From Bacillota bacterium (GTDB lineage: Bacteria > Bacillota > Desulfotomaculia > Desulfotomaculales > Nap2-2B): a stretch of 64,000 nt of DNA. Position 1 is the stretch's first letter, and every line of letters begins with the position of its first letter. The stretch lies in contig JBFMBG010000003.1 in NCBI GenBank assembly GCA_040755215.1, positions 19,126 to 83,125 on the forward strand, written 5' to 3'. A program made the position numbers and the translations under genes. The notes under the pieces are model-generated. The model was not told where the DNA came from and did not search any database. It was given only the letters and a program-made list of their open reading frames with translations. Below are positions 1-64,000 of the stretch, in pieces.

Positions 1-1
1 G

Positions 2-877
2 GTCGAAGATATTTTTTCGGTAATCGAAAGACAGGCTGCCGACGGGGTCGACTTTATCACTGTTCACTGCGGAGTCACTCTCGAAGCGGTCGATAGGTTA
101 AAGCAGCAGGGGCGGGTTGCCGATATCGTCAGTCGCGGCGGTTCTTTCTTGACCGGCTGGATGCTGCACAACCAGCGGGAGAACCCTCTTTTTGAATATT
201 TTGACCGCCTGCTGGAAATCTGCCGTTGTTATGACGTCACTTTGAGTTTGGGCGACGGCCTTCGGCCCGGCTGCCTGGCCGACGCCACCGACCGGGCGCA
301 AATTCAGGAACTGATCGTCCTGGGAGAACTGGTGGAGCGGGCGCGGGAAGCGGGTGTCCAGGCCATGGTCGAGGGGCCCGGGCACGTCCCCCTCGACCAA
401 ATTGAAACAAACGTTAAAATCCAAAAGGCCCTTTGCCGGGAAGCGCCTTTTTACGTCCTTGGGCCGCTGGTCACCGATATTGCGCCTGGCTACGATCACA
501 TCACCGCCGCCATCGGCGGGGCGCTGGCGGCAATGGCGGGGGCGGATTTTCTGTGTTACGTCACCCCTTCCGAGCACTTGAGCCTGCCGACCGTGGAAGA
601 TGTCCGGGAAGGCGTCATCGCCTGCCGGTTGGCTGGGCACGCCGCCGACCTGGTTAAAGGGATTCCCGGCGCCCGGGAGTGGGACCTGGAAATGGCCAGA
701 GCGCGCAAAGCCCTGGACTGGCCCAAACAGGTTGCTCTGGCCATCGATCCCCGGAAAGCGGGGCGTTACCGCCAGGAGCGCAACCCCCTGGAAATAGAAG
801 CGTGTACCATGTGCGGCGAGTTTTGCGCAATGAAACTCGTAGGCCGGTTTCTGGGAAAAAAACCGGAGCGGTGCTAA
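2..877 (+). CDS. thiC: Phosphomethylpyrimidine synthase ThiC, C-terminal part (5' end outside window)
   Basis: Frame is open from the window edge ([24 protein letters not shown]...) and joins ORF 149..877. ThiC-typical stretches: [36 protein letters not shown]-terminal CTMCGEFC cysteine motif present. Confidence 0.93.
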
Positions 878-939
878 CGTATGTAACCGCATGGTAATTC
901 CTGGCATATATTATTAAAAAGGCCAGGGGAGGATTTATC

Positions 940-1239
940 ATGCCGGATCATGTCCATTACCACCGCTTTTCCGGGAAAACTTCCGTAGATGTAAGACACT
1001 CTCATTCTTATGCCGGGACCACCGGGCCGAATATCCGCAGAGGATGGAGCCACGTCCACGAACTGGCGACTGCGACAAGTTATGATTTCGGCCACAAACA
1101 CGAAATGAAGGCGGTAACGGGGCCGGCCATCCCGGTGAGGGGCGGCCACGTCCACCGGTACGACGGAAGAACCAGCGTCAGCGGGCGCCCGCCGCACGAT
1201 CATAACTTCTCCGGAACAACGTCGGGACCAGTTTATTAA
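940..1239 (+). CDS. YmaF-family histidine-rich small protein
   Basis: 99 aa. SD GGGGAGG lies 7 nt before the ATG. Five internal repeats H-x-H-x-[FYM]-x-[GA]-x-T-[SG]: HYHRFSGKTS, HSHSYAGTTG, HKHEMKAVTG, HVHRYDGRTS, HDHNFSGTTS. An intrinsic terminator follows directly. Confidence 0.6.
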   Translation: MPDHVHYHRFSGKTSVDVRHSHSYAGTTGPNIRRGWSHVHELATATSYDFGHKHEMKAVTGPAIPVRGGHVHRYDGRTSVSGRPPHDHNFSGTTSGPVY

Positions 1240-1251
1240 CCCCTGTCGGTG

Positions 1252-1287
1252 AATATCCGGTTCAGCAGCCGGATATTTTCTTTTTTT
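1252..1287 (+). terminator. Rho-independent terminator after the ymaF-like gene
   Basis: Stem aatatccgg / ccggatatt with loop ttcagcag, followed by ttcttttttt. It overlaps the nominal 1249 start of the next ORF, so that ORF must start further downstream. Confidence 0.8.
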
Positions 1288-1371
1288 AACGCCATAATAA
1301 AGTTACGGGAGGAAATAATTGGGCTGCCGTCGAAAAAGTTGATCAGCAAATCGATCAAATATGGAGTGAAA

Positions 1372-1926
1372 GTGGTGTACTGGGATAGCAAAGGTCCTCA
1401 GAATACGGAAGCAACTGTTAATCTGGCGTTAAAAAGAGCGGCAGAACGGGGAATAAAGTATATTGTGGTGGCGTCCAGCACCGGCCGGACGGCGGAACAG
1501 GTTCTGGAAAAAAACAAAATTTTTCAGCTCGTCTGTGTAACCCATCACGCCGGGTATAAAGAACCGGGAAAAATTGAGCTGCTTCCGGAAATCAAAAGAA
1601 AATTGGAAGACGCGGGGGTCAGGGTGTTGATCACCACCCATTTATTAGCCGGTGTGGACCGGGCCTGCCGGTTCCAGTTCGGGGGGATTTACCCGGCAGA
1701 AATAATTGCCAACGCCTTGCGTATTTTGGGCCAGGGCTTGAAGGTCTGCGTGGAAATATCCTGCATGGCCCTGGACGCCGGGCTGATTCCGTATGGAGAG
1801 GAAATAGTCGCCATCGGCGGCAGCGGGAGGGGTGCGGATACGGCGGTGGTGATCGTCCCGGCCCATGCCAATAAATTTTTTGAAACAAAAGTAAAGGAAA
1901 TTATCTGCAAGCCGCGGGAGTTTTAG
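1372..1926 (+). CDS. Pyruvate-kinase C-terminal (alpha/beta) domain-like protein of unknown function
   Basis: ORF 1249..1926 trimmed to GTG 1372 (or 1375), with GGAG at 1363-1366, because the upstream part is the terminator hairpin. Sequence VVYWDSKGPQNTEATVNLALKRAAERGIKYIVVASSTGRTA ... GGSGRGADTAVVIVPA ... EIICKPR resembles stand-alone PK_C-like proteins. Confidence 0.5.
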   Translation: MVYWDSKGPQNTEATVNLALKRAAERGIKYIVVASSTGRTAEQVLEKNKIFQLVCVTHHAGYKEPGKIELLPEIKRKLEDAGVRVLITTHLLAGVDRACRFQFGGIYPAEIIANALRILGQGLKVCVEISCMALDAGLIPYGEEIVAIGGSGRGADTAVVIVPAHANKFFETKVKEIICKPREF

Positions 1927-2030
1927 CCCAAGCAGGGCGCATTTTTTTGCAAATCTTTTGTTCAGGTAGCGCGCTTAGTTTCTGTTGTGAGGGCTGGAAT
2001 TTGTCCGGGCGAACGACATATGCGCGGCGT

Positions 2031-2105
2031 AAGTTAAATGTCAGGCACTTAACTTAAGGCAGAAAACTCTCTTCAAAGAAGTTGCCCATGAAAACATTTG
2101 TTCCC
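2031..2105. repeat. Palindrome plus ~47-nt conserved module (copy 1 of 2 in the window)
   Basis: Near-perfect palindrome aagttaaatgtcaggcacttaactt (2031-2055). It is followed by gcagaaaactctcttcaaagaagttgcccatgaaaacatttgttccc, whose reverse complement aligns with 42327-42373. Confidence 0.5.
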
Positions 2106-2194
2106 GCAAGTAATAATGAAAATGAGACCTAAGGCAGGCATATTTTCCTTTGTGCCTGTTGCCTTTGTGCCTCTATTTTCAGAGGAGTGCGAGG

Positions 2195-3229
2195 TTGGCT
2201 TTGGACCTTTCTTCCCTCGGTGAGTTTGGCTTAATCGAGCTGCTTAGCCGCAGTTTCGCGACTGACCGGCCGGGCGTGGTGAAGGGGATTGGCGATGACG
2301 CCGCCGTTCTTCAGGTAAGCGGGGAGAACTGGCTGTTATTTACTACCGATATGCTGGTGGAAGAGATTCACTTTTCTTTTTTGTACGCCGCGCCCGAGCA
2401 GGTGGGTTTTAAGGCCCTGGTGGCCAACATCAGCGACATTGCCGCCATGGGCGGGTGGCCGACGCACGCGCTCATTTCCCTGGGCGTCCCTCTGGCAGCG
2501 CCGGTAAAGGTTCTGGAGGGAATTTACGCCGGTTTTAAAAGGGCTGCCGACGAATACGGCGTAAGTATAGTTGGCGGAGATACGGTAAGATCACCCGCAA
2601 GACTGATTATTAACGTTGCCCTGCTCGGTGCCGTGGAAGCCGGGCGGGCGATTTACCGGAGCGGTGCGCGGCCGGGGGATTTGCTTTTCGTCACCGGCAC
2701 GCTTGGCAATTCAGCGGCCGGGCTGTACCTTTGCCGGCATCCGGGGGCGGCGGTTAGCCCGGAAACGGCCGGCTTTTTGCGTTCCGCCCATTTAGAGCCG
2801 CGGGCCCGCGTTAGCGCCGGCCGGGTCCTGGCCAAAACCGGGAAAGTAACGGCGTTGGACGATATCAGCGATGGCCTGGCCAGCGAACTGCACGAAATTT
2901 GCCTGGCCAGCGGCGTCGGGTGCCGGATCCGGGAAGCCGCCCTCCCCGTTGATCCCCGGGTAAGGGAAGCAGCCGGCATAGCCGGGTGTGACCCCCTGGA
3001 CTGGGCCCTTTACGGCGGGGAGGATTATGAGCTGGTTTTTGCCGTGCCTCCCGGGAGCGCCGGTTACATCAAAGAAGAAATGGCAGCCAACAGAGAAGGG
3101 TGTTATCTAATTGGTGAAGTTTTGCCCGGAGAAAAGGGGGTTCTCAGGGAACTTCCCGATAATCGGGTAATTCCGCTGGAACCCCGCGGGTATGATCACT
3201 TTCGAATAAAAAGGGAGCCAGGGGAATGA
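2195..3229 (+). CDS. thiL: Thiamine-monophosphate kinase
   Basis: ORF 2150..3229 trimmed to TTG 2195, with SD AGAGGAG 7 nt upstream. AIR-synthase-like fold motifs: GEFGLIELL, IGDDAAVL, TTDMLVEEIHF, GGDTV, DISDGLASEL, GGEDYELVF. Confidence 0.85.
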   Translation: MALDLSSLGEFGLIELLSRSFATDRPGVVKGIGDDAAVLQVSGENWLLFTTDMLVEEIHFSFLYAAPEQVGFKALVANISDIAAMGGWPTHALISLGVPLAAPVKVLEGIYAGFKRAADEYGVSIVGGDTVRSPARLIINVALLGAVEAGRAIYRSGARPGDLLFVTGTLGNSAAGLYLCRHPGAAVSPETAGFLRSAHLEPRARVSAGRVLAKTGKVTALDDISDGLASELHEICLASGVGCRIREAALPVDPRVREAAGIAGCDPLDWALYGGEDYELVFAVPPGSAGYIKEEMAANREGCYLIGEVLPGEKGVLRELPDNRVIPLEPRGYDHFRIKREPGE

Positions 3230-3256
3230 GCGCGGCAAGAGGGAAGGGGTAAGTAG

Positions 3257-3817
3257 ATGACTTCCCGGGATAAAAAATGGGAATTGGCAGATTATCGATT
3301 AAAGCAGGCGGAAGAAAGCTTAGAGGAGAAAAGAAGAAAAGTAGTTCTTAAAACAAGTTCAGCGGAGGAAACCTTTTTGCTGGGCGAGCGATTGGGCGCC
3401 CTGATGGAACCCGGCGACGTACTCTGCGTGAGCGGGGAACTGGGGGCGGGCAAAACTGTGCTGGCCAGGGGCCTTGCGCGCGGGCTGGGCATTACCGCCG
3501 CCGTGACCAGTCCGACCTTTACCCTCATTAACGAGTATGCGGGGTGCCTGCCCTTTTATCACCTGGATGTATACCGTTTGAGCAACCCGGCGGAGCTGGC
3601 CGATCTGGGCTGTGAAGAATATTTTTACGGTGCGGGCGTTACCCTGGTGGAGTGGGCCGAGCGGGTGGCGGAAATTCTCCCGCCGGAGAGGCTGGACGTC
3701 AGGATTGAAAATGTAGCGGGGGAAGCGAACGCCCGGGAGATCCGCCTGCTGCCGCGAGGGGAAAGATACCGCCGCCTGGTGGAGGAGTTGAACAAGCTTG
3801 TTTGTGCTCGGAATTGA
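3257..3817 (+). CDS. tsaE: tRNA t6A37 biosynthesis ATPase TsaE, with an unusual ~35-aa N-terminal extension
   Basis: P-loop GELGAGKTVLARGLARGLG, SPTFTLINEY, HLDVYRL, VTLVEWAE. No alternative in-frame ATG/GTG/TTG before the core, so the charged N-terminal extension appears to be real. Confidence 0.85.
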   Translation: MTSRDKKWELADYRLKQAEESLEEKRRKVVLKTSSAEETFLLGERLGALMEPGDVLCVSGELGAGKTVLARGLARGLGITAAVTSPTFTLINEYAGCLPFYHLDVYRLSNPAELADLGCEEYFYGAGVTLVEWAERVAEILPPERLDVRIENVAGEANAREIRLLPRGERYRRLVEELNKLVCARN

Positions 3818-4514
3818 AGCGGCGACCGCAGTGCTCGGGGTGGCGGTGACGAAAGAGGATATTCTTTTGGCCGAGCGCTTTTTAAACAACCGGCACTCCC
3901 ATTCCACGAACCTGCTGGCGATGATTAAAGGCGTGCTGGCCGACGCCCGGGTTACTCCCGCCCGGTTGTCCGGAATTGCTGTCTCCGTTGGCCCCGGCTC
4001 TTTCACTGGACTGCGCATCGGCCTGGCTACGGCCAAAACGCTGGCTCAGGTCTTGGCGCTGCCCCTTGTGGCGGTGGGTACGTTGGAGGCTCTGGCCTAC
4101 CCTCTGGCGGAGCAGCAAAGCCTTGTTTGCCCGGTGCTTAACGCCCGGAAAAACGAAGTTTATGCGGCCGTTTACACTTCCTTCGAGGGTGCTTTAAAGT
4201 GCGTCAGGGAACCTGCGGGGGGACCTCCGGAAGAACTGGCCGCAGCGTTAAAGGCGCTGAATAGAGCGTTAGTTTTCACCGGCGATGGTGCCCTGACTTA
4301 CCGGGAATTGTTTCGTAATTACTTAGGCGCGCAGGCTGTTTTTGCGCCGAAGGAGTTGTCCCTTCCCCGGGCCGCGCCGGTAGCCGGGTTGGGCCGGCAA
4401 AAATTACTGGCCGAAGAGTTCAGCGACCCTCTTTTGCTAACGCCCCTATACCTGCGCAAAGCAGAGGCGGAAATTAAATGGCTGCAGAGACAAAGGACCA
4501 CAGTGGAAAGTTAG
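3798..4514 (+). CDS. tsaB: tRNA t6A37 biosynthesis protein TsaB
   Basis: VLGIEAATAVLGVAV ... VSVGPGSFTGLRIGLATAKTLAQVL, typical of TsaB/YeaZ. Overlaps the tsaE stop and the rimI start (operon coupling). Confidence 0.85.
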   Translation: MFVLGIEAATAVLGVAVTKEDILLAERFLNNRHSHSTNLLAMIKGVLADARVTPARLSGIAVSVGPGSFTGLRIGLATAKTLAQVLALPLVAVGTLEALAYPLAEQQSLVCPVLNARKNEVYAAVYTSFEGALKCVREPAGGPPEELAAALKALNRALVFTGDGALTYRELFRNYLGAQAVFAPKELSLPRAAPVAGLGRQKLLAEEFSDPLLLTPLYLRKAEAEIKWLQRQRTTVES

Positions 4515-4960
4515 AAGTGTACCTTACGCCCATGCGCGAGGATCACGTCGAGGAAGTATGCCGGATTGAAAAGCTCTCTTTTCCAACTCCCTGGCCCCGG
4601 ATATCCTTTATTCACGAGCTTCAGAATGAACTCGCTTTTTACCTTGTCGCCCTGCTAAAAAATAAAGAAGTGGTGGGCTACGCGGGAATGTGGTTGGTCC
4701 TGAACGAAGCGCACGTTACCAACCTGGCCGTCCACCCCGGTTACCGCGGGTTGGGCATCGGGCGAGCGCTTATGAACGAGTTGATCTTCCGGGCCGCTTT
4801 TCTGGGGGCGGTCCGCATGACCCTGGAAGTGCGCGCATCCAACAAAGCCGCCATCGGGCTTTATAAAAGCCTTGGCTTTGTGCAGGAGGGCCGGCGCAAA
4901 GGTTATTATGAGGACACCAAAGAGGACGCGCTGATTATGTGGAAAGAGCTTGTATTTTAG
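4478..4960 (+). CDS. rimI: Ribosomal-protein-alanine N-acetyltransferase
   Basis: GNAT motifs: VTNLAVHPGYRGLGIGRALM, LEVRASNKAAIGLYKSLGF, RRKGYYED. Classic tsaE-tsaB-rimI order. Confidence 0.85.
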   Translation: MAAETKDHSGKLEVYLTPMREDHVEEVCRIEKLSFPTPWPRISFIHELQNELAFYLVALLKNKEVVGYAGMWLVLNEAHVTNLAVHPGYRGLGIGRALMNELIFRAAFLGAVRMTLEVRASNKAAIGLYKSLGFVQEGRRKGYYEDTKEDALIMWKELVF

Positions 4961-4972
4961 TTTTTGAACGCT

Positions 4973-5686
4973 TCACCGCTGGCTGATTTCCCTGATTATT
5001 TCAGCGGCTGCCCGGCGGGGGTCCGGCGCCTTGATGATCGGCCGGCCCACCACCAGGTAATCTGCTCCGGCCGCAATTGCTTCTTTTGGCGTCACCGTTC
5101 TTTTTTGGAGATCCGGTTCGTTTTTATTTGTACGCTCGGCCGGCCGGATGCCCGGGGTGACAATGAGCAGGCGAGCGCCCAATTTCGATCTCAGCACGCC
5201 GGCCTCCTGACCGGAAGCGACCACTCCGTCGCAACCGTATTCAATGGCTTTTTTTGCTCTAAATAAGACCAGTTCCTGTACGGAACACGGAAACCCTAAA
5301 TCGTTGAGGTCGGCGGCGTCCAGGCTGGTCAAAACGGTTACGGCCAATAGCTTAAGGGTGGAATTACCCCGTCCTTTGACGGCATTTTTAATGATTTGGG
5401 CGTTCCCGTGGATGGTTAGAAAAGAAACTCCCATTTTTGCTGCCTGTTCAACGGCTTTTTCGACAGTCTCGGGAATATCGAAAAATTTCAGGTCTAGAAA
5501 AACCTTCTTGTTTTTACTCAGCAGCCACTGGACGAGCTCCGGGCCGCCAATGGTGTATAAAACAAGGCCGATTTTGAAGAAATTGACCAGGCCGTCGAGA
5601 ATTTTGACCATCTTTTTAGCTTCTTGCGGGTCGGGTAAGTCCAGCGCCAGGATTAATTTATCTTCTGGTTTGAGCAGAGGTTTCAT
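4973..5686 (-). CDS. pyrF: Orotidine 5'-phosphate decarboxylase
   Basis: ORF trimmed to ATG 5686 (MKPLL..., SD AGGGAG). Motifs: LILALDL, FFKIGL, VFLDLKFFDIPETV, LTIHG, LVTPGIRP, DYLVVGRPI. Confidence 0.9.
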   Translation of the reverse strand: MKPLLKPEDKLILALDLPDPQEAKKMVKILDGLVNFFKIGLVLYTIGGPELVQWLLSKNKKVFLDLKFFDIPETVEKAVEQAAKMGVSFLTIHGNAQIIKNAVKGRGNSTLKLLAVTVLTSLDAADLNDLGFPCSVQELVLFRAKKAIEYGCDGVVASGQEAGVLRSKLGARLLIVTPGIRPAERTNKNEPDLQKRTVTPKEAIAAGADYLVVGRPIIKAPDPRRAAAEIIREISQR

Positions 5687-5781
5687 AAGAACTCCCTTTG
5701 ATTTTGTAATTGCCAATATTATATTGCGTTAAAATAAGTGATGGCAATGTGTTTTTTAAAAAATGTGGAGGGTTGCGAAGC

Positions 5782-6384
5782 GTGGACCGGGAAACGGAAA
5801 AGACGCGCCGGCGATACAACCGCACGGCTTTGTTTTATGACTGGATGGATTTTCTGTTCGGAGAAAAACTGCGCCGGCGGATTATCAGCCGGGCCCGGGG
5901 TAAAGTACTCGAGGTGGGGGTGGGGACGGGGATTAATCTGCCCTTTTACCCGCAGGATTGCCGGGTAACGGGAATCGATTTGAGCCCGGGGATGCTTTCC
6001 CGGGCCCGCAGACGGGTGCAAAGGCTGCGGCTGGACGTCCGGTTGCTGGAAATGGACGTCCAGGAAATGGCTTTTCCGGATGGCGACTTTGATACGGTAG
6101 TGGCCACGTGTGTTTTTTGTTCTGTCCCTGATCCGGTGAAAGGGTTGCGGGAAGTAAGGCGGGTGTGTAAAACCAGTGGGCAGGTGATCCTTCTTGAACA
6201 CGTGCGCAGTGAAAATTCTCTGCTTGGGCCGCTGATGGATGTGTTTGATCCTCTGTTTTTGACCGTCATCGGGTCGCATATTAACCGGCGCACCGTGGAA
6301 AACGTGCGCAAGGCCGGTTTAACCATCAGGGAGGTGCAGGACCTGGGGCTGGGAATATTGAAGTTGATTGTTGCGGAGCCTTGA
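5782..6384 (+). CDS. Class I SAM-dependent methyltransferase (Methyltransf_11-like)
   Basis: Trimmed to GTG 5782 (SD GGAGGG). SAM motif VLEVGVGTGINL, GIDLSPGML, FDTVVATCVFCSVPD, GQVILLEH. Confidence 0.7.
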   Translation: MDRETEKTRRRYNRTALFYDWMDFLFGEKLRRRIISRARGKVLEVGVGTGINLPFYPQDCRVTGIDLSPGMLSRARRRVQRLRLDVRLLEMDVQEMAFPDGDFDTVVATCVFCSVPDPVKGLREVRRVCKTSGQVILLEHVRSENSLLGPLMDVFDPLFLTVIGSHINRRTVENVRKAGLTIREVQDLGLGILKLIVAEP

Positions 6385-6573
6385 TGCGCAGAAGTGGACA
6401 CGGCAAGTAGCGAATACGGGAGATCTCAAAAAATGGACCAGTTTCAGCCCGGGTCCCCTGCCCGATTGCCGGTTTTGGAATCCAATGGGTAACCGAAAAA
6501 TTTATCTTGACATATTATAATATTATAAAGTAGCATAAAATTATGAATAGTCAGGATAAGGGGGTGAGCTTCA

Positions 6574-6786
6574 ATGCCGTCATGGTCGGAAAGTAAAAGC
6601 TTGTTTGCCTTTCAGAATTCGGAAATAACCGATCTTGAAGCGGAAACTATGGATTCAGTTGCCTTTTCGATTTATAAGCGGAATGAAATGCTCTTGCTGG
6701 ATGATCGGATTGTTGAGGAAAGAATTATTGAAAACTTTAAACTATTCAATCCAAAGTCTCCGTGCGGGCCTTCAATTTTTCAATAA
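6574..6786 (+). CDS. Hypothetical 70-aa protein (orphan, AT-rich island)
   Basis: Strong SD AAGGGGG before the ATG and an intrinsic terminator about 35 nt after the stop. No recognisable family. Confidence 0.35.
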   Translation: MPSWSESKSLFAFQNSEITDLEAETMDSVAFSIYKRNEMLLLDDRIVEERIIENFKLFNPKSPCGPSIFQ

Positions 6787-6822
6787 AGATTCCCATGAGA
6801 AGTGCTTTGGAGAGCGGGAGTG

Positions 6823-6864
6823 GCCGCGCCCGTGATGTTTTGTACCGGGGCGCGGCTCTTTTTA
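6823..6864 (+). terminator. Rho-independent terminator
   Basis: 9-bp GC stem gccgcgccc / gggcgcggc followed by tcttttt. Confidence 0.75.
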
Positions 6865-7008
6865 TGGGTTGCTTCCCGGGTAGCCTGCTGAACGTAAATC
6901 ATGAGCGAAAAAAAGGGGTCGCTTGGGTTATTGTCATCAGGAATTATATGTAAAGTTATTTGCAATAATAATATAAATATAGATAAATTAGCTTTTTGGT
7001 GGGGCTGC

Positions 7009-7037
7009 TTGACGCCTGGAAAAACACAAGATATAAT
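7009..7037 (+). promoter_or_regulatory. Near-consensus sigma-A promoter upstream of the mfd leader
   Basis: TTGACG (7009-7014), exactly 17 nt spacer, TATAAT (7032-7037). Confidence 0.6.
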
Positions 7038-7043
7038 GAAGAA

Positions 7044-7177
7044 AACATTATTACCAGGCTGGCAGAAGAATGTGCTGTATGAACCTGGTTGTTAAAAAAT
7101 TCACAAATCGGACCAATCACCTCCGGCAGCCGGGCTGCGACTATTTTAAGAGCTTTAGCCAGGCTAAGGCTCTTTTT
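7044..7177 (+). ncRNA. Candidate ~130-nt small RNA or terminator-type leader preceding mfd
   Basis: Bounded by the 7009-7037 promoter and an intrinsic terminator: agagctttagcc/ggctaaggctct stem plus TTTTT at 7149-7177. Internal hairpins accagg...cctggt (7053-7089) and ccgg-cag-ccgg (7122-7132). No family recognised. Confidence 0.3.
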
Positions 7178-7207
7178 GCGTAAGGTCCTCAAGAAAAGGT
7201 GCCAAAC

Positions 7208-10200
7208 ATGAAAGGATTGCTTCATCCACTAAAAGAAACAGCCGAATTTCAAAGCTTGTCCAGAGGCCTGGAGCGACAGCTTCGCGAGCAAATGGTTTTC
7301 GGTTTAACCGGTTCCCAGCTCAGTTATGTCCTCAGCGGCTTGATTTCCTCCACCGTTGGCCCGGTGCTGGTGGTTACTCCGGGGGATGTGGAAAGTATTG
7401 GCCTGATCGACGAGTTAACGGTTTTGCTGCCGGATGTAAAGTTATACCAGTTCCCTACCTGGCAACTGCTGCCGGGATACGTTTTAGCCCGCGATCAGGA
7501 ATTGCCTGCCCGGCGCCTGAAAGTCCTGGAAGCCCTCGGTCGTTCGGAAAAAAACATGGTGGTGGTGGCTCCGCTGGAAGCCTTATTACGGCGGCTTCCT
7601 CCTCCCCGGGTGTTTTTCCAGGCTACAATAGCCTTGCGTGTTGGCGAAAAAATCGACCTGGAACAGCTGAAACGCCGCCTTTTGGATTATGGTTACGAGC
7701 GTGTCGACCTGGTTGAATTAAGGGGCCAGTTTAGCAGTCGGGGCGGGATCATCGATCTTTTCCCGGTGACTTTCGAGCAACCCGTGCGCATCGAATTTTT
7801 TGACGAGGAAATAGATTCGATCCGTTTTTTTGACGCCGAGTCCCAGCGTTCGGAAAAGAAGGTGAATTCCGTTTCTTTTGGACCGGCCACCGAGTTGATT
7901 GTCAACGACGAGGCAAGGATTCGGGCGCGGGAAATCCTGGAAGCAGAATATAGCAGTCAATTAAAGAAAATTTCTAAAATAAAGCCGGAAGAAGTTAAAA
8001 CCCGGCAGGTAGAGCTTGCCCAAGGAATCATCAGCCAGCTTGCCGAAGGAAGGTTTTCGATTGAGTGGGAGCAGTATTTGCCTTATTTTTATTCCCGGCA
8101 AGATACTTTGCTTAATTACCTGCCCCCGGAAAGCATTGTTATCCTCAATGATTCAGTGCGTTTAAAAGAAGTGGCGGAGAGCATCCGCAAGGAGTATGAG
8201 CAGGTCTATATGGATCTTTTAGCCGCCGGGAAGATCCTCCCCGGTCAGTTTGATGCTTATGTGGATTGGCCGAGACTGAGCGCCGGGCTGGCCAACCACA
8301 GGGTGATTTATGTATCTCTTTTGCCCAGGCAGCCAAAAGACAGGCATCCGCAAAACGTGGTTAACTTCGCCGCCAGGGGTATGCAAACTTTCCTTGGCCG
8401 CCTGGATATGCTGGCGAGTGAGGTCCGCCGCTACAAAAAAATGGGTTACGCGGTGGTATTACTGGTTAACACCGAAGAGCGCGCCCGCCACCTCCAGGAA
8501 TATTTACGCGACGCCCAAATTGACGCGTTTTACCTGCGTTCGCTTACCTGGGAAGTGCGCCCCGGCAATGTAATTGTTTCTTTAGGCCGGTTAAGCAACG
8601 GCTTTGAACTGATTTCCGGCAAACTGGCGGTGATTACGGAGAATGAAATCTACGGCGAATTGCTCACGCCGCGGCGGGAACGCTACCGGAAAACAAAGCA
8701 GCCCGTCCCGTTCGCCGATTTAAAAGCGGGAGATTACGTGGTGCACGTCAATCACGGAATCGGCCGTTACCAGGGAGTGGTTTCGCTTACCGTTGGCGGT
8801 GTGCAAAAAGATTACCTGCTTATTCAATATGCCGGCGAGGATAAATTATATGTTCCTACCGATCAAATCGGTCTGATCCAGAAGTATCTCGGCGCCGAAG
8901 GGGTGGCGCCAAAGTTGTCGCGCCTGGGGGGCAACGAGTGGTCGCGAGTAAAGGGCCGGGTAAAAGAAGCCGTGCGGGAGATGGCTGATGAACTCCTGGC
9001 ATTGTACGCGGCCAGGCAAAAATTGCCGGGCCACGCCTTTGCTGCCGATACGGTCTGGCAGCAAGAGTTTGAGGCAAATTTTCCTTACGAGGAAACCCCC
9101 GACCAGTTGCGGGCCATTGAAGAAGTAAAGGCCGACATGGAGCGCCCCCGCCCTATGGACCGTTTGCTGTGCGGCGACGTCGGTTACGGCAAAACGGAAA
9201 TCGCCCTGCGGGCAGCGTTTAAAGCAGTGGTTGAGGGTAAGCAGGTAGCCGTTTTGGTGCCCACCACGATTCTGGCGCAGCAGCATTTTCAAACTTTTCG
9301 CGAGCGCTTCGCGGGCTTTCCAGTGACGATCGAGATGCTCAGCCGGTTTCGTTCACCGAAGGAGCAACGGCAGATCATCGCGGCGATCAAGGAAGGAAAA
9401 GTGGATATTGTTATCGGTACCCACCGGCTGGTCCAGGAAGATGTTACCTTTAAAGACCTGGGCCTGGTGGTGGTCGATGAAGAGCAACGTTTTGGCGTGG
9501 CCCATAAGGAAAAGCTTAAACAACTCCGGCAGGATGTCGATGTTTTAACACTTACCGCCACCCCCATTCCCCGCACCCTCCATATGTCGTTGATCGGGGT
9601 CCGGGATACCAGTCTTTTGGAAACACCTCCGGAAAACCGTTTCCCCGTCCAGACGTACGTTCTGGAGGAGGATGCCGTGCTGATCCGGGAAGCCGTCCGC
9701 AGAGAACTGGGGCGGGGCGGGCAGGTATTTTTTGTGTACAACCGGGTAGTCGATTTGGACCGCGTTGCCGCCTGGCTGCAGGGGCTGGTGCCCGAGGCGA
9801 GGGTGGCCATTGCCCACGGCCAGATGCGCGAAGATGATTTAGAGCAGGTGATGCTGGATTTTATTGAAGGTTTTTACGATATTCTCGTCTGTACGACGAT
9901 TATTGAAAACGGTCTGGATATTCCCAACGTCAATACGTTAATTGTCAAGGATGCCCAGAATCTGGGCCTGGCGCAACTTTACCAGTTGCGCGGGCGGGTA
10001 GGCAGATCAAACCGGCTGGCCTACGCCTACTTCACTTTCCGCCGCGATCAGGTGCTTTCCGAGCTGGCCGAAAAAAGACTGGCTGCGATCCGGGAGTTTA
10101 CCGAGTTTGGCTCCGGTTATAAAATAGCCATGCGTGATCTGGAAATCCGGGGAGCGGGCAATCTGCTTGGTCCTGAGCAGCATGGGCACATTGCCGCGGT

Positions 10201-10732
10201 CGGTTTTGATCTCTACTGCCGGATGCTTGCCGAAGCCGTCCAGGAAGCGAAAGGCGAGCCTGTTCAGCGGCCTCTGGAAACTACTGTGGAATTACCGGTG
10301 GAGGCTTATATTCCGGAGAGTTACATTCCCGATCCGAACCAGAAAGTAGATATTTACCGCCGGCTGGCGGCTGTCCGCAAGGAAGAGGAGGTTTCCGACC
10401 TGGAAGACGAGCTGGTTGACCGTTTTGGCGATTTGCCGGAACCCACCCGAAACTTGCTGACGGTTGCGCAATTAAGGGCGTTGGCCGGCCGCCTGGGCAT
10501 TAAAAATATCATCGGCCAGGACGGTGGTTACCGCCTGCAGTTTTATCCGGAACATCCTTTAAGCGGAGAAACTCTGGTAACGATCGGCAAAGAATATCAA
10601 AACCGGGTTAAATTCAGCAACTCCGACGGCTTTGAGATTCGCCTGCGCACGCGGGTCCCGCCATCTGAACCGGCAAATTACCTGGGCAACCTGAAGGAGT
10701 TTTTGGATCGCCTGAAGACGGGGGGTGATTAA
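7208..10732 (+). CDS. mfd: Transcription-repair coupling factor
   Basis: Trimmed to ATG 7208. CarD-like GDYVVHVNHGIGRY. Helicase motifs: LLCGDVGYGKTEIALRA, VVDEEQRFGV, LTLTATPIPRTL, QLRGRVGRS. TRG/C-terminal D7 region present. About 1170 aa. Confidence 0.95.
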   Translation: MKGLLHPLKETAEFQSLSRGLERQLREQMVFGLTGSQLSYVLSGLISSTVGPVLVVTPGDVESIGLIDELTVLLPDVKLYQFPTWQLLPGYVLARDQELPARRLKVLEALGRSEKNMVVVAPLEALLRRLPPPRVFFQATIALRVGEKIDLEQLKRRLLDYGYERVDLVELRGQFSSRGGIIDLFPVTFEQPVRIEFFDEEIDSIRFFDAESQRSEKKVNSVSFGPATELIVNDEARIRAREILEAEYSSQLKKISKIKPEEVKTRQVELAQGIISQLAEGRFSIEWEQYLPYFYSRQDTLLNYLPPESIVILNDSVRLKEVAESIRKEYEQVYMDLLAAGKILPGQFDAYVDWPRLSAGLANHRVIYVSLLPRQPKDRHPQNVVNFAARGMQTFLGRLDMLASEVRRYKKMGYAVVLLVNTEERARHLQEYLRDAQIDAFYLRSLTWEVRPGNVIVSLGRLSNGFELISGKLAVITENEIYGELLTPRRERYRKTKQPVPFADLKAGDYVVHVNHGIGRYQGVVSLTVGGVQKDYLLIQYAGEDKLYVPTDQIGLIQKYLGAEGVAPKLSRLGGNEWSRVKGRVKEAVREMADELLALYAARQKLPGHAFAADTVWQQEFEANFPYEETPDQLRAIEEVKADMERPRPMDRLLCGDVGYGKTEIALRAAFKAVVEGKQVAVLVPTTILAQQHFQTFRERFAGFPVTIEMLSRFRSPKEQRQIIAAIKEGKVDIVIGTHRLVQEDVTFKDLGLVVVDEEQRFGVAHKEKLKQLRQDVDVLTLTATPIPRTLHMSLIGVRDTSLLETPPENRFPVQTYVLEEDAVLIREAVRRELGRGGQVFFVYNRVVDLDRVAAWLQGLVPEARVAIAHGQMREDDLEQVMLDFIEGFYDILVCTTIIENGLDIPNVNTLIVKDAQNLGLAQLYQLRGRVGRSNRLAYAYFTFRRDQVLSELAEKRLAAIREFTEFGSGYKIAMRDLEIRGAGNLLGPEQHGHIAAVGFDLYCRMLAEAVQEAKGEPVQRPLETTVELPVEAYIPESYIPDPNQKVDIYRRLAAVRKEEEVSDLEDELVDRFGDLPEPTRNLLTVAQLRALAGRLGIKNIIGQDGGYRLQFYPEHPLSGETLVTIGKEYQNRVKFSNSDGFEIRLRTRVPPSEPANYLGNLKEFLDRLKTGGD

Positions 10733-10927
10733 TTTAAATTCATAGGAATTTTCTTTTTTCTGCCTTCCAGATATGGAATAAAATGAGTTACTCTCCATCA
10801 AGGCAGAATAAATAAAGGCACTGAGGCACAAAGGCACAGAGGCACTGAGGCTCAAAGAGAAACGGACCGGGAATATTAACTTTATGCCTTTGTGCCTGGG
10901 GAACTTTGTGCCTGATCTTTAAATTTA
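10733..10927 (-). repeat. ~190-bp structured intergenic repeat element, copy A (inverted relative to B and C)
   Basis: The reverse complement aligns end to end with 29454-29640 and 32293-32466. Shared blocks: gatcaggcacaaagtt(t/c)cccaggcac, atattcccgg, agtgcctttatttat, ttccatat(a/c)tggaagg, agaaaaaa(a)gaaaattc. It carries five tandem t-n-n-gtgcc units. Confidence 0.85.
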
Positions 10928-10930
10928 TAT

Positions 10931-11443
10931 TTATTTTTCATGGGGAGTAAATGTGTAGTTTATTTTTTGCGGGACATCCCTGAATTCGGGAAAAGCTCTT
11001 TCAAACTGAACTTCCATCCAGTTCCGCATCTTTTGATCGGAGTGTGTATAGGTTTCAATCAGGTACTGCACCATGCGGTAAAGCGCGGAAAGACTTAAGC
11101 TGTCCAAAGACTCTTTTAACTGGTTTTGCAGGTAAATGTCCCCTTCTTCCCGCGCCAGCCTGATGCATTGCTCAAGTATGGCCCGCCTGCCATGGCGGGC
11201 CATAAGCTTGAGCAGTTCTTCTTCCACTGGAATAAAAACAGGGGTGGCGCCGTGGCGCAACCACTCCTCCCGGATTCCCAGCTCCCGGCTGATGTTTTTC
11301 ACCAACTGGTCAGAGGGAATCTTTGCGCCCCGCTCGATGCCGTTTATATGCTGAGGGCGAATTCCTACTTTTTGGGCTAACTGCGTTTGGGTCAGGCCCA
11401 ATTCGCTACGGATTTGCCTTAGCCGCTCGCCAATTGTTGACAA
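10931..11443 (-). CDS. XRE-family (HTH_3) transcriptional regulator with an uncharacterised C-terminal domain
   Basis: TTG start with SD GAGGTG 7 nt upstream. N-terminal IGERLRQIRSELGLTQTQLAQKVGIRPQHINGIERG is a canonical cI/XRE helix-turn-helix. Confidence 0.7.
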   Translation of the reverse strand: MSTIGERLRQIRSELGLTQTQLAQKVGIRPQHINGIERGAKIPSDQLVKNISRELGIREEWLRHGATPVFIPVEEELLKLMARHGRRAILEQCIRLAREEGDIYLQNQLKESLDSLSLSALYRMVQYLIETYTHSDQKMRNWMEVQFERAFPEFRDVPQKINYTFTPHEK

Positions 11444-11470
11444 AATTGTTCACCTCAGAGTAATAATGAA

Positions 11471-11500
11471 TTGACAAGCTACGCACAGTTACATTATTAT
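11471..11500 (+). promoter_or_regulatory. Sigma-A-type promoter for the Ner-like gene, within the divergent control region
   Basis: TTGACA (11471-76), 18 nt spacer, TATTAT (11495-500). A TATAAT on the opposite strand (11496-11501) overlaps this -10. Direct repeats aagctacgcac (11476-86) and aagctacacc (11507-16) flank it. Confidence 0.45.
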
Positions 11501-11534
11501 AAATCTAAGCTACACCAGGAAAGGAGCGAGTGAA

Positions 11535-11750
11535 TTGCCAAAAGGTATGAGCCCCAATGAAATTAAAGCTGAACTGGTGCGCAGAGGAATTAAAATAAAA
11601 GACATTGCCCGGCAGGCAGGTGTAAGCGGTGAAGCGGTGACCATGGCTATTTCCGGCAAATATACCTACCGGGGACGCCGGATCAGACCTTACATTGCCC
11701 GGGCAATCGGCCGGCCGGAATCGGAAATCTGGCCCGAACCGACCAAATAA
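11535..11750 (+). CDS. Ner/Nlp-like small HTH DNA-binding protein (Cro-like partner)
   Basis: 71 aa. SD AAGGAG 8 nt before TTG 11535 (alternative ATG at 11547). IKAELVRRGIKIKDIARQAGVSGEAVTMAISGK...IARAIGRPESEIWPE mirrors the Ner/Nlp pattern (ADIIAGLRKKG...LANAL...IAKALG..P..IWP). Confidence 0.55.
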   Translation: MPKGMSPNEIKAELVRRGIKIKDIARQAGVSGEAVTMAISGKYTYRGRRIRPYIARAIGRPESEIWPEPTK

Positions 11751-12016
11751 TACTATTAGGTAGCTAAGACTACTATAGCATAAGTTAAAAGGTCTGACAA
11801 TCATTAATTAATAGCGGGCACAAAGGTCCAGAAAGGGCACACAGGCAAAAAAGGACAAATCTAAATAACATAATGATTCACGTATTCTGCCTCCCCAATG
11901 AAGTACCTGACGCTGGAATAGTCTCCTTTGTTTGTCTGGTTTGTTCCTGTTTTTTTAAGTTGATGTGAATGTTAATCCGTTATATAATATGGGCATTGAT
12001 AGAGAGGGGGAGGATT

Positions 12017-12988
12017 TTGTTTAAAGCAAAGTTGTTATTAACCGGGCTGCTGGTTGCCTTTTCTTTTTTTGCTGCTGGTTGCGGGGCCAGGGTAGTGGCT
12101 ACAGTCAACGGAAAGGCAATTACTTCCGGTCAGCTGGAAGAAGAGGTTGCTCGCGCCAGGAAGGCTTTGGAGCAACAGGGCGTGCGTTTCACCGCTGAAG
12201 AGGGGCAAAAGATGCTGGATTTGTTGCGCCGACAGGTTTTAGAACAAATGATTACCGAAGAACTGCTTCTTCAAGAAGCGTCCAGATTGCAAGTTGAGCC
12301 CAAGGATCAACAGATAGAGGAAGAAATCAAGAAATTTCGCCAGCAGTTTGAATCAGAGGCGAAGTACAAACAGTTTTTGGCCGCCAACGGCTTTTCCGAG
12401 CCCAAATTAAAAGATTACGTAAAAAAGAGCCTGGCTGTGCAGGCCGTTCAAGAGGAAGCCGTTAAAGCAGTAGGCGAAATTTCCGAGGTTCAGGCCAAAG
12501 AGTACTATGAAAAAAACAGGGATAAGTTCACTGCGCCGGAAAAAATCCAGATGCGTCTTATTTTGGTGCCGGTGGCCGGAGAAGGGCAAAAAGCGGAGGT
12601 AGAGGCAAAGGTAGCGGCGATGAATATCTTGGGCAGGTTAAAACGGGGAGAAGATTTTGCCGCCCTGGCGAAAGAGACGGCCGGTGGTGCCGACCCGGCC
12701 GGCGATCCGTACATTTTTAACCGCGGCGAAGCCGATCCGGAACTGGAGAAGGCGGCTCTGCGCCTTAAACCGGGGGAAATTTCTCCCGAACCCGTGCGGA
12801 CAAAATATGGTTATTATATTATAAAGCTGGAAAAAATAACCCCTGCCCGCGTTATTCCTTTTGATGAAACAAAAAGTGAAATTGTCGCTTTTCTCGGCAA
12901 CCAGGCCAGGGAAAAAGCATTTGCCGATTATCTGGCGGGTTTAAAAAGCAAGGCGACCATCGAAAACAAATTACCAAAGGGTCTTTAA
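12017..12988 (+). CDS. PrsA/SurA-like parvulin-type peptidyl-prolyl isomerase lipoprotein
   Basis: Trimmed to TTG 12017. Signal peptide with lipobox FFAAGC. SurA_N-like helical region, then rotamase domain (RLILV...GEDFAALAKE...GYYIIKLEK). Confidence 0.75.
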   Translation: MFKAKLLLTGLLVAFSFFAAGCGARVVATVNGKAITSGQLEEEVARARKALEQQGVRFTAEEGQKMLDLLRRQVLEQMITEELLLQEASRLQVEPKDQQIEEEIKKFRQQFESEAKYKQFLAANGFSEPKLKDYVKKSLAVQAVQEEAVKAVGEISEVQAKEYYEKNRDKFTAPEKIQMRLILVPVAGEGQKAEVEAKVAAMNILGRLKRGEDFAALAKETAGGADPAGDPYIFNRGEADPELEKAALRLKPGEISPEPVRTKYGYYIIKLEKITPARVIPFDETKSEIVAFLGNQAREKAFADYLAGLKSKATIENKLPKGL

Positions 12989-13049
12989 GGGAGCAAGGAG
13001 GATTTTCCCGAAAGATGAAAATTCTTTGTCTAAAGACTTGGTAAAAAAT

Positions 13050-13079
13050 GAATAAGTCTTTCCCTCTTGTTATATACTA
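13050..13079 (+). promoter_or_regulatory. Possible forespore sigma-G/F-type promoter of spoVT
   Basis: GAATAA, 17 nt spacer, TATACTA, compared with the GHATAR-N17/18-CATWHTA consensus. B. subtilis spoVT is sigma-G dependent. Confidence 0.35.
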
Positions 13080-13133
13080 TCACTGAAAGTATGATCGTGA
13101 AAATTATGCAAAATAGGGAGGGAAGGGTGACCC

Positions 13134-13694
13134 ATGAAAGCAACCGGTATTGTGCGCCGTATAGACGATCTGGGACGAGTGGTGATCCCTAAGGAAATAC
13201 GCAGGACATTGCGTATTCGGGAAGGTGACCCGCTGGAAATCTTTGTGGATAGGGAAGGTGAGGTAATCCTCAAGAAGTACTCGCCCATTGGCGAACTGGG
13301 CGATTTTGCCAAGGAGTATGCCGATTCTTTATACGAAGCATTGGGGCACATAGCCTGTATCGCCGACCGCGATACCATTATTGCCGTTGCCGGGGCACCG
13401 AAAAAGGAGTATATCAATAAACCGATCGGGCCTGCCGTCGAAAAGGCAATGGAGGAGCGCAAGGCGATCGTCATTAACAATCCCGGCGAAGACCCTTTCT
13501 GCAGGGAGTGCATGATTGTCGAAGATGGAGAGTGCAAATATTCCGCCGAAGTGATTGCCCCGATCATTGCCGAAGGCGATCCCATCGGAGCCGTCATCCT
13601 GGCCTCTAAAGAACCGGACGTAAAGATGGGTGAGTTGGAGCTCAAGCTGGCGGAAACGGCGGCCGGGTTCCTGGCCAAACAGATGGAACAATAA
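13134..13694 (+). CDS. spoVT: Stage V sporulation protein T (AbrB-family regulator)
   Basis: N-terminal MKATGIVRRIDDLGRVVIPKEIRRTLRIREGDPLEIF SpoVT/AbrB swapped-hairpin domain, plus a GAF-like C-terminal domain. 186 aa. Confidence 0.92.
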   Translation: MKATGIVRRIDDLGRVVIPKEIRRTLRIREGDPLEIFVDREGEVILKKYSPIGELGDFAKEYADSLYEALGHIACIADRDTIIAVAGAPKKEYINKPIGPAVEKAMEERKAIVINNPGEDPFCRECMIVEDGECKYSAEVIAPIIAEGDPIGAVILASKEPDVKMGELELKLAETAAGFLAKQMEQ

Positions 13695-13721
13695 AAAAGG
13701 TGGCCACCGGCCACCTTTTTT
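13695..13721. terminator. Bidirectional-looking intrinsic terminator after spoVT
   Basis: aaaaaaggtggcc-acc-ggccaccttttttt: GC stem flanked by an A-run and a T-run. Confidence 0.8.
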
Positions 13722-13785
13722 ATTGCCGAAGTCTAAAAGACCGCAAAATTTAGCCGAAGAAGTATGGAAAGGGGTGGACAGCTTG

Positions 13786-15261
13786 ATGGACTTAACGATT
13801 GCTGGACTTGGCCCCGGTCACCCCGGACATATTCCTTTATCTGTATGGGAGGTGTTAAAAAGCAGTCAACGCGTTTTTTTACGCACGGAGCAGCACCCGA
13901 CGGTGCCGTGGCTAAGGCAACGGGGAGTTAATTTCAGTACCTTTGATTATTATTACGAAAAAGGCCAAAATTTCCAGGAGGTCTATCAACAAATTGCCGC
14001 TGCCGTTTTGAACGAAGCAGCCATTGCGCCGCTGGTTTACGCAGTGCCGGGGAACCCCCTGGTTGCCGAAGAAACAGTGGAAATTATTCTGGAAAAAGCC
14101 AGGCTGCTGGGTATCCAGGTTAAAATCCTGCCGGCCATGAGTTTTTTGGATGTACTTTACGTGGCCTTAAATTTGAACCCCGCTGCGGGTATCCATATTT
14201 TAGACGGCCTGCGTCTGGATGAGCAAAAACCGGACCCACGCGTAGGTAACGTAATAATTCAGGTATATAACCGGTTAGTTGCTGCCGACGTCAAATTATC
14301 TTTAATGGAGGATTATCCGGAAGATCACCCGGTAACGGTGATCAGGGCGGCGGGCGTCCCGGAACTGCAGAGAGTTGAGCAACATCCCTTGCACACCCTC
14401 GATCGGTTGGACTGGCTGGATCACCTGACCAGTCTGTACCTCCCGCCGGGCCCCCCGGGGATAAAAAAATGTCAATACCCGCTTGATTCTTTGGTGGACG
14501 TAATGGCCGTCTTAAGGGGAGAAAACGGCTGCCCCTGGGATCGCGAGCAAAATCACCACACCCTGCGCAAGTATCTTTTGGAGGAAGCCTACGAGGTTAT
14601 TGAGGCCATTAATCAAGGAAACATGTATAAAATTCGCGAGGAATTGGGAGACTTATTACTACAAATTGTCTTCCACGCCCAAATAGCAAGGGAAAATAAT
14701 TATTTTGATCTTAACGACGTCGTGACCGGGATAACCGGAAAAATGCTGCGCAGGCACCCGCATGTTTTCGGCGATGTATTGGTGGCGGGCAGCGGGGAAG
14801 TGGAGGCGAACTGGGAAAAAATTAAACGTGCGGAACAAGAGCCTTGTCCCCGCACTTCCATTCTGGAGGGCATCCCGGTCAGTTTACCAGCCCTTTTGAG
14901 GGCAGGCCGGGTACAGGCCAGGGCTTCCCAGGCCGGTTTTGACTGGTCTGATTACCGGGGGGCCCGGCAGAAGGTTGCTGAAGAGCTTGATGAATTGTCT
15001 GCGGCCATTGCCGCAAATAACCGCGCCCAAATTGAAGAGGAAATAGGTGACTTGCTTTTTGCAGTGGTTAATCTTGCCCGCCTGTTGAAAGTTGATGCGG
15101 AAATGGCTTTGGCCGCTACGGTGGACAAGTTCGTCGCGCGCTTCCGTTATCTTGAAGAGAAGGCGCGCAAAAACGGGCGCGAGCTTGCCGGCTGTACGTT
15201 AGAAGAGATGGATGGTTGGTGGGAGGAAGCAAAAAAAGTTGAAGAAGCGAAAAAAAAGTAG
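13786..15261 (+). CDS. yabN: YabN-type fusion: tetrapyrrole-methylase-like domain plus MazG NTP pyrophosphohydrolase
   Basis: Trimmed to ATG 13786. N-terminal LTIAGLGPGHPGHIPL methylase-like domain. Two MazG repeats: CPWDREQNHHTLRKYLLEEAYEVIEAI...ELGDLLLQIVFHA and EELDELSAAI...EEIGDLLFAVVNLAR. Confidence 0.85.
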   Translation: MDLTIAGLGPGHPGHIPLSVWEVLKSSQRVFLRTEQHPTVPWLRQRGVNFSTFDYYYEKGQNFQEVYQQIAAAVLNEAAIAPLVYAVPGNPLVAEETVEIILEKARLLGIQVKILPAMSFLDVLYVALNLNPAAGIHILDGLRLDEQKPDPRVGNVIIQVYNRLVAADVKLSLMEDYPEDHPVTVIRAAGVPELQRVEQHPLHTLDRLDWLDHLTSLYLPPGPPGIKKCQYPLDSLVDVMAVLRGENGCPWDREQNHHTLRKYLLEEAYEVIEAINQGNMYKIREELGDLLLQIVFHAQIARENNYFDLNDVVTGITGKMLRRHPHVFGDVLVAGSGEVEANWEKIKRAEQEPCPRTSILEGIPVSLPALLRAGRVQARASQAGFDWSDYRGARQKVAEELDELSAAIAANNRAQIEEEIGDLLFAVVNLARLLKVDAEMALAATVDKFVARFRYLEEKARKNGRELAGCTLEEMDGWWEEAKKVEEAKKK

Positions 15262-15343
15262 GATTTATTTTCCTTGCAGGAAGGAACTTTTGTAGATTTA
15301 GCGAATAATAAGGCATGATCAAAATCCATTGAGGGGGGTACTT

Positions 15344-15616
15344 ATGAACAAGGCAGAACTGATTGCTCAGGTGGCAGACAAATCGGACATGACCAAAAAG
15401 GATGCGGAGAAAGCGGTTAGCGCAATGTTGGCGACGATCGAGGAGGCCCTGGCCAGGGGTGATAAAGTGCAACTGGTGGGGTTCGGTACCTTTGAAGTAC
15501 GCGAACGCGCTGCCCGCAAGGGTCGGAATCCGCAAACCGGCGAGGAAATTGAAATTGCCGCCGCCCGCGTGCCAGTTTTTAAAGCTGGTAAATCTTTGCG
15601 CGAAGTGGTTTCGTAA
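15344..15616 (+). CDS. hup: DNA-binding protein HU
   Basis: [25 protein letters not shown]...[38 protein letters not shown]. 90 aa. SD GAGGGGGG. Confidence 0.93.
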
Positions 15617-15640
15617 AATACGCGGGATTCCCAAAAGCAT

Positions 15641-15913
15641 GTGCGCATAGACAAATTTTTAAAGGTGTCACGGTTGATAAAGCGGCGGACGTTGGCCAAA
15701 GAAATTTGCGCCCGGGGTCAGGTTACCCTTAATGAACGGGTAGCCAAAGCCAGCGCGGAAGTCAAACCCGGCGACGTGATCACCATTAATCTTGGCTACC
15801 GGCAGTTGAAGGTTGAGGTTTGTGATTTACGCGCAAATGTCCCGGCCAAAATGGCAGCCGAGTTATACCGTGTCCTTGAGGACAGAAAAATTGCCAATGC
15901 GGATAAAGATTGA
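15641..15913 (+). CDS. yabO: S4-domain RNA-binding protein YabO
   Basis: MRIDKFLKVSRLIKRRTLAKEICARGQVTLNERVAKAS S4 motif. 90 aa. Conserved position after hup and mazG. Confidence 0.8.
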   Translation: MRIDKFLKVSRLIKRRTLAKEICARGQVTLNERVAKASAEVKPGDVITINLGYRQLKVEVCDLRANVPAKMAAELYRVLEDRKIANADKD

Positions 15914-15941
15914 AGGCCTTTTGAAAAGGCCTATTTTTTTA
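15914..15941 (+). terminator. Rho-independent terminator after yabO
   Basis: aaggcctttt-g-aaaaggcct hairpin followed by attttttt. Confidence 0.8.
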
Positions 15942-16697
15942 TATACCGTTAAAAAAGAGAGCTTTGCGAAGATAATATAGTAACCTTTTCAATTTAAGCA
16001 GATTAATTGACCATAATGGCAAATGATATGGCTTGCCTATATATGTTATAATTACCAATAATTGTTAACTAACAAAATGAGGAGGGAGATCGCACGAAAA
16101 GTCAAAGAGGCGCAAAACTGACCGGGTTCGTTTTCTTCTTGATCGTTCTTTTGGTATTTTTGGCTGGGGTAGTTACTGAGAATAGGGTGCATTTGCTCCA
16201 GGATATAATCGATGCGGGTCCGGGACTGATCGCTCCGGTGCGCAGCTTTATCCAAAAAATCGTGCAGAAAGATTTGCCTGGGTTGCCGGTTGCAGCAGCA
16301 GCTTTGTTGCTATGGCGTCCCGCATCTTCTGGAGCCTACCGGCGGAACTACAAAATAGTTTCCTTTTACCTTTAGTCCTCAACCGCCAACCACCAGCGAC
16401 CATTCAAGGGGGTGGGGCCTTTGAAGGTTTAAACAGGCCGGCAAATCCGCCAGCCTTTTTCCAAAGTAAAAAATGTCCTTAAGGTGAGGGCGCCTGGCCC
16501 GCGGAAATTAAGTCGAAAATATTATCTTTAGAGGTATAAAAACCGGGCAAGTGAGGGACGTGTCTTTTGGGGAAAGCCGGCGTAGAAATGTCCGTACAGG
16601 CCGGTCGTACGGAAATTCGTTCGGGAGGTGAAACTCTTTTTCCGGCAAAGCACATATTTTTCTTCTCCCGGGTTAAGCTAAAAAAGGGGGAAGAAAA

Positions 16698-17645
16698 ATG
16701 AAGGTGCGCTGGTTTACCGGACTGGTCATCATTGCATTCGTGCTGACTCTTCTGGTAGGAGCATGTGCCCGGCAGGCGCCCCGCAAGCCAATTGCCGACG
16801 CTCCCCGGAGCGAACCCACCATAACCATGTTTGTCAACGAAACCGGCCAGAAGAGGCAGATTAAACTGGAAGACTACGTTGCCGGAGTGGTGGCGGCGGA
16901 AATGGAGCCCACCTGGCCGGTCAACGCTCTGGCCGCTCAGGCCATTTTAGCTCGCACCTTTACCGTGGAGAACATCAAAAGCGGGCGGGTAAGGCAATTA
17001 AGAGGCGCGGATGTTTCGACGAGCCCCCAGGAATTCCAGGCCTATAACCCCTCCCGAATTAATGCCCAAGTGCGCCAGGCAGTGGCGCGCACCCGCGGGG
17101 AAGTAGCCATGTACAGGGGTAACTACGTAAAGGCCTGGTTTAACGCCTGTGACGGTGGAGTTACAGCCTCGGCGGCCGAGGGGCTGGGCTACGCCAAAAC
17201 ACCCACGCCTTACCTGAAAGCCGGCATCAAGGATAATTGCCTGGCGGTCACCACGCCCGAAAACCGCGCCTGGGAGACGCGGATACCACTTGAGCAGGTG
17301 CGTTCGGCGGTGAAGAAAATTACCGGACAGGATCCCGGTGCCGTTACTTCCGTACGCATCGCCAAATACGGGCCTTCGGGCAGGGCCCAAACGCTGCAGT
17401 TGGGCAGTACAACCGTCAGCGCCCCGGCTTTGCGCCTGGCTCTAGGCAGTGAATGGATTCGCTCCACATTTTTGACCGGGGTAAAAGTTGAGGGCAACCA
17501 GCTTGTCTTAAAAGGCAAGGGGTTTGGCCACGGAGTTGGCCTGTGCCAGTGGGGAGCGAAGAGGCTGGCTGAACAGGGGCATTCACCGGAAGACATCGTC
17601 AAATTTTATTACAAGGGCATAGAAATTAAAAAACTATGGAAATAA
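16698..17645 (+). CDS. spoIID: SpoIID/LytB-domain lytic transglycosylase (stage II sporulation protein D-like)
   Basis: Signal peptide with lipobox LLVGAC. Motifs: YVAGVVAAEMEPTWPVNALAAQAILARTF, ACDGGVTASA, GHGVGLCQWGA. Confidence 0.85.
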   Translation: MKVRWFTGLVIIAFVLTLLVGACARQAPRKPIADAPRSEPTITMFVNETGQKRQIKLEDYVAGVVAAEMEPTWPVNALAAQAILARTFTVENIKSGRVRQLRGADVSTSPQEFQAYNPSRINAQVRQAVARTRGEVAMYRGNYVKAWFNACDGGVTASAAEGLGYAKTPTPYLKAGIKDNCLAVTTPENRAWETRIPLEQVRSAVKKITGQDPGAVTSVRIAKYGPSGRAQTLQLGSTTVSAPALRLALGSEWIRSTFLTGVKVEGNQLVLKGKGFGHGVGLCQWGAKRLAEQGHSPEDIVKFYYKGIEIKKLWK

Positions 17646-17677
17646 ATAAACCGGGCAAGAAATAAATCAAAAATCGG

Positions 17678-17710
17678 GCTGCTGAAGAAATTCAGCAGCT
17701 TCTACTTTTT
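17678..17710 (+). terminator. Intrinsic terminator after spoIID
   Basis: gctgctgaa-gaaa-ttcagcagc hairpin, with a T-run 6 nt downstream. Confidence 0.65.
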
Positions 17711-17920
17711 ATTCAAGAGAAATTATTAAAATTTGAAAAAGGGTATTGAACGGGGATAATAATTATATGTAAAATCAAGAAAATTGTTTTTTTGTTATCT
17801 TTTCCCTGAAAAAATTAAAAGAAAGTATCGTTTAAAAGTTAAATTGGCTGTTGACAAAGAAAATAATTTTATTTAATGTTAATAATAATTATTAATTTAT
17901 TTTTGATTGGAGGTTGGCGT

Positions 17921-19759
17921 ATGCCCAAAGCTGTGGGAATTGATTTGGGCACCACCAATTCGGTGGTAGCTGTTATGGAAGGCGGTAAGCCGACAGTAAT
18001 CGTTAATGCGGAAGGGTCGCGGACAACCCCGTCTGTGGTGGCCTTTAAGGATACGGGTGAGCGGCTGGTGGGCCAGATCGCCAAAAGGCAAGCGGCTCTA
18101 AACCCCCAGAATACGCTTTATTCGGTGAAGCGTTTTATCGGCCGCCGGTATTCCGAAGTGGCCGACGAGCGCAAGCTCGTTCCCTACAAGGTGGTGGCCG
18201 GCCCCAACGACGCCGTGCGCTTCGACGTGCGGGACAAAAAGTATGCTCCCGAAGAAATTTCGGCCATGGTGTTGCGGAAGCTCGTGGACGACGCCTCCAA
18301 ATACCTCGGAGAGAAGGTGACCGACGCCGTAATTACCGTCCCGGCCTACTTTAACGACGCGCAGCGCCAGGCGACCAAGGACGCCGGAAAAATAGCCGGT
18401 TTGAACGTGTTGCGCATTATCAACGAACCGACCGCCGCCTCCTTAGCCTATGGTCTGGATAAAAAGGTCAACGAAACCATTTTAGTATTTGACCTGGGCG
18501 GGGGAACTTTCGACGTTTCCATTTTAGAAGTGGGCGACGGGGTCTTCGAAGTGAAGGCCACCAACGGCGACACCCACCTGGGCGGCGACAACTTCGATAA
18601 GGAAATAGTCGACTGGCTGGCCACGGAATTTAAAAAGGATTACGGGATTGACCTGCGCCAGGACAAACAGGCCTTGCAGCGCTTGCTCGAAGCCGCCGAA
18701 AAGGCGAAGGTGGAGCTCTCCACCACCCTGGAGACACAGATCAGCCTGCCCTTTATCACCGCCGACGCGAGCGGTCCCAAGCACCTGGACATGAAACTGA
18801 CCAGGGCCAAGTTTGAAGACCTGACCCACCACCTGGTGGAGCGCTGCCGGGGGCCGGTAAAGGCGGCCCTGGCCGATGCAAAGCTCACCGAAAAGGATAT
18901 CGACGAAGTCATCCTGGTGGGCGGCGCCACAAGGATGCCGGCAGTGCAGAGGCTGGTCAGGGAAATGCTCGGCAAGGAGCCCAACCAGGGAGTCAATCCC
19001 GACGAGGTGGTGGCCGTCGGGGCGGCGATTCAGGCCGGCGTGCTGGCCGGGGAGGTAAAGGACGTCGTTTTGCTGGACGTGACGCCGTTGTCCCTGGGGG
19101 TGGAAACTTTAGGAGGGGTGATGACGAAAATCATCGAGCGCAACACCACCATCCCGGTGCGGCGCAGCCAGATCTTTTCCACCGCCGAGGATAACCAGCC
19201 GGCAGTCGACATTCACGTACTGCAGGGCGAGCGGGAAATGGCCAGGGACAACCGTTCCCTGGGACAGTTTAAGCTGGACGGCATTCCCCTGGCGCCGCGC
19301 GGCGTGCCGCAGATTGAGGTAACTTTCGATATCGACGCCAACGGCATTTTAAAGGTTAGCGCCCGGGACAAAGCCACGGGCAAGGAGCAGACCATTACCA
19401 TCAGCGGCTCCACAAACCTGGACCAGGCCGAGATCGACCGCATGATCAGGGATGCCCGGGCGCACGCCGAAGAAGACAAGCGGCGCCGGCAGGAAGTGGA
19501 GGAACGGAACGAGGCGGACAGCCTCGCTTACCAGGTGGATCGCCAGCTCAAAGAACTGGGGGATCGCCTCCCCGTGCACGAAAAGGCGCGGATCGAACAG
19601 ATCCTGACCGACCTCCGCGCGGCGTTAAAAGAAAACGCCCCGGTGGAGCGCATCCGCACCCTGCGGAGCGACCTTCAGCAGGCCGCCTACTCGTTATCGG
19701 AGGCCGCTTACCGGCAGGTCCGGGAGAGCGGCCAGAGTTGCCCGCCCGGCGGCACCTGA
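17921..19759 (+). CDS. dnaK: Molecular chaperone DnaK (Hsp70). The ORF ends at an in-frame TGA 21 codons before the conserved tail.
   Basis: Trimmed to ATG 17921 (SD GGAGG 7 nt upstream). [28 protein letters not shown] and others. The canonical C-terminal ...GGDDVVDVEYEEK* is encoded in the same frame after the TGA (19760-19822). Confidence 0.95.
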
Positions 19760-19869
19760 GGGGGAGGTTCCCGGCGCCTGGGGGGCGACGATGTGGTGGA
19801 TGTGGAATACGAAGAAAAATAAATGATTTTCCCAAAAGCTGTGTTGGTATTACCGCTGGGGGGTAAAAA

Positions 19870-20358
19870 ATGGAACAAAATAAAACGGCAGACCCTAAGG
19901 GTGGCGACCCCGGTGAGGAAATAAAAATCCTGCGCCAGGAACTGGCGGACGAAAAAAACCGCCACCTGCGCACACTGGCCGACTTCGACAACTATCGCAG
20001 GCGAGTTGAACGCACTGCCCAAGAAATGAGTATGCAGGAAAAAAAGGCTCTGCTCCTGGATTTGCTGGCCTTGTTCGATGATTTTGAGCAGGCCAGAAAG
20101 CATATTAACGATGCGCAGACGGCGGAAGGGTTAAACCTCATTTACCGCCGGTTTCTTGAACTGCTGAAAAATCATGGGGTTACCCCCATCGAGTGCCTGG
20201 GGAGGCCCTTTGACCCCGCTGAGCAAGAAGGGGTGGCTTACGTAGAGACGGCGGACTGTCCGGAAGGGTGCGTCGCCGGGGAAATTTGCCGCGGATTCAA
20301 ATTTGGCGAAGAAATCCTCCGGCCAGCCAGAGTGCTGGTGGCCAGGCGGCCCGGCTAA
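19870..20358 (+). CDS. grpE: Nucleotide exchange factor GrpE
   Basis: RTLADFDNYRRRVERT, GVTPIECLGRPFDPAEQEGV, GFKFGEEILRPARVLV. 162 aa. Confidence 0.9.
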   Translation: MEQNKTADPKGGDPGEEIKILRQELADEKNRHLRTLADFDNYRRRVERTAQEMSMQEKKALLLDLLALFDDFEQARKHINDAQTAEGLNLIYRRFLELLKNHGVTPIECLGRPFDPAEQEGVAYVETADCPEGCVAGEICRGFKFGEEILRPARVLVARRPG

Positions 20359-20420
20359 TCATGATTTAGGGGGATTTTTACCTCAGGGGTAAAGCATATG
20401 TCAGTGGAGGAAACCAGTCA

Positions 20421-21428
20421 ATGGCCGTTTCTTACCAGGACTACTACGAGGTTTTAGGCGTCGGCCGGAACGCTACGGAAAAAGAAATCAAGGCCGCTTA
20501 CCGAAAGCTGGCCCGCAAGTGGCACCCCGATTTGCATACCGGCAAGCAGAAAAAGGAAGCGGAAGAAAAATTCAAGCAAATCAACGAAGCCTACGAGGTC
20601 TTGAGCGATCCCGATAAACGCGCCAAATACGACCGCCTGGGGAGCAACTGGCGGGCCGGGCAGGATTTTGAGCCGCCGCCCGACATGGAGGGCGTACATT
20701 TTTATACAACCGGCGATTTTGAACCGGGGTTTCGCAGCGGATTCAGCGACTTCTTCGAGATGCTTTTCGGAGGCACTCGCGCCGCCGGACGCTCTGCCGC
20801 GGCAGCCCGCGGGCCGATCCGCGGGCAGGATGTAGAGAGCGAAATTGAGCTTACCCTGGAAGAAGCTTACCGCGGAGCGACGAAAGCTCTGCAAGTATCG
20901 GGCGCAACGGTTTGTCCGGATTGCGGCGGCACCGGCGTAAGGGAGAGGCGTTTTTGTGCCCGGTGTGGCGGCACGGGTACGCTTCCGGATTTAAAAACCT
21001 TGGAGGTAAGGATTCCCGCCGGCGTCCGCGAGGGCAGCCGGATCCGGTTGAAAGGCCAGGGGGGCGAGGGTCTGACCGGAGGGTCGAGAGGGGACCTTTA
21101 CTTAAAGGTGCGCTTTCTCCCTCACCCCGTTTTTGCCGTGAAAGGTGACGACCTTGAAACGGAAGTCGTCTTAACCCCCGAGCAGGCTGTATTGGGTGAC
21201 AAGGTACCCGTGCCCACTCTGGATGGGCCGGTCACCGTCACCGTGCCGGCCGGCAGCCGGGCGGGGACGCGGCTGAGGTTGCGCGGTAAGGGGCTTCCCC
21301 TTAAAGGCGGCGGGCGCGGCGACCAGTACGTGCGCATTGTCATTGATCTTCCCGCCCTCTTAAGCGAGGAAGAAAAGCGGCTATACCAGCGACTAAGGGA
21401 GATCAGGGAAGGGGCAAGAGCCCGCTAG
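20421..21428 (+). CDS. dnaJ: DnaJ/CbpA-type J-domain co-chaperone with a reduced (single-centre) zinc finger
   Basis: J domain DYYEVLGV...[13 protein letters not shown] (HPD). G/F-like region. Only two CxxCxGxG motifs ([16 protein letters not shown]) rather than four. Two C-terminal beta-sandwich domains. 335 aa. Confidence 0.85.
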
Positions 21429-21516
21429 CGAGATACCAATTCGTTAATTGTCGGCCGGCAAACATCAGTTTAGATTGTTTCTGACGTCCGACAACCAACG
21501 TCTGAATTGAGGCAGG

Positions 21517-21804
21517 ATGACCATGACTTTGTTACGGATTTATTACCATGGCGGAGAACAGGAAAAACTGGATATCTGCGGCCTGGAATTTCATCCGGAA
21601 ATGCTCGAGATTTTGCACGAACTGGGCATCATCGAGATCCGGGAAGGTTGCCTCGGTCCGGAGCAGTTACGCCGGATCTACAAACTCCTGCGCTTGAAAA
21701 ACTCCCTGGGGGTGAACCTTTCCGGCGCAGCCGTTATTTTAGAACTTCTCGACCGCATTGAAGAGCTTCAAGAAGAAATTGAAAAACTGCGAAGAGCAAG
21801 GTGA
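21517..21804 (+). CDS. CbpM-like chaperone-modulator (MerR_2-type small protein)
   Basis: 95 aa. ...[12 protein letters not shown]...[45 protein letters not shown] parallels E. coli CbpM (...IVGLGVVEP...[43 protein letters not shown]). Lies directly after the J-protein, as in cbpA-cbpM. Confidence 0.55.
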
Positions 21805-21809
21805 GGCAA

Positions 21810-24419
21810 ATGGATATCAACCGTTTTACGCAAAAATCACGGGAAGCCCTGGCGGCGGCGCAGGCTCTGGCAGCGGAAAAAAATCACCAGGAAATTACGG
21901 GTAAGCACCTGCTGGCCGCCCTTTTAAGGCAGGAAGGGAGTCTGGCGCCGCGCTTCCTTGCCCAGGCGGGAGCCGATCCGGCCGTCCTTGAGCAGGGGCT
22001 GGAAAACCTGCTGCGAAAAATACCTGCGGTATTCGGTGCGGCAGCCTCGCTGGCCGTCGGCGCGGGCCTGGCGCGGGTGCTTGCCCGGGCGGAAAAGGAA
22101 GCCCAGGCGTTAAAAGACGACTACGTCAGCGTTGAGCACATTTTGCTTGCCATGGTCGACGACGGAGAAGAAGATTTGAAAGATCTTTTCCGGCAGGCGG
22201 GGGTGGACAGGAATTCCCTGTTGACGGCGCTGCGTGCGGTGCGAGGCGCCCAGCGCGTTACCAGCGACAACCCCGAAGCTACTTACGAGGCGCTGGAGCG
22301 CTACGGCCGGGACCTGACCAGGCTGGCCGGTGAAGGTAAGCTGGATCCGGTCATTGGCCGGGACGACGAAATCCGGCGGGTGATGGAAATACTTTCCCGG
22401 CGCACCAAGAATAACCCCGTGCTGATCGGCGAGCCGGGAGTGGGCAAGACGGCAATCGTCGAAGGGCTGGCCAGGCGAATCGTCGCCCGCGATGTTCCGG
22501 AAGGACTGAAAGAGAAGCGGGTGATCGCCCTGGACATGGGGGCGCTGGTGGCCGGGGCCAAGTACCGGGGTGAATTTGAGGAGCGCCTCAAGGCAGTATT
22601 GAAAGAAGTGCAGGAATCCGCCGGGAAAATCATTCTTTTCATTGACGAGTTGCACACCGTGGTGGGGGCCGGCGCCGCTGAAGGAGCTATGGACGCCAGC
22701 AACCTCTTAAAGCCGATGCTGGCCCGTGGTGAACTGCGCGCCATCGGCGCCACCACCATTGAGGAGTACCGGAAGCACGTCGAAAAAGACGCCGCCCTGG
22801 AGAGGCGCTTCCAACCGGTGATGGTTAACCCTCCGTCGGTGGAAGACACCATCTCCATTTTGCGGGGGCTAAAGGAGCGCTACGAAGTGCATCACGGGGT
22901 GCGCATCCAGGACGCCGCCCTGGTAGCCGCGGCCGTTTTGTCCGACCGGTACATCACCGACCGCTTTTTGCCGGATAAGGCCATCGATTTAATGGACGAA
23001 GCGGCGGCGCGCCTGCGCACGGAAATTGACAGTATGCCGACCGCCCTGGACGAAATTACCCGGCGCATCATGCAGCTGGAAATAGAGGAGGCCGCTTTAA
23101 AAAAAGAGCGAGACCAGGCTTCGCAGGAGAGACTGCAGAAGATCCAGAAAGAACTTGCCGACCTGCGCCTTGATGCCGATGCCATGAAGACCCAGTGGCA
23201 GGCGGAAAAGCAGGCCATCTCCCGGGTGCGGGCGATCAAGCGGGAGATTGAAGAAGTGCGCACGGAAATCGAAAAGGCCGAAAGGGAGTACGACTTAAAC
23301 CGGATGGCCGAACTGAAATACGGGCGCTTGAATGAACTGGAGAGGAGGCTCAGGGCGGAAGAAGAACTCCTGGCCGGTAAACAGAAACACAACATGCTCC
23401 TCAAGGAAGAGGTCGACGAAGAGGACATCGCCAGGGTGGTCAGCCGGTGGACGGGCATCCCGGTAAGCAAGTTGATGGAAGGGGAAAAGGAAAAGCTCAT
23501 CCGCCTGGAAGAACTGCTCCACGAGCGGGTAATCGGCCAGGACGAGGCGGTGCGTGCCGTTGCCGATGCAGTGCTGCGGGCCCGCAGCGGAATCAAGGAC
23601 CCCCACCGGCCGGTAGGCAGCTTCATTTTCCTGGGGCCGACCGGCGTAGGCAAAACCGAACTCTCCAGGGCGCTGGCCGAGGCCCTTTTCGACGACGAGC
23701 GCAACATGATTCGCCTGGACATGTCGGAGTACATGGAAAAGCACACGGTGGCCAGGTTAATCGGGGCGCCCCCCGGCTACGTAGGCTACGAGGAGGGCGG
23801 TCAGCTTACCGAGGCCGTGCGCAGGAAGCCCTACAGCGTGGTTCTTTTTGACGAGATTGAAAAAGCCCACGCCGACGTTTTCAACGCCCTGCTGCAGATC
23901 CTCGACGACGGGCGGCTGACCGACGGCAAGGGCCGCACGGTCAACTTTAAAAACACCATCATCATTATGACTTCCAACATCGGGAGCCAGGAAATCCTGA
24001 ACTTCCAGGAAAAGGGCGGCGATTACGAAAGGATGAAAGAGGGCGTGCTGGCTTTCTTAAAGCAGCATTTCCGCCCTGAGTTTTTAAACCGGGTAGACGA
24101 AATAATTGTCTTCCACGCTTTGGACCGCGAGCAGGTCCGGCAAATTACCGTTCTTTTGCTGAAGCGGCTGGCGGCCAGACTGGCGCAGACCATCGGTTGC
24201 ACCCTGAAGTGGGACGACACCGCCGTGACTTACCTGGCGAACAAAGGCTACGATCCGGCTTTCGGGGCCAGACCGTTGAAAAGGACCATCCAGCAGGAAG
24301 TGGAAACGCCCCTTTCCCGCCAGATCGTCAGCGGTGCAGTGAAGCCGAAAGACGTCATTACTTTAAAAGGGGGTGAGGGAAGGATTTCTTTCGAGGTGAA
24401 ACCGGCTTCCGGGGACTAA
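21810..24419 (+). CDS. clpB: ATP-dependent disaggregase ClpB
   Basis: Trimmed to ATG 21810. Clp_N repeats, two AAA+ modules ([15 protein letters not shown] and [15 protein letters not shown]), a long coiled-coil M-domain, and sensor GARPLKR. Confidence 0.95.
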
Positions 24420-24492
24420 CGGGCCGGCGGAAGACGGCAAACACCGAAAAAATTGGCTGGAGAGCATTAAAAAATTTAAGGAGGAATCAAGT

Positions 24493-24669
24493 ATGTCGTG
24501 GAAATGTTCCAATTGCGGTTACACCATCAATGAGGAGACCTATCCCGAGCGTTGTCCTTCGTGCAAAGAGGCCTGCGCCTTTCTGAACGTTACCTGCTAC
24601 ATACCCGACTGCGGCGGGCCGCGCCCGGATCTGATCGATGACCGCATCAGCAAAAAGGAAAAGGAATAG
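24493..24669 (+). CDS. Small Cys-rich zinc-ribbon/rubredoxin-like protein (58 aa, below the ORF-track cutoff)
   Basis: Strong SD AAGGAGG 8 nt before the ATG. MSWKCSNCGYTINEETYPERCPSCKEACAF...: two CxxC pairs, as in rubredoxin or the rubrerythrin C-terminal ribbon. Confidence 0.5.
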   Translation: MSWKCSNCGYTINEETYPERCPSCKEACAFLNVTCYIPDCGGPRPDLIDDRISKKEKE

Positions 24670-24803
24670 TGGTAGTTAACAGTTTAACCGAAGTAAGCCG
24701 GGAAGCAGTTTTTTTCCAGGTTCAACGATTCCATCTAATTTCTATTCCTGGCCAGTTGCTGATTCCCAATCCTAAGCTCTTTTTTAAAAGGAGGGCGACT
24801 TGA

Positions 24804-25265
24804 ATGGCCATTGAAAAATACAGGGGAGGCTGGCTTAGTCCCTGGAATCCTTTCCGGGAACTAGAAGAAATCAGGCAGCGGATGGAGGACTGGTTTAAGC
24901 CTGTTTTTTGGCGGACCGCTCCTGTTGAAGGAGCTGTCTGGGCGCCTCCCATTGAGATGTACGAAGAAAAGGACCGTTACGTGGTCAAGGCGGAGATTCC
25001 CGGGATGAAAAAGGACGAGATCGAGGTTTCTATCACGGACAACGTTTTAACCATCAAAGGCGAGCGGAAAGCCGAAGGGGAGAAAAAAGAGAGCAGCTAC
25101 TACTGCTGCGAGCGCTACTACGGCAGCTTTCTGCGGGCGCTCAACCTGCCGGGAAACGTCGACGTCAAAAAGATCTCCGCCGGCTACAAAGACGGCGTCC
25201 TGGAAATAAGCCTGCCCAAGACGGAAGAAGAAAAAGAGAAAAAGATCGAGGTCAAAATTGAATAA
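24804..25265 (+). CDS. Hsp20/alpha-crystallin small heat-shock protein
   Basis: SD AGGAGGG. Alpha-crystallin domain: PPIEMYEEKDRYVVKAEIPGMKKDEIEVSI...FLRALNLPGNVDVKKISAGYKDGVLEISLPK. Confidence 0.9.
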   Translation: MAIEKYRGGWLSPWNPFRELEEIRQRMEDWFKPVFWRTAPVEGAVWAPPIEMYEEKDRYVVKAEIPGMKKDEIEVSITDNVLTIKGERKAEGEKKESSYYCCERYYGSFLRALNLPGNVDVKKISAGYKDGVLEISLPKTEEEKEKKIEVKIE

Positions 25266-25348
25266 CAGGAAAAGGCTGCTTCCCGGCTTTTTGCTTTTTT
25301 GAGTACTGCCCTGGAAAGGAAAACAAAACAAACGGAGGTTGCCGTGCA

Positions 25349-25546
25349 ATGCCTAAAAAACCTTATATTGAATCCGCCGAATGCATGGCCTGCGGCAGCT
25401 GCGCGGACTTGTGCCCGGGCGTTTTCCAACTCGACGAGGACCTTGGTTACGCGGTGGTGATTGATCCGCAGGGCGCTTCCGAGGACGAGATCCAGGAAGC
25501 CATCGATTCCTGTCCGGCTGCCTGCATTCACTGGGAAGAGGAATAG
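25349..25546 (+). CDS. Small [4Fe-4S]/[3Fe-4S] ferredoxin
   Basis: 65 aa. [12 protein letters not shown] ... CPAACI cluster motif. Confidence 0.8.
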
Positions 25547-25575
25547 TCATTAAAAATAAAAAAAGGAGGGTTTTT

Positions 25576-26148
25576 ATGGGTTTAAAAGGTACGCGCACCG
25601 AGCGCAACCTGTTGACTGCCTTTGCGGGCGAGTCGCAGGCCAGAAACCGCTACACCTATTTTGCCAGCCGGGCGAAAGCGGAGGGCTACGAGCAGATCGC
25701 GGCGGTTTTTCTGGAAACAGCGGACAACGAAAAGGAGCACGCGAAGCGGATCTTTAAATTCTTCGAAGGCGGCGAAGCGGAAGTTACCGCCTCGTTCCCT
25801 GCGGGGGTAATCGGTGATACGCTGGCCAACCTGAAAAGCGCTGCAGCCGGGGAAAATTACGAACATACGACGATGTACCCGGAGTTTGCGAAAGTGGCCG
25901 AAGAGGAAGGGTTTCCCGAAATCGCGGCGGTCTTGCGGGCCATTGCCAGGGCCGAGGTGGGGCACGAGGAGCGGTACCGCAAACTCATCGCCAATATCGA
26001 GCAGGGAAAGGTTTTCCAGCGGGACCAGAAAGTGACCTGGAAGTGCCGGAACTGCGGGTACATGCACGAAGGGACGAAACCGCCGGAAACCTGTCCGTCG
26101 TGCGACCATCCGAAGAGTTACTTTGAGCTCTTCTGTGAAAATTATTAG
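25576..26148 (+). CDS. rbr: Rubrerythrin
   Basis: [38 protein letters not shown] di-iron helices, plus C-terminal rubredoxin CRNCGY...CPSCDHP. Confidence 0.92.
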
Positions 26149-26193
26149 ACCTCCATACCGCTTTTTAGCGACACCAACAGGGGCAAAAGCCTT

Positions 26194-26235
26194 ATGCCGC
26201 CGTCAAAAAAAGACGGCGGCATAAAAATTTTTTTT
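26194..26235 (+). terminator. Rho-independent terminator after rubrerythrin
   Basis: 11-bp stem atgccgccgtc / gacggcggcat, A7 loop, then aaaaatttttttt. Confidence 0.85.
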
Positions 26236-26303
26236 CATATTTGAAGAACGGGCCGGCATAAAAATGAAATAGGATATTTAGCCAGGGGAGTAGATTTTCA
26301 CCA

Positions 26304-26588
26304 ATGGAAGAACAGGCCAGGAACAAATTAACGCTTACCAACCGCCGGCAGCTGGTCTTTGAAGGAGTGCGCCTGGTCGAAAAATTTGACGATGAAGAAA
26401 TTGTGCTGGAAACTAACATGGGGGCTCTTTTCTTAAAAGGAAATGATTTGCACATTACGCAACTCGATCTGGAAAAAGGTACGCTGCTGGCGGAAGGATT
26501 TTTTACCTGGTTGCAGTTCCGCGAGGAAAGCTCCGGCAGCAGGATGAAGGCAAAAGGAAAAGGGATTTTGGGGAAACTTTTCAAGTAG
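26304..26588 (+). CDS. yabP: Sporulation protein YabP
   Basis: 94 aa. LTLTNRRQLVFEGVRLVEKFDDEEIVLETNMGALFLKGNDLHITQLDLEKG is the YabP/YqfC beta-barrel signature. yabQ follows. Confidence 0.8.
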   Translation: MEEQARNKLTLTNRRQLVFEGVRLVEKFDDEEIVLETNMGALFLKGNDLHITQLDLEKGTLLAEGFFTWLQFREESSGSRMKAKGKGILGKLFK

Positions 26589-26666
26589 GTACGAAAAAAA
26601 GCGCTTTTGCAGCGCTTTTTTAGTTCCCATTTCAAATTTCTTCACCAAAACGGAGGTTGCCCCATT

Positions 26667-27113
26667 ATGGTTTTAGAGCAGGTTACAGCTTTTGCCTTAA
26701 CGATCAGCCTCGGCTTGCTGGCCGGGTTCATTTACGACTTTTACAGGGCCCTGCGCAGAAGCCTGCGCCTGAAAAGAGCCGGCAGTTTTCTTGGGGATTT
26801 ATTGTTTTGGCTTACTTTAACCGTTTTTGTTTTTGGGATGTTGATTCTGATTAATGCCGGCGAGGTGCGTTTTTACGTAATCCTGGGGATGGCGCTGGGG
26901 GCCCTGGTTTATTTTAGTTTGTTCAGTAGATTGGGTTACGGAGCTATTTTGCTTTTTTTCCGTTTTTTCAGCAAAGCTTTTTTTTACCTGGTCAGCCTGT
27001 TAAATTCTTTGTGGCGAATAGTCACTTTTCCTTTTCGAATGATTTTGCTGGCCCTCGTCGGGCCCGTGGCTTTTTTCGCCAGGGTTTTAAAAGCAATCAA
27101 AAGACGCTTTTAA
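26667..27113 (+). CDS. yabQ: Spore cortex biosynthesis protein YabQ
   Basis: Trimmed to ATG 26667 (SD GGAGG). Multi-pass membrane protein beginning ...LTISLGLLAGFIYDFYRAL, the conserved YabQ N-terminus. Confidence 0.7.
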   Translation: MVLEQVTAFALTISLGLLAGFIYDFYRALRRSLRLKRAGSFLGDLLFWLTLTVFVFGMLILINAGEVRFYVILGMALGALVYFSLFSRLGYGAILLFFRFFSKAFFYLVSLLNSLWRIVTFPFRMILLALVGPVAFFARVLKAIKRRF

Positions 27114-27221
27114 AAATTTTTTCTTACGCTAAGGAGGATTTTTCAAAGTGGTCTCGAAGGAATGTAATTAGTTTGTATTAATTTTGTATAAATCTTGTAC
27201 TTGGATGCGGGGAGCCGCCAG

Positions 27222-27449
27222 ATGAAGGTGGAAATCCGGGGGGTTGAAAAATTAAGCTTTCGCGAACGCCAGGTGGTGGCGCTGAAAGAAATGGGTTATT
27301 CAAATGAGCAGATTGCCCGGCGCCTCAACTTAAGCGCCGGTACGGTGGCTACTTTGTTTAACCGGGCGCGCACCAAAGGATATGAAGTGGTTATTGTTAT
27401 TCCCGGGGATCATCTGGGCATTTTTGGTTCAGATGAAGAGGAGGCTTAA
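27222..27449 (+). CDS. Small LuxR/sigma-70-region-4-type HTH protein
   Basis: Trimmed to ATG 27222 (SD GGGGAG 7 nt upstream). LSFRERQVVALKEMGYSNEQIARRLNLSAGTVATLFNRAR is a GerE/LuxR-type HTH. 75 aa. Confidence 0.5.
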   Translation: MKVEIRGVEKLSFRERQVVALKEMGYSNEQIARRLNLSAGTVATLFNRARTKGYEVVIVIPGDHLGIFGSDEEEA

Positions 27450-27452
27450 AGC

Positions 27453-27806
27453 ATGGCTTCGCCGGCGGTAAAATACTACCCCTTCCAGCAAAAAACGCCT
27501 TTTCGAAAAAAGCGTGTTTTTCGCCTTTCGAAAAGCAAGCTCCCGTTATTGGTGCTGCTCGTTTTGCTGTTTTACCTGGCCATTACTTTTACCCTCCAGT
27601 TTCACAGGTTAGCCGCCTTGCACCAGGAAATCCGGCAGGTGCAGAAGCAAGTTACGGAATTGCAATCGAAAAACAACGAATTACGTGAACAGTTAAAACG
27701 AGTGCAATCTGATTCGTATATAGAGCAGATGGCCAGGGAAAAGCTGGGCTTGATTAAGCCGGGCGAAGCCAGGATAGTGCCGCTGGAACCCAGTCGCAAA
27801 CAATAG
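27453..27806 (+). CDS. divIC: Septum formation initiator DivIC/FtsB
   Basis: One N-terminal TM helix (LPLLVLLVLLFYLAITF), then a coiled coil (LHQEIRQVQKQVTELQSKNNELREQL) and YIEQMAREKLGLIKPGE. Confidence 0.78.
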   Translation: MASPAVKYYPFQQKTPFRKKRVFRLSKSKLPLLVLLVLLFYLAITFTLQFHRLAALHQEIRQVQKQVTELQSKNNELREQLKRVQSDSYIEQMAREKLGLIKPGEARIVPLEPSRKQ

Positions 27807-27808
27807 TA

Positions 27809-27838
27809 TTGACATCTTTTTATTCTCCCGCATATAAT
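27809..27838 (+). promoter_or_regulatory. Sigma-A-type promoter upstream of yabR
   Basis: TTGACA (27809-14), 18 nt spacer, TATAAT (27833-38). Confidence 0.5.
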
Positions 27839-27883
27839 TGAATTAAGTTTTTTCAGAGCTCCGGGGAGGATACTTGCAAAAGC

Positions 27884-28270
27884 ATGCCTGTAAAGGTTGG
27901 AGCTGTTTTAGAAGGCATTGTGACAGGAATCACTAATTTTGGTGCCTTCATTCAACTTCCCGATGGCGAGACCGGTTTGGTGCATATTTCTGAAGTAGCC
28001 CGGGTTTACGTCAAAGATATCAGAGACTTTTTAAAAGAAAAAGACAAGGTTACCGTAAAAGTCATTTCTGTAGACGCCCGGGGAAAAATCGGCCTGTCCA
28101 TAAAACAGGTTTACCATCTCGAAGACGATCTTGTCCGGCAGAAAAAGCCCGATAATATATCCTTTGAAGAAAAACTGGCCCGCTTTTTAAAAGAAAGTGA
28201 GGAAAAACACCAGCACCTGCGCCGCAGCCAGGACGCCAAACGGGGCGGCCGGGGTTCCACCAGAGTCTAA
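27884..28270 (+). CDS. yabR: S1-domain RNA-binding protein YabR
   Basis: VGAVLEGIVTGITNFGAFIQLPDGETGLVHISEVA...VKVISVDARGKIGLSIKQ is an S1 fold. Basic C-terminal tail. Confidence 0.82.
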   Translation: MPVKVGAVLEGIVTGITNFGAFIQLPDGETGLVHISEVARVYVKDIRDFLKEKDKVTVKVISVDARGKIGLSIKQVYHLEDDLVRQKKPDNISFEEKLARFLKESEEKHQHLRRSQDAKRGGRGSTRV

Positions 28271-28528
28271 ATCCCCCTCACCGGCAACCGTTTAAATTTT
28301 CCCCTGTCATTCCGTCCTGATTCCGCACCTGTTGCCAAACAAACCTCCGAACGAATCCCGTTTCCCAGGTTATTCAAAAGGGGCTTCAACCTTCTTGCCC
28401 GCGAGCTCTTTTTCAAGAATTTGTCATTTAATTTTATCCTGATTCATTTTCCGGTCCGGGGAGTATATAATATTACCCAACTTTAAGGTTTCAGCTTAAA
28501 AATTTATCGGGACGGGGGAGAGGAAAGA

Positions 28529-29407
28529 TTGCGCGTGGCGGTAATCGATATTGGTACCAACTCCACACGCCTTTTAATTGCCGACGTGGGAAATGGAAGG
28601 TTAAGGGTACTTCATACCGGCCTGGTTACAACCAGGCTCGGGGAGGGTATTGAGGGAGGATACTTGCTCAGGCGGGCCATTGAACGGACGGTGACTGTGC
28701 TCAAAAAATACCTGCAGGTTGGGCAATCGTGGCAGGTAAAAAAGACGATAGCCGTGGCCACCAGTGCCGTACGCTGCGCTCTTAACAGGGAGAGTTTTTT
28801 AAGGATGGTTTTTGAGCAGACGGGTTTGCAAGTGAGGGTTCTTTCCGGGGAGGAAGAGGCACACTACGCATACCTGGGGGTAGTTAGCGGCTTGCCTGTT
28901 AATCCCGAAGAAGTGCTGGTTATGGACGTCGGCGGGGGAAGCACTGAATTTACCTGGCGCAAGGACGGCCGGCTTTATTTGCGGAGTGTTGACGTAGGGG
29001 CGGTACGCGCGACGGAAGGATCCTATACCGGGGAGCGCATCCGCCGGTTATTAGAGCCGGTTCTGAAAGAAATAAAGGAAATCCCGCCGGGTACCCTGGC
29101 TGGCGTCGGAGGGACCGTAACTACCCTGGCCGCCATGGCGATGGGCCTGCGGGTTTACGATCCCGTCCTGGTGCATGGTTATGTTTTAAAGTGCGAACAG
29201 ATTGCCGATCTTTTTACTCTGTTAGTGCGCACTCCGCTGGAAAGGCGCCGCCTGTTGCCCGGCCTCCAACCGGAACGCGCCGATATCATTATCGCCGGAG
29301 TCTGGATTGTTCTTACCGTAATGAATGGTTTAGGGTTGGCTTCGCTGCTGGTAAGCGAAGCGGACATGATGCACGGACTCGCCTTAAATTGTCGAAATAA
29401 AAAATAG
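28529..29407 (+). CDS. Ppx/GppA-family phosphatase (short, two-domain form)
   Basis: VAVIDIGTNSTRLLIADV, ATSAVRCALN, DVGGGSTEF: ASKHA-fold motifs of exopolyphosphatase/GppA. 292 aa. Confidence 0.8.
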   Translation: MRVAVIDIGTNSTRLLIADVGNGRLRVLHTGLVTTRLGEGIEGGYLLRRAIERTVTVLKKYLQVGQSWQVKKTIAVATSAVRCALNRESFLRMVFEQTGLQVRVLSGEEEAHYAYLGVVSGLPVNPEEVLVMDVGGGSTEFTWRKDGRLYLRSVDVGAVRATEGSYTGERIRRLLEPVLKEIKEIPPGTLAGVGGTVTTLAAMAMGLRVYDPVLVHGYVLKCEQIADLFTLLVRTPLERRRLLPGLQPERADIIIAGVWIVLTVMNGLGLASLLVSEADMMHGLALNCRNKK

Positions 29408-29453
29408 TTAATATTACCAGACATGACAATTATTGCTTGCCCCTTGTACTATA

Positions 29454-29640
29454 ATTTAAATTAATGATCAGGCACAAAGTTTCCCAGGCACAAAGGCATA
29501 AAGTCTATATTCCCGGTACATTTCTCTTTGTGCCTCTGTGTCTTAGTGCCTTTATTTATTCCGCTTCGTGGAGAGTAGCTCCTTTTTATTCCATATATGG
29601 AAGGCAGAAAAAAAGAAAATTCCTATGGAATTAAATTTTA
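29454..29640 (+). repeat. ~190-bp structured intergenic repeat element, copy B (abuts the spoIIE start)
   Basis: Aligns with copy C and with the reverse complement of copy A. Contains inverted GGCACAAAG/CTTTGTGCC arms around atattcccgg, a 14-bp palindrome ttccatatatggaa, and attccata...tatggaat arms. Confidence 0.85.
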
Positions 29641-29647
29641 ATGAGGG

Positions 29648-32215
29648 GTGGGTAAGCAATTGTCGGATAAAATTGAAGTTTATCCCTTCCGGCGACTGAA
29701 GAAAGAGACGAAGAAAGAAACGGCTTTCAAGAGGAAAAGGGAAAAGGCGGGAAGCGCGTCCGGAAAACGGGGCAGAAAGGCGAAAGGAGAGCAAAAAGCA
29801 GAAGGATTACCGGTTTTATCAACTGGCTCGCGAAAAAAAGAATTTGAAAATAGGGAAAAGGCGAAATCATTCCGGCTGTTTTCCGCAATTGGAAAACAAC
29901 TGTTTTTGTGCGGGGCAGGTTTTTTCCTGGGCAAGGCGGTTTTGCTGGACGAGCTGGCGCCTTTTGCTCCTGCCTTCACAGCCGCGGCTGCGTGGGTTTT
30001 TCCGGCCCAGGCGGTGCCCGCGGCATTGGCGGTTATTGCCGGAATCGTAACGCATGGGAAAAGCGTCCTGATTAACACCATCACCGTTCTCTTGGTTTTG
30101 CCCCTGCTCCTTGGCTTATCCAAAGATATTAAAAAACCCTGGTTGTTACTCCCTGGTCTTGTGTTTACGGTCACCCTCGTCACGAAAGCCGGCTTTCTTG
30201 CTTTTTCCAGCGCGTTGCCGTACGATTACATCGCTGTTCTCTTTGAGGCGATTTTTGCCGGAACGTGCACGCTGATTTTTTCTTATGCCCTCCCCTCGTT
30301 ACGGAAATTCGATGGCGTTCAAAATTTAAATGCCGAAGAACTTTTTTGTGTGTTTATTCTTTGCACTGCCGTTGTGGCCGGCACCGGTAGTTTAAGTGTC
30401 TGGGAGATTACTCTCCAGGGTTTTTTATCCCGTTTGATTATTCTCACCGCCGCTTTAATCGGCGGAATGGGTCAGGGGGCTGCCGCCGGTGCGCTCCTGG
30501 GAATCATTCCTGGTCTGGCTTACACGGGCGTGCCCGTGATGATGGGAGCCTATTCTTTTGCCGGCCTGCTGGCAGGAGCCGGCCGGGCTTTGGGAAAAGC
30601 GGGGGTGGCCATGGGCTTTTTACTGGGCAATATTATCCTTTCTATTTACCTCCAAAATTTTGGGCATTTAGTTGCCGTATTGTCCGAAACGGGCCTGGCT
30701 ATGCTGTTCTTTTTTGCTATCCCGGCAGCGTATACGGAAAAGATCAGCGCTTCGCTAGCGGTCTTGAGCGTTATGCCTGGGGACAACAAGAAAATTCAAG
30801 CGGCCGTAACGGGGCGGATGCGGAAATGGTCGCATATTTTTAGAGAATTAGCGCATAGCTATGCGGCAGCTGCCTCTCCATCCCCGAATTATCGGGAAGA
30901 ACCGGCACTGCAGAGCTTATTTAACGAAATTAGCAATAAAGTGTGCAGCGGCTGCGGTCTTTTCCGGACCTGCTGGGAGCGGGAGTTTTACCGCACCTAC
31001 CAGAGTTTTTTGGGCATGTTCACGTATGTGGAGATTTACGGCCAGGTTACCGCTGAAGATTTGCCGGAAGTTTTAAAGCGGCGGTGCACCAGGGGAAAAG
31101 AGCTCGCCATCACCATTACCTGTTTATACGATACCTACAAGTTAAACCGTTACTGGGCGAGAAGGTTTCTGGAAAGCAAAGAAATCCTTTCCGAGCAGTT
31201 AAAAAGCGTCTCGGAAGTTATTGAAGACTTAAGCCAACAGTTGCCGCTCGAGTTGGAAGCCTCTGCCCAGAAAGAAATTTTTCTTAAAGAAAAGTTGAAG
31301 CAAGCCGGCGTGCCGGCCGTAGAGGTGAAAATTTATCCCCAGGAAAACGGCAAAAAAGAAATTTTTTTAAAGAGGCAGCCTTGCGCCGACCAGCGGGACT
31401 GTTATGCATCCCTGGTTCCGGTAATCTCCCAGCTGATGGAAGAACCGCTGGCGTTGCCGAATCAAAATTGTACCGGTGTTAAAGAGGGGCTGTGTCACCT
31501 TCGCCTTTACCCGGAGCTCAAATACCAGGTAAAAATTGGGGTGGCTAAAATTGGCAAGGGTGGAAGCTCCGTTTCCGGGGACAGCCACACTTTTGTCTCT
31601 TTAAGGGGAGGCAAATTTGCTTTTATCCTTAGCGATGGCATGGGGACGGGCCCGCCGGCGGCACTGCAAAGCGGTACCACTGTTTCGCTTTTGGAGCATC
31701 TTTTGGAGTCGGGCTTAAACACAGGACTGGCGATTAAAACTGTCAATTCCCTGATGATGTCGCGCTCCGGGGGGGACAACTTTGCCACGATAGATATGGT
31801 CATGCTGGACTTGTATAGTGGACAAGCCGAATTTATCAAGATTGGCGCCCCTCCCGGTCTGATCGCCCGCGGCCGGCGGGTCAGCCAGGTCAAAGCGGCC
31901 TCCTTGCCGGCAGGCATCATAAAAGATATAGACGTTACCAGTGTGGCCAAAAGTTTAGCGAAAGGGGATTTGCTGGTCATCTTTAGCGACGGTTTATTGG
32001 ATACTTATAAAGGCCCCAGGGAAAAAGAAGAATGGGCGAAAGAAGTTCTCCAGGATGCTTCCGGACTGGATCCCCAGGAAATCGCCGACTTGTTTTTAAA
32101 GCTGGCCCAGGCGAACGCCGGCGGGGAGGCGCACATTGCCGACGATATCACCATAATCGTAGCGAGAATTCAAGAAAGAAGAAACTGGGAACATAGGAAA
32201 GAACTGTCGGGCTGA
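29648..32215 (+). CDS. spoIIE: Stage II sporulation protein E (PP2C serine phosphatase)
   Basis: About 10 TM segments, then a regulatory region and a PP2C domain (VSGDSHTF...FILSDGMGTG...ATIDMVMLDL...LVIFSDGL...DDITIIVARI). The start may be TTG 29660, which has better SD spacing. Lys/Arg-rich N-terminal tail. Confidence 0.92.
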   Translation: MGKQLSDKIEVYPFRRLKKETKKETAFKRKREKAGSASGKRGRKAKGEQKAEGLPVLSTGSRKKEFENREKAKSFRLFSAIGKQLFLCGAGFFLGKAVLLDELAPFAPAFTAAAAWVFPAQAVPAALAVIAGIVTHGKSVLINTITVLLVLPLLLGLSKDIKKPWLLLPGLVFTVTLVTKAGFLAFSSALPYDYIAVLFEAIFAGTCTLIFSYALPSLRKFDGVQNLNAEELFCVFILCTAVVAGTGSLSVWEITLQGFLSRLIILTAALIGGMGQGAAAGALLGIIPGLAYTGVPVMMGAYSFAGLLAGAGRALGKAGVAMGFLLGNIILSIYLQNFGHLVAVLSETGLAMLFFFAIPAAYTEKISASLAVLSVMPGDNKKIQAAVTGRMRKWSHIFRELAHSYAAAASPSPNYREEPALQSLFNEISNKVCSGCGLFRTCWEREFYRTYQSFLGMFTYVEIYGQVTAEDLPEVLKRRCTRGKELAITITCLYDTYKLNRYWARRFLESKEILSEQLKSVSEVIEDLSQQLPLELEASAQKEIFLKEKLKQAGVPAVEVKIYPQENGKKEIFLKRQPCADQRDCYASLVPVISQLMEEPLALPNQNCTGVKEGLCHLRLYPELKYQVKIGVAKIGKGGSSVSGDSHTFVSLRGGKFAFILSDGMGTGPPAALQSGTTVSLLEHLLESGLNTGLAIKTVNSLMMSRSGGDNFATIDMVMLDLYSGQAEFIKIGAPPGLIARGRRVSQVKAASLPAGIIKDIDVTSVAKSLAKGDLLVIFSDGLLDTYKGPREKEEWAKEVLQDASGLDPQEIADLFLKLAQANAGGEAHIADDITIIVARIQERRNWEHRKELSG

Positions 32216-32267
32216 AAGGGATTGGGGGGATAACCCACCTTTGTTCTTAAAAGCAGGGGATGTTTTT

Positions 32268-32295
32268 ACCTCCGGTTTAATTCCGGAGGTTTTTA
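32268..32295 (+). terminator. Rho-independent terminator after spoIIE
   Basis: acctccgg-tttaatt-ccggaggt followed by tttt. Confidence 0.75.
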
Positions 32296-32466
32296 AATTA
32301 AAGATCAGGCACAAAGTTTCCCAGGCACTAAGGCACAAAGTTAATATTCCCGGGGCATTTCTCTTTGTGCCTTAGTGCCTTTATTTACTCCGCTCCGTGG
32401 AGAAGTAGCTCTGTTTATTCCATATCTGGAAGGTAGAAAAAAAGAAAATTCGTATGGAATTAGATT
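32293..32466 (+). repeat. ~190-bp structured intergenic repeat element, copy C
   Basis: Same orientation as copy B. Contains a perfect 18-bp inverted repeat: aggcactaaggcacaaag (32323-32340) and ctttgtgccttagtgcct (32363-32380), with a 22-nt loop. Confidence 0.85.
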
Positions 32467-32558
32467 GAGATGTTTTAAGAAGTTTTAATGATGAAGGAAA
32501 ATTATTGCCAGCATGGAAATATAAATATCGGGAGTTTGCAAGTGCAGGTGTTTGTCTG

Positions 32559-33965
32559 GTGAATTTACTTGAACAGGTTTTTTTCCTGATCAGAAAGCAC
32601 TGCCTGATCGCGGAAGAAGAAAAGATTTTGGTCGGCGTTTCCGGGGGCCCCGATTCCATCGCTCTTTTGCATATCTTATGGATGTTGCGGGACGAGTTAA
32701 AAATTTTTTTGCACGTGGCCCACTTGAATCACCAGTTAAGGGGGGAGGAGGCGCGGGCGGACGCGCTGTTTGTCCAGGATTTTGCCGAAAAACTAAACCT
32801 GCCGTATACTATTGAAAGTTTTGATGTCCGGACTCTGCAAAAGGAAACCGGCCTTTCTCTTCAGGAGGCGGCGCGGGAAGCGCGCTTTGCTTTTTTTGAG
32901 CGGGAAGTCCGGCGCCTGAAGGCCGATAAAGTGGCCCTGGGGCACCACGCGGACGATCAGGCGGAGACAATTTTGTTCAATTTGCTCCGGGGTACCGGGG
33001 TGAAGGGATTGGGGGGCATCCCCCCTTTACGCGGCATTTATATCCGCCCTCTTTTAGAGGTACGCCGCCAGGAAATCGAGGCGTACTGCCGGGTTCACGC
33101 GCTGCCTTTCCGCCTGGATCCTTCCAATTTAAAGCCGGTTTATACCCGCAACCGGATCAGACTGCAATTACTGCCCTTGCTGGAACATGAATATAACCCG
33201 CAGTTGGCCAGGGTGCTGGTTCGTCTGGGGAATATTTGCCGGGAAGAGAACGCCTACCTGGAACTGCTGGCGCGAGAAGCTTACCAGAGAGTAGTGGAAA
33301 AAGAAAAAGAAGGCGAACTGGTTTTGAACCGGGCCTCTCTGGTCGCGCAACCACTTCCTTTAAGGCGGCGGATTTTCCGGCTGGCCTGGCAACGGGTCAG
33401 CGGGGAAACGAAAGAGCTTGCCTACGAGCACGTGGAGCGCTTACTGGAAATGTTGGCAAATGGCGCGCGGGCCCTGGCTCTTCCGGGCGGCGTCAGGGCG
33501 GTGAAGACGAAAAATACTTTTCGGTTGTTCAGGAACGATCAGCTCCAAAGGATCCCCCCCTATCAATATCCCCTGGTAATTCCGGGAATAACTTTTATTC
33601 CCGAGCTCGATCTGGAAATTCAGGCGGAAATTTTGCCGGTTGAAAAGGCCCCCCCCTGGAAAGATCTGACCCTCCGGGAAGCTATCCTGGATTACGGTTT
33701 GGTTAAGGAACCTTTGCGGGTGCGCCGGCGAAAGGAGGGGGATGTTTTTGCTCCGCTGGGCCTGGGCGGAACGGTTAAGCTAAAAAAGTTTCTGATTGAC
33801 CAGAAAATCCCCAGGTCCGAACGCGATCGCCTCCCGCTGGTGGTCAGCGGGGAGGAAATCATGTGGGTGGGCGGTTTAAGAATGGCGGAACACTGGAAAG
33901 TAACCGAAAAAACGAAGGTGTGTTTATTTTTACAGATAAAGGAACATAATTCTAATTCTTATTAA
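32559..33965 (+). CDS. tilS: tRNA(Ile)-lysidine synthetase
   Basis: Trimmed to GTG 32559 (SD AGGTG 8 nt upstream). PP-loop VGVSGGPDSIALLH, HLNHQLRGEEA, GHHADDQAET, C-terminal TilS domain (RRRKEGDVF...KLKKFLID). Confidence 0.9.
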   Translation: MNLLEQVFFLIRKHCLIAEEEKILVGVSGGPDSIALLHILWMLRDELKIFLHVAHLNHQLRGEEARADALFVQDFAEKLNLPYTIESFDVRTLQKETGLSLQEAAREARFAFFEREVRRLKADKVALGHHADDQAETILFNLLRGTGVKGLGGIPPLRGIYIRPLLEVRRQEIEAYCRVHALPFRLDPSNLKPVYTRNRIRLQLLPLLEHEYNPQLARVLVRLGNICREENAYLELLAREAYQRVVEKEKEGELVLNRASLVAQPLPLRRRIFRLAWQRVSGETKELAYEHVERLLEMLANGARALALPGGVRAVKTKNTFRLFRNDQLQRIPPYQYPLVIPGITFIPELDLEIQAEILPVEKAPPWKDLTLREAILDYGLVKEPLRVRRRKEGDVFAPLGLGGTVKLKKFLIDQKIPRSERDRLPLVVSGEEIMWVGGLRMAEHWKVTEKTKVCLFLQIKEHNSNSY

Positions 33966-34064
33966 TTTATCAGGTATAATTGAAACAAGTACGTAATTAT
34001 GCTACAATTTTATTGGCACCCCAGTTTTCTTTGAAAACCGGCAAAGTCGAGAGGAGTGGCTTTT

Positions 34065-35888
34065 TTGAACAGGGTTCTCAAGAACCTGAGTATTTACCTG
34101 CTGATCGTTTTGGTCATTATTGCTTTATTAAAATACATGCAACCGCAGAATAATAACGTGGAGCGCTGGCGTTACGATCAGTTTGTTAGCGCCGTCCAGC
34201 AGGGACAGGTTCAGCAGGTGACCATCCAGGCTAAAGAAACAACTAATTTAATTACTGGTACAAAAAAGGACGGCACAAAGTTCCAGGTAACCGGGCTGAA
34301 GAATGATGCCGAACTGGTCAATTTGCTCCTGGGAAAAGGGGTACAGATTAATCCCGAAGCGCCTCCGACGCCCGGAGTTTGGACAAATATATTAACCAGT
34401 CTGGTGCCTGTTTTAATTTTTGTTTTGCTTTTTTTCTTTATGATGCAACAAACCCAGGGGGGCGGCAACCGGGTGATGTCCTTCGGGAAGAGCCGCGCCC
34501 GGCTGCATACGGACGATAAGCGAAAGGTAACCTTCGCTGATGTAGCCGGCGCCGACGAGGCTAAAGAGGAACTGGTGGAAATAGTGGAATTCTTGAAAAA
34601 CCCGAAGAAATTTGCGGAACTCGGCGCACGCATCCCGAAAGGAGTGCTGCTCTTTGGACCGCCCGGCACGGGGAAAACCCTGCTGGCCAGGGCGGTGGCC
34701 GGGGAGGCCGGCGTGCCCTTTTTCAGCATCAGCGGCTCGGACTTTGTGGAAATGTTCGTCGGCGTAGGGGCTTCCCGCGTACGCGATTTATTTGACCAGG
34801 CGAAAAAAAATGCCCCCTGTATAGTTTTCGTGGACGAGATTGACGCCGTGGGCCGCCAGCGGGGCGCCGGACTGGGCGGCGGCCACGACGAGCGGGAGCA
34901 GACGCTTAACCAGCTGCTGGTGGAAATGGATGGATTCAGCCCCAACGAGGGCATTATCATCATTGCCGCCACCAACCGGCCCGACATCCTGGACCCCGCT
35001 CTCTTGCGCCCGGGCCGTTTCGACCGGGAAGTGGTGGTGGACATTCCGGATATTAACGGGCGCAAGGAAATTTTAAAGGTGCATATGAAAGGCAAGCCGC
35101 TGGCCAGTGACGTGGATCTGGATGTACTGGCCCGCCGGACCCCGGGCTTTACCGGCGCCGATCTGGCCAACCTGGTCAATGAGGCGGCCCTGCTGGCAGC
35201 CCGTTACAATAAAAAGGAAATCGGTATGCGGGAACTGGAAGATTCCATAGAACGCGTGATTGCCGGACCGGAGAAAAAGTCCAAGGTAATCAGCGAAAAA
35301 GAAAAGAAGCTGGTTTCTTACCACGAAGCCGGACACGCCGTGGTGGGCTACCTCTTGCCCAATACTGATCCGGTGCACAAAGTTTCCATTATCCCCCGCG
35401 GGCGCGCCGGGGGTTATACACTTCTTTTGCCGAAGGAAGACCGTTACTACATGACTAAATCCATGCTGCTGGACCAGGTGACCATGCTTTTAGCCGGGCG
35501 GGTGGCCGAGGAACTGGTTTTAAAGGAAATCAGCACGGGTGCCCAGAATGACCTGGAACGTTCGACAGAAATCGTGCGCCGGATGATCATGGAATACGGC
35601 ATGAGCGAGGAGCTGGGTCCCATGACCCTGGGCCGCAAACACGAAACGCCTTTTCTGGGGCGCGACCTGGCGCGCGACCGCAACTACGGCGAAGAGGTGG
35701 CGGCGGCCATCGATAAAGAGGTGCGCCGGATGGTCGACGTGAATTATAATCGGGCAAGGGAAATACTAGAAAAGCACATCAACACCCTGCATTTAATTGC
35801 CGGTGCTTTAATGGAGAAAGAAACTCTGGAAGCCGAGGAGTTCGCCGCCTTAATGAAACAGGCCGGGGAAAAGGAGCACCAGGCGTAA
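34065..35888 (+). CDS. ftsH: ATP-dependent zinc metalloprotease FtsH
   Basis: Trimmed to TTG 34065 (SD GAGGAG 8 nt upstream). Two TM segments, AAA module [21 protein letters not shown], and zinc site HEAGHAV. Confidence 0.96.
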
Positions 35889-35969
35889 ATCGGTCGTCGG
35901 TCGTCGGAAGTCAGACGTCGGAGATGAAAACTTGAGAGGAGTGATTGGCCGGAGGGTTCCGGCAAAGCA

Positions 35970-36419
35970 ATGGAAAGAACTTTTGTCATGATCAAGCCCG
36001 ATGGAGTCCAGAGAAACCTGGTGGGTGAAATCATCGCCCGGTTTGAGGCCCGGGGGCTGAAAATTGCCGCACTGAAAATGCTGCAGATTTCCCGGGAACT
36101 GGCGGAAAAACACTACGGTGAGCACAAGGGAAAGCCTTTTTTTAACCCGCTGGTGAATTATATCACTTCCAGTCCGGTGGTGGCCATGGTTTTGGAAGGG
36201 AAAGAAGCCGTGCAAACCGTCCGGAACATGATGGGCGCCACCAACCCGCTGGCGGCCGCGCCGGGCACCATCAGGGCGGCCTACGGCCTGGACATCGGGC
36301 GCAACGTGGTGCACGGCTCCGATTCCCCGGCCAGTGCCCAAAGGGAAATCGACCTTTTCTTTAAACCGGAAGAAATTTGCGTTTACGTCAAAGATACCGA
36401 ACGGTGGCTTTACGAATAA
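35970..36419 (+). CDS. ndk: Nucleoside-diphosphate kinase
   Basis: [22 protein letters not shown]..., active site NVVHGSDS. 149 aa. Confidence 0.96.
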
Positions 36420-36445
36420 AGGGCGTTGCCAAAACGCCCTTTATT
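36418..36445 (+). terminator. Intrinsic terminator after ndk
   Basis: aaagggcgtt-gcc-aaaacgcccttt hairpin followed by attat. The U-tract is short. Confidence 0.6.
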
Positions 36446-36592
36446 AGATCCGATCTTCCTGGAAAATATCAGGCCAAGGTTTTCCAGGCACAAAAGCGCA
36501 AACCCTCGTTTTTCTATTTCCTTCAGCAGGAATTTACCCAACAAAGAAAGAAGATAATAAAAAGATATACCTTTCGAGTGAGGGGTATTTTT

Positions 36593-36982
36593 ATGGATCA
36601 ACCGGTTGCGCCCGGCCTTACCGGAAGGGCCGAAATGGTGGTCGGCAAGCAGGACACGGCCATCGCCCACGGCAGCGGCAATGTGGAAGTGCTGGCCACA
36701 CCGGCCATGGTGGCCCTGATGGAAAAGGCGGCGCTGGCTTCCGTAGAGCCCTTTTTGGGCAGCGGTCAGACAACTGTCGGCACCGGCGTCAATGTCCGGC
36801 ACCTTTCGGCCACACCGGTGGGGATGAGGGTTCGGGCCGAAGCTGAACTGGCCGCCGTCGAGGGAAAGCGCCTTGTCTTTAAGGTGGCCGCTTACGATGA
36901 ACGGGAGATGATCGGCACCGGCACCCACGAACGTTACATTGTCGAGAAAGGCCGTTTTTTAGCCCGGGTTGCCGGTAAATGA
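36593..36982 (+). CDS. Hotdog-fold thioesterase (FlK-like family)
   Basis: Trimmed to ATG 36593 (SD GAGGGG). ...LATPAMVALMEKAA...HLSATPVGMRVRAEAEL...GKRLVFKVAAYDEREMIGTGTHERYIV resembles fluoroacetyl-CoA-thioesterase-like proteins. Confidence 0.65.
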   Translation: MDQPVAPGLTGRAEMVVGKQDTAIAHGSGNVEVLATPAMVALMEKAALASVEPFLGSGQTTVGTGVNVRHLSATPVGMRVRAEAELAAVEGKRLVFKVAAYDEREMIGTGTHERYIVEKGRFLARVAGK

Positions 36983-37175
36983 AAAGACGTAAAATTTTCT
37001 AATCACCCGGAAGGGAATGATCCGGGAGGAGAAGAATATAAAAACTTAATTTTTTATTTTTAGGCATAAATAATTAACAACTGGAAAGGGGAGAGCGAAC
37101 AGACAAGAAAGTAAAGGGAAAAGGTTTTGAAACGATGATTGAAAACAAGCAAAGAAGGGAGAGGGTAAAGAAAAA

Positions 37176-38936
37176 ATGGCTTACGACGCAACCAAGCTGA
37201 AGGATTACGAAATAGCCGAGCTGGCGGAAAAAAATATGCCCACCCCCGCCCAATGGGTGGAAAGACTGGGCCTGGAAAAGGACGAGGTTATCCCGTACGG
37301 CAGAATTTGCAAGCTCGACTTTATGAAGATTATCGAGCGCCTCAAAAACAGGCCGGACGGCAAGTACATCAACGTTACGGCCATCACCCCCACCCCGCTG
37401 GGCGAAGGAAAAACCACCACCACCATGGGCCTGGTGGAGGGGCTCGGCAAAAGAGGAATGAATGTGGGCGCGGCCATTCGCCAGCCTTCCGGCGGTCCAA
37501 CCATGAACATTAAAGGTACGGCTGCCGGCGGCGGCAACGCCCTGGCCATTCCCATGACGGAATTTTCCCTGGGGCTTACCGGGGACATCAACGACATCAT
37601 GAACGCGCACAACCTGGCTATGGTCGCGTTGACCGCCCGGATGCAGCACGAACGGAACTACGACGACGCTGAACTGGCCAAGCGGAACCTGCGGCGCCTG
37701 GACATCGACCCCACCAACGTGGAAATGGGGTGGATCATCGACTTCTGCGCCCAGGCACTGCGCAACATTATCATCGGCATCGGCGGCCGGATGGATGGCT
37801 ACATGATGCAGTCCAAGTTCGGGATCGCGGTCAGCTCCGAGCTCATGGCCATCCTGGCCGTCGCTACGGACTTGAAAGACCTGCGGGAGCGGCTGGGCAA
37901 AATCATCGTCGCCTACGACAAGAAGGGCAAACCGGTGACCACCGCGGACCTGGAAGTGGCCGGGGCCATGTGCGCCTTCATGCGCAACACCATCAACCCG
38001 ACCCTGCTCAGCACGGTGGAGTACCAGCCGGTCCTGGTGCACGCCGGTCCCTTCGCCAACATCGCTATCGGCCAGTCCTCCATCATCGCCGACCGCATCG
38101 GCTTAAAGATGTTCGACTACCACGTAACCGAGAGCGGCTTTGCCGCCGACATTGGCTTTGAGAAGTTCTGGAACGTAAAGTGCCGCTTCAGCGGACTCAC
38201 GCCCAACGTTTCGGTAATTACCACCACCATCCGGGCTCTGAAGATGCACGGCGGCGGACCCAAGGTGGTTCCCGGCCGGCCCCTGCCCGACGAGTATACG
38301 AAGGAAAACCTGGAACTTCTGGAGAAAGGCATCGCCAACCTGCAGCACCACATCGGCATCGTCCGGAAGGCGGGGATCAACCCGGTCGTCTGCATCAACT
38401 CCTTCTACACGGACACCAGGGAAGAAATCGCTATGGTCCGCCGCTACGCCGAGCAGGCCGGCGCCCGCTGCGCGCTGTCCGAGCACTGGCTCAAAGGCGG
38501 CGACGGCGCCTTAGAGCTGGCGGATGCAGTCATCGACGCCTGCAACGAAAAGGTCGACTTCAAGTTCCTTTACCCGCTGGAAATGCCGCTGCGGCAGCGG
38601 GTCGAAATAATCGCCAAAGAAGTGTACGGCGCCGACGGCGTTTCCTGGACACCCGAAGCCGAGGCCAAGGCGAAGCGGTTTGAAAGCGACCCGGCATACG
38701 CCGACTTTGCCACCATGATGGTGAAGACCCACCTGAGCCTTTCCCATAACCCCGACTGGAAAGGCGTGCCGAAGGGCTGGATCCTGCCGGTGCGGGACGT
38801 CCTGGTCTTCGCCGGGGCCAAGTTCCTCTGCCCGATGACCGGCACCATCAGCCTCATGCCTGGCACCAGTTCCGACCCGGCCTTCCGGAGAATTGACGTG
38901 GACGTCAATACCGGCAAGGTGCTGGGACTTTTCTAG
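37176..38936 (+). CDS. fhs: Formate--tetrahydrofolate ligase
   Basis: [54 protein letters not shown]. 586 aa. Confidence 0.96.
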
Positions 38937-38948
38937 AACGAGGCATTT

Positions 38949-38996
38949 AAAAAGGAACAAGGGGACTCCGCAAGGAGTCCCCTTGTTCCTTTTTTA
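38949..38996. terminator. Strong bidirectional terminator between fhs and the toxin gene
   Basis: 21-bp perfect stem aaaaaggaacaaggggactcc / ggagtccccttgttccttttt with GCAA loop, flanked by A- and T-runs. Confidence 0.9.
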
Positions 38997-39010
38997 TCGG
39001 CGCGCCTTTT

Positions 39011-39334
39011 TTAAGTATTCTCCGGCTTGCTTCTCCCCCGCAGGTTTGCTTTTATGGCATAAGGATCGCGAGTGCAATGAAAAAGCCCAAACACAATAAT
39101 TTCGTTGTCTTCGATCCGGAAATAAATCGCGTATGGAAATCGCCGAAGCAGGCTTCGCCGGAATTCGTAATGCACTTTGGGATAAAGCAGGGGATTTCGT
39201 TGAATATCGTTAGCCCGGGCATAGAACATCCGAAGGAATTCCTCACCTAAGCCCGGAGCCTTATCTTCGTACCATGTATAACCGGCAATGATATCGTCCT
39301 CAACTTCAGGAAGAAAGCGTAAGGAATAAATCAT
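39011..39334 (-). CDS. ParE/RelE-family type II toxin
   Basis: 107 aa. ...AEDDIIAGYTWYEDKAPGLGEEF...NPLLYP...RRSLLRRFPYAIYFRIEDNEIIVFGLFHCTRDP is the plasmid-stabilisation ParE fold pattern. 4-nt overlap with the upstream antitoxin. Confidence 0.75.
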   Translation of the reverse strand: MIYSLRFLPEVEDDIIAGYTWYEDKAPGLGEEFLRMFYARANDIQRNPLLYPKVHYEFRRSLLRRFPYAIYFRIEDNEIIVFGLFHCTRDPYAIKANLRGRSKPENT

Positions 39335-39552
39335 TTCTTTGCTTCTATTCTGATCTGAATTTCTTTAAGGGACAAAAGTTTCTCTGGATGATCCTTATAG
39401 CTCTTCAGCCTTCTCTCCAATTCCTCAACGTGGCTCTCGGGTATGGGTACGCTGGATTCATCCAAAATGATACTGTCCCATAAGTCTTCAACCAACAGGA
39501 TCTTTTCCGGCGTAGTCAATCGGGCAATTTCAGGAATATCTCTTACGCGCAC
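39331..39552 (-). CDS. Addiction-module antitoxin (TIGR02574-like)
   Basis: 73 aa. GTG start with SD AAGGAG 8 nt upstream. LTTPEKILLVEDLWDSI...IPESHVEELERRL is the 'putative addiction module component' signature. Confidence 0.7.
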   Translation of the reverse strand: MRVRDIPEIARLTTPEKILLVEDLWDSIILDESSVPIPESHVEELERRLKSYKDHPEKLLSLKEIQIRIEAKK

Positions 39553-39703
39553 CGTTTATTCTCCTTTCTTTTTGAACAGGCAGTGGGCTATTATTTACTT
39601 TAAAACATAACACACGGATGAAATCTTGTAAAGAATCGATCCTTAAACCGGATCTATGCTCCGACGGGCGCCCGAGCAAAAATTATTGCCGGGGGCGGCT
39701 TGT

Positions 39704-40432
39704 TTACGGCCTGCTGACATTTTTCAAGACCTGCGTCCACGCTTCCGGCGCAACTTCCCGGTATTTGATTCCTCCCGTTATGTAATCCTGCCCCGGCAAC
39801 GCCTCCTTGCGTAAAATATTTGGTCCTCCCCCGCGCAGGGTATGGTAAAAGGTTAAAAAGTGGGTGGGGCCAAGGTTGGTCTCTACATGCGTGGTAAAGA
39901 TCCAGATTAAATGCGGAATTTTGACCAATATTTCCGGCTCCAGCAACTCTTTGGCCAGCGCCCGGATCTCCACCTGCAGGTCAAAACATTGTTCAGTATA
40001 GGTCCCCTCGAATACGTCCAGCATGGTGGTTTTTTTGTCAAACATAGTGATCGGGCCGATCAGTTCGCTGGCCAGAAAAAGCGCCCTTTGGTCAATGCAA
40101 AAAAACGTTTTAATCGGGGTTTGAAATCGTTTTTCCAGGTAAGCGGTCAGACCCTGGCGCCCACGGAGGTTATACAGCTTTTCCAGCGTATCCGGATGAT
40201 CGTTTTCGACCCTGGTTGTAGTGGGAATGGCAATAATTCCGATCGTTTTTTGCCCTGGTTTAATGGTGACCAGCGTGATTGCCTTGAGTTGCGAACGGTC
40301 GGTCCATAAAATCACGGTATTTTGGACAGGCGATTTTTTCTGGCCGGCCCAGGTGAAACTGGGCTGGAGGGGGAATAATAGGGTCAGGAGAAAAAGAAGC
40401 AAAGCTATTTTTCTCCGCGGAGAAGCGGACAT
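39704..40432 (-). CDS. Hypothetical exported or membrane-anchored protein (weak LytR-CpsA-Psr-like resemblance)
   Basis: Trimmed to ATG 40432 (SD GGGTGG). N-terminal signal/anchor KIALLLFLLTLLF. ITLVTIKPGQKTIGIIAIPTTTRV loosely recalls the LCP core. Function not established. Confidence 0.3.
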   Translation of the reverse strand: MSASPRRKIALLLFLLTLLFPLQPSFTWAGQKKSPVQNTVILWTDRSQLKAITLVTIKPGQKTIGIIAIPTTTRVENDHPDTLEKLYNLRGRQGLTAYLEKRFQTPIKTFFCIDQRALFLASELIGPITMFDKKTTMLDVFEGTYTEQCFDLQVEIRALAKELLEPEILVKIPHLIWIFTTHVETNLGPTHFLTFYHTLRGGGPNILRKEALPGQDYITGGIKYREVAPEAWTQVLKNVSRP

Positions 40433-40563
40433 CAGCACCACCCTTTTTTTAAGAATTAGTTTCGGTCTTTTTCCGGCGGGATTATACATCTTCCCGGGCG
40501 ATGAAGGCTTTGGCCCCAATCCCGGCGGTATGTTTTTAGCCGTGGTTGTTTTTTGCTTTTAGC

Positions 40564-40593
40564 TTGACAGGTTAAGGAAAACCACAATATACT
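40564..40593 (+). promoter_or_regulatory. Sigma-A-type promoter upstream of hisG
   Basis: TTGACA (40564-69), 18 nt spacer, TATACT (40588-93). Confidence 0.45.
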
Positions 40594-40611
40594 AAAGCAA
40601 AATAACTCGCC

Positions 40612-41517
40612 ATGAAGTCTTCATCCGAAGGGAGCTTTTTAAACTTGCTGAAATTGCGGCTGGGTTTACCAAAAGGAAGCCTTCAGGAGGCAACTTTTTC
40701 TTTATTTAAACGGGCCGGTTTTCACCTGCGGGTGAACGACCGCTCCTATTACCCCACGATTGACGATCCGGAGCTCGAAGTGGTGCTCATGCGGGCCCAG
40801 GAAATTCCCCGTTACGTAAGCGAAGGGGTTCTGGACGCGGGGTTGAGCGGCCTGGACTGGATCCTGGAGAATGAAGCGGACGTTGTTGAGGTGGCCGAAC
40901 TCGTCTATTCCAAGCATACTTTGCGGCCTATCCGCCTTGTTCTGGCTGTGGCCGGGGACAGCGATATCAAGGACGTTGCAGATTTAGAGGGAAAACGCAT
41001 TGCCACCGAACTGGTGCGGGTTACCCGGAAATTTTTGACCGCCCACGGGGTGAAGGCAACGGTAGAATTTTCTTACGGGGCTACGGAAGTAAAAGTTCCC
41101 GACCTGGTGGACGCCATTGCCGACCTGACCGAGACGGGCAGCTCACTGCGAGCAAATAACCTGCGCGAGATCGCTACTATTTTAGAGTCAACCCCCCGGT
41201 TGCACGCCAGCAGAAAGTGCTGGGAAGATCCCTGGAAGAAAGAGAAGTTGCAAAATCTGTCTGTTTTGTTGCTGGGTGCCTTGCGGGCGGAAAATAAGGT
41301 AGGCTTAAAGATGAATGTTCCGGGGGACCGGCTGGATGACGTGCTGGCGATTCTCCCGGCCATGAAACATCCTACGGTCTCCCAGCTGGTCAATAGCGAC
41401 TGGGTGGCTGTGGAAGTAATCCTGGATGAAAAGAAGGTTCGCGAGCTGGTGCCGGCGCTGAAAAAGGTCGGCGCCCAGGATATTATCGAATACCCTTTGA
41501 AAAAAGTCATACCCTAA
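40612..41517 (+). CDS. hisG: ATP phosphoribosyltransferase, long form with C-terminal regulatory domain
   Basis: LRLGLPKGSLQEAT, RAQEIPRYVSEGVLDAGLSGLDW, ADLTETGSSLRANNL, plus a HisG_C-like tail. The start may be TTG 40645. No other his genes in the window. Confidence 0.85.
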   Translation: MKSSSEGSFLNLLKLRLGLPKGSLQEATFSLFKRAGFHLRVNDRSYYPTIDDPELEVVLMRAQEIPRYVSEGVLDAGLSGLDWILENEADVVEVAELVYSKHTLRPIRLVLAVAGDSDIKDVADLEGKRIATELVRVTRKFLTAHGVKATVEFSYGATEVKVPDLVDAIADLTETGSSLRANNLREIATILESTPRLHASRKCWEDPWKKEKLQNLSVLLLGALRAENKVGLKMNVPGDRLDDVLAILPAMKHPTVSQLVNSDWVAVEVILDEKKVRELVPALKKVGAQDIIEYPLKKVIP

Positions 41518-41589
41518 GGGGGATAAGCGGAAAAAGGGTGCGCCGGGGCGGCAAGCCGGCGCAGAATCCGGTTAAAGGAGGGCAAGGCG

Positions 41590-42276
41590 ATGATTCCCAT
41601 CCGGGATAGTGTGCGTCCGCGGCGCAGACCGGTCGTCAACTGGACGATCATCGCGATTAATCTCCTGGTATTTTTTTATGGTCTTGGGCTTTCCAGGCAA
41701 CAGTTGGAAGACGTTTATTTTCATTATGGGGTTATTCCCAGCGAGGTGTTTCATTTAATTAAAACCGGCGCTTCCCTGGAGCCTTTATTTTTACCTTTCC
41801 TTTCCGCCATGTTTCTTCACGGGGGATGGTTTCACGTCATCGGCAATATGTGGTACCTGTGGATATTCGGGGATAACGTGGAAGACCGCCTGGGCCACTT
41901 TCGCTATTTATTGTTTTATTTACTCGGGGGCATAATCGGGAGCATCGCGCACATCTTAACCAATCCGACTTCCCCGGTCCCGATCATTGGCGCCAGCGGG
42001 GCCATTGCCGGGGTGCTGGGCGGTTATTTCATCACCTTTCCCCGTTCCCGCGTGCTGGCCCTGGTGCCGGTCTTTTTCTTTCTGACGCTGATGGAGGTTC
42101 CGGCCGTGATCTACCTGGCCCTGTGGTTTGTGCTGCAGCTTTTTAACGGAACGCTGTCCCTGGGCGGAGTGGCAAACGCGGTCGCCTGGTGGGCCCACAT
42201 CGGCGGCTTTGTAGCCGGGATGGTTTTGATTAAGTTGATGGCGCCCCGGCGGGTAAGGTATGATTCTTTCCGGTAG
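41590..42276 (+). CDS. Rhomboid-family intramembrane serine protease
   Basis: FLHGGWFHVIGNMWYLWIFGDNVE, catalytic GASGAIAGVLG, and H in WAHIGGF. Six TM helices. Confidence 0.87.
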   Translation: MIPIRDSVRPRRRPVVNWTIIAINLLVFFYGLGLSRQQLEDVYFHYGVIPSEVFHLIKTGASLEPLFLPFLSAMFLHGGWFHVIGNMWYLWIFGDNVEDRLGHFRYLLFYLLGGIIGSIAHILTNPTSPVPIIGASGAIAGVLGGYFITFPRSRVLALVPVFFFLTLMEVPAVIYLALWFVLQLFNGTLSLGGVANAVAWWAHIGGFVAGMVLIKLMAPRRVRYDSFR

Positions 42277-42283
42277 GGTCATA

Positions 42284-42373
42284 ATAAGTTAAGTGCCTGG
42301 CACTTAACTTATTGCCGGCACATGGTGGGAACGAATGTTCTCATGAGGCACTCCCGAAGAAGGAGATTTTTGC
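42284..42373. repeat. Perfect 29-bp palindrome plus conserved module (copy 2)
   Basis: ataagttaagtgcc-t-ggcacttaacttat (42284-42312), then gggaacgaatgttctcatgaggcactcccgaagaaggagatttttgc (42327-42373). The latter is related to the reverse complement of 2059-2105. Confidence 0.5.
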
Positions 42374-42522
42374 GGTTGAATTTATCCTGGTCCGAGCAGG
42401 AAAGCCCGGGCCGGGGCGGCTTCCGCGCCGGTAAGTTTTAAGGGGGCGACAATTAAAAAGTAAACCCCGGCAGGAACTTCTTTTAAGCGCAGGCCCTCGA
42501 TGAGCAGAATTTTTTTCTATTT

Positions 42523-44172
42523 TTATATACCATCATGCCCGGGTAAATAGCCATCGAAATGTCGTATATTTTCAACGGGTATCCCTCCCATCCCTTCCGG
42601 CAAAGGAAATGCCGCGGGGTTGGCGGCGTAATCGCGTTCTGCACCCTGCCAGCAGGCGGGCAAATCTTCTTTTCTTTCCCCGCATACCGGCCACCAGCGC
42701 AGTCCGTCGCGCCCCGGAAGTTCCCCGGCTTCCGCCGGCCCCCAGGTGCCGGCCGCGTAGTTGGGAAAAACGACGTCGTTTTGTTCCCGGGCGGCCGCCA
42801 TTGGCTCCACAAATTCCCAGGCCAGCGCGACCTCCTCCCAGCTGGTAAAAAGGGTTGGGTCACCTTTCCATACGTCCAGCAAGAGACGTTCGTAGGCTTC
42901 GGGGGAGCCGGCGGCCAGCGCGCAGTTCTGGCAAAAGTCCATGGTGACGGGGATGATCCGGTTTTTCGTACCCGGTTTTTTTACGTTTAACTGCAAATAA
43001 ATTCCTTCTAAGGGATCAACCCGGATGACCAGCAGATTGGGCGCGAGGGAGCCTTGTTCCTTAAAATACAGCACTTCCGGCAGAGAGCGAAACTGGACAA
43101 ATATTTCCGTCCCTTTGACGGCCAGTCTTTTTCCCGTACGCAGGTAGAAAGGGACGCCGGCCCAGCGAAAATTTTCGATAAAGATTTTCGCCGCAATAAA
43201 CGTTTCGGTATTGGAAAAAGGGCTGACTCCCTTTTCTTCCCGGTAGCCGGCCACCCGGATGTCGTTGATGATTCCCGGGCCGTACTGCCCGCGGACGACA
43301 TTCCGGCGAAGATCAACCGGGGTAAGCGGCCGCAGCGTACGCAGCACTTTGATTTTTTCGGCCCGCACCGCTTCGGGGCGGAGAGAGCCGGGGGGCTCCA
43401 TGGTCACCAGGGTTAAAAGCTGGAGCAGGTGGTTCTGGAACATGTCATTTAGAGCGCCCGCCTTTTCGTAGTAGGCGGCCCGTTCCCCCACGCCCAGCGT
43501 TTCGCTGACCGTGATTTGAATGTTGTGGACGTAATTTCTGTTCCAGAGGGGTTCAAAAAAGGCGTTGGCGAACCGGATAACGGCGATATTCTGGATCATC
43601 TCTTTGCCCAGGTAGTGGTCGATGCGGTAAATGTGCTCTTCGTCGAACACCTTCCGGATTTGCCTGTTTAATTCTTTGGCCGAAGCCAGATCCCGGCCGA
43701 AGGGTTTTTCAATCACCAGTCGTTGCCAGGCCGGGGGGTTGTTGGGCGCCAGGCCGGCCGTCGCCAGGTTGCCGGCGGCGGGTCCAAAATTTTCCGGGGC
43801 CACGGCCAGGTAAAAGATGCGGTTCCCGGCCGCCGCGAAGCGGTTGTCCAGTTCGCCGAGCAGCGTTTGGAGACAGCCGTAGCCGGCGCGGTCGTGCAGG
43901 TCCAGGGGCAGATAGAAAAAGCGCCGGGCGAAGGCGGACCAGGATTGCCCTCTTTTTACCGGGAAGCGTGCGTATTTCTGCAGATCCCGGAAAATCTCCT
44001 CCTGGAAAACGGCGTGGGTTTTTTCCCGCCGGGCCACACCCACCACGGCGAAGTTGTCCGGGAGGAGACCGTTCTGGTGCACGCCGTAGAGGGCGGGGTA
44101 AAGCTTGCGCCGGGCCAGGTCCCCGGTGGCCCCGAAAATCACCAGGATGCAGCCGGAATTATTTTTGGGCAT
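42523..44172 (-). CDS. zwf: Glucose-6-phosphate 1-dehydrogenase
   Basis: VIFGATGDLARRKLYPAL, active-site RIDHYLGKE, and the EKP motif region. 549 aa. The start overlaps the gnd stop by 14 nt. Confidence 0.92.
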   Translation of the reverse strand: MPKNNSGCILVIFGATGDLARRKLYPALYGVHQNGLLPDNFAVVGVARREKTHAVFQEEIFRDLQKYARFPVKRGQSWSAFARRFFYLPLDLHDRAGYGCLQTLLGELDNRFAAAGNRIFYLAVAPENFGPAAGNLATAGLAPNNPPAWQRLVIEKPFGRDLASAKELNRQIRKVFDEEHIYRIDHYLGKEMIQNIAVIRFANAFFEPLWNRNYVHNIQITVSETLGVGERAAYYEKAGALNDMFQNHLLQLLTLVTMEPPGSLRPEAVRAEKIKVLRTLRPLTPVDLRRNVVRGQYGPGIINDIRVAGYREEKGVSPFSNTETFIAAKIFIENFRWAGVPFYLRTGKRLAVKGTEIFVQFRSLPEVLYFKEQGSLAPNLLVIRVDPLEGIYLQLNVKKPGTKNRIIPVTMDFCQNCALAAGSPEAYERLLLDVWKGDPTLFTSWEEVALAWEFVEPMAAAREQNDVVFPNYAAGTWGPAEAGELPGRDGLRWWPVCGERKEDLPACWQGAERDYAANPAAFPLPEGMGGIPVENIRHFDGYLPGHDGI

Positions 44173-45079
44173 GATCGAAACTCCCTGCTTTTTCCGCTTC
44201 GTGACCGCCGAATTCGTAGCGCAGAGCAGCCACTACTTTGCCGGCAAAGCTTTCTTCCTGCTCCGAGCGGTAGCGCATGAAAAGCGCGGCGGCGGTCACC
44301 GGCGCCGGCACCCCCAGGGCCAGGGCCGTTTCCACCGCCCACCGGCCCTCGCCGGAGGAATGGACGACCCCCTTGATTTTTTCCAGGCGCGCGTCTTTTG
44401 CCAGGGCCCTGGCGGTAAGTTCCATGAGCCAGCCGCGGATTACCGAACCGTGCTCCCAAACGCGGGCGATTTCCGGCAGGTTGAGCGGGAAGGGACCCCG
44501 GGCCAAAATTTCGAAGCCCTCCCCGATGGCCTGGAGCATTCCATATTCAATGCCGTTGTGCACCATCTTGACGAAATGGCCGCTCCCGGGGGGACCTGTG
44601 TGCAGATAGCCTCCGGGGACGCTGAGGTCCCGGAAAAGCGGCTTCAGGCGGGAAAAAACTTCCTCGGCGGCGCCGACCATGAGGCAGGCGCCGCGGCGCG
44701 CTCCTTCCGTTCCTCCGCTGGTGCCTGCGTCGACAAAATTGATCCCCTTCGCCTGGAGGTCGCGCGCCCGGCGCAGCGTGTCCCGGTAGTCCGAATTGCC
44801 CCCATCAATGATTGTGTCCCCCGGCGCCAGCAGCGGAACCAGCCCGGACAGCATTTCCTCCACGGGTGACCCGGCGGGAAGCATCAGCCAGATTACCCGC
44901 GGAGGGACCAGCCCGGCGACCAGTTCCGGCAGGCTGTAGGCTCCGCCAATTCCCCTGGTTTCCGCTTTTTTCGTTTTTTCCGGGGAGCGGTTATAGGCAA
45001 CCACCCGGTGGCCCTTTTCAACCATGTTCAAGGCCAGGTTAAATCCCATTTTCCCCAGGCCGATCAGGCCGATTTCCAA
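44159..45079 (-). CDS. gnd: 6-phosphogluconate dehydrogenase (decarboxylating), short Gnd/YqeC-like form
   Basis: Trimmed to TTG 45079 (SD AGGAGG 8 nt upstream). IGLIGLGKMGFNLALN, DGGNS, GTSGG, GSGHFVKMVHNGIEYG. Confidence 0.87.
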   Translation of the reverse strand: MEIGLIGLGKMGFNLALNMVEKGHRVVAYNRSPEKTKKAETRGIGGAYSLPELVAGLVPPRVIWLMLPAGSPVEEMLSGLVPLLAPGDTIIDGGNSDYRDTLRRARDLQAKGINFVDAGTSGGTEGARRGACLMVGAAEEVFSRLKPLFRDLSVPGGYLHTGPPGSGHFVKMVHNGIEYGMLQAIGEGFEILARGPFPLNLPEIARVWEHGSVIRGWLMELTARALAKDARLEKIKGVVHSSGEGRWAVETALALGVPAPVTAAALFMRYRSEQEESFAGKVVAALRYEFGGHEAEKAGSFDHAQK

Positions 45080-45371
45080 TGGAGCAGCCTCCTGTTCGCA
45101 ATTTTTCCCTTGGTGAGATCGCCGCAAAGACGCAAGAACGAAAAGAATTAAGAAATAAATAAAGGCCCGGCGTTTATTTATTAGCTTGAGCGCCGGTCCT
45201 AAAGAACATACATAAAGAAAAACATTTTACCGCTTCCCTTTTAACTTTTTAATGTTCCGTCCACCAAAGGACTTTTCTGCTCGTTAGCCTAAAGACAATG
45301 TTCAATTCCAGGATAACATTTTCCCCTGTGCCTTTGGGCTTGTATACTTTGTGCCTCGATACCTATTTACC

Positions 45372-45902
45372 TTACCTGGCAAAAACGTGGTTGCCTATCC
45401 TCGTGACGATTGGCCGTGACCACACCCATTTGCTGGTCGCCTTGACCGGGTTCCAGTAGTAGAGCGCTCCGTTTGTGGGGTCCTTGCCGCTCAGAGCGTC
45501 TTGTGCCGCCCGGATGGATTCCTGCGTCAACGGCCTGGTGTACTGGCCGTTGGTTACCGCCTCAAAAGCGTCCGGCTCAAACACCACGCCGGAAACCGAT
45601 TTAGGAAAATCGGGGCTTTGCAGACGGTTGACGATTACCGCACCAACTGCCACCTTGCCCTTATAGGGCTCATCCGCCGCTTCGCCTTCAATTACCCTGG
45701 CCATCAGGATTAAATCTGCTCTGCTAACGGAAGCGCCCCGGGAAACTTGTTCCTGGTTTTCTTGCCGCGCCAACGTTTTTTGTTCCGGTTGGCCGGCCGG
45801 GTGAAACAAGAGCAATGATGGACTTAATAGTACGATTGTTAATATTATGGTTAATGCCCTTAGGGCCTTTTCTTTTTGCTTAAACCAAAGAAAAAACGCC
45901 AT
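45372..45902 (-). CDS. SleB/CwlJ-family cell-wall (spore cortex) hydrolase
   Basis: Trimmed to ATG 45902 (SD AAGGGGTGAG). Signal/anchor, then LMARVIEGEAADEPYKGKVAVGAVIVNRL...FEAV..G...P Hydrolase_2 signature. Confidence 0.8.
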   Translation of the reverse strand: MAFFLWFKQKEKALRALTIILTIVLLSPSLLLFHPAGQPEQKTLARQENQEQVSRGASVSRADLILMARVIEGEAADEPYKGKVAVGAVIVNRLQSPDFPKSVSGVVFEPDAFEAVTNGQYTRPLTQESIRAAQDALSGKDPTNGALYYWNPVKATSKWVWSRPIVTRIGNHVFAR

Positions 45903-46013
45903 GTTGCTCACCCCTTTTAAAGTAAAGTTCTCAGCATAGCGCTTGTTCAGTATAAATGATCATCTTTGCGGTTGTCAATCTGTAATATTTCCCAAGTTGG
46001 CTGTAGTTTTTTG

Positions 46014-47108
46014 CTATGTCAGGTAATAGCTGATCAGATAGAAAAGCGCTCCGAGAAAAGAGGTGAAAGGCAGTGTGCAAGCCCAGGCGGCCAGCATCCG
46101 GCCGACCGTGCGCCACTTTACGCTGGACCGGCCCTCGCCGGCGCCCACCCCCGTGATTGCTGAGGAAATGATGTGGGTGGTGCTGACCGGCAGGTGCAGG
46201 ATTGTTGCCGACAGGATAGTCAGCGACGCGCTCAGGTCGGCGGCAAAGCCGTTTGCCGGCGCCAGCCGGGTAATGCCGTGGGCCAGAGTGCGGATGATTC
46301 GCCAGCCGCCCGCCGCCGTCCCCAGGGCCAGAAAAAGGGCGGAGGCGCTTTTCACCCAGAAGGGGACCTGGAGCGTTTCCTGGCCTCCGGAAATGACCAG
46401 GGCGAGGGTGATTACCCCCATGGTCTTTTGGGCGTCGTTGCTGCCGTGACTAAAGGCCTGGAGAGTGGCGGAGATTCTCTGCAGAAAAAGAAAACGGCGC
46501 TCCGAACGGGAACGGGAGAGGATTTGCAAGGAAAATAAAAGGTTAAAGCAGGTCATCACGCAAAACCCCGTCAAAAAGGCCAGCGGAGGAGATACAGCCA
46601 GAGCTAAAAACGCGTTTCCCAGCCCGGTCCGGTCCAGCACCCGGCTGCCGGCGGCCGCGTAGGCCGCCCCGGTTAAAGCGCCGAGCAGGGCATGGGAGGA
46701 GCTGCTGGGCAGCCCGCCGAGCCAGGTAGCCAGATTCCAGATAATCGCGGCCGCCAGGGTAGCCGCGATTATCTGCAGTCCGCTCTGGGCATCGAAAGGA
46801 CGGATCAGGTTCCCGGCGATATTCTGGGCAACCCCGGTAAAGGCGAGGGCGCCCAGAAAATTCATCACTGCCGCCAGGAGCACGGCTGTTCGCGGAAGCA
46901 GGGCGCCCGTTGCGATGGCCGTGGCCACCGCATTGGCCGTATCGTGAAAACCGTTGATAAAGTCAAAGGCAAAGGCGAGCAGGATAACCAGGAACAGGCT
47001 CAAGACGATCTGGTCGGGCACCGGGTGCTTTCTCCCTTCCGGATTAAATCGCGGACCGCGAAAGATTTCTGCTCGCGGGCAAAATTTGAAAATGCTATAA
47101 TTAATCAT
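46014..47108 (-). CDS. pit: PiT-family inorganic phosphate transporter
   Basis: FDFINGFHDTANAVAT near the N-terminus and a second HGSNDAQKTMG repeat. Multi-pass membrane protein. The start may be GTG 47021. No adjacent DUF47/PhoU-like partner. Confidence 0.87.
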   Translation of the reverse strand: MINYSIFKFCPRAEIFRGPRFNPEGRKHPVPDQIVLSLFLVILLAFAFDFINGFHDTANAVATAIATGALLPRTAVLLAAVMNFLGALAFTGVAQNIAGNLIRPFDAQSGLQIIAATLAAAIIWNLATWLGGLPSSSSHALLGALTGAAYAAAGSRVLDRTGLGNAFLALAVSPPLAFLTGFCVMTCFNLLFSLQILSRSRSERRFLFLQRISATLQAFSHGSNDAQKTMGVITLALVISGGQETLQVPFWVKSASALFLALGTAAGGWRIIRTLAHGITRLAPANGFAADLSASLTILSATILHLPVSTTHIISSAITGVGAGEGRSSVKWRTVGRMLAAWACTLPFTSFLGALFYLISYYLT

Positions 47109-47156
47109 ATTGACCTGGTAATTAATTCAGTACGGTCATGGGAGGTAAAAACATTT

Positions 47157-47335
47157 ATGGTGAATAGTGGCACGGGGAAAAATGACATTGGGGATCCTTT
47201 TCCCGACTTCCTTGGGGTGGAAATTTTGGAGCTGAAAAATTAACCCGGCGCACAGGGGTGTACCGGGTGGAAATTACCAACGAACAGCAAGAAAAAATTG
47301 CCATTGCCCAGGGGCTGGTTTTCCGGCAGGGTTAA
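47157..47335 (+). pseudogene. Internally deleted remnant of a PaaI-type hotdog thioesterase
   Basis: SD GGAGG before ATG 47157. N-terminal MVNSGTGKNDIGDPFPDFLGVEILELKN* fits PaaI N-termini. A second frame gives ...GVYRVEITNEQQEKIAIAQGLVFRQG*, a typical PaaI C-terminus. The catalytic middle is missing. Confidence 0.35.
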
Positions 47336-48093
47336 AGCAAGATTTGTTCATTGCCTTTCTCCCCATCCAGCTCCAGCAGGGTTTTTTGGACGTCCTGCAA
47401 GACGAAGGCGAAAAAATCGGGAAAGTCCGCGGAAACTATCTCGGCCGCCCGCAAAATTAATCCGGTTACCCGCTCCACGTCAATGTGAATCCGGTGCCGG
47501 GTGAACATCTGCACGTCGTAGCACGCGGCCAGGCTCCGGGCGCAAACCCGGGAAGTGTCAATGTAATTGGCAAAGTTATGCACGCGGCGGAAGAAAACAC
47601 CGGGGTCGAGCTGATAAAAACGGCCCATCCGGCGGCTGATTTTTTCAATGAGCGGAGCGTTGGCAAAAGTTTTGACCAAAACTTCGCCGTAAGGGCCGGA
47701 ACTGCCGATGTTCAATTCGATACCCATTTCGACGATGTTATGCGCTTTCCACCAGCCCATTTCCGGGGGCAGGTTGCACGCCTTGATTGTTTCTTCAACC
47801 AGGAGGCGGCCTTTTTCAAAGCAATACCCCCGTTCAAAGGAAAGGTATTTTTCGTCCCCGTAATAGTCCAGGCCCCTTGGGTCGATGCCGTGGGTGATTA
47901 CTCCCCGGGCAAAGTTATAAAAATCCTCGTCTTCCCGGGAGGCAGCCAGCAACTCGGCGCCCCGGCCGTGGCTGGCCAGCCGGTTTGGACACACACCCGC
48001 GGCTATGTCGGGAAAAATGCTGCCCAGCGCCAGCGCGTCGGGAAGAAAGCCCAGAACTTTTTCGGCGAAAAATACGTGGGTTTGCGGGTACAT
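47332..48093 (-). CDS. Hypothetical protein, possibly a zinc-dependent phospholipase-C-like metal hydrolase
   Basis: 253 aa. N-terminal THVFFAEKVL...LGSIFPDI and later ITHGIDP and WWKAHN histidines recall the 'zinc dependent phospholipase C family' pattern (TH..IA.kv...LGsiaPD). Assignment is tentative. Confidence 0.35.
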   Translation of the reverse strand: MYPQTHVFFAEKVLGFLPDALALGSIFPDIAAGVCPNRLASHGRGAELLAASREDEDFYNFARGVITHGIDPRGLDYYGDEKYLSFERGYCFEKGRLLVEETIKACNLPPEMGWWKAHNIVEMGIELNIGSSGPYGEVLVKTFANAPLIEKISRRMGRFYQLDPGVFFRRVHNFANYIDTSRVCARSLAACYDVQMFTRHRIHIDVERVTGLILRAAEIVSADFPDFFAFVLQDVQKTLLELDGEKGNEQILL

Positions 48094-48300
48094 TTTCGTT
48101 TCCTTGCTTGTCTTTTTGCCGGCCTTGCTTACCTTACCGTCTAAAAGGACTGTTCCTTTGATCGATTGGGATCGTTCCGCTGCGTAGTTGCGGGGTCTTT
48201 TTATTCTGACTTTACGCCTTTGTGCCTTTTAAAACTTTGCTGCCTGAGTATTAAGTTCTCCCTGAATCAGCCGGGCTCCTTCTTTTTGGGCCTGACCTTT

Positions 48301-48507
48301 TTATTTAAATAAACCATAGACGGCCAGGACCAGGGCCAGCACAACGGTTGCGGCCAGGCCGCCGCAAAAAATCCAAAAGCGCCTTTCCAATTGGGTAAGA
48401 CGTAACTCGGTCTGCTGAAAGCGTTGTTCCGTCGGGACAACCAGTTTTTCCTGAATGGCTCCGGCCAGTGATTTAACGACGGTGGATTTTTCAGCTTGCG
48501 GGGTCAT
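48301..48507 (-). CDS. Small tail-anchored helical protein (P3) of the GTPase operon
   Basis: Trimmed to ATG 48507 (SD GGGAGGGG). 68 aa. Helical N-terminal part (TEQRFQQTELRLTQLERRF), then a single C-terminal TM (WIFCGGLAATVVLALVLAVYGLF). Overlaps the P2 stop by 17 nt. Confidence 0.55.
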   Translation of the reverse strand: MTPQAEKSTVVKSLAGAIQEKLVVPTEQRFQQTELRLTQLERRFWIFCGGLAATVVLALVLAVYGLFK

Positions 48508-48727
48508 CGTGTTCCCCTCCCTTGACGTTATTAATGGCGTCACGCAGGGCGGCGAGCATTACCACGGGGCTTTCCTCAATTTTTTGTTCAAGGCAGGTGA
48601 TTTTTTCCTGCAGGGATTGAATGGCCAGCGCCAGCTCCTTGTTTTCATCCTTGATGGGTTGGAGCATTTTGTTTTTTAAACCTGTCAATACTTCCCTGAT
48701 TAATTCTTGAACGGCTTCTTCTTTCAT
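48491..48727 (-). CDS. Small helical protein (P2) of the GTPase operon
   Basis: 78 aa. SD GGAGGGG 5 nt before the ATG. Heptad-like sequence. Shares an N-terminal [IL]IREVxT motif with P1 and AIQ..QEK with P3. Confidence 0.55.
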   Translation of the reverse strand: MKEEAVQELIREVLTGLKNKMLQPIKDENKELALAIQSLQEKITCLEQKIEESPVVMLAALRDAINNVKGGEHDDPAS

Positions 48728-48742
48728 TGTTTCCCCTCCATT

Positions 48743-48931
48743 TTAGATTTCGTTTAGCACGCGCCGGATTAGTTTCAGCATGGTCACCATTTCCTGCTGG
48801 ATAATCTGTCCCACTTCTTTCTCGAATTCCGTGACCAGGTTGCGCTTAATTTCCGTGCCGGTATCGGTGCTTACTTCCCGGATGATTTTTCTTAACCGTT
48901 CATCTAAAAGCCTGGCGTTTTCCATAATCAA
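48743..48931 (-). CDS. Small helical protein (P1) of the GTPase operon
   Basis: 60-62 aa. AGGAGG precedes TTG 48931 / ATG 48925. The start overlaps the last ~9 codons of the GTPase gene (translational coupling). Confidence 0.5.
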   Translation of the reverse strand: MIMENARLLDERLRKIIREVSTDTGTEIKRNLVTEFEKEVGQIIQQEMVTMLKLIRRVLNEI

Positions 48932-50960
48932 ATGACCTCCTTTCCATGGTGGAAATTATTTCTTGAATCCGGCGCAAGACCTTTTCAAAACCACCGTCGC
49001 GGCCGTTTAAAGCGGCCAGGGAAGAGACCAGAAACAGCGGCGGGTTCGGCAGGAAAGAAGTTAACTGCCGGCGGACGAAGTTTGCTGCCCTTTCCCGCTC
49101 CAGCGCGGTCAGGGTATCCGCGAAATTGATCAAAAAGAGTACCCTGCCCGCCTTGGCCAGGTGACCGACCCTGCCCGCGACGTTTTCCCAAACTTCCTTT
49201 TGATAGGGTGCCGAGATGAGTTGTTTACCGTGGATAAAGACCAGCAGAAGACTGCTCTCACTCAGCGCTTTCAAGCAGGTCTGGCGGTGCTGGGCAAAAA
49301 CCGAATCGATACCGGGCGTGTCAAGAAAAGTAGCCAGTTTAAAAAATTCCGCCGGATGGTAAATATCCACCGCTTCCAGGAAAAAGTTTAACGGGCCGGT
49401 CAACAAATGGTGGAATTCCTCTCGTTCGCGTTCGAGATGAAAGATGAGGTGGGCAGCCTGTTTGAAGGTAAGCCTGACCGCCGTCACGACGCCGTTCTTT
49501 TGCAAATTCTTTTGCAGGTGGGAAGGAGCAAGAAGCAACGCCCGGGTTTCCATCAACCTGTTCACTAATTCCTGTTTAGTTGTTTTCTGGTACCTTCCCT
49601 TAATGGCCACTTCTATTCCGGTTATTTGCGGAACGCTTTCTTCCTCGGTCAAATATTGGCAGAGGACGTTTGTTTCCTCCCGTTTAAAGCTTCCCTTGCC
49701 TTTTCCGGGCTCCCAAATATCTAAGGTAAGTTGCCTGGGAAAATAAGCCACGGCAATTTTTTCCGGTCCGTAATGCAGGCGCGTCAGATAACTGGTTGTC
49801 GGTTTATCCTCGGCCGGTAAAATGGCTTCCTTCATTATGGCGTTGAAAAAGGTGGACTTGCCGGAGGAAAATGGTCCCCAGGCCGTCACGACGAATTTTT
49901 CGGGAGAGGCCGGCGGTAATTTCAAGAGGTTTTCCGGACCGATCGCAAGATGTTTGCGGAAGCCGTAATGTTTGCCGGTTTCCGGGCGGCCGGCCCCGGA
50001 AAGTGGCGCTTTCTGAAGGATCCGCCGGTTATTTTCCGCCAGGGCGGCGTTGACCGTTTTTTGTTTTCTAAGCTCGTTGATTGCTTGCTTAAAAGCCAGA
50101 ATTCGCCCGGCCTTTTCTTTGATTAACCAGAAGTTGAGCAGAAAATCGGGTTCCCCCGGGAGAACGGACAATTTCGCCAGCATTTCGGGAAGAAGCGAGT
50201 CTTCCTGGCGCAGGTGCCCTTCAATTTGGGAAAATACATCTTCAATTAGTTTCTCCTGTAAAAAAACGCCCAGAGCACTTATACTTGCCTGATCACGGGT
50301 ATTGAGCGTATGGACGGGTATTTGCGCGCCGAATAACTCCCTTAAGGCAGCCCTGGTGCTGGCCAGGGAGGTGCCGTCTGGCTGACCGGCGTTGCAGTTT
50401 AGCCAGAAAGAAAGCGCCCTGTAGCTGTTTTGGCCAAGAAGTTCCTTTAGCTTTTGCAAAAAATGCCGGTCGCAAATCTGGATACCGCGCTGGTGGAAAA
50501 GGTAGATGATTTGCCCGGCATCGGCAAAGATTTGTTCCAAGACGGAAGAATGCTCCCAAACCGGTGAGTCGACCCCCGGCGTATCGACCAGGTGGCATAG
50601 TTTAAGTAAGCGGTGGTTGAGCGTCACCTCCACTTTTTCTGGCTTTAGCCGGGAATGCCTGGTTTTTAAGGCATAAGTTAATTCCCGCGGGTCGGCAAGG
50701 TACCAAAGTCGCTCTTTAGTCCATAGTTTGGCCATAAACTTTGTTCCGTGGGTATAAAAAACCGGGCAAGGGGTGTTCAACTGAAATGCCGGATTGTTTT
50801 GGAGCAGGCTGTTTACGAGCGTCGTCTTGCCCGTGTTCAGGCAGCCGCCGACCACTATCTTTGGCCGGGCAAAATCTTCCTGGTAATTTTCGATTAGTTG
50901 CCTGGCCTGCTGAATAAAGAATGTTTCTTTTCCAGTCGAAGGGTTTTTGGGAATTTGCAT
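48900..50960 (-). CDS. Fused double dynamin-like/P-loop GTPase (686 aa)
   Basis: SD AGGTGG. Domain 1: GGCLNTGKT (aa 38-46), DTPG (126-129). Domain 2: GPFSSGKSTFFNAIM...ILP...KPTT (aa 362-389, dynamin_N-like G1/G2), DTPG (547-550), NFAD (612-615). A helical linker lies between them. Confidence 0.7.
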   Translation of the reverse strand: MQIPKNPSTGKETFFIQQARQLIENYQEDFARPKIVVGGCLNTGKTTLVNSLLQNNPAFQLNTPCPVFYTHGTKFMAKLWTKERLWYLADPRELTYALKTRHSRLKPEKVEVTLNHRLLKLCHLVDTPGVDSPVWEHSSVLEQIFADAGQIIYLFHQRGIQICDRHFLQKLKELLGQNSYRALSFWLNCNAGQPDGTSLASTRAALRELFGAQIPVHTLNTRDQASISALGVFLQEKLIEDVFSQIEGHLRQEDSLLPEMLAKLSVLPGEPDFLLNFWLIKEKAGRILAFKQAINELRKQKTVNAALAENNRRILQKAPLSGAGRPETGKHYGFRKHLAIGPENLLKLPPASPEKFVVTAWGPFSSGKSTFFNAIMKEAILPAEDKPTTSYLTRLHYGPEKIAVAYFPRQLTLDIWEPGKGKGSFKREETNVLCQYLTEEESVPQITGIEVAIKGRYQKTTKQELVNRLMETRALLLAPSHLQKNLQKNGVVTAVRLTFKQAAHLIFHLEREREEFHHLLTGPLNFFLEAVDIYHPAEFFKLATFLDTPGIDSVFAQHRQTCLKALSESSLLLVFIHGKQLISAPYQKEVWENVAGRVGHLAKAGRVLFLINFADTLTALERERAANFVRRQLTSFLPNPPLFLVSSLAALNGRDGGFEKVLRRIQEIISTMERRSFDYGKRQAFR

Positions 50961-51186
50961 AAACTAACCACCTGCTTTATGTGAAAAATATCCTTGAACA
51001 GGTATTTATTAGCAGGATATTAAGAAGTATTAAAAAATATGACCACGAAAAAGATGAAATTTAGCGAAAATCCCCGTGGGTGAGAGGTGAAATTGATTTC
51101 TGCCGCGTATTGGGGGAGGCTTTACAGAAGGAGTAAAATTGGCTAAGATATATAGAAAAAAAGTGGCTAAAGGGGGGGAGAACAGG

Positions 51187-51342
51187 ATGCTGAATTCAGC
51201 AGCTATTCATCGCAACGTCCGGGAGCGCTCTGATGCCGCCAGTGTTTTTGAACGGGTTTTGAAATGTTTAATTTTCGTTGCCGGCCCGGCGGTTGTTTAC
51301 CTGCTTGGCGGGTGGATTATCGGCCTTCCCTTTTTAAGATGA
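51187..51342 (+). CDS. Hypothetical small membrane protein (51 aa)
   Basis: ATG 51187 with SD GGGGGAG 7 nt upstream. C-terminal hydrophobic helix CLIFVAGPAVVYLLGGWIIGLPF. Confidence 0.3.
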   Translation: MLNSAAIHRNVRERSDAASVFERVLKCLIFVAGPAVVYLLGGWIIGLPFLR

Positions 51343-51486
51343 GTTTGCCCGGTAGAAAACGCAATCATCCAAACTAAAGCGCTAATAAGGTCATGTTCGC
51401 AAATACCCCTTGCGCGTCGCGCCGGTGTTGCGCGATTCCGCGGGTTCCGGCTTGAAATTACTGCCGTCCGGGTGCTGGCTGGCACT

Positions 51487-51777
51487 CTATTTTTTTAGTA
51501 CCTCCAAAGGGTGCTTGGCCCGGCGGTCGTATTCCTGGACCTGGGTAAAAAAATTAATCAGGAACCGGCGCATTTCTTCATCCCTGGCTACCGGCGGCCG
51601 GCGCAGGTGCCTGATCAGCAGGATGATGGACTTCAGGTGCTCGATTAATGCTTTGTCCGCACTGCCCGCAACCTCCATGCTCCTGATTTTCTCGGCACAG
51701 GCCTGGCTGATTTCCGGAATTGTTTTATCCTGCAAATTCAACAAAAAGGCTTTTAAGTTCTCCAGGTCGGGAGTCAT
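51487..51777 (-). CDS. Hypothetical 96-aa helical protein
   Basis: ATG with AAGGAAGGA upstream. No recognisable family. Confidence 0.4.
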   Translation of the reverse strand: MTPDLENLKAFLLNLQDKTIPEISQACAEKIRSMEVAGSADKALIEHLKSIILLIRHLRRPPVARDEEMRRFLINFFTQVQEYDRRAKHPLEVLKK

Positions 51778-51938
51778 GGGCGCACGATCCTTCCTTATTC
51801 TTGTGTTTTGAAGAATTAGATTTATTAAATTCTACCCTTTGTAAAAAATTCCTGCCCGGGATGCAAAACTATCTTTGCGGTGGGCAGGAAGGGAAAGTTC
51901 ATTTTTGGCAGGACGGAAAACCGGGAGGAGGGAAAAAC

Positions 51939-51967
51939 TTGACAGGGAAAACAAAAGAAGTTATAAT
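51939..51967 (+). promoter_or_regulatory. Perfect-consensus sigma-A promoter of the Rrf2 regulator gene
   Basis: TTGACA (51939-44), exactly 17 nt spacer, TATAAT (51962-67). An inverted repeat tatact-atctg-agtata lies at 51978-51994, just downstream. Confidence 0.65.
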
Positions 51968-52018
51968 GCAACTAAACTATACTATCTGAGTATATATTTA
52001 ATCAGGGGAGCAACTTTC

Positions 52019-52429
52019 GTGCAGTTAAATCAGGCAACCGACTATGCTTTTCGAGCTGTGTTACACCTGGCCGGTTCGGCTCCCGGCGAAGTGGTGACCG
52101 CCCAGGAAATTGCCAGGAGAGAAAAAGTTCCGTTGCGATTTTTGCTTAAAATCATGCGTTCCCTGGTCGAGGCCGGCATAGTCAAGTCGGTGCGCGGCGT
52201 GACGGGCGGCTACGCGCTGGCCCGGCCGCCCGGCAAAATCACCCTTTTGGATGTCGTCGAGGCGGTCGAGGGGCCGGTGCGCCTTAACCGTTGCCTGATC
52301 GATCAGGAATACTGTACCAAACGCTGGGCAAACCGCTGTCCTGTGCACCAGATCCTGGAGGTCATTCAGAACGCCGTAATTCAGGAACTTGCCCGCCGCA
52401 ATTTTGCAGAGCTTGCGCAAAAAGCCTAG
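52019..52429 (+). CDS. Rrf2-family transcriptional regulator
   Basis: Trimmed to GTG 52019 (SD AGGGGAG). VQLNQATDYAFRAVLHLA...TAQEIARREKVPLRFLLKIMRSLVEAGIVKSVRGVTGGYALAR. Cys residues C-x6-C-x(5)-C (CLIDQEYCTKRWANRC) suggest an Fe-S-binding type. Confidence 0.87.
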   Translation: MQLNQATDYAFRAVLHLAGSAPGEVVTAQEIARREKVPLRFLLKIMRSLVEAGIVKSVRGVTGGYALARPPGKITLLDVVEAVEGPVRLNRCLIDQEYCTKRWANRCPVHQILEVIQNAVIQELARRNFAELAQKA

Positions 52430-52480
52430 ATAAAGGGTCTAATTAGTGGAGCGAAAAAGAGTTTTATTAAAGAAAAGTAT

Positions 52481-52498
52481 ACTAAACCGGTATAGTAT
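52481..52498 (+). promoter_or_regulatory. Candidate Rrf2 operator upstream of cydA
   Basis: actaaac-cgg-tatagtat shares ACTAAAC plus TATA(C/G)TAT with 51971-51988 (actaaac-tatactat) in the regulator's own promoter region. The adjacent agtatact is an 8-bp palindrome. Confidence 0.35.
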
Positions 52499-52627
52499 TG
52501 CTGTTTATTTAACTTTTCACCAAAAGGGGGTGTGTGTCTGGAAACCACGTCAGATCACTGGCGACTTTTTTAGGACAACTGGGAGTTGCCAATCCTATTA
52601 TTTTTTCGTGAATAAGGAGGGAGATTT

Positions 52628-54013
52628 ATGGAAGCGCTTTTGCTTTCCCGCTGGCAGTTTGCCGTTACCTCGGTGTACCACTTCCTGTTCGTTCCCCTGA
52701 CCCTGGGTCTTTCGGTCCTGGTGGCCGTCATGGAAACTGTCTACGTGCGGACGGGAAACGAGACCTATAAGCAGATGGCCCGGTTTTGGGGAAAGCTTTT
52801 CGTGATCAATTTCGCCATGGGGGTAGTTACCGGCATCGTGCAGGAATTTCATTTCGGGATGAACTGGTCGGAGTATTCCCGGTTCGTCGGGGACGTTTTC
52901 GGGGCCCCCCTGGCGGTGGAAGCGTTGGCCGCCTTTTTCCTGGAGTCCACCTTTCTGGGCGTCTGGATCTTCGGTTGGGATAAGTTGCCCAAGACTTTGC
53001 ACGCCGCCTCCATCTGGCTGGTGGCCCTGGCTTCAAATCTTTCGGCGTTCTGGATTCTCGTAGCCAATTCCTTTATGCAGGAGCCGGTGGGTTACGTCGT
53101 GCGCAACGGCCGGGCGGAAATGACCGATTTTCTGGCCCTGCTCACCAACCCGCACGTACTCTACCAGTTTCCCCACACGGTGCTGGCCGGCTTTGCCACG
53201 GCCGCCTTTTTCGTGATGGGAATCAGCGCCTATTATCTTTTGCGCAAAGCCAATCCTGACTTTTTCCGCCGTTCCTTCCGGCTTGCTTTACCGGTAGGCG
53301 CCGTTTGCATCTTGCTGGTCATGGCGGTGGGTCATTTTCAGGGTCAGCACCTGGTTAAGTCCCAGCCGATGAAGATGGCGGCAGCCGAGGCCCTCTGGGA
53401 AAGTGCCGAACAGGCCCCTTTGAACCTGGTGGCCTTGATTGACGAAAAGCAGCAAACCAACCCCTTGGAGATCAGCATACCCGGCCTGGGAAGCTTTTTG
53501 GCGGTCAACACCTTCCGGGGCGAGGTAAAAGGAATCAAGGACATTCAGGCCGCGTACGCAGAAAAGTACGGCCCTGGCAATTACATCCCGCCGGTAACCC
53601 CTGTTTTCTGGAGCTTTCGCGTCATGGTGGCCGCCGGCTTATGGTTGCTTGTCCTTGCTTTCTCAGCCCTGTACTTCTGGCGAAAGGGGCGGTTGGAAGA
53701 AAAGCCGCTGGTACTTAAAGCGTTGCTCTGGAGCATTCCCGTTCCTTATCTGGCCAACACCGCGGGCTGGTATCTGGCCGAGGTGGGCCGCCAGCCCTGG
53801 ATCGTCTACGGGCTCCAGCGGGTGGAAGAGGCCGTTTCACCGGTAGTTTCGGCCGGCGCCGTGCTGACTACTCTGGTTGTTTTCACCCTCCTTCTGGGAG
53901 CCCTGGCGGCAGTAGACGGATACTTAATGTACCGGGTTGTTAAGCAGGGGCCTGAAGAAGCACTGCTGGCCCCAGCGGCAGAAAAACCCGAGGGGGTGTC
54001 TTTATGGACTTAA
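52628..54013 (+). CDS. cydA: Cytochrome bd ubiquinol/menaquinol oxidase subunit I
   Basis: SRWQFAVTSVYHFLFVPLTLGL, Q-loop region, GWYLAEVGRQPW. SD AAGGAGGGAG. 461 aa. Confidence 0.95.
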   Translation: MEALLLSRWQFAVTSVYHFLFVPLTLGLSVLVAVMETVYVRTGNETYKQMARFWGKLFVINFAMGVVTGIVQEFHFGMNWSEYSRFVGDVFGAPLAVEALAAFFLESTFLGVWIFGWDKLPKTLHAASIWLVALASNLSAFWILVANSFMQEPVGYVVRNGRAEMTDFLALLTNPHVLYQFPHTVLAGFATAAFFVMGISAYYLLRKANPDFFRRSFRLALPVGAVCILLVMAVGHFQGQHLVKSQPMKMAAAEALWESAEQAPLNLVALIDEKQQTNPLEISIPGLGSFLAVNTFRGEVKGIKDIQAAYAEKYGPGNYIPPVTPVFWSFRVMVAAGLWLLVLAFSALYFWRKGRLEEKPLVLKALLWSIPVPYLANTAGWYLAEVGRQPWIVYGLQRVEEAVSPVVSAGAVLTTLVVFTLLLGALAAVDGYLMYRVVKQGPEEALLAPAAEKPEGVSLWT

Positions 54014-55008
54014 ATGTGCTCTGGTTTATCCTGATTGCCGTCCTGTTTACCGGTTATTTCTTTTTGGAAGGATTTGATTACGGAGTGGGGATATTGCTGC
54101 CCTTCCTGGGGCGCAGCGACATCGAGCGCCGGGTGCTGCTCAACTCCATCGGCCCCTTTTGGGACGGCAACGAGGTGTGGCTGCTCACGGCCGGCGGAGC
54201 CATCTTTGCCGCCTTTCCGCACTGGTACGCCACCCTCTTCAGCGGTTTTTACCTGGCCCTATTTTTGATGTTGGTGGCGCTGATCGGGCGGGGGGCAGCC
54301 CTGGAGTTCCGCAGTAAAGACGACCGCCCTTTCTGGCGCAGCCTGTGGGACTGGGTTATGTTCGGGGGAAGCCTGGTGCCGGCGCTCTTGTGGGGCGTGG
54401 CCGTAACCAACCTTGTGCAGGGGGTGCCGATTAACGGCCAGATGCAATATACAGGCACTTTCTTTGACCTCCTTTCGCCCTACACCCTGGCTGGCGGCCT
54501 GGCCATCCTTTTACTCTTTGCGTTTCACGGCGCCCTTTTCCTGACGCTGAAAACAGAGGAGGATTTGGCTGCCCGGTCCCGCAGCCTGGGCCTGAAGTTG
54601 GGCGTTTTAGCGGTGGGTGCCCTTTTCCTCCTGGTGGTTTTAAGTTACCTGCAAACCGACGTGATGGACCGGGCGGGGACGGCCTTGCTTTTCTGGGGGG
54701 CGGGGACGGCTCTGCTGGCTGCCTGCGGATTCTTGCGGGCGGGCCGGTGCGGCTGGGCTTTTGTAAGCAGCGGGCTGGCCATTGTTTTCACTACGGCGGC
54801 TTTCTTTGGCGGGCTCTTCCCCCGGGTGATGGTTTCCAGCCTTCACCCAGAGTGGAGTCTGACCGTCTATAACGCCGCTTCCAGCCCTTATACCTTAAAG
54901 GTAATGACTGTCATCGCCCTTACCCTGGTGCCCGTCGTGCTCCTTTACCAGGGCTGGACCTACTGGGTTTTCCGTCGGCGCGTCAGCGCCAGGCGCCTGG
55001 AATATTGA
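54004..55008 (+). CDS. cydB: Cytochrome bd oxidase subunit II
   Basis: LWFILIAVLFTGYFFLEGFDYGVGILLPF, GPFWDGNEVWL. 10-nt overlap with cydA. Confidence 0.92.
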   Translation: MDLNVLWFILIAVLFTGYFFLEGFDYGVGILLPFLGRSDIERRVLLNSIGPFWDGNEVWLLTAGGAIFAAFPHWYATLFSGFYLALFLMLVALIGRGAALEFRSKDDRPFWRSLWDWVMFGGSLVPALLWGVAVTNLVQGVPINGQMQYTGTFFDLLSPYTLAGGLAILLLFAFHGALFLTLKTEEDLAARSRSLGLKLGVLAVGALFLLVVLSYLQTDVMDRAGTALLFWGAGTALLAACGFLRAGRCGWAFVSSGLAIVFTTAAFFGGLFPRVMVSSLHPEWSLTVYNAASSPYTLKVMTVIALTLVPVVLLYQGWTYWVFRRRVSARRLEY

Positions 55009-55093
55009 AGCCTGGGGAAAATGAATATTCGTTCCGGACGAGCGGAGCATGCCTTGCCGCTTGCCTTGGTATGGTTGGGGGAAAAGATGAAGT

Positions 55094-56827
55094 ATGGTAG
55101 AAAAACGTCTGCTGCGCGAGGCAAAAACAGTGCGCCTTGCCCTGGCCCTGGCGGTGGGTGCGGGTCTGGGGGCCGGCCTGCTGGCGGTGCTGCAGGCCGG
55201 CTGCCTGGCCCGGGTGGTGGACGGGGTTTTCCTCGGGGGCCGGGATCTGGACGGGGTGCGCACCTGGCTTTGGGCCCTGTTGGGGATAATCTTGTTGCGT
55301 GCGGTGTTGACCTGGGCGGGTGAAGTGGCGGCTTTCCGGGGCGCTGCCCGGATCAAACACGATTTACGCCGGCGGCTTGTAAAGCACCTCTTCACTTTAG
55401 GTCCGGTGTCCGTGCGGGAGGAGCGAACCGGGGAACTGGTCAACCTCCTGGTGGAAGGGGTGGAAGCTGTGGCGGTCTACTTCGCCCGTTACCTGCCGCA
55501 GCTTGCCTTAGCCGCCCTGGTTCCCCTGGTGGTGGTTGGTTTTGTTTTTCCCCTGGATTTAACTTCCGGGTTGATCCTTATTTTTACTGCTCCGCTAATT
55601 CCCCTGTTCATGTATCTAGTCAGCGGTTGGGCCCAGATTTTGAACCGGCGGCAGTGGGAAAATTTAAGCCGGATGAGCGCCCACTTCCTGGATGTTTTGC
55701 AGGGGCTCACCACTTTGAAAATCTTTGGTCAAAGCAAAACCCAGGCGGAAGTGATTGCCCGGATCAGCGATCGTTTTCGGGACACCACCCTGGGTGTGCT
55801 CCGGGTAGCCTTTCTCTCGGCCCTGGCCCTGGAATTTTTGGCCACCATCAGTACCGCCCTGGTGGCGGTTGGGGTAGGCCTGCGCCTGGTGTACGGCCGC
55901 ATCCCTTTTGAACACGCCCTTTTCCTGCTGATCCTGGCCCCGGAGTTCTACCTTCCTTTGCGGCTTCTGGGGAGCCATTTCCACGCCGGACTGGCCGGGG
56001 TCAGCGCCGCCGGGCGCATCTTTGCCCTGCTTGAAGCGCCTCTTCCCGAGCGTGTGCCGCCCCGGGGGGAAGCAGTTCCGTCGCTTGCGGGCGAATTTCA
56101 AATCGTCTTTGACGACGTGCATTACGCCTACGCGGGTGGCGACCGGCCGGCCCTGCAAGGAGCTTCCTTTAGGCTGAGCAGCGGGGAGCGGGTAGCTCTC
56201 GTGGGACCCAGCGGAGCAGGGAAAAGCACCATCGTAAATTTGCTTTTGCGTTTCGCGGAGCCCGACCGGGGTAAAATTACGGTCAATGGGGTTCCCCTGG
56301 GGAATGTACCGCCGGAGGAATGGCGCCGGTACGTGGCCCTGGTGCCCCAGCGTCCTTACCTTTTTTCCGGAACGATTGCCGACAACATTCGCCTGGGGCG
56401 CCCGGAGGCCTCCCTGGATGAAGTGGTGGCGGCCGCCAGGCGGGCTGGAGCCCACGGGTTTATCAGGAACCTTCCCCTGGGGTACGAGACGTTCGTCGGG
56501 GAGAAAGGGCTGCGTTTAAGCGGCGGCCAGGCCCAACTCGTGGCCGTCGCCCGGGCTTTTCTAAAAGACGCGCCCTTACTGATTTTGGATGAAGTCACGG
56601 CAAATCTGGATTTTGCCGCCGAGGAAATATTGCACCGGGTGCTTGAACGCTTGATGGAGGGGCGTACTGTACTGGTGATCGCCCACCGCCTGACCACCGT
56701 TTACCGGGCCCACCGTATTCTGGTGCTGGAAAAGGGCCGGGTGGTTGAAGCAGGCCGACACCAAGAGCTGATGAATCAGCAGGGGGCTTACCGCCGCCTG
56801 GTTGCAGCTTTCGGGGGTGGCCAATGA
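55094..56827 (+). CDS. cydD: Thiol-reductant ABC exporter, CydD-type subunit
   Basis: Six-TM domain plus NBD (GPSGAGKST Walker A, LSGGQAQ signature, LLILDE Walker B). First of two fused TMD-NBD genes after cydAB. The D/C naming is tentative. Confidence 0.8.
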   Translation: MVEKRLLREAKTVRLALALAVGAGLGAGLLAVLQAGCLARVVDGVFLGGRDLDGVRTWLWALLGIILLRAVLTWAGEVAAFRGAARIKHDLRRRLVKHLFTLGPVSVREERTGELVNLLVEGVEAVAVYFARYLPQLALAALVPLVVVGFVFPLDLTSGLILIFTAPLIPLFMYLVSGWAQILNRRQWENLSRMSAHFLDVLQGLTTLKIFGQSKTQAEVIARISDRFRDTTLGVLRVAFLSALALEFLATISTALVAVGVGLRLVYGRIPFEHALFLLILAPEFYLPLRLLGSHFHAGLAGVSAAGRIFALLEAPLPERVPPRGEAVPSLAGEFQIVFDDVHYAYAGGDRPALQGASFRLSSGERVALVGPSGAGKSTIVNLLLRFAEPDRGKITVNGVPLGNVPPEEWRRYVALVPQRPYLFSGTIADNIRLGRPEASLDEVVAAARRAGAHGFIRNLPLGYETFVGEKGLRLSGGQAQLVAVARAFLKDAPLLILDEVTANLDFAAEEILHRVLERLMEGRTVLVIAHRLTTVYRAHRILVLEKGRVVEAGRHQELMNQQGAYRRLVAAFGGGQ

Positions 56828-58626
56828 AATATCTTCTTTTCCTTTTGGAAATAATTGTTCCTTCCTGGCCTTGGGTGCTTTTGGCGGTCTTTCTGGGCTT
56901 TTTCGCCGCGGGGAGTACCGTCGGACTGATGGCTACAGCGGCTTTGCTCATTTCCGGCGCGGCGTTGCATCCCCCGGTAGCCGGGCTGATCATACCCATT
57001 GTAGGAGTGCGTTTTTTCGGCCTTTCCCGGGCAGTGTTCCGCTACCTGGAGCGATATGTGGCCCACGACGCGGTCTTTCGGGTGCTAAGGGAAATCCGGG
57101 TCCGGCTCTACACGGCTCTTGAACCTTTGGCCCCGGCCCGGCTGACGGACCACCACAGCGGGGACCTTTTAAGCCGCCTGGTGACGGACATTGAGACCCT
57201 GCAGAACTTTTCCCTGCGGGTGGTGGCGCCGCCGTTGGTAGCTCTGCTGGTGCTGGCCGGGACGGCTTTCTTTTTAGTCTGGTTTGAACCTGTGCTGGTG
57301 CTTGCCCTGCTGGGATTTTTCATCGCGGGTGGGGTGGCGGTGCCTTTGCTCGCCAGGAGCCTGGGCCGGGGGGTAGGCCGGCGGATGATTGAGGTCAGGG
57401 GAATTCTTAACGCCCACCTGGTGGATACCGTCCAGGGAATGAGCGAAATCATTGCCTTCGGCCAGGACGGGCGGCAACAGGAACGCATAGGGGCGTTGAG
57501 CCGGGAATTGCTTCGCCTGCAGGGACGGGCGGCCGGCGTCAGTGCCCTTTCCAACGCGGCTACCGGCCTGGCCATGAATCTTGCCTTGTGGTCGGTCCTC
57601 CTGCTGACTGTTCCTCTGGTGAGCCGGGAGGAGCTGGACGGCGTCTACCTGGCCATGCTGGCCCTGGGAGCCCAGAGCAGCTTTGAAGTGCTCCCGCCCC
57701 TCCCCATGGTATTTCACTACCTGGAAGAGAGCCTGGCGGCAGGAAAGAGGGTGCTGGCCCTTTTCGGTGCTGAAGCGGCAGTGCAGGTTCCGCCCGGCTT
57801 TTCCCCGGTGCCTGCCGGTTGCTCCACCGGTTGCGACTTGCGCGTTGAGGGTTTGCGTTTTCGCTATGGTCCGGATGAGCCCTACGTCCTGGACGGAGTG
57901 GACTTCGTTCTCCCGGCGGGGGGTCGCCTGGCTGTCGTCGGCCCCAACGGGGCCGGGAAAAGCACCCTGGTTAACCTTCTCTCGCGCTTTTGGGATTACC
58001 AGGAGGGAGCCATTTACCTGGGCGGGCACGAGCTCAAGGCCTATAACCCCGAGGACGTGCGGGGGCTCATCAGTGTGGTTACCCAGCGCACCTATCTTTT
58101 TAACACCACCGTCAGGGAAAATCTCTTGCTGGCCAGGCCCCGGGCGACCAGAGAAGAACTCATTAGGGCGGCCCGGGAAGCGCAGATTCACGATTTTATC
58201 GAGAGCCTGCCCCGGGGATACGACACCTACATCGGGGAGGGGGGCGGCAAACTTTCCGGCGGTCAGCGACAGCGCCTGGCCATTGCCCGGGCATTCCTGA
58301 AAAACGCGCCCTTTCTGATATTGGACGAAGCTACTGCTGATCTTGATCCAATTACTGAACGGGAGCTGCTGCAGGCCATCTACCGCCTTATGCAGGGGAG
58401 GACCACCCTGGTCATCACCCACCGCCTGGTGGGTCTGGAGGCAATGGACGAAATTCTCGTTCTCGAAGGGGGCCGGGTGGTGGAGCGGGGGCGGCACGCG
58501 ACCCTTTTGCAGCGGGGAGGGTTCTATCGCCGTATGTGGGAACTGCAGCAGGAGATGCTGTTATCAGCAATACCCGACGGAAATTCCATGGACAGACGCT
58601 TCCAGGCCCTTTCCCCGCTGGCTTAA
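56824..58626 (+). CDS. cydC: Thiol-reductant ABC exporter, CydC-type subunit
   Basis: TMD plus NBD (GPNGAGKST, LSGGQRQR, FLILDEATADLD). 4-nt overlap with the preceding gene. Confidence 0.8.
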   Translation: MKYLLFLLEIIVPSWPWVLLAVFLGFFAAGSTVGLMATAALLISGAALHPPVAGLIIPIVGVRFFGLSRAVFRYLERYVAHDAVFRVLREIRVRLYTALEPLAPARLTDHHSGDLLSRLVTDIETLQNFSLRVVAPPLVALLVLAGTAFFLVWFEPVLVLALLGFFIAGGVAVPLLARSLGRGVGRRMIEVRGILNAHLVDTVQGMSEIIAFGQDGRQQERIGALSRELLRLQGRAAGVSALSNAATGLAMNLALWSVLLLTVPLVSREELDGVYLAMLALGAQSSFEVLPPLPMVFHYLEESLAAGKRVLALFGAEAAVQVPPGFSPVPAGCSTGCDLRVEGLRFRYGPDEPYVLDGVDFVLPAGGRLAVVGPNGAGKSTLVNLLSRFWDYQEGAIYLGGHELKAYNPEDVRGLISVVTQRTYLFNTTVRENLLLARPRATREELIRAAREAQIHDFIESLPRGYDTYIGEGGGKLSGGQRQRLAIARAFLKNAPFLILDEATADLDPITERELLQAIYRLMQGRTTLVITHRLVGLEAMDEILVLEGGRVVERGRHATLLQRGGFYRRMWELQQEMLLSAIPDGNSMDRRFQALSPLA

Positions 58627-59696
58627 TGGAAAAAGCTGGGGAGAGTCAGGATGATTTCCAGTAAAAAGAGCAGGACAATGGCCAGTTCCAGCAGCATCGA
58701 CTGCTGGTTTACCAGCCGGTTGCTCAAAAAAGAGTAGTTTTGCATGATTACCGAGCTTTTTTGCTGAATGCTCTCCATCCAGGCTCTGGTTCGAAAAATG
58801 GCGAGGGCGGCACCGTATATGCGGGCGTAAAAGACATCCTCGGTAACCTTTAAAGAATTCTGGATCTTTTCCGTAATTTCGTTGATTTCGACAACCAGTT
58901 CCATCAGTTTATTCATAATCTGTCTGTATTGACCCAGGCGCCTGAACTGGGTAACCGCTTCCGCTTCTTCGATGGCGTCGTACATTTTGGTCATTTCTTC
59001 ACTTAGGAGGCTGTCGTAGTAGCGTAATTCCAGCAACTGGGTGAGGGCAAATTCCAGCAAGTCGGGGATGTCGAAACTACCTGTGTTATCGTAAACGAGC
59101 GCGGAACTCCAGGTAATGATCGTGAGGTCTTCCTCGCCATAAGTAAAGGTATGCTGGAGTGTTTCCCTGCGCACCTGCTGACTGACGGGTTCATTCTCGC
59201 CCAAAAGAAGCGGAACCGGGTCCCATTCTTTCTGCCACTGGCGAAAATAAAACAGGAGGTAGTCTTCTTCAAAGCCCCGGTAACCCGGCCTGATCATTGT
59301 TTGCGCCAGGGCTTCCCTTACTTCGTCCCGCTTGTTCACGAACAAATATTCGAGGTCTTCCGTATCGGAAAGATATACGGCCAGGTCGCGGATTTTTTCG
59401 TAGGTGCATGAGCCGCTGAGCAGAATACGCATAATAATGCTGATTACACCTAAATCGTATACTTTGGCGATAAATTTTACCGGGTAGCGCTCTTTGCAGA
59501 TGAGGATATCTTCTTCACCCAGTTCCACCGTGACGGGCGGGTTGGGGATGTGGATGGATTTAGGGCGAATGCGGGACAGTCTTAGCCTGGCGGTGGGCTT
59601 GCTTTCCGCTAAAATTTTTTCCACCAGATGGAGCTGAATCTCTTCGGCTACATCGTAGAGGCGGTACAACCAGATTGCATTTGCCATCGTGTCCAT
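58623..59696 (-). CDS. Hypothetical protein with a C-terminal TM helix, possibly RMD1/DUF155-like
   Basis: 357 aa. C-terminal ...QQSMLLELAIVLLFLLEIILTL resembles the RLEW-IIILI-E tail of DUF155 proteins. Its stop overlaps the cydC stop (convergent). Confidence 0.35.
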   Translation of the reverse strand: MDTMANAIWLYRLYDVAEEIQLHLVEKILAESKPTARLRLSRIRPKSIHIPNPPVTVELGEEDILICKERYPVKFIAKVYDLGVISIIMRILLSGSCTYEKIRDLAVYLSDTEDLEYLFVNKRDEVREALAQTMIRPGYRGFEEDYLLFYFRQWQKEWDPVPLLLGENEPVSQQVRRETLQHTFTYGEEDLTIITWSSALVYDNTGSFDIPDLLEFALTQLLELRYYDSLLSEEMTKMYDAIEEAEAVTQFRRLGQYRQIMNKLMELVVEINEITEKIQNSLKVTEDVFYARIYGAALAIFRTRAWMESIQQKSSVIMQNYSFLSNRLVNQQSMLLELAIVLLFLLEIILTLPSFFH

Positions 59697-59828
59697 TCCT
59701 TCCGTTTAATATATTTTAACAAAGGGCCACAAAAAATTCCATGCCCATACGGAAAGTGACTTGACGGTTTCGCCCTGATTTACTAAGATCAGGATAACAA
59801 TTTTAAGCGATGGGGGAAATAGTTTGCG

Positions 59829-60764
59829 ATGAAAGATTTAATTATTATCGGTGGCGGCCCGGCCGGTTTAACCGCCGGGATTTATGCCGGCCGGGCAAAG
59901 CTGGACGTGCTTTTGCTGGAGAGGGGAGCGCCCGGGGGGTTGGCCAGCAGCACGGAAATGATTGAGAATTACCCCGGCTTTCCCGAGGGGATCGGGGGGG
60001 CCGAATTAATGGCGCAGATGCTGGCCCAGGCGCAGCGTTTCGGATTGGCCGTGCAAAGCGCCAGCGCGGAGGAAATAAGTTGCTCCGACAGGCATTTTGT
60101 GGTTAAAACGGAAGACGGGGTTTTGCAGAGCCGGGCGGTAATTCTGGCGACCGGGGCCGAACACCAGCTTTTGCACGTTCCGGGCGAAAAAGAGCTTCTG
60201 GGGCGGGGGGTTTCCTATTGCGCCACCTGTGACGGCGCCTTTTTCCGGGGAAAAACGGTGGCTGTGGTGGGCGGCGGGGATGCCGCGGCTGAAGAAGCAA
60301 TTTTTTTAACCAGGTTTGCCCAAAAAGTCCTCCTTATTCACCGCCGCGGGGAGTTACGGGCCACCAAAATTGTTCAGCAGAAGGCCATGGCCAATCCCCA
60401 GATTGAATTTGTCTGGCACAGTATAGTGGAGGAGATTCTCGGGGAGTCCGCCGTGCAAGGAGTCCGCGTCAAAGACGTGCGCACGGGCGAGACCCGCGTC
60501 CTCGCTGTGGATGGCGTATTTATTTATATCGGGCAAAGACCGGCCTCCCGTCTGGTGGAGGAACTGGCGGAACTGGATGAGCGCGGATACGTCATTACCG
60601 ACGATAAAATGCAGACCAGTTGTCCCGGTCTTTTTGCCGCCGGGGACGTGCGCAAAAAGCTGTTGCGACAGGTGGTTACCGCGGTGGCCGACGGCGCGAT
60701 TGCTGCCGTGGCGGCGGAAAAACATATCGAGGAACTTAAAGCGTTGGAAAAGGCCGGTGCCTGA
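59829..60764 (+). CDS. trxB: Thioredoxin-disulfide reductase
   Basis: IIIGGGPAGLTAGIYA, redox-active CATCDG, NADPH site VVGGGDAAAEEA, GLFAAGDV. Confidence 0.92.
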   Translation: MKDLIIIGGGPAGLTAGIYAGRAKLDVLLLERGAPGGLASSTEMIENYPGFPEGIGGAELMAQMLAQAQRFGLAVQSASAEEISCSDRHFVVKTEDGVLQSRAVILATGAEHQLLHVPGEKELLGRGVSYCATCDGAFFRGKTVAVVGGGDAAAEEAIFLTRFAQKVLLIHRRGELRATKIVQQKAMANPQIEFVWHSIVEEILGESAVQGVRVKDVRTGETRVLAVDGVFIYIGQRPASRLVEELAELDERGYVITDDKMQTSCPGLFAAGDVRKKLLRQVVTAVADGAIAAVAAEKHIEELKALEKAGA

Positions 60765-61172
60765 GGGGACAAGGAGTTAACTCTTCCCGGATGATTGAGA
60801 AAAAAGAAAATGCTGTATCTTTTTCGATACAGCGGAGAAAGGGAGAGGAGATTAGGTTGTTATCAAAGCTCGTTGTTTTTATTATATCCGGCACCTCGCT
60901 GATGAAAAGAGATTTTCCTTAAGTGGTTGAATTTTATCCTTAACCGGGCATATAAAGCCGTTAGAGCACCCCGGACACCCTCCGGCAGCGTTTTTGATTT
61001 GGCCGGTTACCGTTAGGTTTTGTTTTATAACGGTTTAACCCCCGATAAAGTCCTTTGAGGGAATCTTCTAAATATTTAATCTGTACCGGAATTGCAGGAT
61101 ATTTGCTAACCGGCGGAGAATTCGTAAGGCAGTGTCGGCGGAAGACGCAACAATAATTTGGAGGTGCAGGGG

Positions 61173-62156
61173 GTGCAGGATTTACTTCAACGATTTTGGG
61201 CCGGGGAACCCCGGGCGCTGGCCCGCCTTATTTCCATTCTGGAAAATGAGGAATCCGGTCGTGACGAATTAATGCGCCAGCTTTTTACAAAGACGGGGCG
61301 GGCGTACATCCTGGGCGTGACGGGATCTCCGGGTACAGGGAAAAGCTCGCTGGTGGATCGCCTGACAGCTTTACTCCGGAAGCAAGCCTTAAGGGTCGGG
61401 ATCGTGGCCGTCGATCCGACCAGCCCGTTTTCCGGCGGCGCTCTATTGGGCGACCGGATCCGCATGCAGGAGCATGCCGTGGATCAGGGCGTTTTTATCC
61501 GCAGTATGGGCACGCGGGGCAGCCTGGGCGGATTGGCCCACACCACGAAAGAAGTGGTCAAAGCCATGGACGCCTTTGGCTTCGACTGGGTGATCGTGGA
61601 AACGGTGGGCGTCGGCCAGGCGGAACTGGATATAATGCACGTGGCGGATTCGGTGATTGTCGTGCTAACCCCCGGGGCGGGCGATTCCATTCAGACAATC
61701 AAGGCGGGGATTATGGAAATTGCCGATATTTTTGCGGTTAATAAAAGCGACTTGCCCGGGGCGGATAAAGTGGCCCTGGAAGTGGAGATGATGCTCGATC
61801 TGCACTCGCCTGCGGTGCCCTGGCGTCCGCCGGTAATCAAAACTTCGACCATAAGCGGAGCCGGTCTCGAAGACTTATTGTCCGCCATTGAAAAACACCG
61901 GGCTTATCTGGTAGCCGGGGGCCTTTTCCAAAAACGACGGGAAGAGCGCCTGCGCTCGGAAACCTTAGAAATTTTGGATCGCCAGTGGCAGCGGTTGGTT
62001 CGTAAGGAGCTGAAACTGTCGGAGGAAGTAAATGATTTATTGGAAGCAGTCGTCAAAAGGAAGATCGATCCCTATACAGCGGCCGCCTCAATTTTAAATT
62101 ACGTCGTAGCGAATTCGAGTCTGCGAAACGAAAGCAAAGCCGGCGCGTTTTCTTAA
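61173..62156 (+). CDS. meaB: Methylmalonyl-CoA-mutase-associated G3E GTPase MeaB/ArgK
   Basis: Trimmed to GTG 61173 (SD GGAGGTG 6 nt upstream). ARLISILEN, GVTGSPGTGKSSL, VDPTSPFSGGALLGDRIRM, ETVGVGQ, NKSD. Confidence 0.87.
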   Translation: MQDLLQRFWAGEPRALARLISILENEESGRDELMRQLFTKTGRAYILGVTGSPGTGKSSLVDRLTALLRKQALRVGIVAVDPTSPFSGGALLGDRIRMQEHAVDQGVFIRSMGTRGSLGGLAHTTKEVVKAMDAFGFDWVIVETVGVGQAELDIMHVADSVIVVLTPGAGDSIQTIKAGIMEIADIFAVNKSDLPGADKVALEVEMMLDLHSPAVPWRPPVIKTSTISGAGLEDLLSAIEKHRAYLVAGGLFQKRREERLRSETLEILDRQWQRLVRKELKLSEEVNDLLEAVVKRKIDPYTAAASILNYVVANSSLRNESKAGAFS

Positions 62157-62191
62157 AAAGGAGCGGTCCCGGCAAAAGGTGGAAATTTATT

Positions 62192-62230
62192 GAAGCTGCC
62201 CATTTTCTACCGGGGCAGCTTCTTTTTTTG
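62192..62230 (+). terminator. Rho-independent terminator after meaB
   Basis: gaagctgccc / gggcagcttc stem followed by ttttttt. Confidence 0.8.
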
Positions 62231-62317
62231 TAACAAGATCAGGCAACGGTACATATCCTAAAACAGAAACTTTCCATCCGGGGAAAAATTTAAAAACATC
62301 GAAAGGAGGAACTTGAA

Positions 62318-62491
62318 ATGCCGGATATACTTGAAAAGCAAGGGGAGGTTACCACTAAAGCCACCACCACAACGGAAGTTTTTGCCGGTGTTTTCCTAAT
62401 TCTGGTCGGGCTCTTATTGATCAGGATATTTGGTGCTTTCTTTGCGGGGGCCGTGGTTACCCTGGTGGGCTTGTTTGTCCTTGCCTTTTAA
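62318..62491 (+). CDS. Hypothetical small membrane protein (57 aa, below the ORF-track cutoff)
   Basis: SD AAAGGAGG 8 nt before the ATG. MPDILEKQGEVTTKATTTTEVFAGVFLILVGLLLIRIFGAFFAGAVVTLVGLFVLAF has two hydrophobic helices. A hairpin gggctaca/tgtagccc lies downstream. Confidence 0.4.
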   Translation: MPDILEKQGEVTTKATTTTEVFAGVFLILVGLLLIRIFGAFFAGAVVTLVGLFVLAF

Positions 62492-62577
62492 AGGCAAAAA
62501 TTGCCGTTTTCAGAAGTGTTTAAAGCCAAAGGGGCTACACCTTTGTGTAGCCCTTTCCTCTAAATTTTAAATTAAGG

Positions 62578-63000
62578 ATGTGGGAAGACATGAAGGTTCC
62601 TGCAAATAACTTGCTTCAAGAAGCTTTGCAGCGCCTCCTGGAAAGGCTGGAAACCGTGCAAGCGGAAACCGACGCAAGGCTGGAAGATGCTGCGAAAGTA
62701 GCCGCCAGCCTGGATAAATTAGCCGAAGTGGTGGCAAACCTGGAGCTCCAACGCAGCCAGGAAAACAAGTTGCTGAGTAAACTGGAAAACCTTGCCCGGC
62801 AACTAGCGAATTTAGATCGTGAAAAGAAGGAAAAAGTGCCTAAAAAAGGATTTGAACGTTCTCTGCGCTTTTTCGTTGCCGGGACAAAAACCGTTGGGCA
62901 GATCATGGAAGTGATTGCCAATAGTGTGCAGATCATGATGGATTCAATTGCTCAGGCAATTAACGAGTTGCGGACATTGTCTTCCGAAAAAGCTTCTTAA
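62578..63000 (+). CDS. Hypothetical coiled-coil protein
   Basis: 140 aa (start possibly ATG 62590). Long heptad-like stretch LLQEALQRLLERLETVQAETDARLEDAAK...LENLARQLANLDREKKE. No family recognised. Confidence 0.4.
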   Translation: MWEDMKVPANNLLQEALQRLLERLETVQAETDARLEDAAKVAASLDKLAEVVANLELQRSQENKLLSKLENLARQLANLDREKKEKVPKKGFERSLRFFVAGTKTVGQIMEVIANSVQIMMDSIAQAINELRTLSSEKAS

Positions 63001-63050
63001 AAGAGGTAGTGGCTGAAAAGCCACACATTAAAAGCCAGGGGATGTTTCTT

Positions 63051-64000
63051 ATGTTTCGGAGAAAAAAAGATCTTTACCAAAAAATAATCATTTTTAAAGA
63101 GCCCGCAATTGAAAAAAGAGACCTGCATTCTGGATACAAAACCTTGTTGTTTGCCCACGGAGCATTTCAAGTGGAACCACTTCCTTTAATCAATGGAGCG
63201 CTTTGCTTTTTTGAGCAACCAGTTGATTTTGATCAATTGGCCCGGTTGGAGGAAGTTCTTTCCGTAGAGGATAATTTAAAGGTTAAATTATATCCGGTTT
63301 TTGAAAAATCGAAGAGCCTGGTTTTTGACCAGCATCAACGTCAGATTGTTCCCTGGGGGGTTCAGCGCATTGGCGCTCCCGAAGCCTGGCCTGTTTCCCG
63401 GGGTGAAGGAGTAAAAGTGGGGATTTTGGATACCGGCGTGGATTTTTCCCACCCGGACTTAAAAGTTAATTTTAAAGGTGGAATAAATTTACTGTCACCG
63501 CAAAGCCCGCCTTTAGACGATAACGGCCACGGGACCCACGTGGCCGGGATTATTGCCGCCGTAGACAACGGTTTTGGTATCCTGGGAGCATCCCCTGGCG
63601 TCCACCTTTTTGCGGTGAAAGCATTGAACGCCGCTGGGGAAGGGTATTTTTCCGACGTTATCCGCGGGCTGGACTGGTGTATGCAGAATGGCCCGGAAAT
63701 AATCAACCTTAGCTTTGGTTCCGATCAACCAAGCCAGGCTTTGCACGCAGCGGTAAAAAAAGTTGTTGCCGCCGGAAAAATCATCGTCGCTGCGGCCGGA
63801 AACGACGGCACATACCAGTCCGTGGATTATCCCGCCGCTTATCCGGAGGTCGTTGCCGTGGGCGCAACCGACGAGTTTGACCAGATCCCTCCTTTTACCA
63901 GCCGCGGGCCGGAATTAAATCTGGTTGCGCCCGGTTCCAATATCCTTTCCACCACCTTAAAAGGATTTTTTAAACGGCAGAGCGGCACTTCCATGGCCGC
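63051..64000 (+). CDS. Subtilisin-like S8 serine protease, 3' end outside window
   Basis: Not in the ORF track because there is no stop in the window. ATG 63051 (AGGGG upstream). Catalytic triad motifs: VGILDTGVD (Asp), HGTHVAGIIAA (His), GTSMA (Ser, at the window edge). No obvious signal peptide. Confidence 0.85.
   Translation, partial: MFRRKKDLYQKIIIFKEPAIEKRDLHSGYKTLLFAHGAFQVEPLPLINGALCFFEQPVDFDQLARLEEVLSVEDNLKVKLYPVFEKSKSLVFDQHQRQIVPWGVQRIGAPEAWPVSRGEGVKVGILDTGVDFSHPDLKVNFKGGINLLSPQSPPLDDNGHGTHVAGIIAAVDNGFGILGASPGVHLFAVKALNAAGEGYFSDVIRGLDWCMQNGPEIINLSFGSDQPSQALHAAVKKVVAAGKIIVAAAGNDGTYQSVDYPAAYPEVVAVGATDEFDQIPPFTSRGPELNLVAPGSNILSTTLKGFFKRQSGTSMA

Follow-up and report, generated by a model that had tools for sequence, protein, structure and literature searches.

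The gene spoIIE in the DNA analysed here (a stretch of 64,000 nt, referred to below as the window) is bracketed by two direct copies of a structured repeat. This raises the question of what kind of element the repeat is, how it came to lie on both sides of spoIIE, and what its presence may mean for the expression of a key sporulation gene.

Copies of the element in the window

Within-window alignment confirmed that copies B and C are a single element in the same orientation, as an earlier note made from the sequence alone had claimed (an alignment of 184 nt at 87%, E = 1e-59; with gapped columns left aside, the identity is 91.9%). The shared runs quoted there (GATCAGGCACAAAGTTTCCCAGGCAC, ATATTCCCGG and AGAAAAAAAGAAAATTC) were all present, and the first of them, of 26 nt, is the longest exact match between B and C. 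Both copies are real, but the count of two did not stand, as a third full copy (A) was found on the minus strand. The window therefore holds three full copies and several partial ones within 64 kb (Table 1). A, B and C lie in unrelated contexts and are 89 to 92% identical to each other in pairwise comparisons over ungapped columns. Their GC content is 39 to 41%, compared with 53% for the window, in which 18 occurrences of the motif GGCACWAAG were counted where 1.2 are expected. The ends of B and C had been placed at 29454-29640 and 32293-32466. The repeats do lie there, but comparison with the empty allele, by which we set the ends, gave 29463-29631 and 32300-32460. Because indels of 8 nt and 24 nt separate the three copies, the element has no conserved ORF, in agreement with the earlier observation.

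A short-read contig carrying the same spoIIE breaks off inside B and inside C, as expected of a multi-copy repeat. Such repeats break short-read assemblies of this lineage.

Table 1. Positions of the repeat element, its parts and flanks, and the features of the spoIIE locus in the window
Feature	Positions	Strand	Description
Element copy A	10737..10921	-	185 nt; fills the gap between convergent mfd and XRE-type HTH gene
Element copy B	29463..29631	+	169 nt; within spoIIE 5' leader; from three-copy alignment; 39% GC
Element copy C	32300..32460	+	161 nt; between spoIIE terminator and conserved tilS upstream region
Arm of decayed foldback	2142..2178	-	Adjoins LexA-box-like module
Left-arm remnant of old foldback	11810..11850	+	L128 and L129 have the complete foldback at their orthologous site
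Partial degenerate left-arm copy	36464..36502	+	Between ndk and thioesterase gene
Partial copy, left arm only	48208..48257	-	BLASTN 82% over 50 nt, E = 2e-6
Flanking repeat of A	10731..10736		AATTTA (TAAATT on element strand); next to mfd stop codon
Second flanking repeat of A	10922..10927		AATTTA
Left flanking hexamer of B	29457..29462		TAAATT
Right flanking hexamer of B	29632..29637		TAAATT
Left flanking hexamer of C	32294..32299		TAAATT
Right flanking hexamer of C	32461..32466		TAGATT; 5/6 bases as in TAAATT
Foldback of copy B	29470..29551	+	Inverted repeat; predicted hairpin -28.9 kcal/mol
Left arm of B foldback	29470-29503	+	GGCACAAAG-type units
Loop of B foldback	29504-29525	+	TCTATATTCCCGGTACATTTCT; consensus common to copies in other Bacillota MAGs
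Right arm of B foldback	29526-29551	+	CTTTGTGCC-type units
3' module of B	29552..29631	+	Palindrome TTCCATATATGGAA, arms ATTCCATA / TATGGAAT
Perfect 18-bp stem, 22-nt loop, copy C	32323..32380	+	100% complementary; predicted -33.9 kcal/mol
spoIIE promoter region	29390..29455	+	Conserved blocks
TGTCGAA	29390-29396	+	Matches 0A-box consensus
ATGACA	29423-29428	+	Followed by 21-nt spacer
TATAAT	29450-29455	+	
spoIIE Shine-Dalgarno	29643-29652	+	GAGGGGTGGG; kept in orthologous loci
Likely spoIIE start codon TTG	29660-29662	+	From orthologues; database protein P0001 has 851 aa
spoIIE CDS	29660..32215	+	851 aa; Pfam SpoIIE_N and SpoIIE; homologues named SpoIIE
spoIIE intrinsic terminator	32268..32295	+	ACCTCCGG...CCGGAGGT, then TTTTT; kept in MAG124

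Internal architecture

The element is a mosaic comprising a foldback part and a 3' module of about 90 nt. Each foldback arm is a tandem array of GGCACAAA octamers, the number of which varies, and the arms enclose a conserved loop of about 22 nt. Their layout is an outer unit, a spacer of 6 to 7 nt, and then the inner units. The 3' arm contains five units in A, three in B, two in C and 11 in the related sequence L129. The perfect 18-bp stem reported for copy C (32323-32340 with 32363-32380) was indeed present, as were the palindrome TTCCATAT(A/C)TGGAA, the outer arms ATTCCATA / TATGGAAT and the AT-rich ends. The 3' module contains two small palindromes.

Apart from copies A, B and C of the window and L113, which is the same locus, an nhmmer profile of the 3' module matched only L046 and L048, both of which belong to one other Bacillota MAG (CTOTU1360). 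Among the matches listed, foldbacks with the left end AAAGATCAGGCACAAAG and the same loop recurred at numerous loci of three further Bacillota MAGs.

Insertion sites and empty alleles

The three sites were compared with those of MAG124 (GCA_040755975.1), the flanks of which are 96 to 97% identical to the window. MAG124 lacks the element at all three sites. The distance between mfd and the XRE gene at site A is 7 nt in MAG124 and 198 nt in the window. Adding the 185-nt element and a second TAAATT to the empty allele, in which the hexamer is single (GGGGGGTAGTTAATTTATATTTATT), gives exactly the filled one. For the target-site duplications that the earlier note proposed to look for, site A is a clean case, the hexamer being single in MAG124 and double in the window. 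The flanks of the element read TAAATT(W)(W).

Only site A has a clean empty counterpart. At site B, the 168 nt of the window correspond to 12 nt in MAG124 (L130 2961-2972), where two TAAATT copies are already present around the 12-mer; at site C, 167 nt correspond to 48 unrelated nt (L130 5632-5679). Additional deletions or replacements must therefore be assumed at B and C. Site B is also empty in the more distant sequences L114, L115 and L126, and site A is empty in L128. At site A, L129 carries just the hairpin, oriented as in the window, and MAG124 bears a hairpin-containing insertion at a place that is empty in the window genome. Turnover of these elements goes in both directions, and insertion at the three sites is recent. 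The divergence among the copies, 8 to 11%, exceeds the 3 to 4% between the host and its element-free relative, which weakens the mobile-element reading in that several diverged source copies are needed.

Copy B in the spoIIE leader

Copy B had been described as ending 7 nt before the spoIIE start, which assumes a GTG start codon at 29648. The orthologues and the 851-aa protein favour TTG at 29660 instead, and with this start codon and the Shine-Dalgarno at 29643-29652, B ends 11 nt upstream of the Shine-Dalgarno and 28 nt upstream of the start codon. Among seven genomes whose SpoIIE proteins are 63 to 100% identical, the promoter blocks vary little or not at all. From its resemblance to the B. 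subtilis spoIIE promoter, we take this to be a Spo0A-type promoter. The suggestion that B contributes to promoter or leader function holds for the leader, inside which B lies; it is downstream of the conserved promoter and no part of it.

Since copy B is situated between the promoter (its -10 box) and the Shine-Dalgarno, it should be transcribed as part of the spoIIE 5' leader, and the predicted leader is about 190 nt long, compared with about 35 nt in the absence of the element. Upstream of the Shine-Dalgarno, B is the main difference between the window leader and the MAG124 allele. The insertion puts about 170 structured nt between the conserved Spo0A-type promoter and the spoIIE ribosome-binding site. 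The element-free relative and the B-bearing leader together make a natural experiment on the effect of an insertion on this gene. At the other end of spoIIE, copy C was confirmed to begin at the terminator, the stem (32268-32290) and T run of which lie directly before it.

Nature of the element

The repeat is probably a non-autonomous, AT-rich mobile element that is MITE-like but structurally nearer to a foldback element, and it is likely to be selfish. The family is undescribed so far, although the kind of element is ordinary. Its architecture is unusual: the foldback arms are built of tandem octamers, terminal inverted repeats are lacking and the flanking hexamer is fixed. Little has been described of the small mobile repeats in uncultured Bacillota. 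The earlier assignment to non-autonomous MITE- or REP-like elements was borne out in that the unit is dispersed, non-coding, absent from a relative and flanked by direct repeats, but membership of the MITEs in the strict sense was not supported.

The prokaryotic MITEs are exemplified by bcr1 of the Bacillus cereus group. They also include Correia/NEMIS of Neisseria and ERIC of the enterobacteria, and their features have been summarised (PMC10969869). Like MITEs, the element is shorter than 500 bp, non-coding and AT-rich, has short direct-repeat flanks and occupies AT-rich intergenic sites. It occurs in several dispersed copies, the presence or absence of which varies between close relatives, its transcript would fold into stable stem-loops, and it can occupy 5' leaders and gene ends (PMC10969869). 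Strict MITE membership was not supported, as no terminal inverted repeats (about 4 to 30 bp) were detected: the first 30 nt compared with the reverse complement of the last 30 gave local alignment scores of 3 to 6, and shuffles gave 4.0 to 4.6. The element further differs from MITEs in that no partner insertion sequence was identified in the window or beside the arrays of 119 loci, in having one hexamer (TAAATT) at all three copies, and in its core, a tandem-octamer foldback.

The element has inverted arms of tandem sub-repeats that vary in length, as is characteristic of foldback-type transposons. As in FB and Galileo of Drosophila, the arms are composed of short tandem repeats with a variable middle, and their lengths differ between copies and between sides (PMC3573991). 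Those elements, however, are eukaryotic, kilobase-sized and transposase-associated (PMC3573991), whereas here the arms measure 16 to 40 nt, and past one of them the mobile unit continues for about 90 nt. The arms were rejected as the termini of the mobile unit, since at site A the unit runs about 95 nt past the right arm, through the 3' module.

Also rejected was a REP/REPIN unit, as the element is 161 to 185 nt long, has a stem of GGCACAAA octamers and has no GTAG head. It has extragenic gene-end palindromes, mosaic modules and hairpins on both strands in common with REP/BIME and REPIN; in contrast, REPs are palindromes of 20 to 40 nt that number in the hundreds and are linked to a RAYT gene (PMC2817692, PMC3116915). 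From what is cited in PMC10969869, pneumococcal BOX resembles the element in being modular, with a variable number of internal sub-repeats (boxB), and SPRITE in its terminator-like hairpin; BOX and SPRITE often adjoin or sit inside one another, a further shared trait. Their sequences are unrelated to the element, and the BOX sub-repeat is about 45 nt compared with 8 nt here.

In the host lineage, an uncultured Desulfotomaculales-like group of Bacillota, the whole unit of 161 to 185 nt has been inserted in one piece at three sites, each next to TAAATT. The TAAATT flanks may have arisen from a 6- to 8-bp target duplication by a transposase acting in trans, the gene for which presumably lies in another part of the genome. 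The flank pattern would fit equally well with recombination at a TAAATT core. No transposase, integrase or Y1 / REP-associated transposase was found among approximately 40 window proteins scanned. There was no recurrent gene beside the arrays in 119 loci, nor any related autonomous insertion sequence, and neither plasmid records nor phage records contained a match to the element. Its most likely status is that of selfish DNA tolerated at its sites, with side effects on neighbouring genes. Copy B could attenuate, process or stabilise the spoIIE mRNA through its stable predicted hairpin and the U-rich tract that follows, and the same hairpin after gene ends (A and C) could serve as a terminator or 3' stabiliser.

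A possible role as RNA or terminator

It is possible, although unlikely, that the element is a cis-acting RNA or terminator module recruited by the host, comparable to pneumococcal SPRITE or REP. Such a module would bring about termination or stabilisation of the transcript from upstream, and within the spoIIE leader it would attenuate expression or set its timing. A, B and C are located directly 3' of the ends of the XRE gene, ppx and spoIIE, respectively, in the same orientation. They have stable predicted hairpins (-29 to -35 kcal/mol) followed by UUUAUUUAUU, and z-scores for whole-element folds were -2.6 to -4.4; fold strength, however, is equal on both strands. Across phyla, each of the 35 array pairs less than 400 nt apart is arranged so that, whichever strand is read, a U-rich arm comes after the hairpin, and no pair has the reverse arrangement, but solo arrays are not biased to either strand with respect to genes. 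With an intrinsic terminator defined by a GC-rich stem, a loop of 3 to 8 nt and a U tract directly after the stem, the element has the stem and the UUUAUUUAUU tail, but its loop is 22 nt and the consensus terminator scan made no call; loops of at least 22 nt are unusual for intrinsic terminators. MAG124 does without the element at the three sites, having mfd and XRE only 7 nt apart, and spoIIE already possesses a canonical terminator. The predicted fold of the full leader pairs the Shine-Dalgarno with GCUCCUU of the 3' module, but the Shine-Dalgarno is predicted to be paired in the element-free leader as well.

The proposal of a conserved structured RNA was not upheld. The arms show no compensatory covariation, with variant units matching at 3 of 46 positions, the same as for shuffled partners (6%; p = 0.43), and a matched A/T variant on both arms is found in copy C only. 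Rfam 15 returned no gathering-score match in the window and none at E <= 1 in 29300-32600.

Octamer arrays as possible protein-binding sites

The octamer arrays may instead be sites of a conserved protein that coats tandem 8-bp units, forming a dispersed operator or nucleoid site, an explanation that we regard as doubtful. Ribbon-helix-helix repressors and plasmid centromere-binding proteins bind tandem units of 7 to 8 bp, and the protein could also be the missing transposase. Among the matches listed, the octamer and the arm layout recur in Desulfotomaculales, Cytophagales, Nitrospirota and other phyla with lineage-specific loops, and paired arrays keep a strict relative orientation. The variable number of units and their unmatched variants fit recognition of the unit and not of the stem, and there is no strand bias relative to transcription. 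However, no candidate protein was found near the arrays in the 119 loci, the 3' module and the TAAATT flanks are left unexplained, and pure arrays of up to 15 units resemble ordinary slippage-prone simple repeats. TAACTGA units are cross-phylum too, likewise with no identified binding protein (PMC4679880).

A broader proposal, which seems to us improbable, is that the GGCACAAA foldback is the local form of one cross-phylum system with a widely distributed DNA-binding protein or transposase that recognises the tandem units, and that a copy recruited to the spoIIE leader modulates how the cell enters sporulation. The arms are common to Bacillota, Bacteroidota, Nitrospirota, Verrucomicrobiota and others among the matches listed. 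A common recogniser of the outer unit, spacer and inner units would explain why the arms but not the loops are shared and why the arrays always face each other.

That B and C act as a substrate of RecA-mediated recombination for the deletion of spoIIE, giving rise to asporogenous variants, is very improbable. Their arrangement as direct repeats at a distance of 2837 nt and their 92% identity, gapped columns left aside, speak for it, but uninterrupted identity extends over at most 26 nt, the window and L124 (99.67% identical), which are of the same species, both have an intact spoIIE and both copies, with no evidence of a deletion between B and C in these two genomes of the species, and A and the copies in other genomes are unconnected with spoIIE.

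Relationship to other short tandem repeats

Long simple sequence repeats with units of 5 to 11 nt, including cross-phylum TAACTGA heptamers, have been described (MacGregor 2015, PMC4679880, citing Mrazek 2007). Like the TAACTGA repeats, the GGCACAAA arrays are intergenic tandem arrays of 7- to 8-nt units in distant phyla, with no known transfer mechanism (PMC4679880). They differ in their unit, in forming oriented inverted pairs (foldbacks), and in not lying immediately ahead of start codons and having no strand bias. The octamer arms are a second unexplained case, after TAACTGA, of a short tandem unit common to several phyla, and the octamer could serve as a defined probe in a search for the protein responsible for the arrays. 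In six loci, TAACTGA arrays and GGCACAAA arrays co-occur.

Copies of the repeat element in the window

The earlier note described spoIIE as bracketed by two copies of a structured repeat, here copies B and C of an element of about 170 bp. Regions 29455-29637 and 32292-32466 are direct repeats of one sequence. When the window was searched against itself with BLASTN, B aligned with C over 184 nt at 87% identity (E = 1e-59), and a repeat finder resolved the similarity into three collinear blocks of 89 to 91% identity. All of the details quoted for the pair were recovered: the 26-nt identical run, ATATTCCCGG and AGAAAAAAAGAAAATTC, the perfect 18-bp stem of copy C with its 22-nt loop, the palindrome TTCCATAT(A/C)TGGAA, and the arms ATTCCATA and TATGGAAT. 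A third full copy (A), absent from that description, was found on the minus strand at about 10731-10931, together with several partial copies or remnants. The nonamer GGCACWAAG is present 18 times in the window, where 1.2 occurrences would be expected, and the GC content of the element is 39 to 41%, compared with 53% for the window.

Positions of the element copies and of the genes flanking copy A in the window
Feature	Position	Strand	Remark
mfd	7199-10732		convergent with XRE-type HTH gene
Copy A	10737-10921	minus	full copy
XRE-type HTH gene	10931-11443	minus	
Copy B	29463-29631		full copy
Copy C	32300-32460		full copy
Partial copy or remnant	2142-2178		within-window search
Partial copy or remnant	about 11817		within-window search
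Partial copy or remnant	36464-36502		within-window search
Partial copy or remnant	45327-45356		within-window search
Partial copy or remnant	48208-48257		within-window search

Most of the difference between the copies lies in how many 8-nt units make up the 3' arm of the hairpin: A has five, B three, and C two. The stem is thus an assembly of tandem octamers, with GGCACAAA as the unit of one side and TTTGTGCC as that of the other, and we refer to such a hairpin as a foldback. The element is a mosaic, in which a left part made up of AAAGATCAGG and a foldback with the loop consensus GTWAATATTCCCGGTNCATTTCT is joined to a 3' module of about 90 nt. The left part alone recurs at many loci of the Bacillota MAGs CTOTU1360, MAG124, and MAG242, at some of which the loop holds another structured insert; outside the three window copies, the 3' module was seen at two CTOTU1360 loci only. 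No ORF is conserved among copies A, B, and C. Coding capacity was rejected: a 56-codon ORF is confined to copy B, its ATG being AAG in A and C, and the 8-nt indels between copies move the reading frame.

Pfam analysis (SpoIIE_N and SpoIIE domains) and named homologues in Desulfotomaculales, Desulfofundulus, and Pelotomaculum identified the gene between B and C as spoIIE. It belongs to the series yabP-yabQ-(sigma-70 region-4/GerE-type HTH gene)-divIC-S1-ppx/gppA-spoIIE-tilS-ftsH, the order of which is kept in relatives. Orthologous loci and an 851-aa database protein place its start at TTG 29660, preceded by a Shine-Dalgarno sequence (GAGGGGTGGG) at 29643-29652, rather than at GTG 29648, where the longest spoIIE ORF begins. 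Copy A occupies the gap between the convergent mfd and XRE-type HTH genes. About 40 further window proteins were scanned; they are housekeeping or sporulation proteins, and there was no transposase, integrase, or Y1 transposase among them. A tRNA and tmRNA scan gave no hits.

Empty and filled sites in related genomes

Searches with Mfd and SpoIIE led to a contig of Bacillota MAG124 (GCA_040755975.1), which has 96 to 97% nucleotide identity to window positions 1 to 35 kb and from which all three copies are missing. At site A, the insertion point of copy A, MAG124 reads GGGGGGTAGTTAATTTATATTTATTTTTCATG and has two stop codons 7 nt apart, while in the window TGATTAATTTA and AATTTATATTTATT enclose a sequence that runs from AATTCATAGG to CCTGATCTTTA. 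The filled allele thus exceeds the empty one by the 185-nt element and a second AATTTA (TAAATT on the element strand). Site B in MAG124 (locus L130, 2954-2985) reads TATAATT-TAAATT-A-GTTATTTATCCC-TAAATT-TTAATGAGGGG, and 168 nt replace the 12-mer GTTATTTATCCC in the window. At site C, 48 unrelated nt follow TAAATTAA in MAG124, compared with 167 nt in the window. The empty alleles at B and C are not clean. The MAG124 12-mer GTTATTTATCCC, which lies between two TAAATT copies, resembles CTTTATTTATTCC, the junction at which the element's two modules meet; this likeness could be a coincidence, a footprint, or the site at which the composite was formed.

Anchored on the MAG124 alleles, the ends of the element are TAAAGATCAGG...CCTATGAATT for A, AATGATCAGG...CCTATGGAAT for B, and AAAGATCAGG...CGTATGGAAT for C. 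TAAATT is present on both sides of each copy, except that TAGATT stands to the right of C. The copies diverge from one another by 8 to 11%, yet their host differs from the element-free relative by only 3 to 4%. Among more distant relatives, L114, L115, and L126 likewise have an empty site B, and L128 has an empty site A.

At site A, another locus (L129; Mfd 86% identical) has a relative that consists of the hairpin alone, in the same orientation and with an 11-unit arm, and MAG124 has, at window position 1240/1243, an insertion of about 500 nt that contains a hairpin. Between the HTH_35 gene and prsA lies an old octamer foldback, of which the window (11810-11850) retains a single arm; it is complete in L128 (6940-7020) and L129 (4960-5075) and expanded in MAG124 (L127, 14415-14565). 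These three cases amount to turnover in both directions.

Several other features were noted in these contigs. The last sense codon of mfd, beside site A, is GAT in the window (10727-10732) and AGT in MAG124 (L127, 13520-13525), and the TAA stop of mfd lies 1 nt from the flanking hexamer of copy A. An 8.2-kb segment at 17826-26021 (dnaK, grpE, dnaJ, clpB, hsp20, ferredoxin, and rubrerythrin) has no counterpart in the MAG124 contig, where only a 38-aa C-terminal fragment of rubrerythrin lies between spoIID and yabP. A second repeat family combines a foldback arm with ATTTTCAT, a LexA-box-like GAAC-N4-GTTC, and CGCATATGTCGYTCGCCCGGACAAATKCCAGCCCTCA. It occurs in the window (1949-2171, minus strand), in L127 (3290-3789), and in L017, L005, and L007; in MAG124 it constitutes the insertion at 1240/1243 and has long inverted repeats. 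It had no Rfam match, even at E <= 1.

Copy B in the spoIIE leader

Upstream of spoIIE, seven genomes (63 to 100% SpoIIE identity) share the invariant blocks TGTCGAA, GTTACCA, (A/T)TGACAAT, and TATAATT. These may be read as a 0A box and, after it, -35 and -10 elements 21 nt apart, which we take to be the layout of the Spo0A-dependent spoIIE promoter of B. subtilis. The interval from the -10 box to the Shine-Dalgarno sequence is 10 to 35 nt in relatives, and in the window it holds the element. Since copy B lies between these two signals, it would be expected to be transcribed with spoIIE as its 5' leader, where attenuation, processing, or mRNA stabilisation are candidate effects. The predicted fold of the full leader pairs the Shine-Dalgarno sequence with part of the 3' module; in the element-free leader it is predicted to be paired as well. 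A sigma-70 promoter scan found nothing inside the element, its sole match being the upstream spoIIE promoter region, and inspection of the 3' module by eye gave no convincing sporulation-sigma promoter. In L125, a locus whose SpoIIE is 78% identical, an unrelated GC-rich insert of about 110 nt (995-1110) occupies the same spot of the leader; the contig starts and ends within octamer foldbacks.

The predicted hairpins of the element are stable, with energies between -29 and -35 kcal/mol, and UUUAUUUAUU follows them; the element folds equally well on both strands. A recruited terminator or leader module would be compatible with mobility, and we consider this role unlikely as the primary identity of the element. 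The proposal of the earlier note that the element might be a structured RNA was not sustained. No match was obtained with Rfam at gathering score across the whole window, or at E <= 1 in the B-C region. In 37 foldbacks of this kind, variant units of the two arms matched at 3 of 46 variant positions, compared with 6% for shuffled partners (p = 0.43). The arms can pair because both use the same unit, not through compensatory evolution. A lack of compensatory changes was among the outcomes that the earlier note had named as refuting; it counts against the structured-RNA reading and leaves mobility untouched.

Nature of the element

We conclude that the element probably represents a new family of non-autonomous mobile DNA, which behaves like a MITE, is structured like a foldback, inserts beside TAAATT, and relies on an enzyme encoded elsewhere. 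This interpretation, akin to one of those offered in the earlier note, is the best supported: the element is dispersed as a discrete unit, it differs recently in presence between close relatives, and it is flanked by a hexamer. Its mosaic build and the position of copy B in the spoIIE leader likewise are observed. Insertion would involve either a staggered-cut duplication or recombination at the TAAATT core. Small intergenic mobile repeats are of a well-known kind (PMC10969869, PMC3184786, PMC2817692). Unlike a textbook MITE, the element lacks terminal inverted repeats (its ends align no better than shuffled ends), and its foldback arms are tandem octamers common to several phyla. The cross-phylum arm motif and the spoIIE-leader insertion are the two main points of interest.

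An array of octamers that binds a protein also would be compatible with mobility, and we hold it to be somewhat less probable again than a recruited terminator or leader module. Recombination between B and C, which would make the pair a deletion substrate, is very improbable as an explanation; both copies are present in L124, a second genome of the same species (99.67% identical). A short-read contig with this spoIIE breaks off within B and within C, which is what a multicopy repeat would lead one to expect.

Mobilisation of the IS200/IS605 or rolling-circle type was considered because of the subterminal hairpin and was not adopted, since the left hairpin has no sequence relationship to the right one and the element has a flanking repeat. 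ORF clusters at 119 array loci comprised sulfatases, glycosyltransferases, and other housekeeping genes, with no recurrent mobility gene; nor did any gene family recur beside the arrays of these loci. BLASTN with copy C gave no match in 72,556 plasmid and 50,697 phage records. In viral contigs the left-end pattern had no match and (GGCACAAA)3 only two, so that arrays are rare there; a metagenome scan returned seven loci, all with other array types. Literature searches on the octamer and heptamer strings yielded nothing relevant, nor did searches on Desulfotomaculum MITEs or on MITEs close to spoIIE. As far as the searched literature, Rfam, and plasmid and phage records show, the family is undescribed.

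Octamer arms in other phyla

We scanned 185,579 species genomes for this octamer alone, using the pattern GGCACAAAG-N(5-9)-GGCACWAAGGCA, which also fits pure octamer arrays. At least 112 loci matched, often several per genome. The matches listed span many phyla and include Opitutales, Cytophagales, Nitrospirota, Planctomycetota, Desulfobacterota, Calditrichia, Spirochaetes, Armatimonadota, Bacillota, and others, and many of them consist purely of tandem units, as many as 15 in one array. Among these listed matches, a GGCACNRA array is followed by its complement within 400 nt in 35 cases, and the opposite arrangement never comes closer than 1195 nt. The arrays are mostly intergenic, with a slight excess between convergent genes and no strand bias relative to genes, again among the matches listed. 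In Cytophagales the layout is AGGCACAAAG-TTCCAA-AGGCACAAAG...loop...CTTTGTGCC-TCTGGAA-CTTTGTGCC. The arms of the window element (AGGCACAAAG-TTTCCC-AGGCAC) have nearly this layout, whereas the loops are lineage specific.

No description of the GGCACAAA unit was found in the literature. Within 8 kb of GGCACAAA arrays (loci L001 to L123, among the matches listed), AATTAGG heptamer arrays were present in 21 loci and TAACTGA arrays in 6. The same listed loci are dense in tandem repeats of 6 to 9 nt, periods of 7 to 9 nt accounting for 766 of 1271 Tandem Repeats Finder calls. TAACTGA repeats are common to Beggiatoaceae, Cyanobacteria, and Bacteroidetes and have been described without a mechanism (PMC4679880). 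Short tandem units that behave alike also were seen elsewhere: (TCGGTCG)n follows the ftsH stop in the window (35890-35907), a foldback of the (GTCGTCAG)n type lies between spoIIE and tilS in L116 (6640-6730), and in L046 (490-610) another of this type is nested in an octamer foldback, within its loop.

Follow-up and report, generated by a model that had tools for sequence, protein, structure and literature searches.

The eukaryotic dynamin Drp1/Dnm1 is a soluble protein without a lipid-binding domain; the tail-anchored proteins Fis1 and Mff serve as receptors for its recruitment. Bacterial dynamin-like proteins (DLPs) such as DLP1/DLP2 of Campylobacter jejuni and LeoA/LeoB/LeoC of Escherichia coli (Eleos in PADLOC) work as pairs, and two genes can share the coding of a single DLP, whose membrane-binding part then sits on a chain of its own (PMC4159319; PMC6104087). 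In DynA of Bacillus subtilis, a membrane-binding site (K360/F363–365/K367) is required for both liposome binding and phage protection (PMC12998192).

In the window, as we call the whole 64-kb stretch of DNA that was analysed, a four-gene operon on the minus strand encodes a GTPase of 686 aa (48900..50960) followed by three small proteins, P1 (48743..48925, 60 aa), P2 (48491..48727, 78 aa) and P3 (48301..48507, 68 aa). The ATG of P1 at 48925 follows AGGAGG and that of P3 at 48507 lies behind GGGAGGGG; the list of open reading frames contains longer forms of both, starting from a TTG for P1 (48743..48931) and from a GTG at 48543 for P3. The junctions are as the preliminary description had them, with an overlap between the GTPase 3′ end and the P1 start, which amounts to 26 nt, a 15-nt gap between P1 and P2 and a 17-nt overlap of P2 with P3. 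The two overlaps together with the strong Shine-Dalgarno sequences point to coupled translation of the operon genes. The locus had also been called more AT-rich than the flanking housekeeping genes. The G/C content of the operon (50.3%) is indeed below that of the immediate flanks (58–62%), but it is no outlier in the window as a whole (mean 53.4%, sd 3.8; 29th percentile among same-size windows). The element GGCACAAAG at 48218 is a single copy of a repeat dispersed across the window and was rejected as a local tandem repeat.

Both halves of the GTPase are dynamins of the fusion type, the class that includes BDLP, mitofusin, SynDLP and DynA. The protein matches Pfam Dynamin_N (PF00350) over two stretches (4.4e-22, 79.3 bits compared to a cut-off of 27), and a profile search against PDB sequences retrieved Cj-DLP1/2, MFN2, BDLP, SynDLP and IniA with both halves, the best matches being C. 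jejuni DLP1/DLP2 (5owv). A Foldseek search with the AF2 model (pLDDT 83) returned SynDLP, the minimal GTPase constructs of MFN1/2, BDLP, EHD4, IniA and Cj-DLP at E values of 3e-12 to 1e-9, with a probability of 1.00 for a dynamin-type G domain and neck fold. These matches bear out the double dynamin-like GTPase proposed from the DNA, for which all motif positions had been given exactly.

Half 1 (50013..50960, minus strand; aa 1–316) consists in the AF2 model of an N-terminal helix, a G domain and ~95 aa of neck-like helices. Its G1 motif at aa 39–46 lies within GGCLNTGKT, which starts at aa 38, and is followed by G2 (T63), G3 (DTPG, 126–129) and a family motif FHQRG at 155–159; columns G39, G44, K45, T47, D126, P128 and G129 are invariant in 38 homologues, and the profile matches the G domains of MFN2, IniA, EHD and Cj-DLP2. 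The G4 motif of this half is atypical (NCNxGxxDG), so that its nucleotide specificity is uncertain. Half 2 (48903..49919, minus strand; aa 348–686) has a G domain like that of DynA D2 with a long G2–G3 insert, and carries G1 at 362–369 (GPFSSGKSTFFNAIM from aa 362), ILP at aa 380, G2 at T388/T389 within KPTT (from aa 386), G3 at 547–550 (again DTPG) and G4 at 612–615 (NFAD), before it ends in a single C-terminal helix (aa 656–685, AF2). G1, G2 and G3 residues of both halves are invariant among the 38 homologues.

An ordinary ribosome-biogenesis double GTPase of the EngA/Der type, with unrelated or spurious small ORFs behind it, was considered as an alternative: half 1 does match MMR_HSR1 (4.1e-10), and weak hits at the level of the P-loop were obtained with Der, Era, YlqF and YqeH models. 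However, the GTPase scores only 19 bits with the EngA/Der model (TIGR03594; cut-off 306.7), restricted to residues 30–56, a Pfam search found no KH domain in it, nor does it have another RNA-binding domain, and in sequence and fold searches alike its top matches all come from the dynamin superfamily. Together with the purifying selection on the small ORFs and their strict co-conservation (see below), this refutes such a reading, to which we give almost no credence; profile and fold searches thus lead to the dynamin superfamily instead of a family of translation or ribosome-biogenesis GTPases.

Among the members of the class, the alignments place the GTPase colinear with Bacillus DynA. Its single chain joins two dynamin-like units, D1 and D2, with P-loops at aa 39–46 and 362–369, and half 2 with its long insert aligns with residues 609–888 of a DynA-like protein (hhalign, probability 99.3); other colinear pieces match profile positions 283–426 to residues 534–677 and 548–756 to 753–964. 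Longer family members match the DynA model NF052648 with residues 26–162 (model positions 45–185) and 228–471 (479–720), and this spacing shows that ~65 residues span ~295 positions of the model. The 686-aa GTPase itself reaches 42.5 bits with NF052648, compared to a curated cut-off of 1600, its best stretch being residues 354–392 on positions 609–647. The GTPase has therefore lost both trunk and paddle of D1 and the greater part of the D2 stalk: all that comes after G domain 1 in the AF2 model is ~95 helical residues, G domain 2 has a single helix of 30 residues behind it, and the extended helical stalk or trunk (middle domain plus GED) that a dynamin carries in the same chain is missing. The region that holds the DynA membrane-binding site falls within the ~295 positions missing from the GTPase family. 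No hydrophobic segment was detected in the GTPase (19-residue Kyte-Doolittle maximum 1.31), and with the homologue of the DynA paddle absent as well, it has no membrane-binding element of its own. The GTPase is thus much shorter than DynA by loss of stalk and paddle, as had been suspected, but the term "miniaturised" fits only its own clade (678–688 aa), most relatives having 750–810 aa. Some members with 919–945 aa even keep a long C-terminal helical region, and these still carry P1–P3, indicating that the small proteins are no simple substitute for the D2 stalk.

P1 is a soluble helical protein of 60 aa without a hydrophobic segment in the Kyte-Doolittle analysis, and its N-terminus (MENARxLDERLRxIIREVSxxTGxEIK) is highly conserved. 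P2 is helical and combines a conserved N-terminal helix-Pro motif with a conserved amphipathic C-terminal helix (PxxxLAAxRDAINxA); Kyte-Doolittle analysis revealed no hydrophobic segment of transmembrane type in it. P3 has an N-terminal helix-Pro motif, a coiled segment and a C-terminal transmembrane helix (48307..48375, minus strand; aa 45–67). In all 13 orthologues compared, the 19-residue hydrophobicity maximum of P3 (1.9–3.0) lies 1–10 residues from the C-terminus. P3 is thus predicted to be a tail-anchored membrane protein with a single C-terminal transmembrane helix and no signal peptide, in agreement with the preliminary description. The same source had taken all three small proteins for paralogues, which is plausible on profile similarity for P2 and P3, if weakly so (hhalign E 2.8e-4, probability 41%), whereas no similarity of P1 to P2 or P3 was detectable by hhalign. 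Nor did P1–P3 show detectable similarity to the DynA stalk segments or to the C-terminal extensions of the longer relatives, which leaves the idea that they are a split-off stalk unsupported. Longer GTPases tend to come with longer P3 proteins (Spearman 0.66, n = 34, without correction for phylogeny).

Conservation analysis showed that the order GTPase-P1-P2-P3 is kept in 39/39 loci, i.e., in all 13 loci found via the GTPase and in all 26 metagenome loci retrieved by P1 alone; the 35 full-length GTPases among them form 31 clusters at 90% identity. Purifying selection acts on the small ORFs, with dN/dS values of 0.12–0.40 for P1, 0.11–0.31 for P2 and 0.09–0.29 for P3, so that they are real genes which adjoin homologous GTPases elsewhere, as expected from their initial annotation. 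The family is small and found only in Desulfotomaculia (spore-forming Bacillota), and in only some of these (57 clusters). Small proteins related to P1 form only 17 clusters among 1.84 billion representative proteins. Each fetched locus holds one copy of the operon, and chromosomal synteny, with an MJ0711_N-like gene upstream and PHO4 downstream, is kept between relatives whose GTPases are only 35% identical. This synteny has the look of vertical, chromosomal inheritance.

The membrane-binding segment of DynA D1 is missing from all family members, and all of them have P1–P3, which fits the idea, already voiced when the locus was first described, of an anchor or stalk provided in trans. We regard it as somewhat probable that P3, with P1 and P2, serves a paddle-less remodeller of the DynA type as its receptor or adaptor on the membrane. 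P3 would be seated in the cytoplasmic membrane by its C-terminal helix and, with the soluble helical proteins P1 and P2, would form a small coiled receptor/adaptor that docks the GTPase onto the membrane, replacing the paddle by which DynA binds lipid. Nucleotide-driven dimerisation of the G domains, either inside a single molecule or between molecules on two apposed membranes, could then tether, fuse, seal or otherwise remodel the membrane, as DynA does. The occasion could be membrane damage, phage stress or a step of sporulation.

Several further genes recur near the operon and are not part of its core. On the downstream side in the window lies the gene of a 253-aa all-alpha protein (47332..48093, minus strand), which was found within the fetched flanks of 14 of the 39 loci, on either side of the operon. 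It has >217 homologue clusters, of which the named ones are all called "hypothetical" and those with a named source all come from Desulfotomaculia-type organisms or unclassified Bacillota MAGs. The protein had been labelled Zn-phospholipase C-like, a label that we drop: Pfam and NCBIfam gave no hit at E values up to 1, and the AF2 model (pLDDT 94.6) matched no fold among solved PDB structures (best E 0.6), Zn-phospholipase C included. Invariant His, Asp and Glu residues make it possible that the protein is a metal-dependent enzyme of another kind. On the upstream side, the gene of a 96-aa protein (51487..51777, minus strand), located beyond the promoter-like motif of the operon (see below), is an occasional neighbour (5/13 first loci, 1/26 metagenome loci), and that of a 357-aa protein with a C-terminal transmembrane helix predicted from hydrophobicity (58623..59696, minus strand) is a recurrent one (9/13 first loci). 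Relatives of the latter at other loci carry the PF27233 MJ0711_N label; the gene is located directly upstream of the 96-aa ORF in loci L003 and L050 and ~0.5 kb upstream of the GTPase in L004. In the window, an Rrf2 regulator, a cytochrome bd oxidase pair and two large ORFs occupy the interval between the 96-aa and 357-aa genes (51875..58626).

In a Pelotomaculum-type clade the operon adjoins an HTH_17 gene, a SIR2_2 gene and a Ski2-like helicase with HamB-type hits, which would suit an anti-phage or abortive-infection module in which the GTPase would sense infection or membrane perturbation, P3 would act as a membrane-disrupting effector instead of an anchor, and P1 and P2 would be regulators. 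Small transmembrane proteins are common defence effectors, PADLOC gave domain-level matches to LeoA, LeoBC and mad8, and B. subtilis DynA protects against phages (PMC8844932; PMC12998192). However, the SIR2 and helicase neighbours are confined to this one clade (4/13 first loci, with SIR2 in 6/26 metagenome loci), and no PADLOC system was matched: the LeoA hit of 45 bits covers only the G domain (GTPase residues 544–637), there is no LeoBC gene in the operon, and P1–P3 gave no PADLOC hits beyond noise. PHROG returned no hits, the G/C content is unremarkable, and one copy per locus in conserved chromosomal synteny is unlike a mobile defence island. The anti-phage role suggested in the preliminary description thus keeps circumstantial evidence from one clade, is set against a distribution that looks chromosomal and vertical, and appears quite unlikely to us.

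Upstream of the operon, we observed a promoter-like bipartite motif, GTCATA-N15-TAATAT (51017..51043, minus strand), ~55 nt from the GTPase start, which is the sole match in the window (0.1 expected). A relaxed form, KYATW-N15/16-TAATAT ([GT][CT]AT[AT]), precedes the GTPase in 27/35 loci, compared to a background of 5 hits in 775 kb. Having its own conserved promoter-like motif, the operon seems to be expressed in a dedicated rather than a constitutive manner, and the sequence suggests regulation of its own. No sigma-A −35 box can be recognised in the motif, and its conserved −35 half, (G/T)CATA, belongs to the ATA type that sporulation sigma factors use (PMC3789822). Moreover, the named hosts are all Desulfotomaculia that form endospores, and Coat_F genes lie nearby in 4/13 first loci, so that the same complex might have a developmental role under a sporulation sigma factor, remodelling membranes during endospore formation, for example in engulfment (fission or fusion) or in the maintenance of the forespore membrane. 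On the other hand, sigma-E and sigma-K promoters have a CATA box that is missing from the −10 half (TAATAT), the spacing does not fit sigma-G, and the spoVT gene in the same window has a textbook promoter (GAATA-N18-TATACTA) that is clearly different. In the loci examined, the motif was found upstream of no other gene, Coat_F genes included, which does not look like a broad sporulation regulon, and core sporulation genes are universal, in contrast to the patchy occurrence of the family within the Desulfotomaculia. We consider a sporulation role unlikely.

We compared the operon, for which we prefer the reading of a paddle-less GTPase with a membrane receptor or adaptor made of P1–P3, with the systems described so far. 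It matches no named defence system in PADLOC or PHROG, and our literature search found no paper describing a GTPase-P1-P2-P3 operon, as the preliminary description had anticipated; according to this search, dynamin proteins with such small partners have not been described in bacteria before. With DynA, which occurs in the same host phylum, the GTPase shares the fusion of two dynamin-like units in one chain, the alignment of half 2 and its long G2–G3 insert with the D2 G domain, and the colinearity of the aligned pieces. In contrast to DynA (~1190 aa), it has 686 aa (678–945 in the family), lacks the D1 trunk and the paddle with the membrane-binding site and, in the 686-aa clade, most of the D2 stalk; and whereas DynA binds lipid alone and is not known to require small partner proteins, the GTPase gene here is always followed by three small genes. 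Unlike the paired DLPs, the operon has no second full-length DLP gene, and while LeoB and LeoC are recognisable pieces of a canonical DLP, P1–P3 resemble no DLP segment. In its logic, a soluble dynamin with a small tail-anchored coiled-coil receptor, the predicted arrangement is like Drp1 with Fis1 or Mff, as a functional analogy and not by homology; Drp1, however, possesses a complete stalk and assembles into helical collars for fission.

The layout of each half, a G domain with a short helical bundle, is like that of mini-MFN1/MFN2, SynDLP MGD and atlastin-type proteins, and the top fold matches include minimal fusion-DLP constructs (target-normalised TM-scores up to 0.47). Mini-MFN and SynDLP MGD were made by truncating proteins whose natural chain also includes a long stalk and transmembrane or paddle segments, whereas here the truncated GTPase is the natural form and the transmembrane segment resides on a separate 68-aa chain. 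We tentatively suggest that this may be the first bacterial dynamin-like GTPase relying on a dedicated membrane receptor, a natural "split mitofusin" in which a catalytic module of two short-necked G domains and a coiled-coil/transmembrane module (P1–P3) would be separate polypeptides that come together on the membrane. If so, the operon would be a minimal system, compact and genetically separable, in which dynamin drives the tethering or fusion of membranes.

Checked against the sequence, the operon consists of four minus-strand open reading frames with the junctions that the preliminary description gave. The GTPase, a double dynamin-like protein of 686 aa, occupies 48900..50960 in the ORF listing and is followed by three small genes, P1, P2 and P3. 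P1 spans 48743..48931 when read from a TTG and encodes 60 aa from the ATG at 48925, 10 nt past AGGAGG; its start region overlaps the 3′ end of the GTPase gene by 26 nt, and several GTPases end in ...GKRQ... because the first P1 codons lie in this overlap. P2 (78 aa, 48491..48727) is separated from P1 by 15 nt, has GGAGGGG ahead of its start and shares 17 nt with P3 (68 aa), which extends from an ATG at 48507, preceded by GGGAGGGG, to 48301. No convincing intrinsic terminator was found 3′ of P3 on the minus strand, and an Rfam scan of 47000..52600 returned no structured RNA. The impression of an AT-rich locus holds relative to the adjoining housekeeping genes (58–62% GC compared to 50.3% for the operon), but the operon is not anomalous within the window (29th percentile; mean of same-size windows 53.4%, sd 3.8).

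Profile and structure searches bear out the initial reading of the GTPase as dynamin-like. It belongs to Pfam Dynamin_N (79 bits, cut-off 27), with MMR_HSR1 matching half 1, the first of its two G-domain halves, and each of the GTPase motifs stands at the residue number claimed for it; the G4 motif of half 1 is atypical. In a search of PDB sequences, a profile built from 38 homologues matched with both halves the Campylobacter DLP1/DLP2 pair, mitofusin-2, Nostoc BDLP, SynDLP and IniA. An AlphaFold model from the 38-homologue alignment (pLDDT 83) predicts for half 1 an N-terminal helix (aa 7–24), a G domain (aa 34–219) and ∼95 helical residues (aa 224–316), then a disordered linker (aa 318–347) and, for half 2, a G domain (aa 356–651) with a long alpha/beta insert from G2 to G3 and a lone C-terminal helix (aa 656–685). 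The top Foldseek ranks for this model were exclusively dynamin-superfamily structures (E 3e-12 to 1e-9), i.e., SynDLP, MFN1/2 minimal-GTPase constructs, BDLP, EHD4, IniA and Cj-DLP. Since both profile and fold matches are to the dynamin superfamily, an ordinary translation or ribosome GTPase does not account for this protein, and a role in ribosome biogenesis was rejected: Der, Era, YlqF and similar models gave P-loop-level matches only, with 19 bits for the Der model (cut-off 306.7). The GTPase family comprises 57 clusters at 90% identity, of which the named ones are all of Desulfotomaculia type and labelled only “dynamin family protein”.

The core of the operon is a DynA-related two-headed dynamin-like protein (DLP) without the membrane-binding part. 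A distant homologue of 1201 aa, P0056, is DynA-like (NF052648, E 7e-229), and half 2 of the family profile, insert included, aligns with its residues 609–888 (probability 99.3); the insert is therefore a feature of D2, the second of the two dynamin-like units of DynA, and not a novelty. Other aligned pieces connect profile positions 283–426 with P0056 534–677 and 548–756 with 753–964. In longer family members, residues 26–162 align with positions 45–185 of the DynA model and residues 228–471 with 479–720, so that ∼295 positions (roughly 185–479) are represented by ∼65 residues. In B. subtilis DynA this segment is the D1 stalk, the tip of which (K360, F363–365, K367) is the membrane-binding site and is needed for liposome binding and phage protection (PMC12998192). 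The D2 stalk is likewise almost entirely missing from the window GTPase, in which no hydrophobic segment was found. Thus, stalk and paddle are mostly missing compared to DynA, as had been proposed; the D1 trunk and paddle are absent from all family members, the D2 stalk from some only. The term “miniaturised” fits the clade of the window (678–688 aa) but not the family, which ranges from 678 to 945 aa with most members at 750–810 aa.

Conservation analysis showed that the three small genes are real and are inherited together with the GTPase, to which they are translationally coupled. In all 13 loci reached via the GTPase, including the window and named hosts such as Desulfofundulus salinus, Pelotomaculum, Desulfoscipio and Desulfotruncus, P1, P2 and a gene in the P3 position follow the GTPase directly and in the same order. 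Conversely, a metagenome scan seeded with P1 alone yielded 26 loci, in each of which P1 directly follows the GTPase and is directly followed by P2 and P3, so that the four genes stand together in 39 of 39 loci; the neighbouring 253-aa gene was found within the flanks covered in 14 of 39. The 35 full-length GTPases form 31 clusters at 90% identity. Pairwise dN/dS is 0.09–0.40 in P1, P2 and P3 at dS 0.3–2. Searched exhaustively with phmmer, 1.84 billion representative proteins yielded only 17 clusters of P1-like small proteins and nothing else credible, and a genome-collection scan with the GTPase profile gave at least six true orthologous loci, generic dynamin P-loop patterns dominating the matches listed.

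The products are small and helical. P1 is very strongly conserved over its first 27 residues (MENARxLDERLRxIIREVSxxTGxEIK), and P2 has a conserved N-terminal helix with a proline at its end (LxxILxGLKxKxVQP) and a conserved amphipathic C-terminal helix (PLxxLAAxRDAINQA). P3 has an N-terminal helix-proline motif akin to that of P2, then a variable coiled segment and finally a transmembrane helix; in 13 of 13 orthologues this helix ends 1–10 residues before the C-terminus, as predicted for a tail-anchored protein, and no comparable transmembrane segment was found in P1, P2 or the GTPase. P3 (48301-48543, minus strand) also has a sub-threshold match (E 1.9e-4, 21 bits, cut-off 50) to NCBIfam NF048001, “GTA head formation protein, RCAP_rcc01685 family”, over its coil and transmembrane part, probably reflecting a common small tail-anchored layout rather than homology. 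The three proteins had been described as paralogues. Profile-profile comparison is suggestive of this for P2 and P3 (E 2.8e-4, probability 41%, 48 columns), but P1 gave no significant match to either. Profiles of P1–P3 run against 57 GTPase homologues, a tiny database including long ones and the DynA-like protein, gave noise (best per-domain E 0.15), which leaves an origin as split-off stalk pieces unsupported. Longer GTPases tend to have longer P3 partners (Spearman 0.66, n=34), a correlation drawn from few independent clades and not corrected for phylogeny. We infer that P3, together with P1 and P2, would act as a membrane receptor or adaptor in place of the lost paddle; GTP-dependent pairing of the G domains could then tether, fuse or seal the membrane in a DynA-like manner.

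The operon has a promoter-like motif of its own, GTCATA-N15-TAATAT, upstream of the GTPase (51017..51043). This bipartite motif is present in all of the first 13 loci and occurs once in the window; a relaxed form precedes the GTPase in 27 of the 35 loci whose upstream sequence is intact, compared to 5 matches in 775 kb of background. The 526-nt spacer between the GTPase and the 96-aa ORF upstream (51487..51777) also harbors a small divergent ORF with a C-terminal hydrophobic segment (51139-51342, plus strand), called as a ∼50-aa gene in the closest relatives L001, L003 and L050 as well. The −35 half of the motif belongs to the ATA type that sporulation sigma factors recognise (PMC3789822), and the complex proposed here might act, with identical composition, in sporulation, an assignment that we consider unlikely: the −10 half has no CATA box, and −10 half and spacing fit the published descriptions of sigma-E, K, F and G in no case cleanly. 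A sigma-70 scanner made no call on the motif. The spoVT orthologue of the window (13134-13694, plus strand; 62% identical to B. subtilis SpoVT) is preceded at ∼13049-13079 by GAATA-N18-TATACTA, a textbook forespore sigma-G type promoter that differs from the operon motif and confirms that the sigma code of sporulation in this organism is Bacillus-like.

The neighbour genes differ between clades. The most frequent one among the first 13 loci (9/13; 4/26 metagenome loci, scanned with 4.5-kb flanks) encodes a 357-aa MJ0711_N-like protein with a C-terminal transmembrane helix (58623-59696, minus strand), whose relatives are labelled PF27233 MJ0711_N. Close relatives have this gene immediately upstream of the 96-aa ORF and the GTPase operon. 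The window differs in that 51875-58626 intervenes, with an Rrf2 regulator gene, the two genes of a cytochrome bd oxidase and two further large ORFs, and this block resembles an insertion into an older neighbourhood of genes. On L001, a JGI contig whose GTPase is 100% identical, the region 254-3808 shows IS110-family transposase genes past the Rrf2 gene, in the place taken by the cytochrome bd oxidase genes in the window, suggesting strain-level rearrangement beside the operon. The arrangement with the MJ0711_N-like gene upstream and PHO4 downstream persists between relatives that share only 35% identity in their GTPases, and this synteny argues for vertical chromosomal inheritance.

A ∼290-aa HTH_17 protein is encoded directly upstream in 6/13 first and 8/26 metagenome loci; SIR2_2 occurs as a neighbour in 4/13 and 6/26 (Pelotomaculum-type clade) and Coat_F in 4/13 first loci. 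HTH_17 and SIR2_2 genes are divergent from the operon in the Pelotomaculum-type clade (L009, L010, L047, L048, L063, L070, L073, L074), the first four of these loci also having a ∼1200-aa Ski2-like helicase with PADLOC HamB-type matches, and HTH_17 is co-directional with the operon in L008, L049, L052 and L072. These surroundings may represent a local regulator or a defence-island context. That the operon itself is a defence module with P3 as effector nevertheless seems quite improbable to us. Among the named PADLOC systems the GTPase gave only G-domain-level matches to LeoA, LeoBC and mad8, and PHROGs returned nothing for the GTPase, P1 and P3 and one insignificant match for P2, in agreement with the initial view that no described system corresponds to the operon.

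The 253-aa gene (47332-48093, minus strand; 7/13 first and 7/26 metagenome loci, on either side of the operon) had been labelled putatively Zn-phospholipase-C-like, for which sequence profiles and fold search gave no support. Its all-alpha AlphaFold model is very confident (pLDDT 94.6) and matched no solved structure (best E 0.6), and H42, H68, H118, H200, D29, D76, D80, E81, E122, E126 and C106 are invariant. The protein may have an undescribed metal-dependent enzyme fold. Its homologues form >217 clusters, those with a named source all from Desulfotomaculia-type organisms or unclassified Bacillota MAGs, and are “hypothetical” wherever named. The GGCACAAAG repeat noted behind the operon is indeed present at 48218, but as a copy of a repeat scattered over the window and not in a local tandem array. 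Such intergenic elements, with GGCACAAAG-like units of 8-nt period and often an inverted arm, lie at 2148-2171, 10817-10912, 11817-11844, the nearly identical 29471-29550 and 32308-32379, 45347-45355 and, as a partial copy between P3 and the 253-aa gene, 48218-48226. Counted over the window, 15 copies are exact and 42 have one mismatch or none (22.7 ± 4.4 in shuffles); REP/MITE-like elements and operator arrays are both conceivable.

The superfamily of the GTPase is already known, and its architecture is related to a known one. What is new is that trunk and paddle have been lost naturally, that three small partners, one tail-anchored, are invariably present, and that the operon has a promoter motif specific to it. 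Neither a named system nor any paper we found covers the operon, a literature search on the operon, MJ0711 and dynamins of these genera having returned none. To these genomes, in which the small genes are annotated, if named at all, as “hypothetical”, the analysis adds three families of small proteins along with the conserved motif. To our knowledge, the few bacterial DLP models (BDLP, DynA, LeoA, IniA, Cj-DLP1/2 and SynDLP) always have the membrane-binding element within a dynamin-like chain, whereas the present family lacks it and is always accompanied by three small proteins, among them a tail-anchored one. If P1–P3 are the anchor, “motor” and “membrane receptor” would be split in a bacterium within ∼900 residues in total, providing a convenient minimal system for the coupling of G-domain cycles to membrane tethering or fusion and a bacterial counterpart to adaptor-dependent dynamin recruitment in eukaryotes.

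The split DLP LeoB/LeoC shows that the membrane-binding part of a bacterial DLP can reside on a separate chain (PMC4159319). In contrast to that pair, P1–P3 have no recognisable similarity to DLP fragments. Drp1 is recruited by the tail-anchored receptors Fis1 and Mff, and this arrangement would be a closer functional analogy to the GTPase and P1–P3 than LeoB/LeoC.
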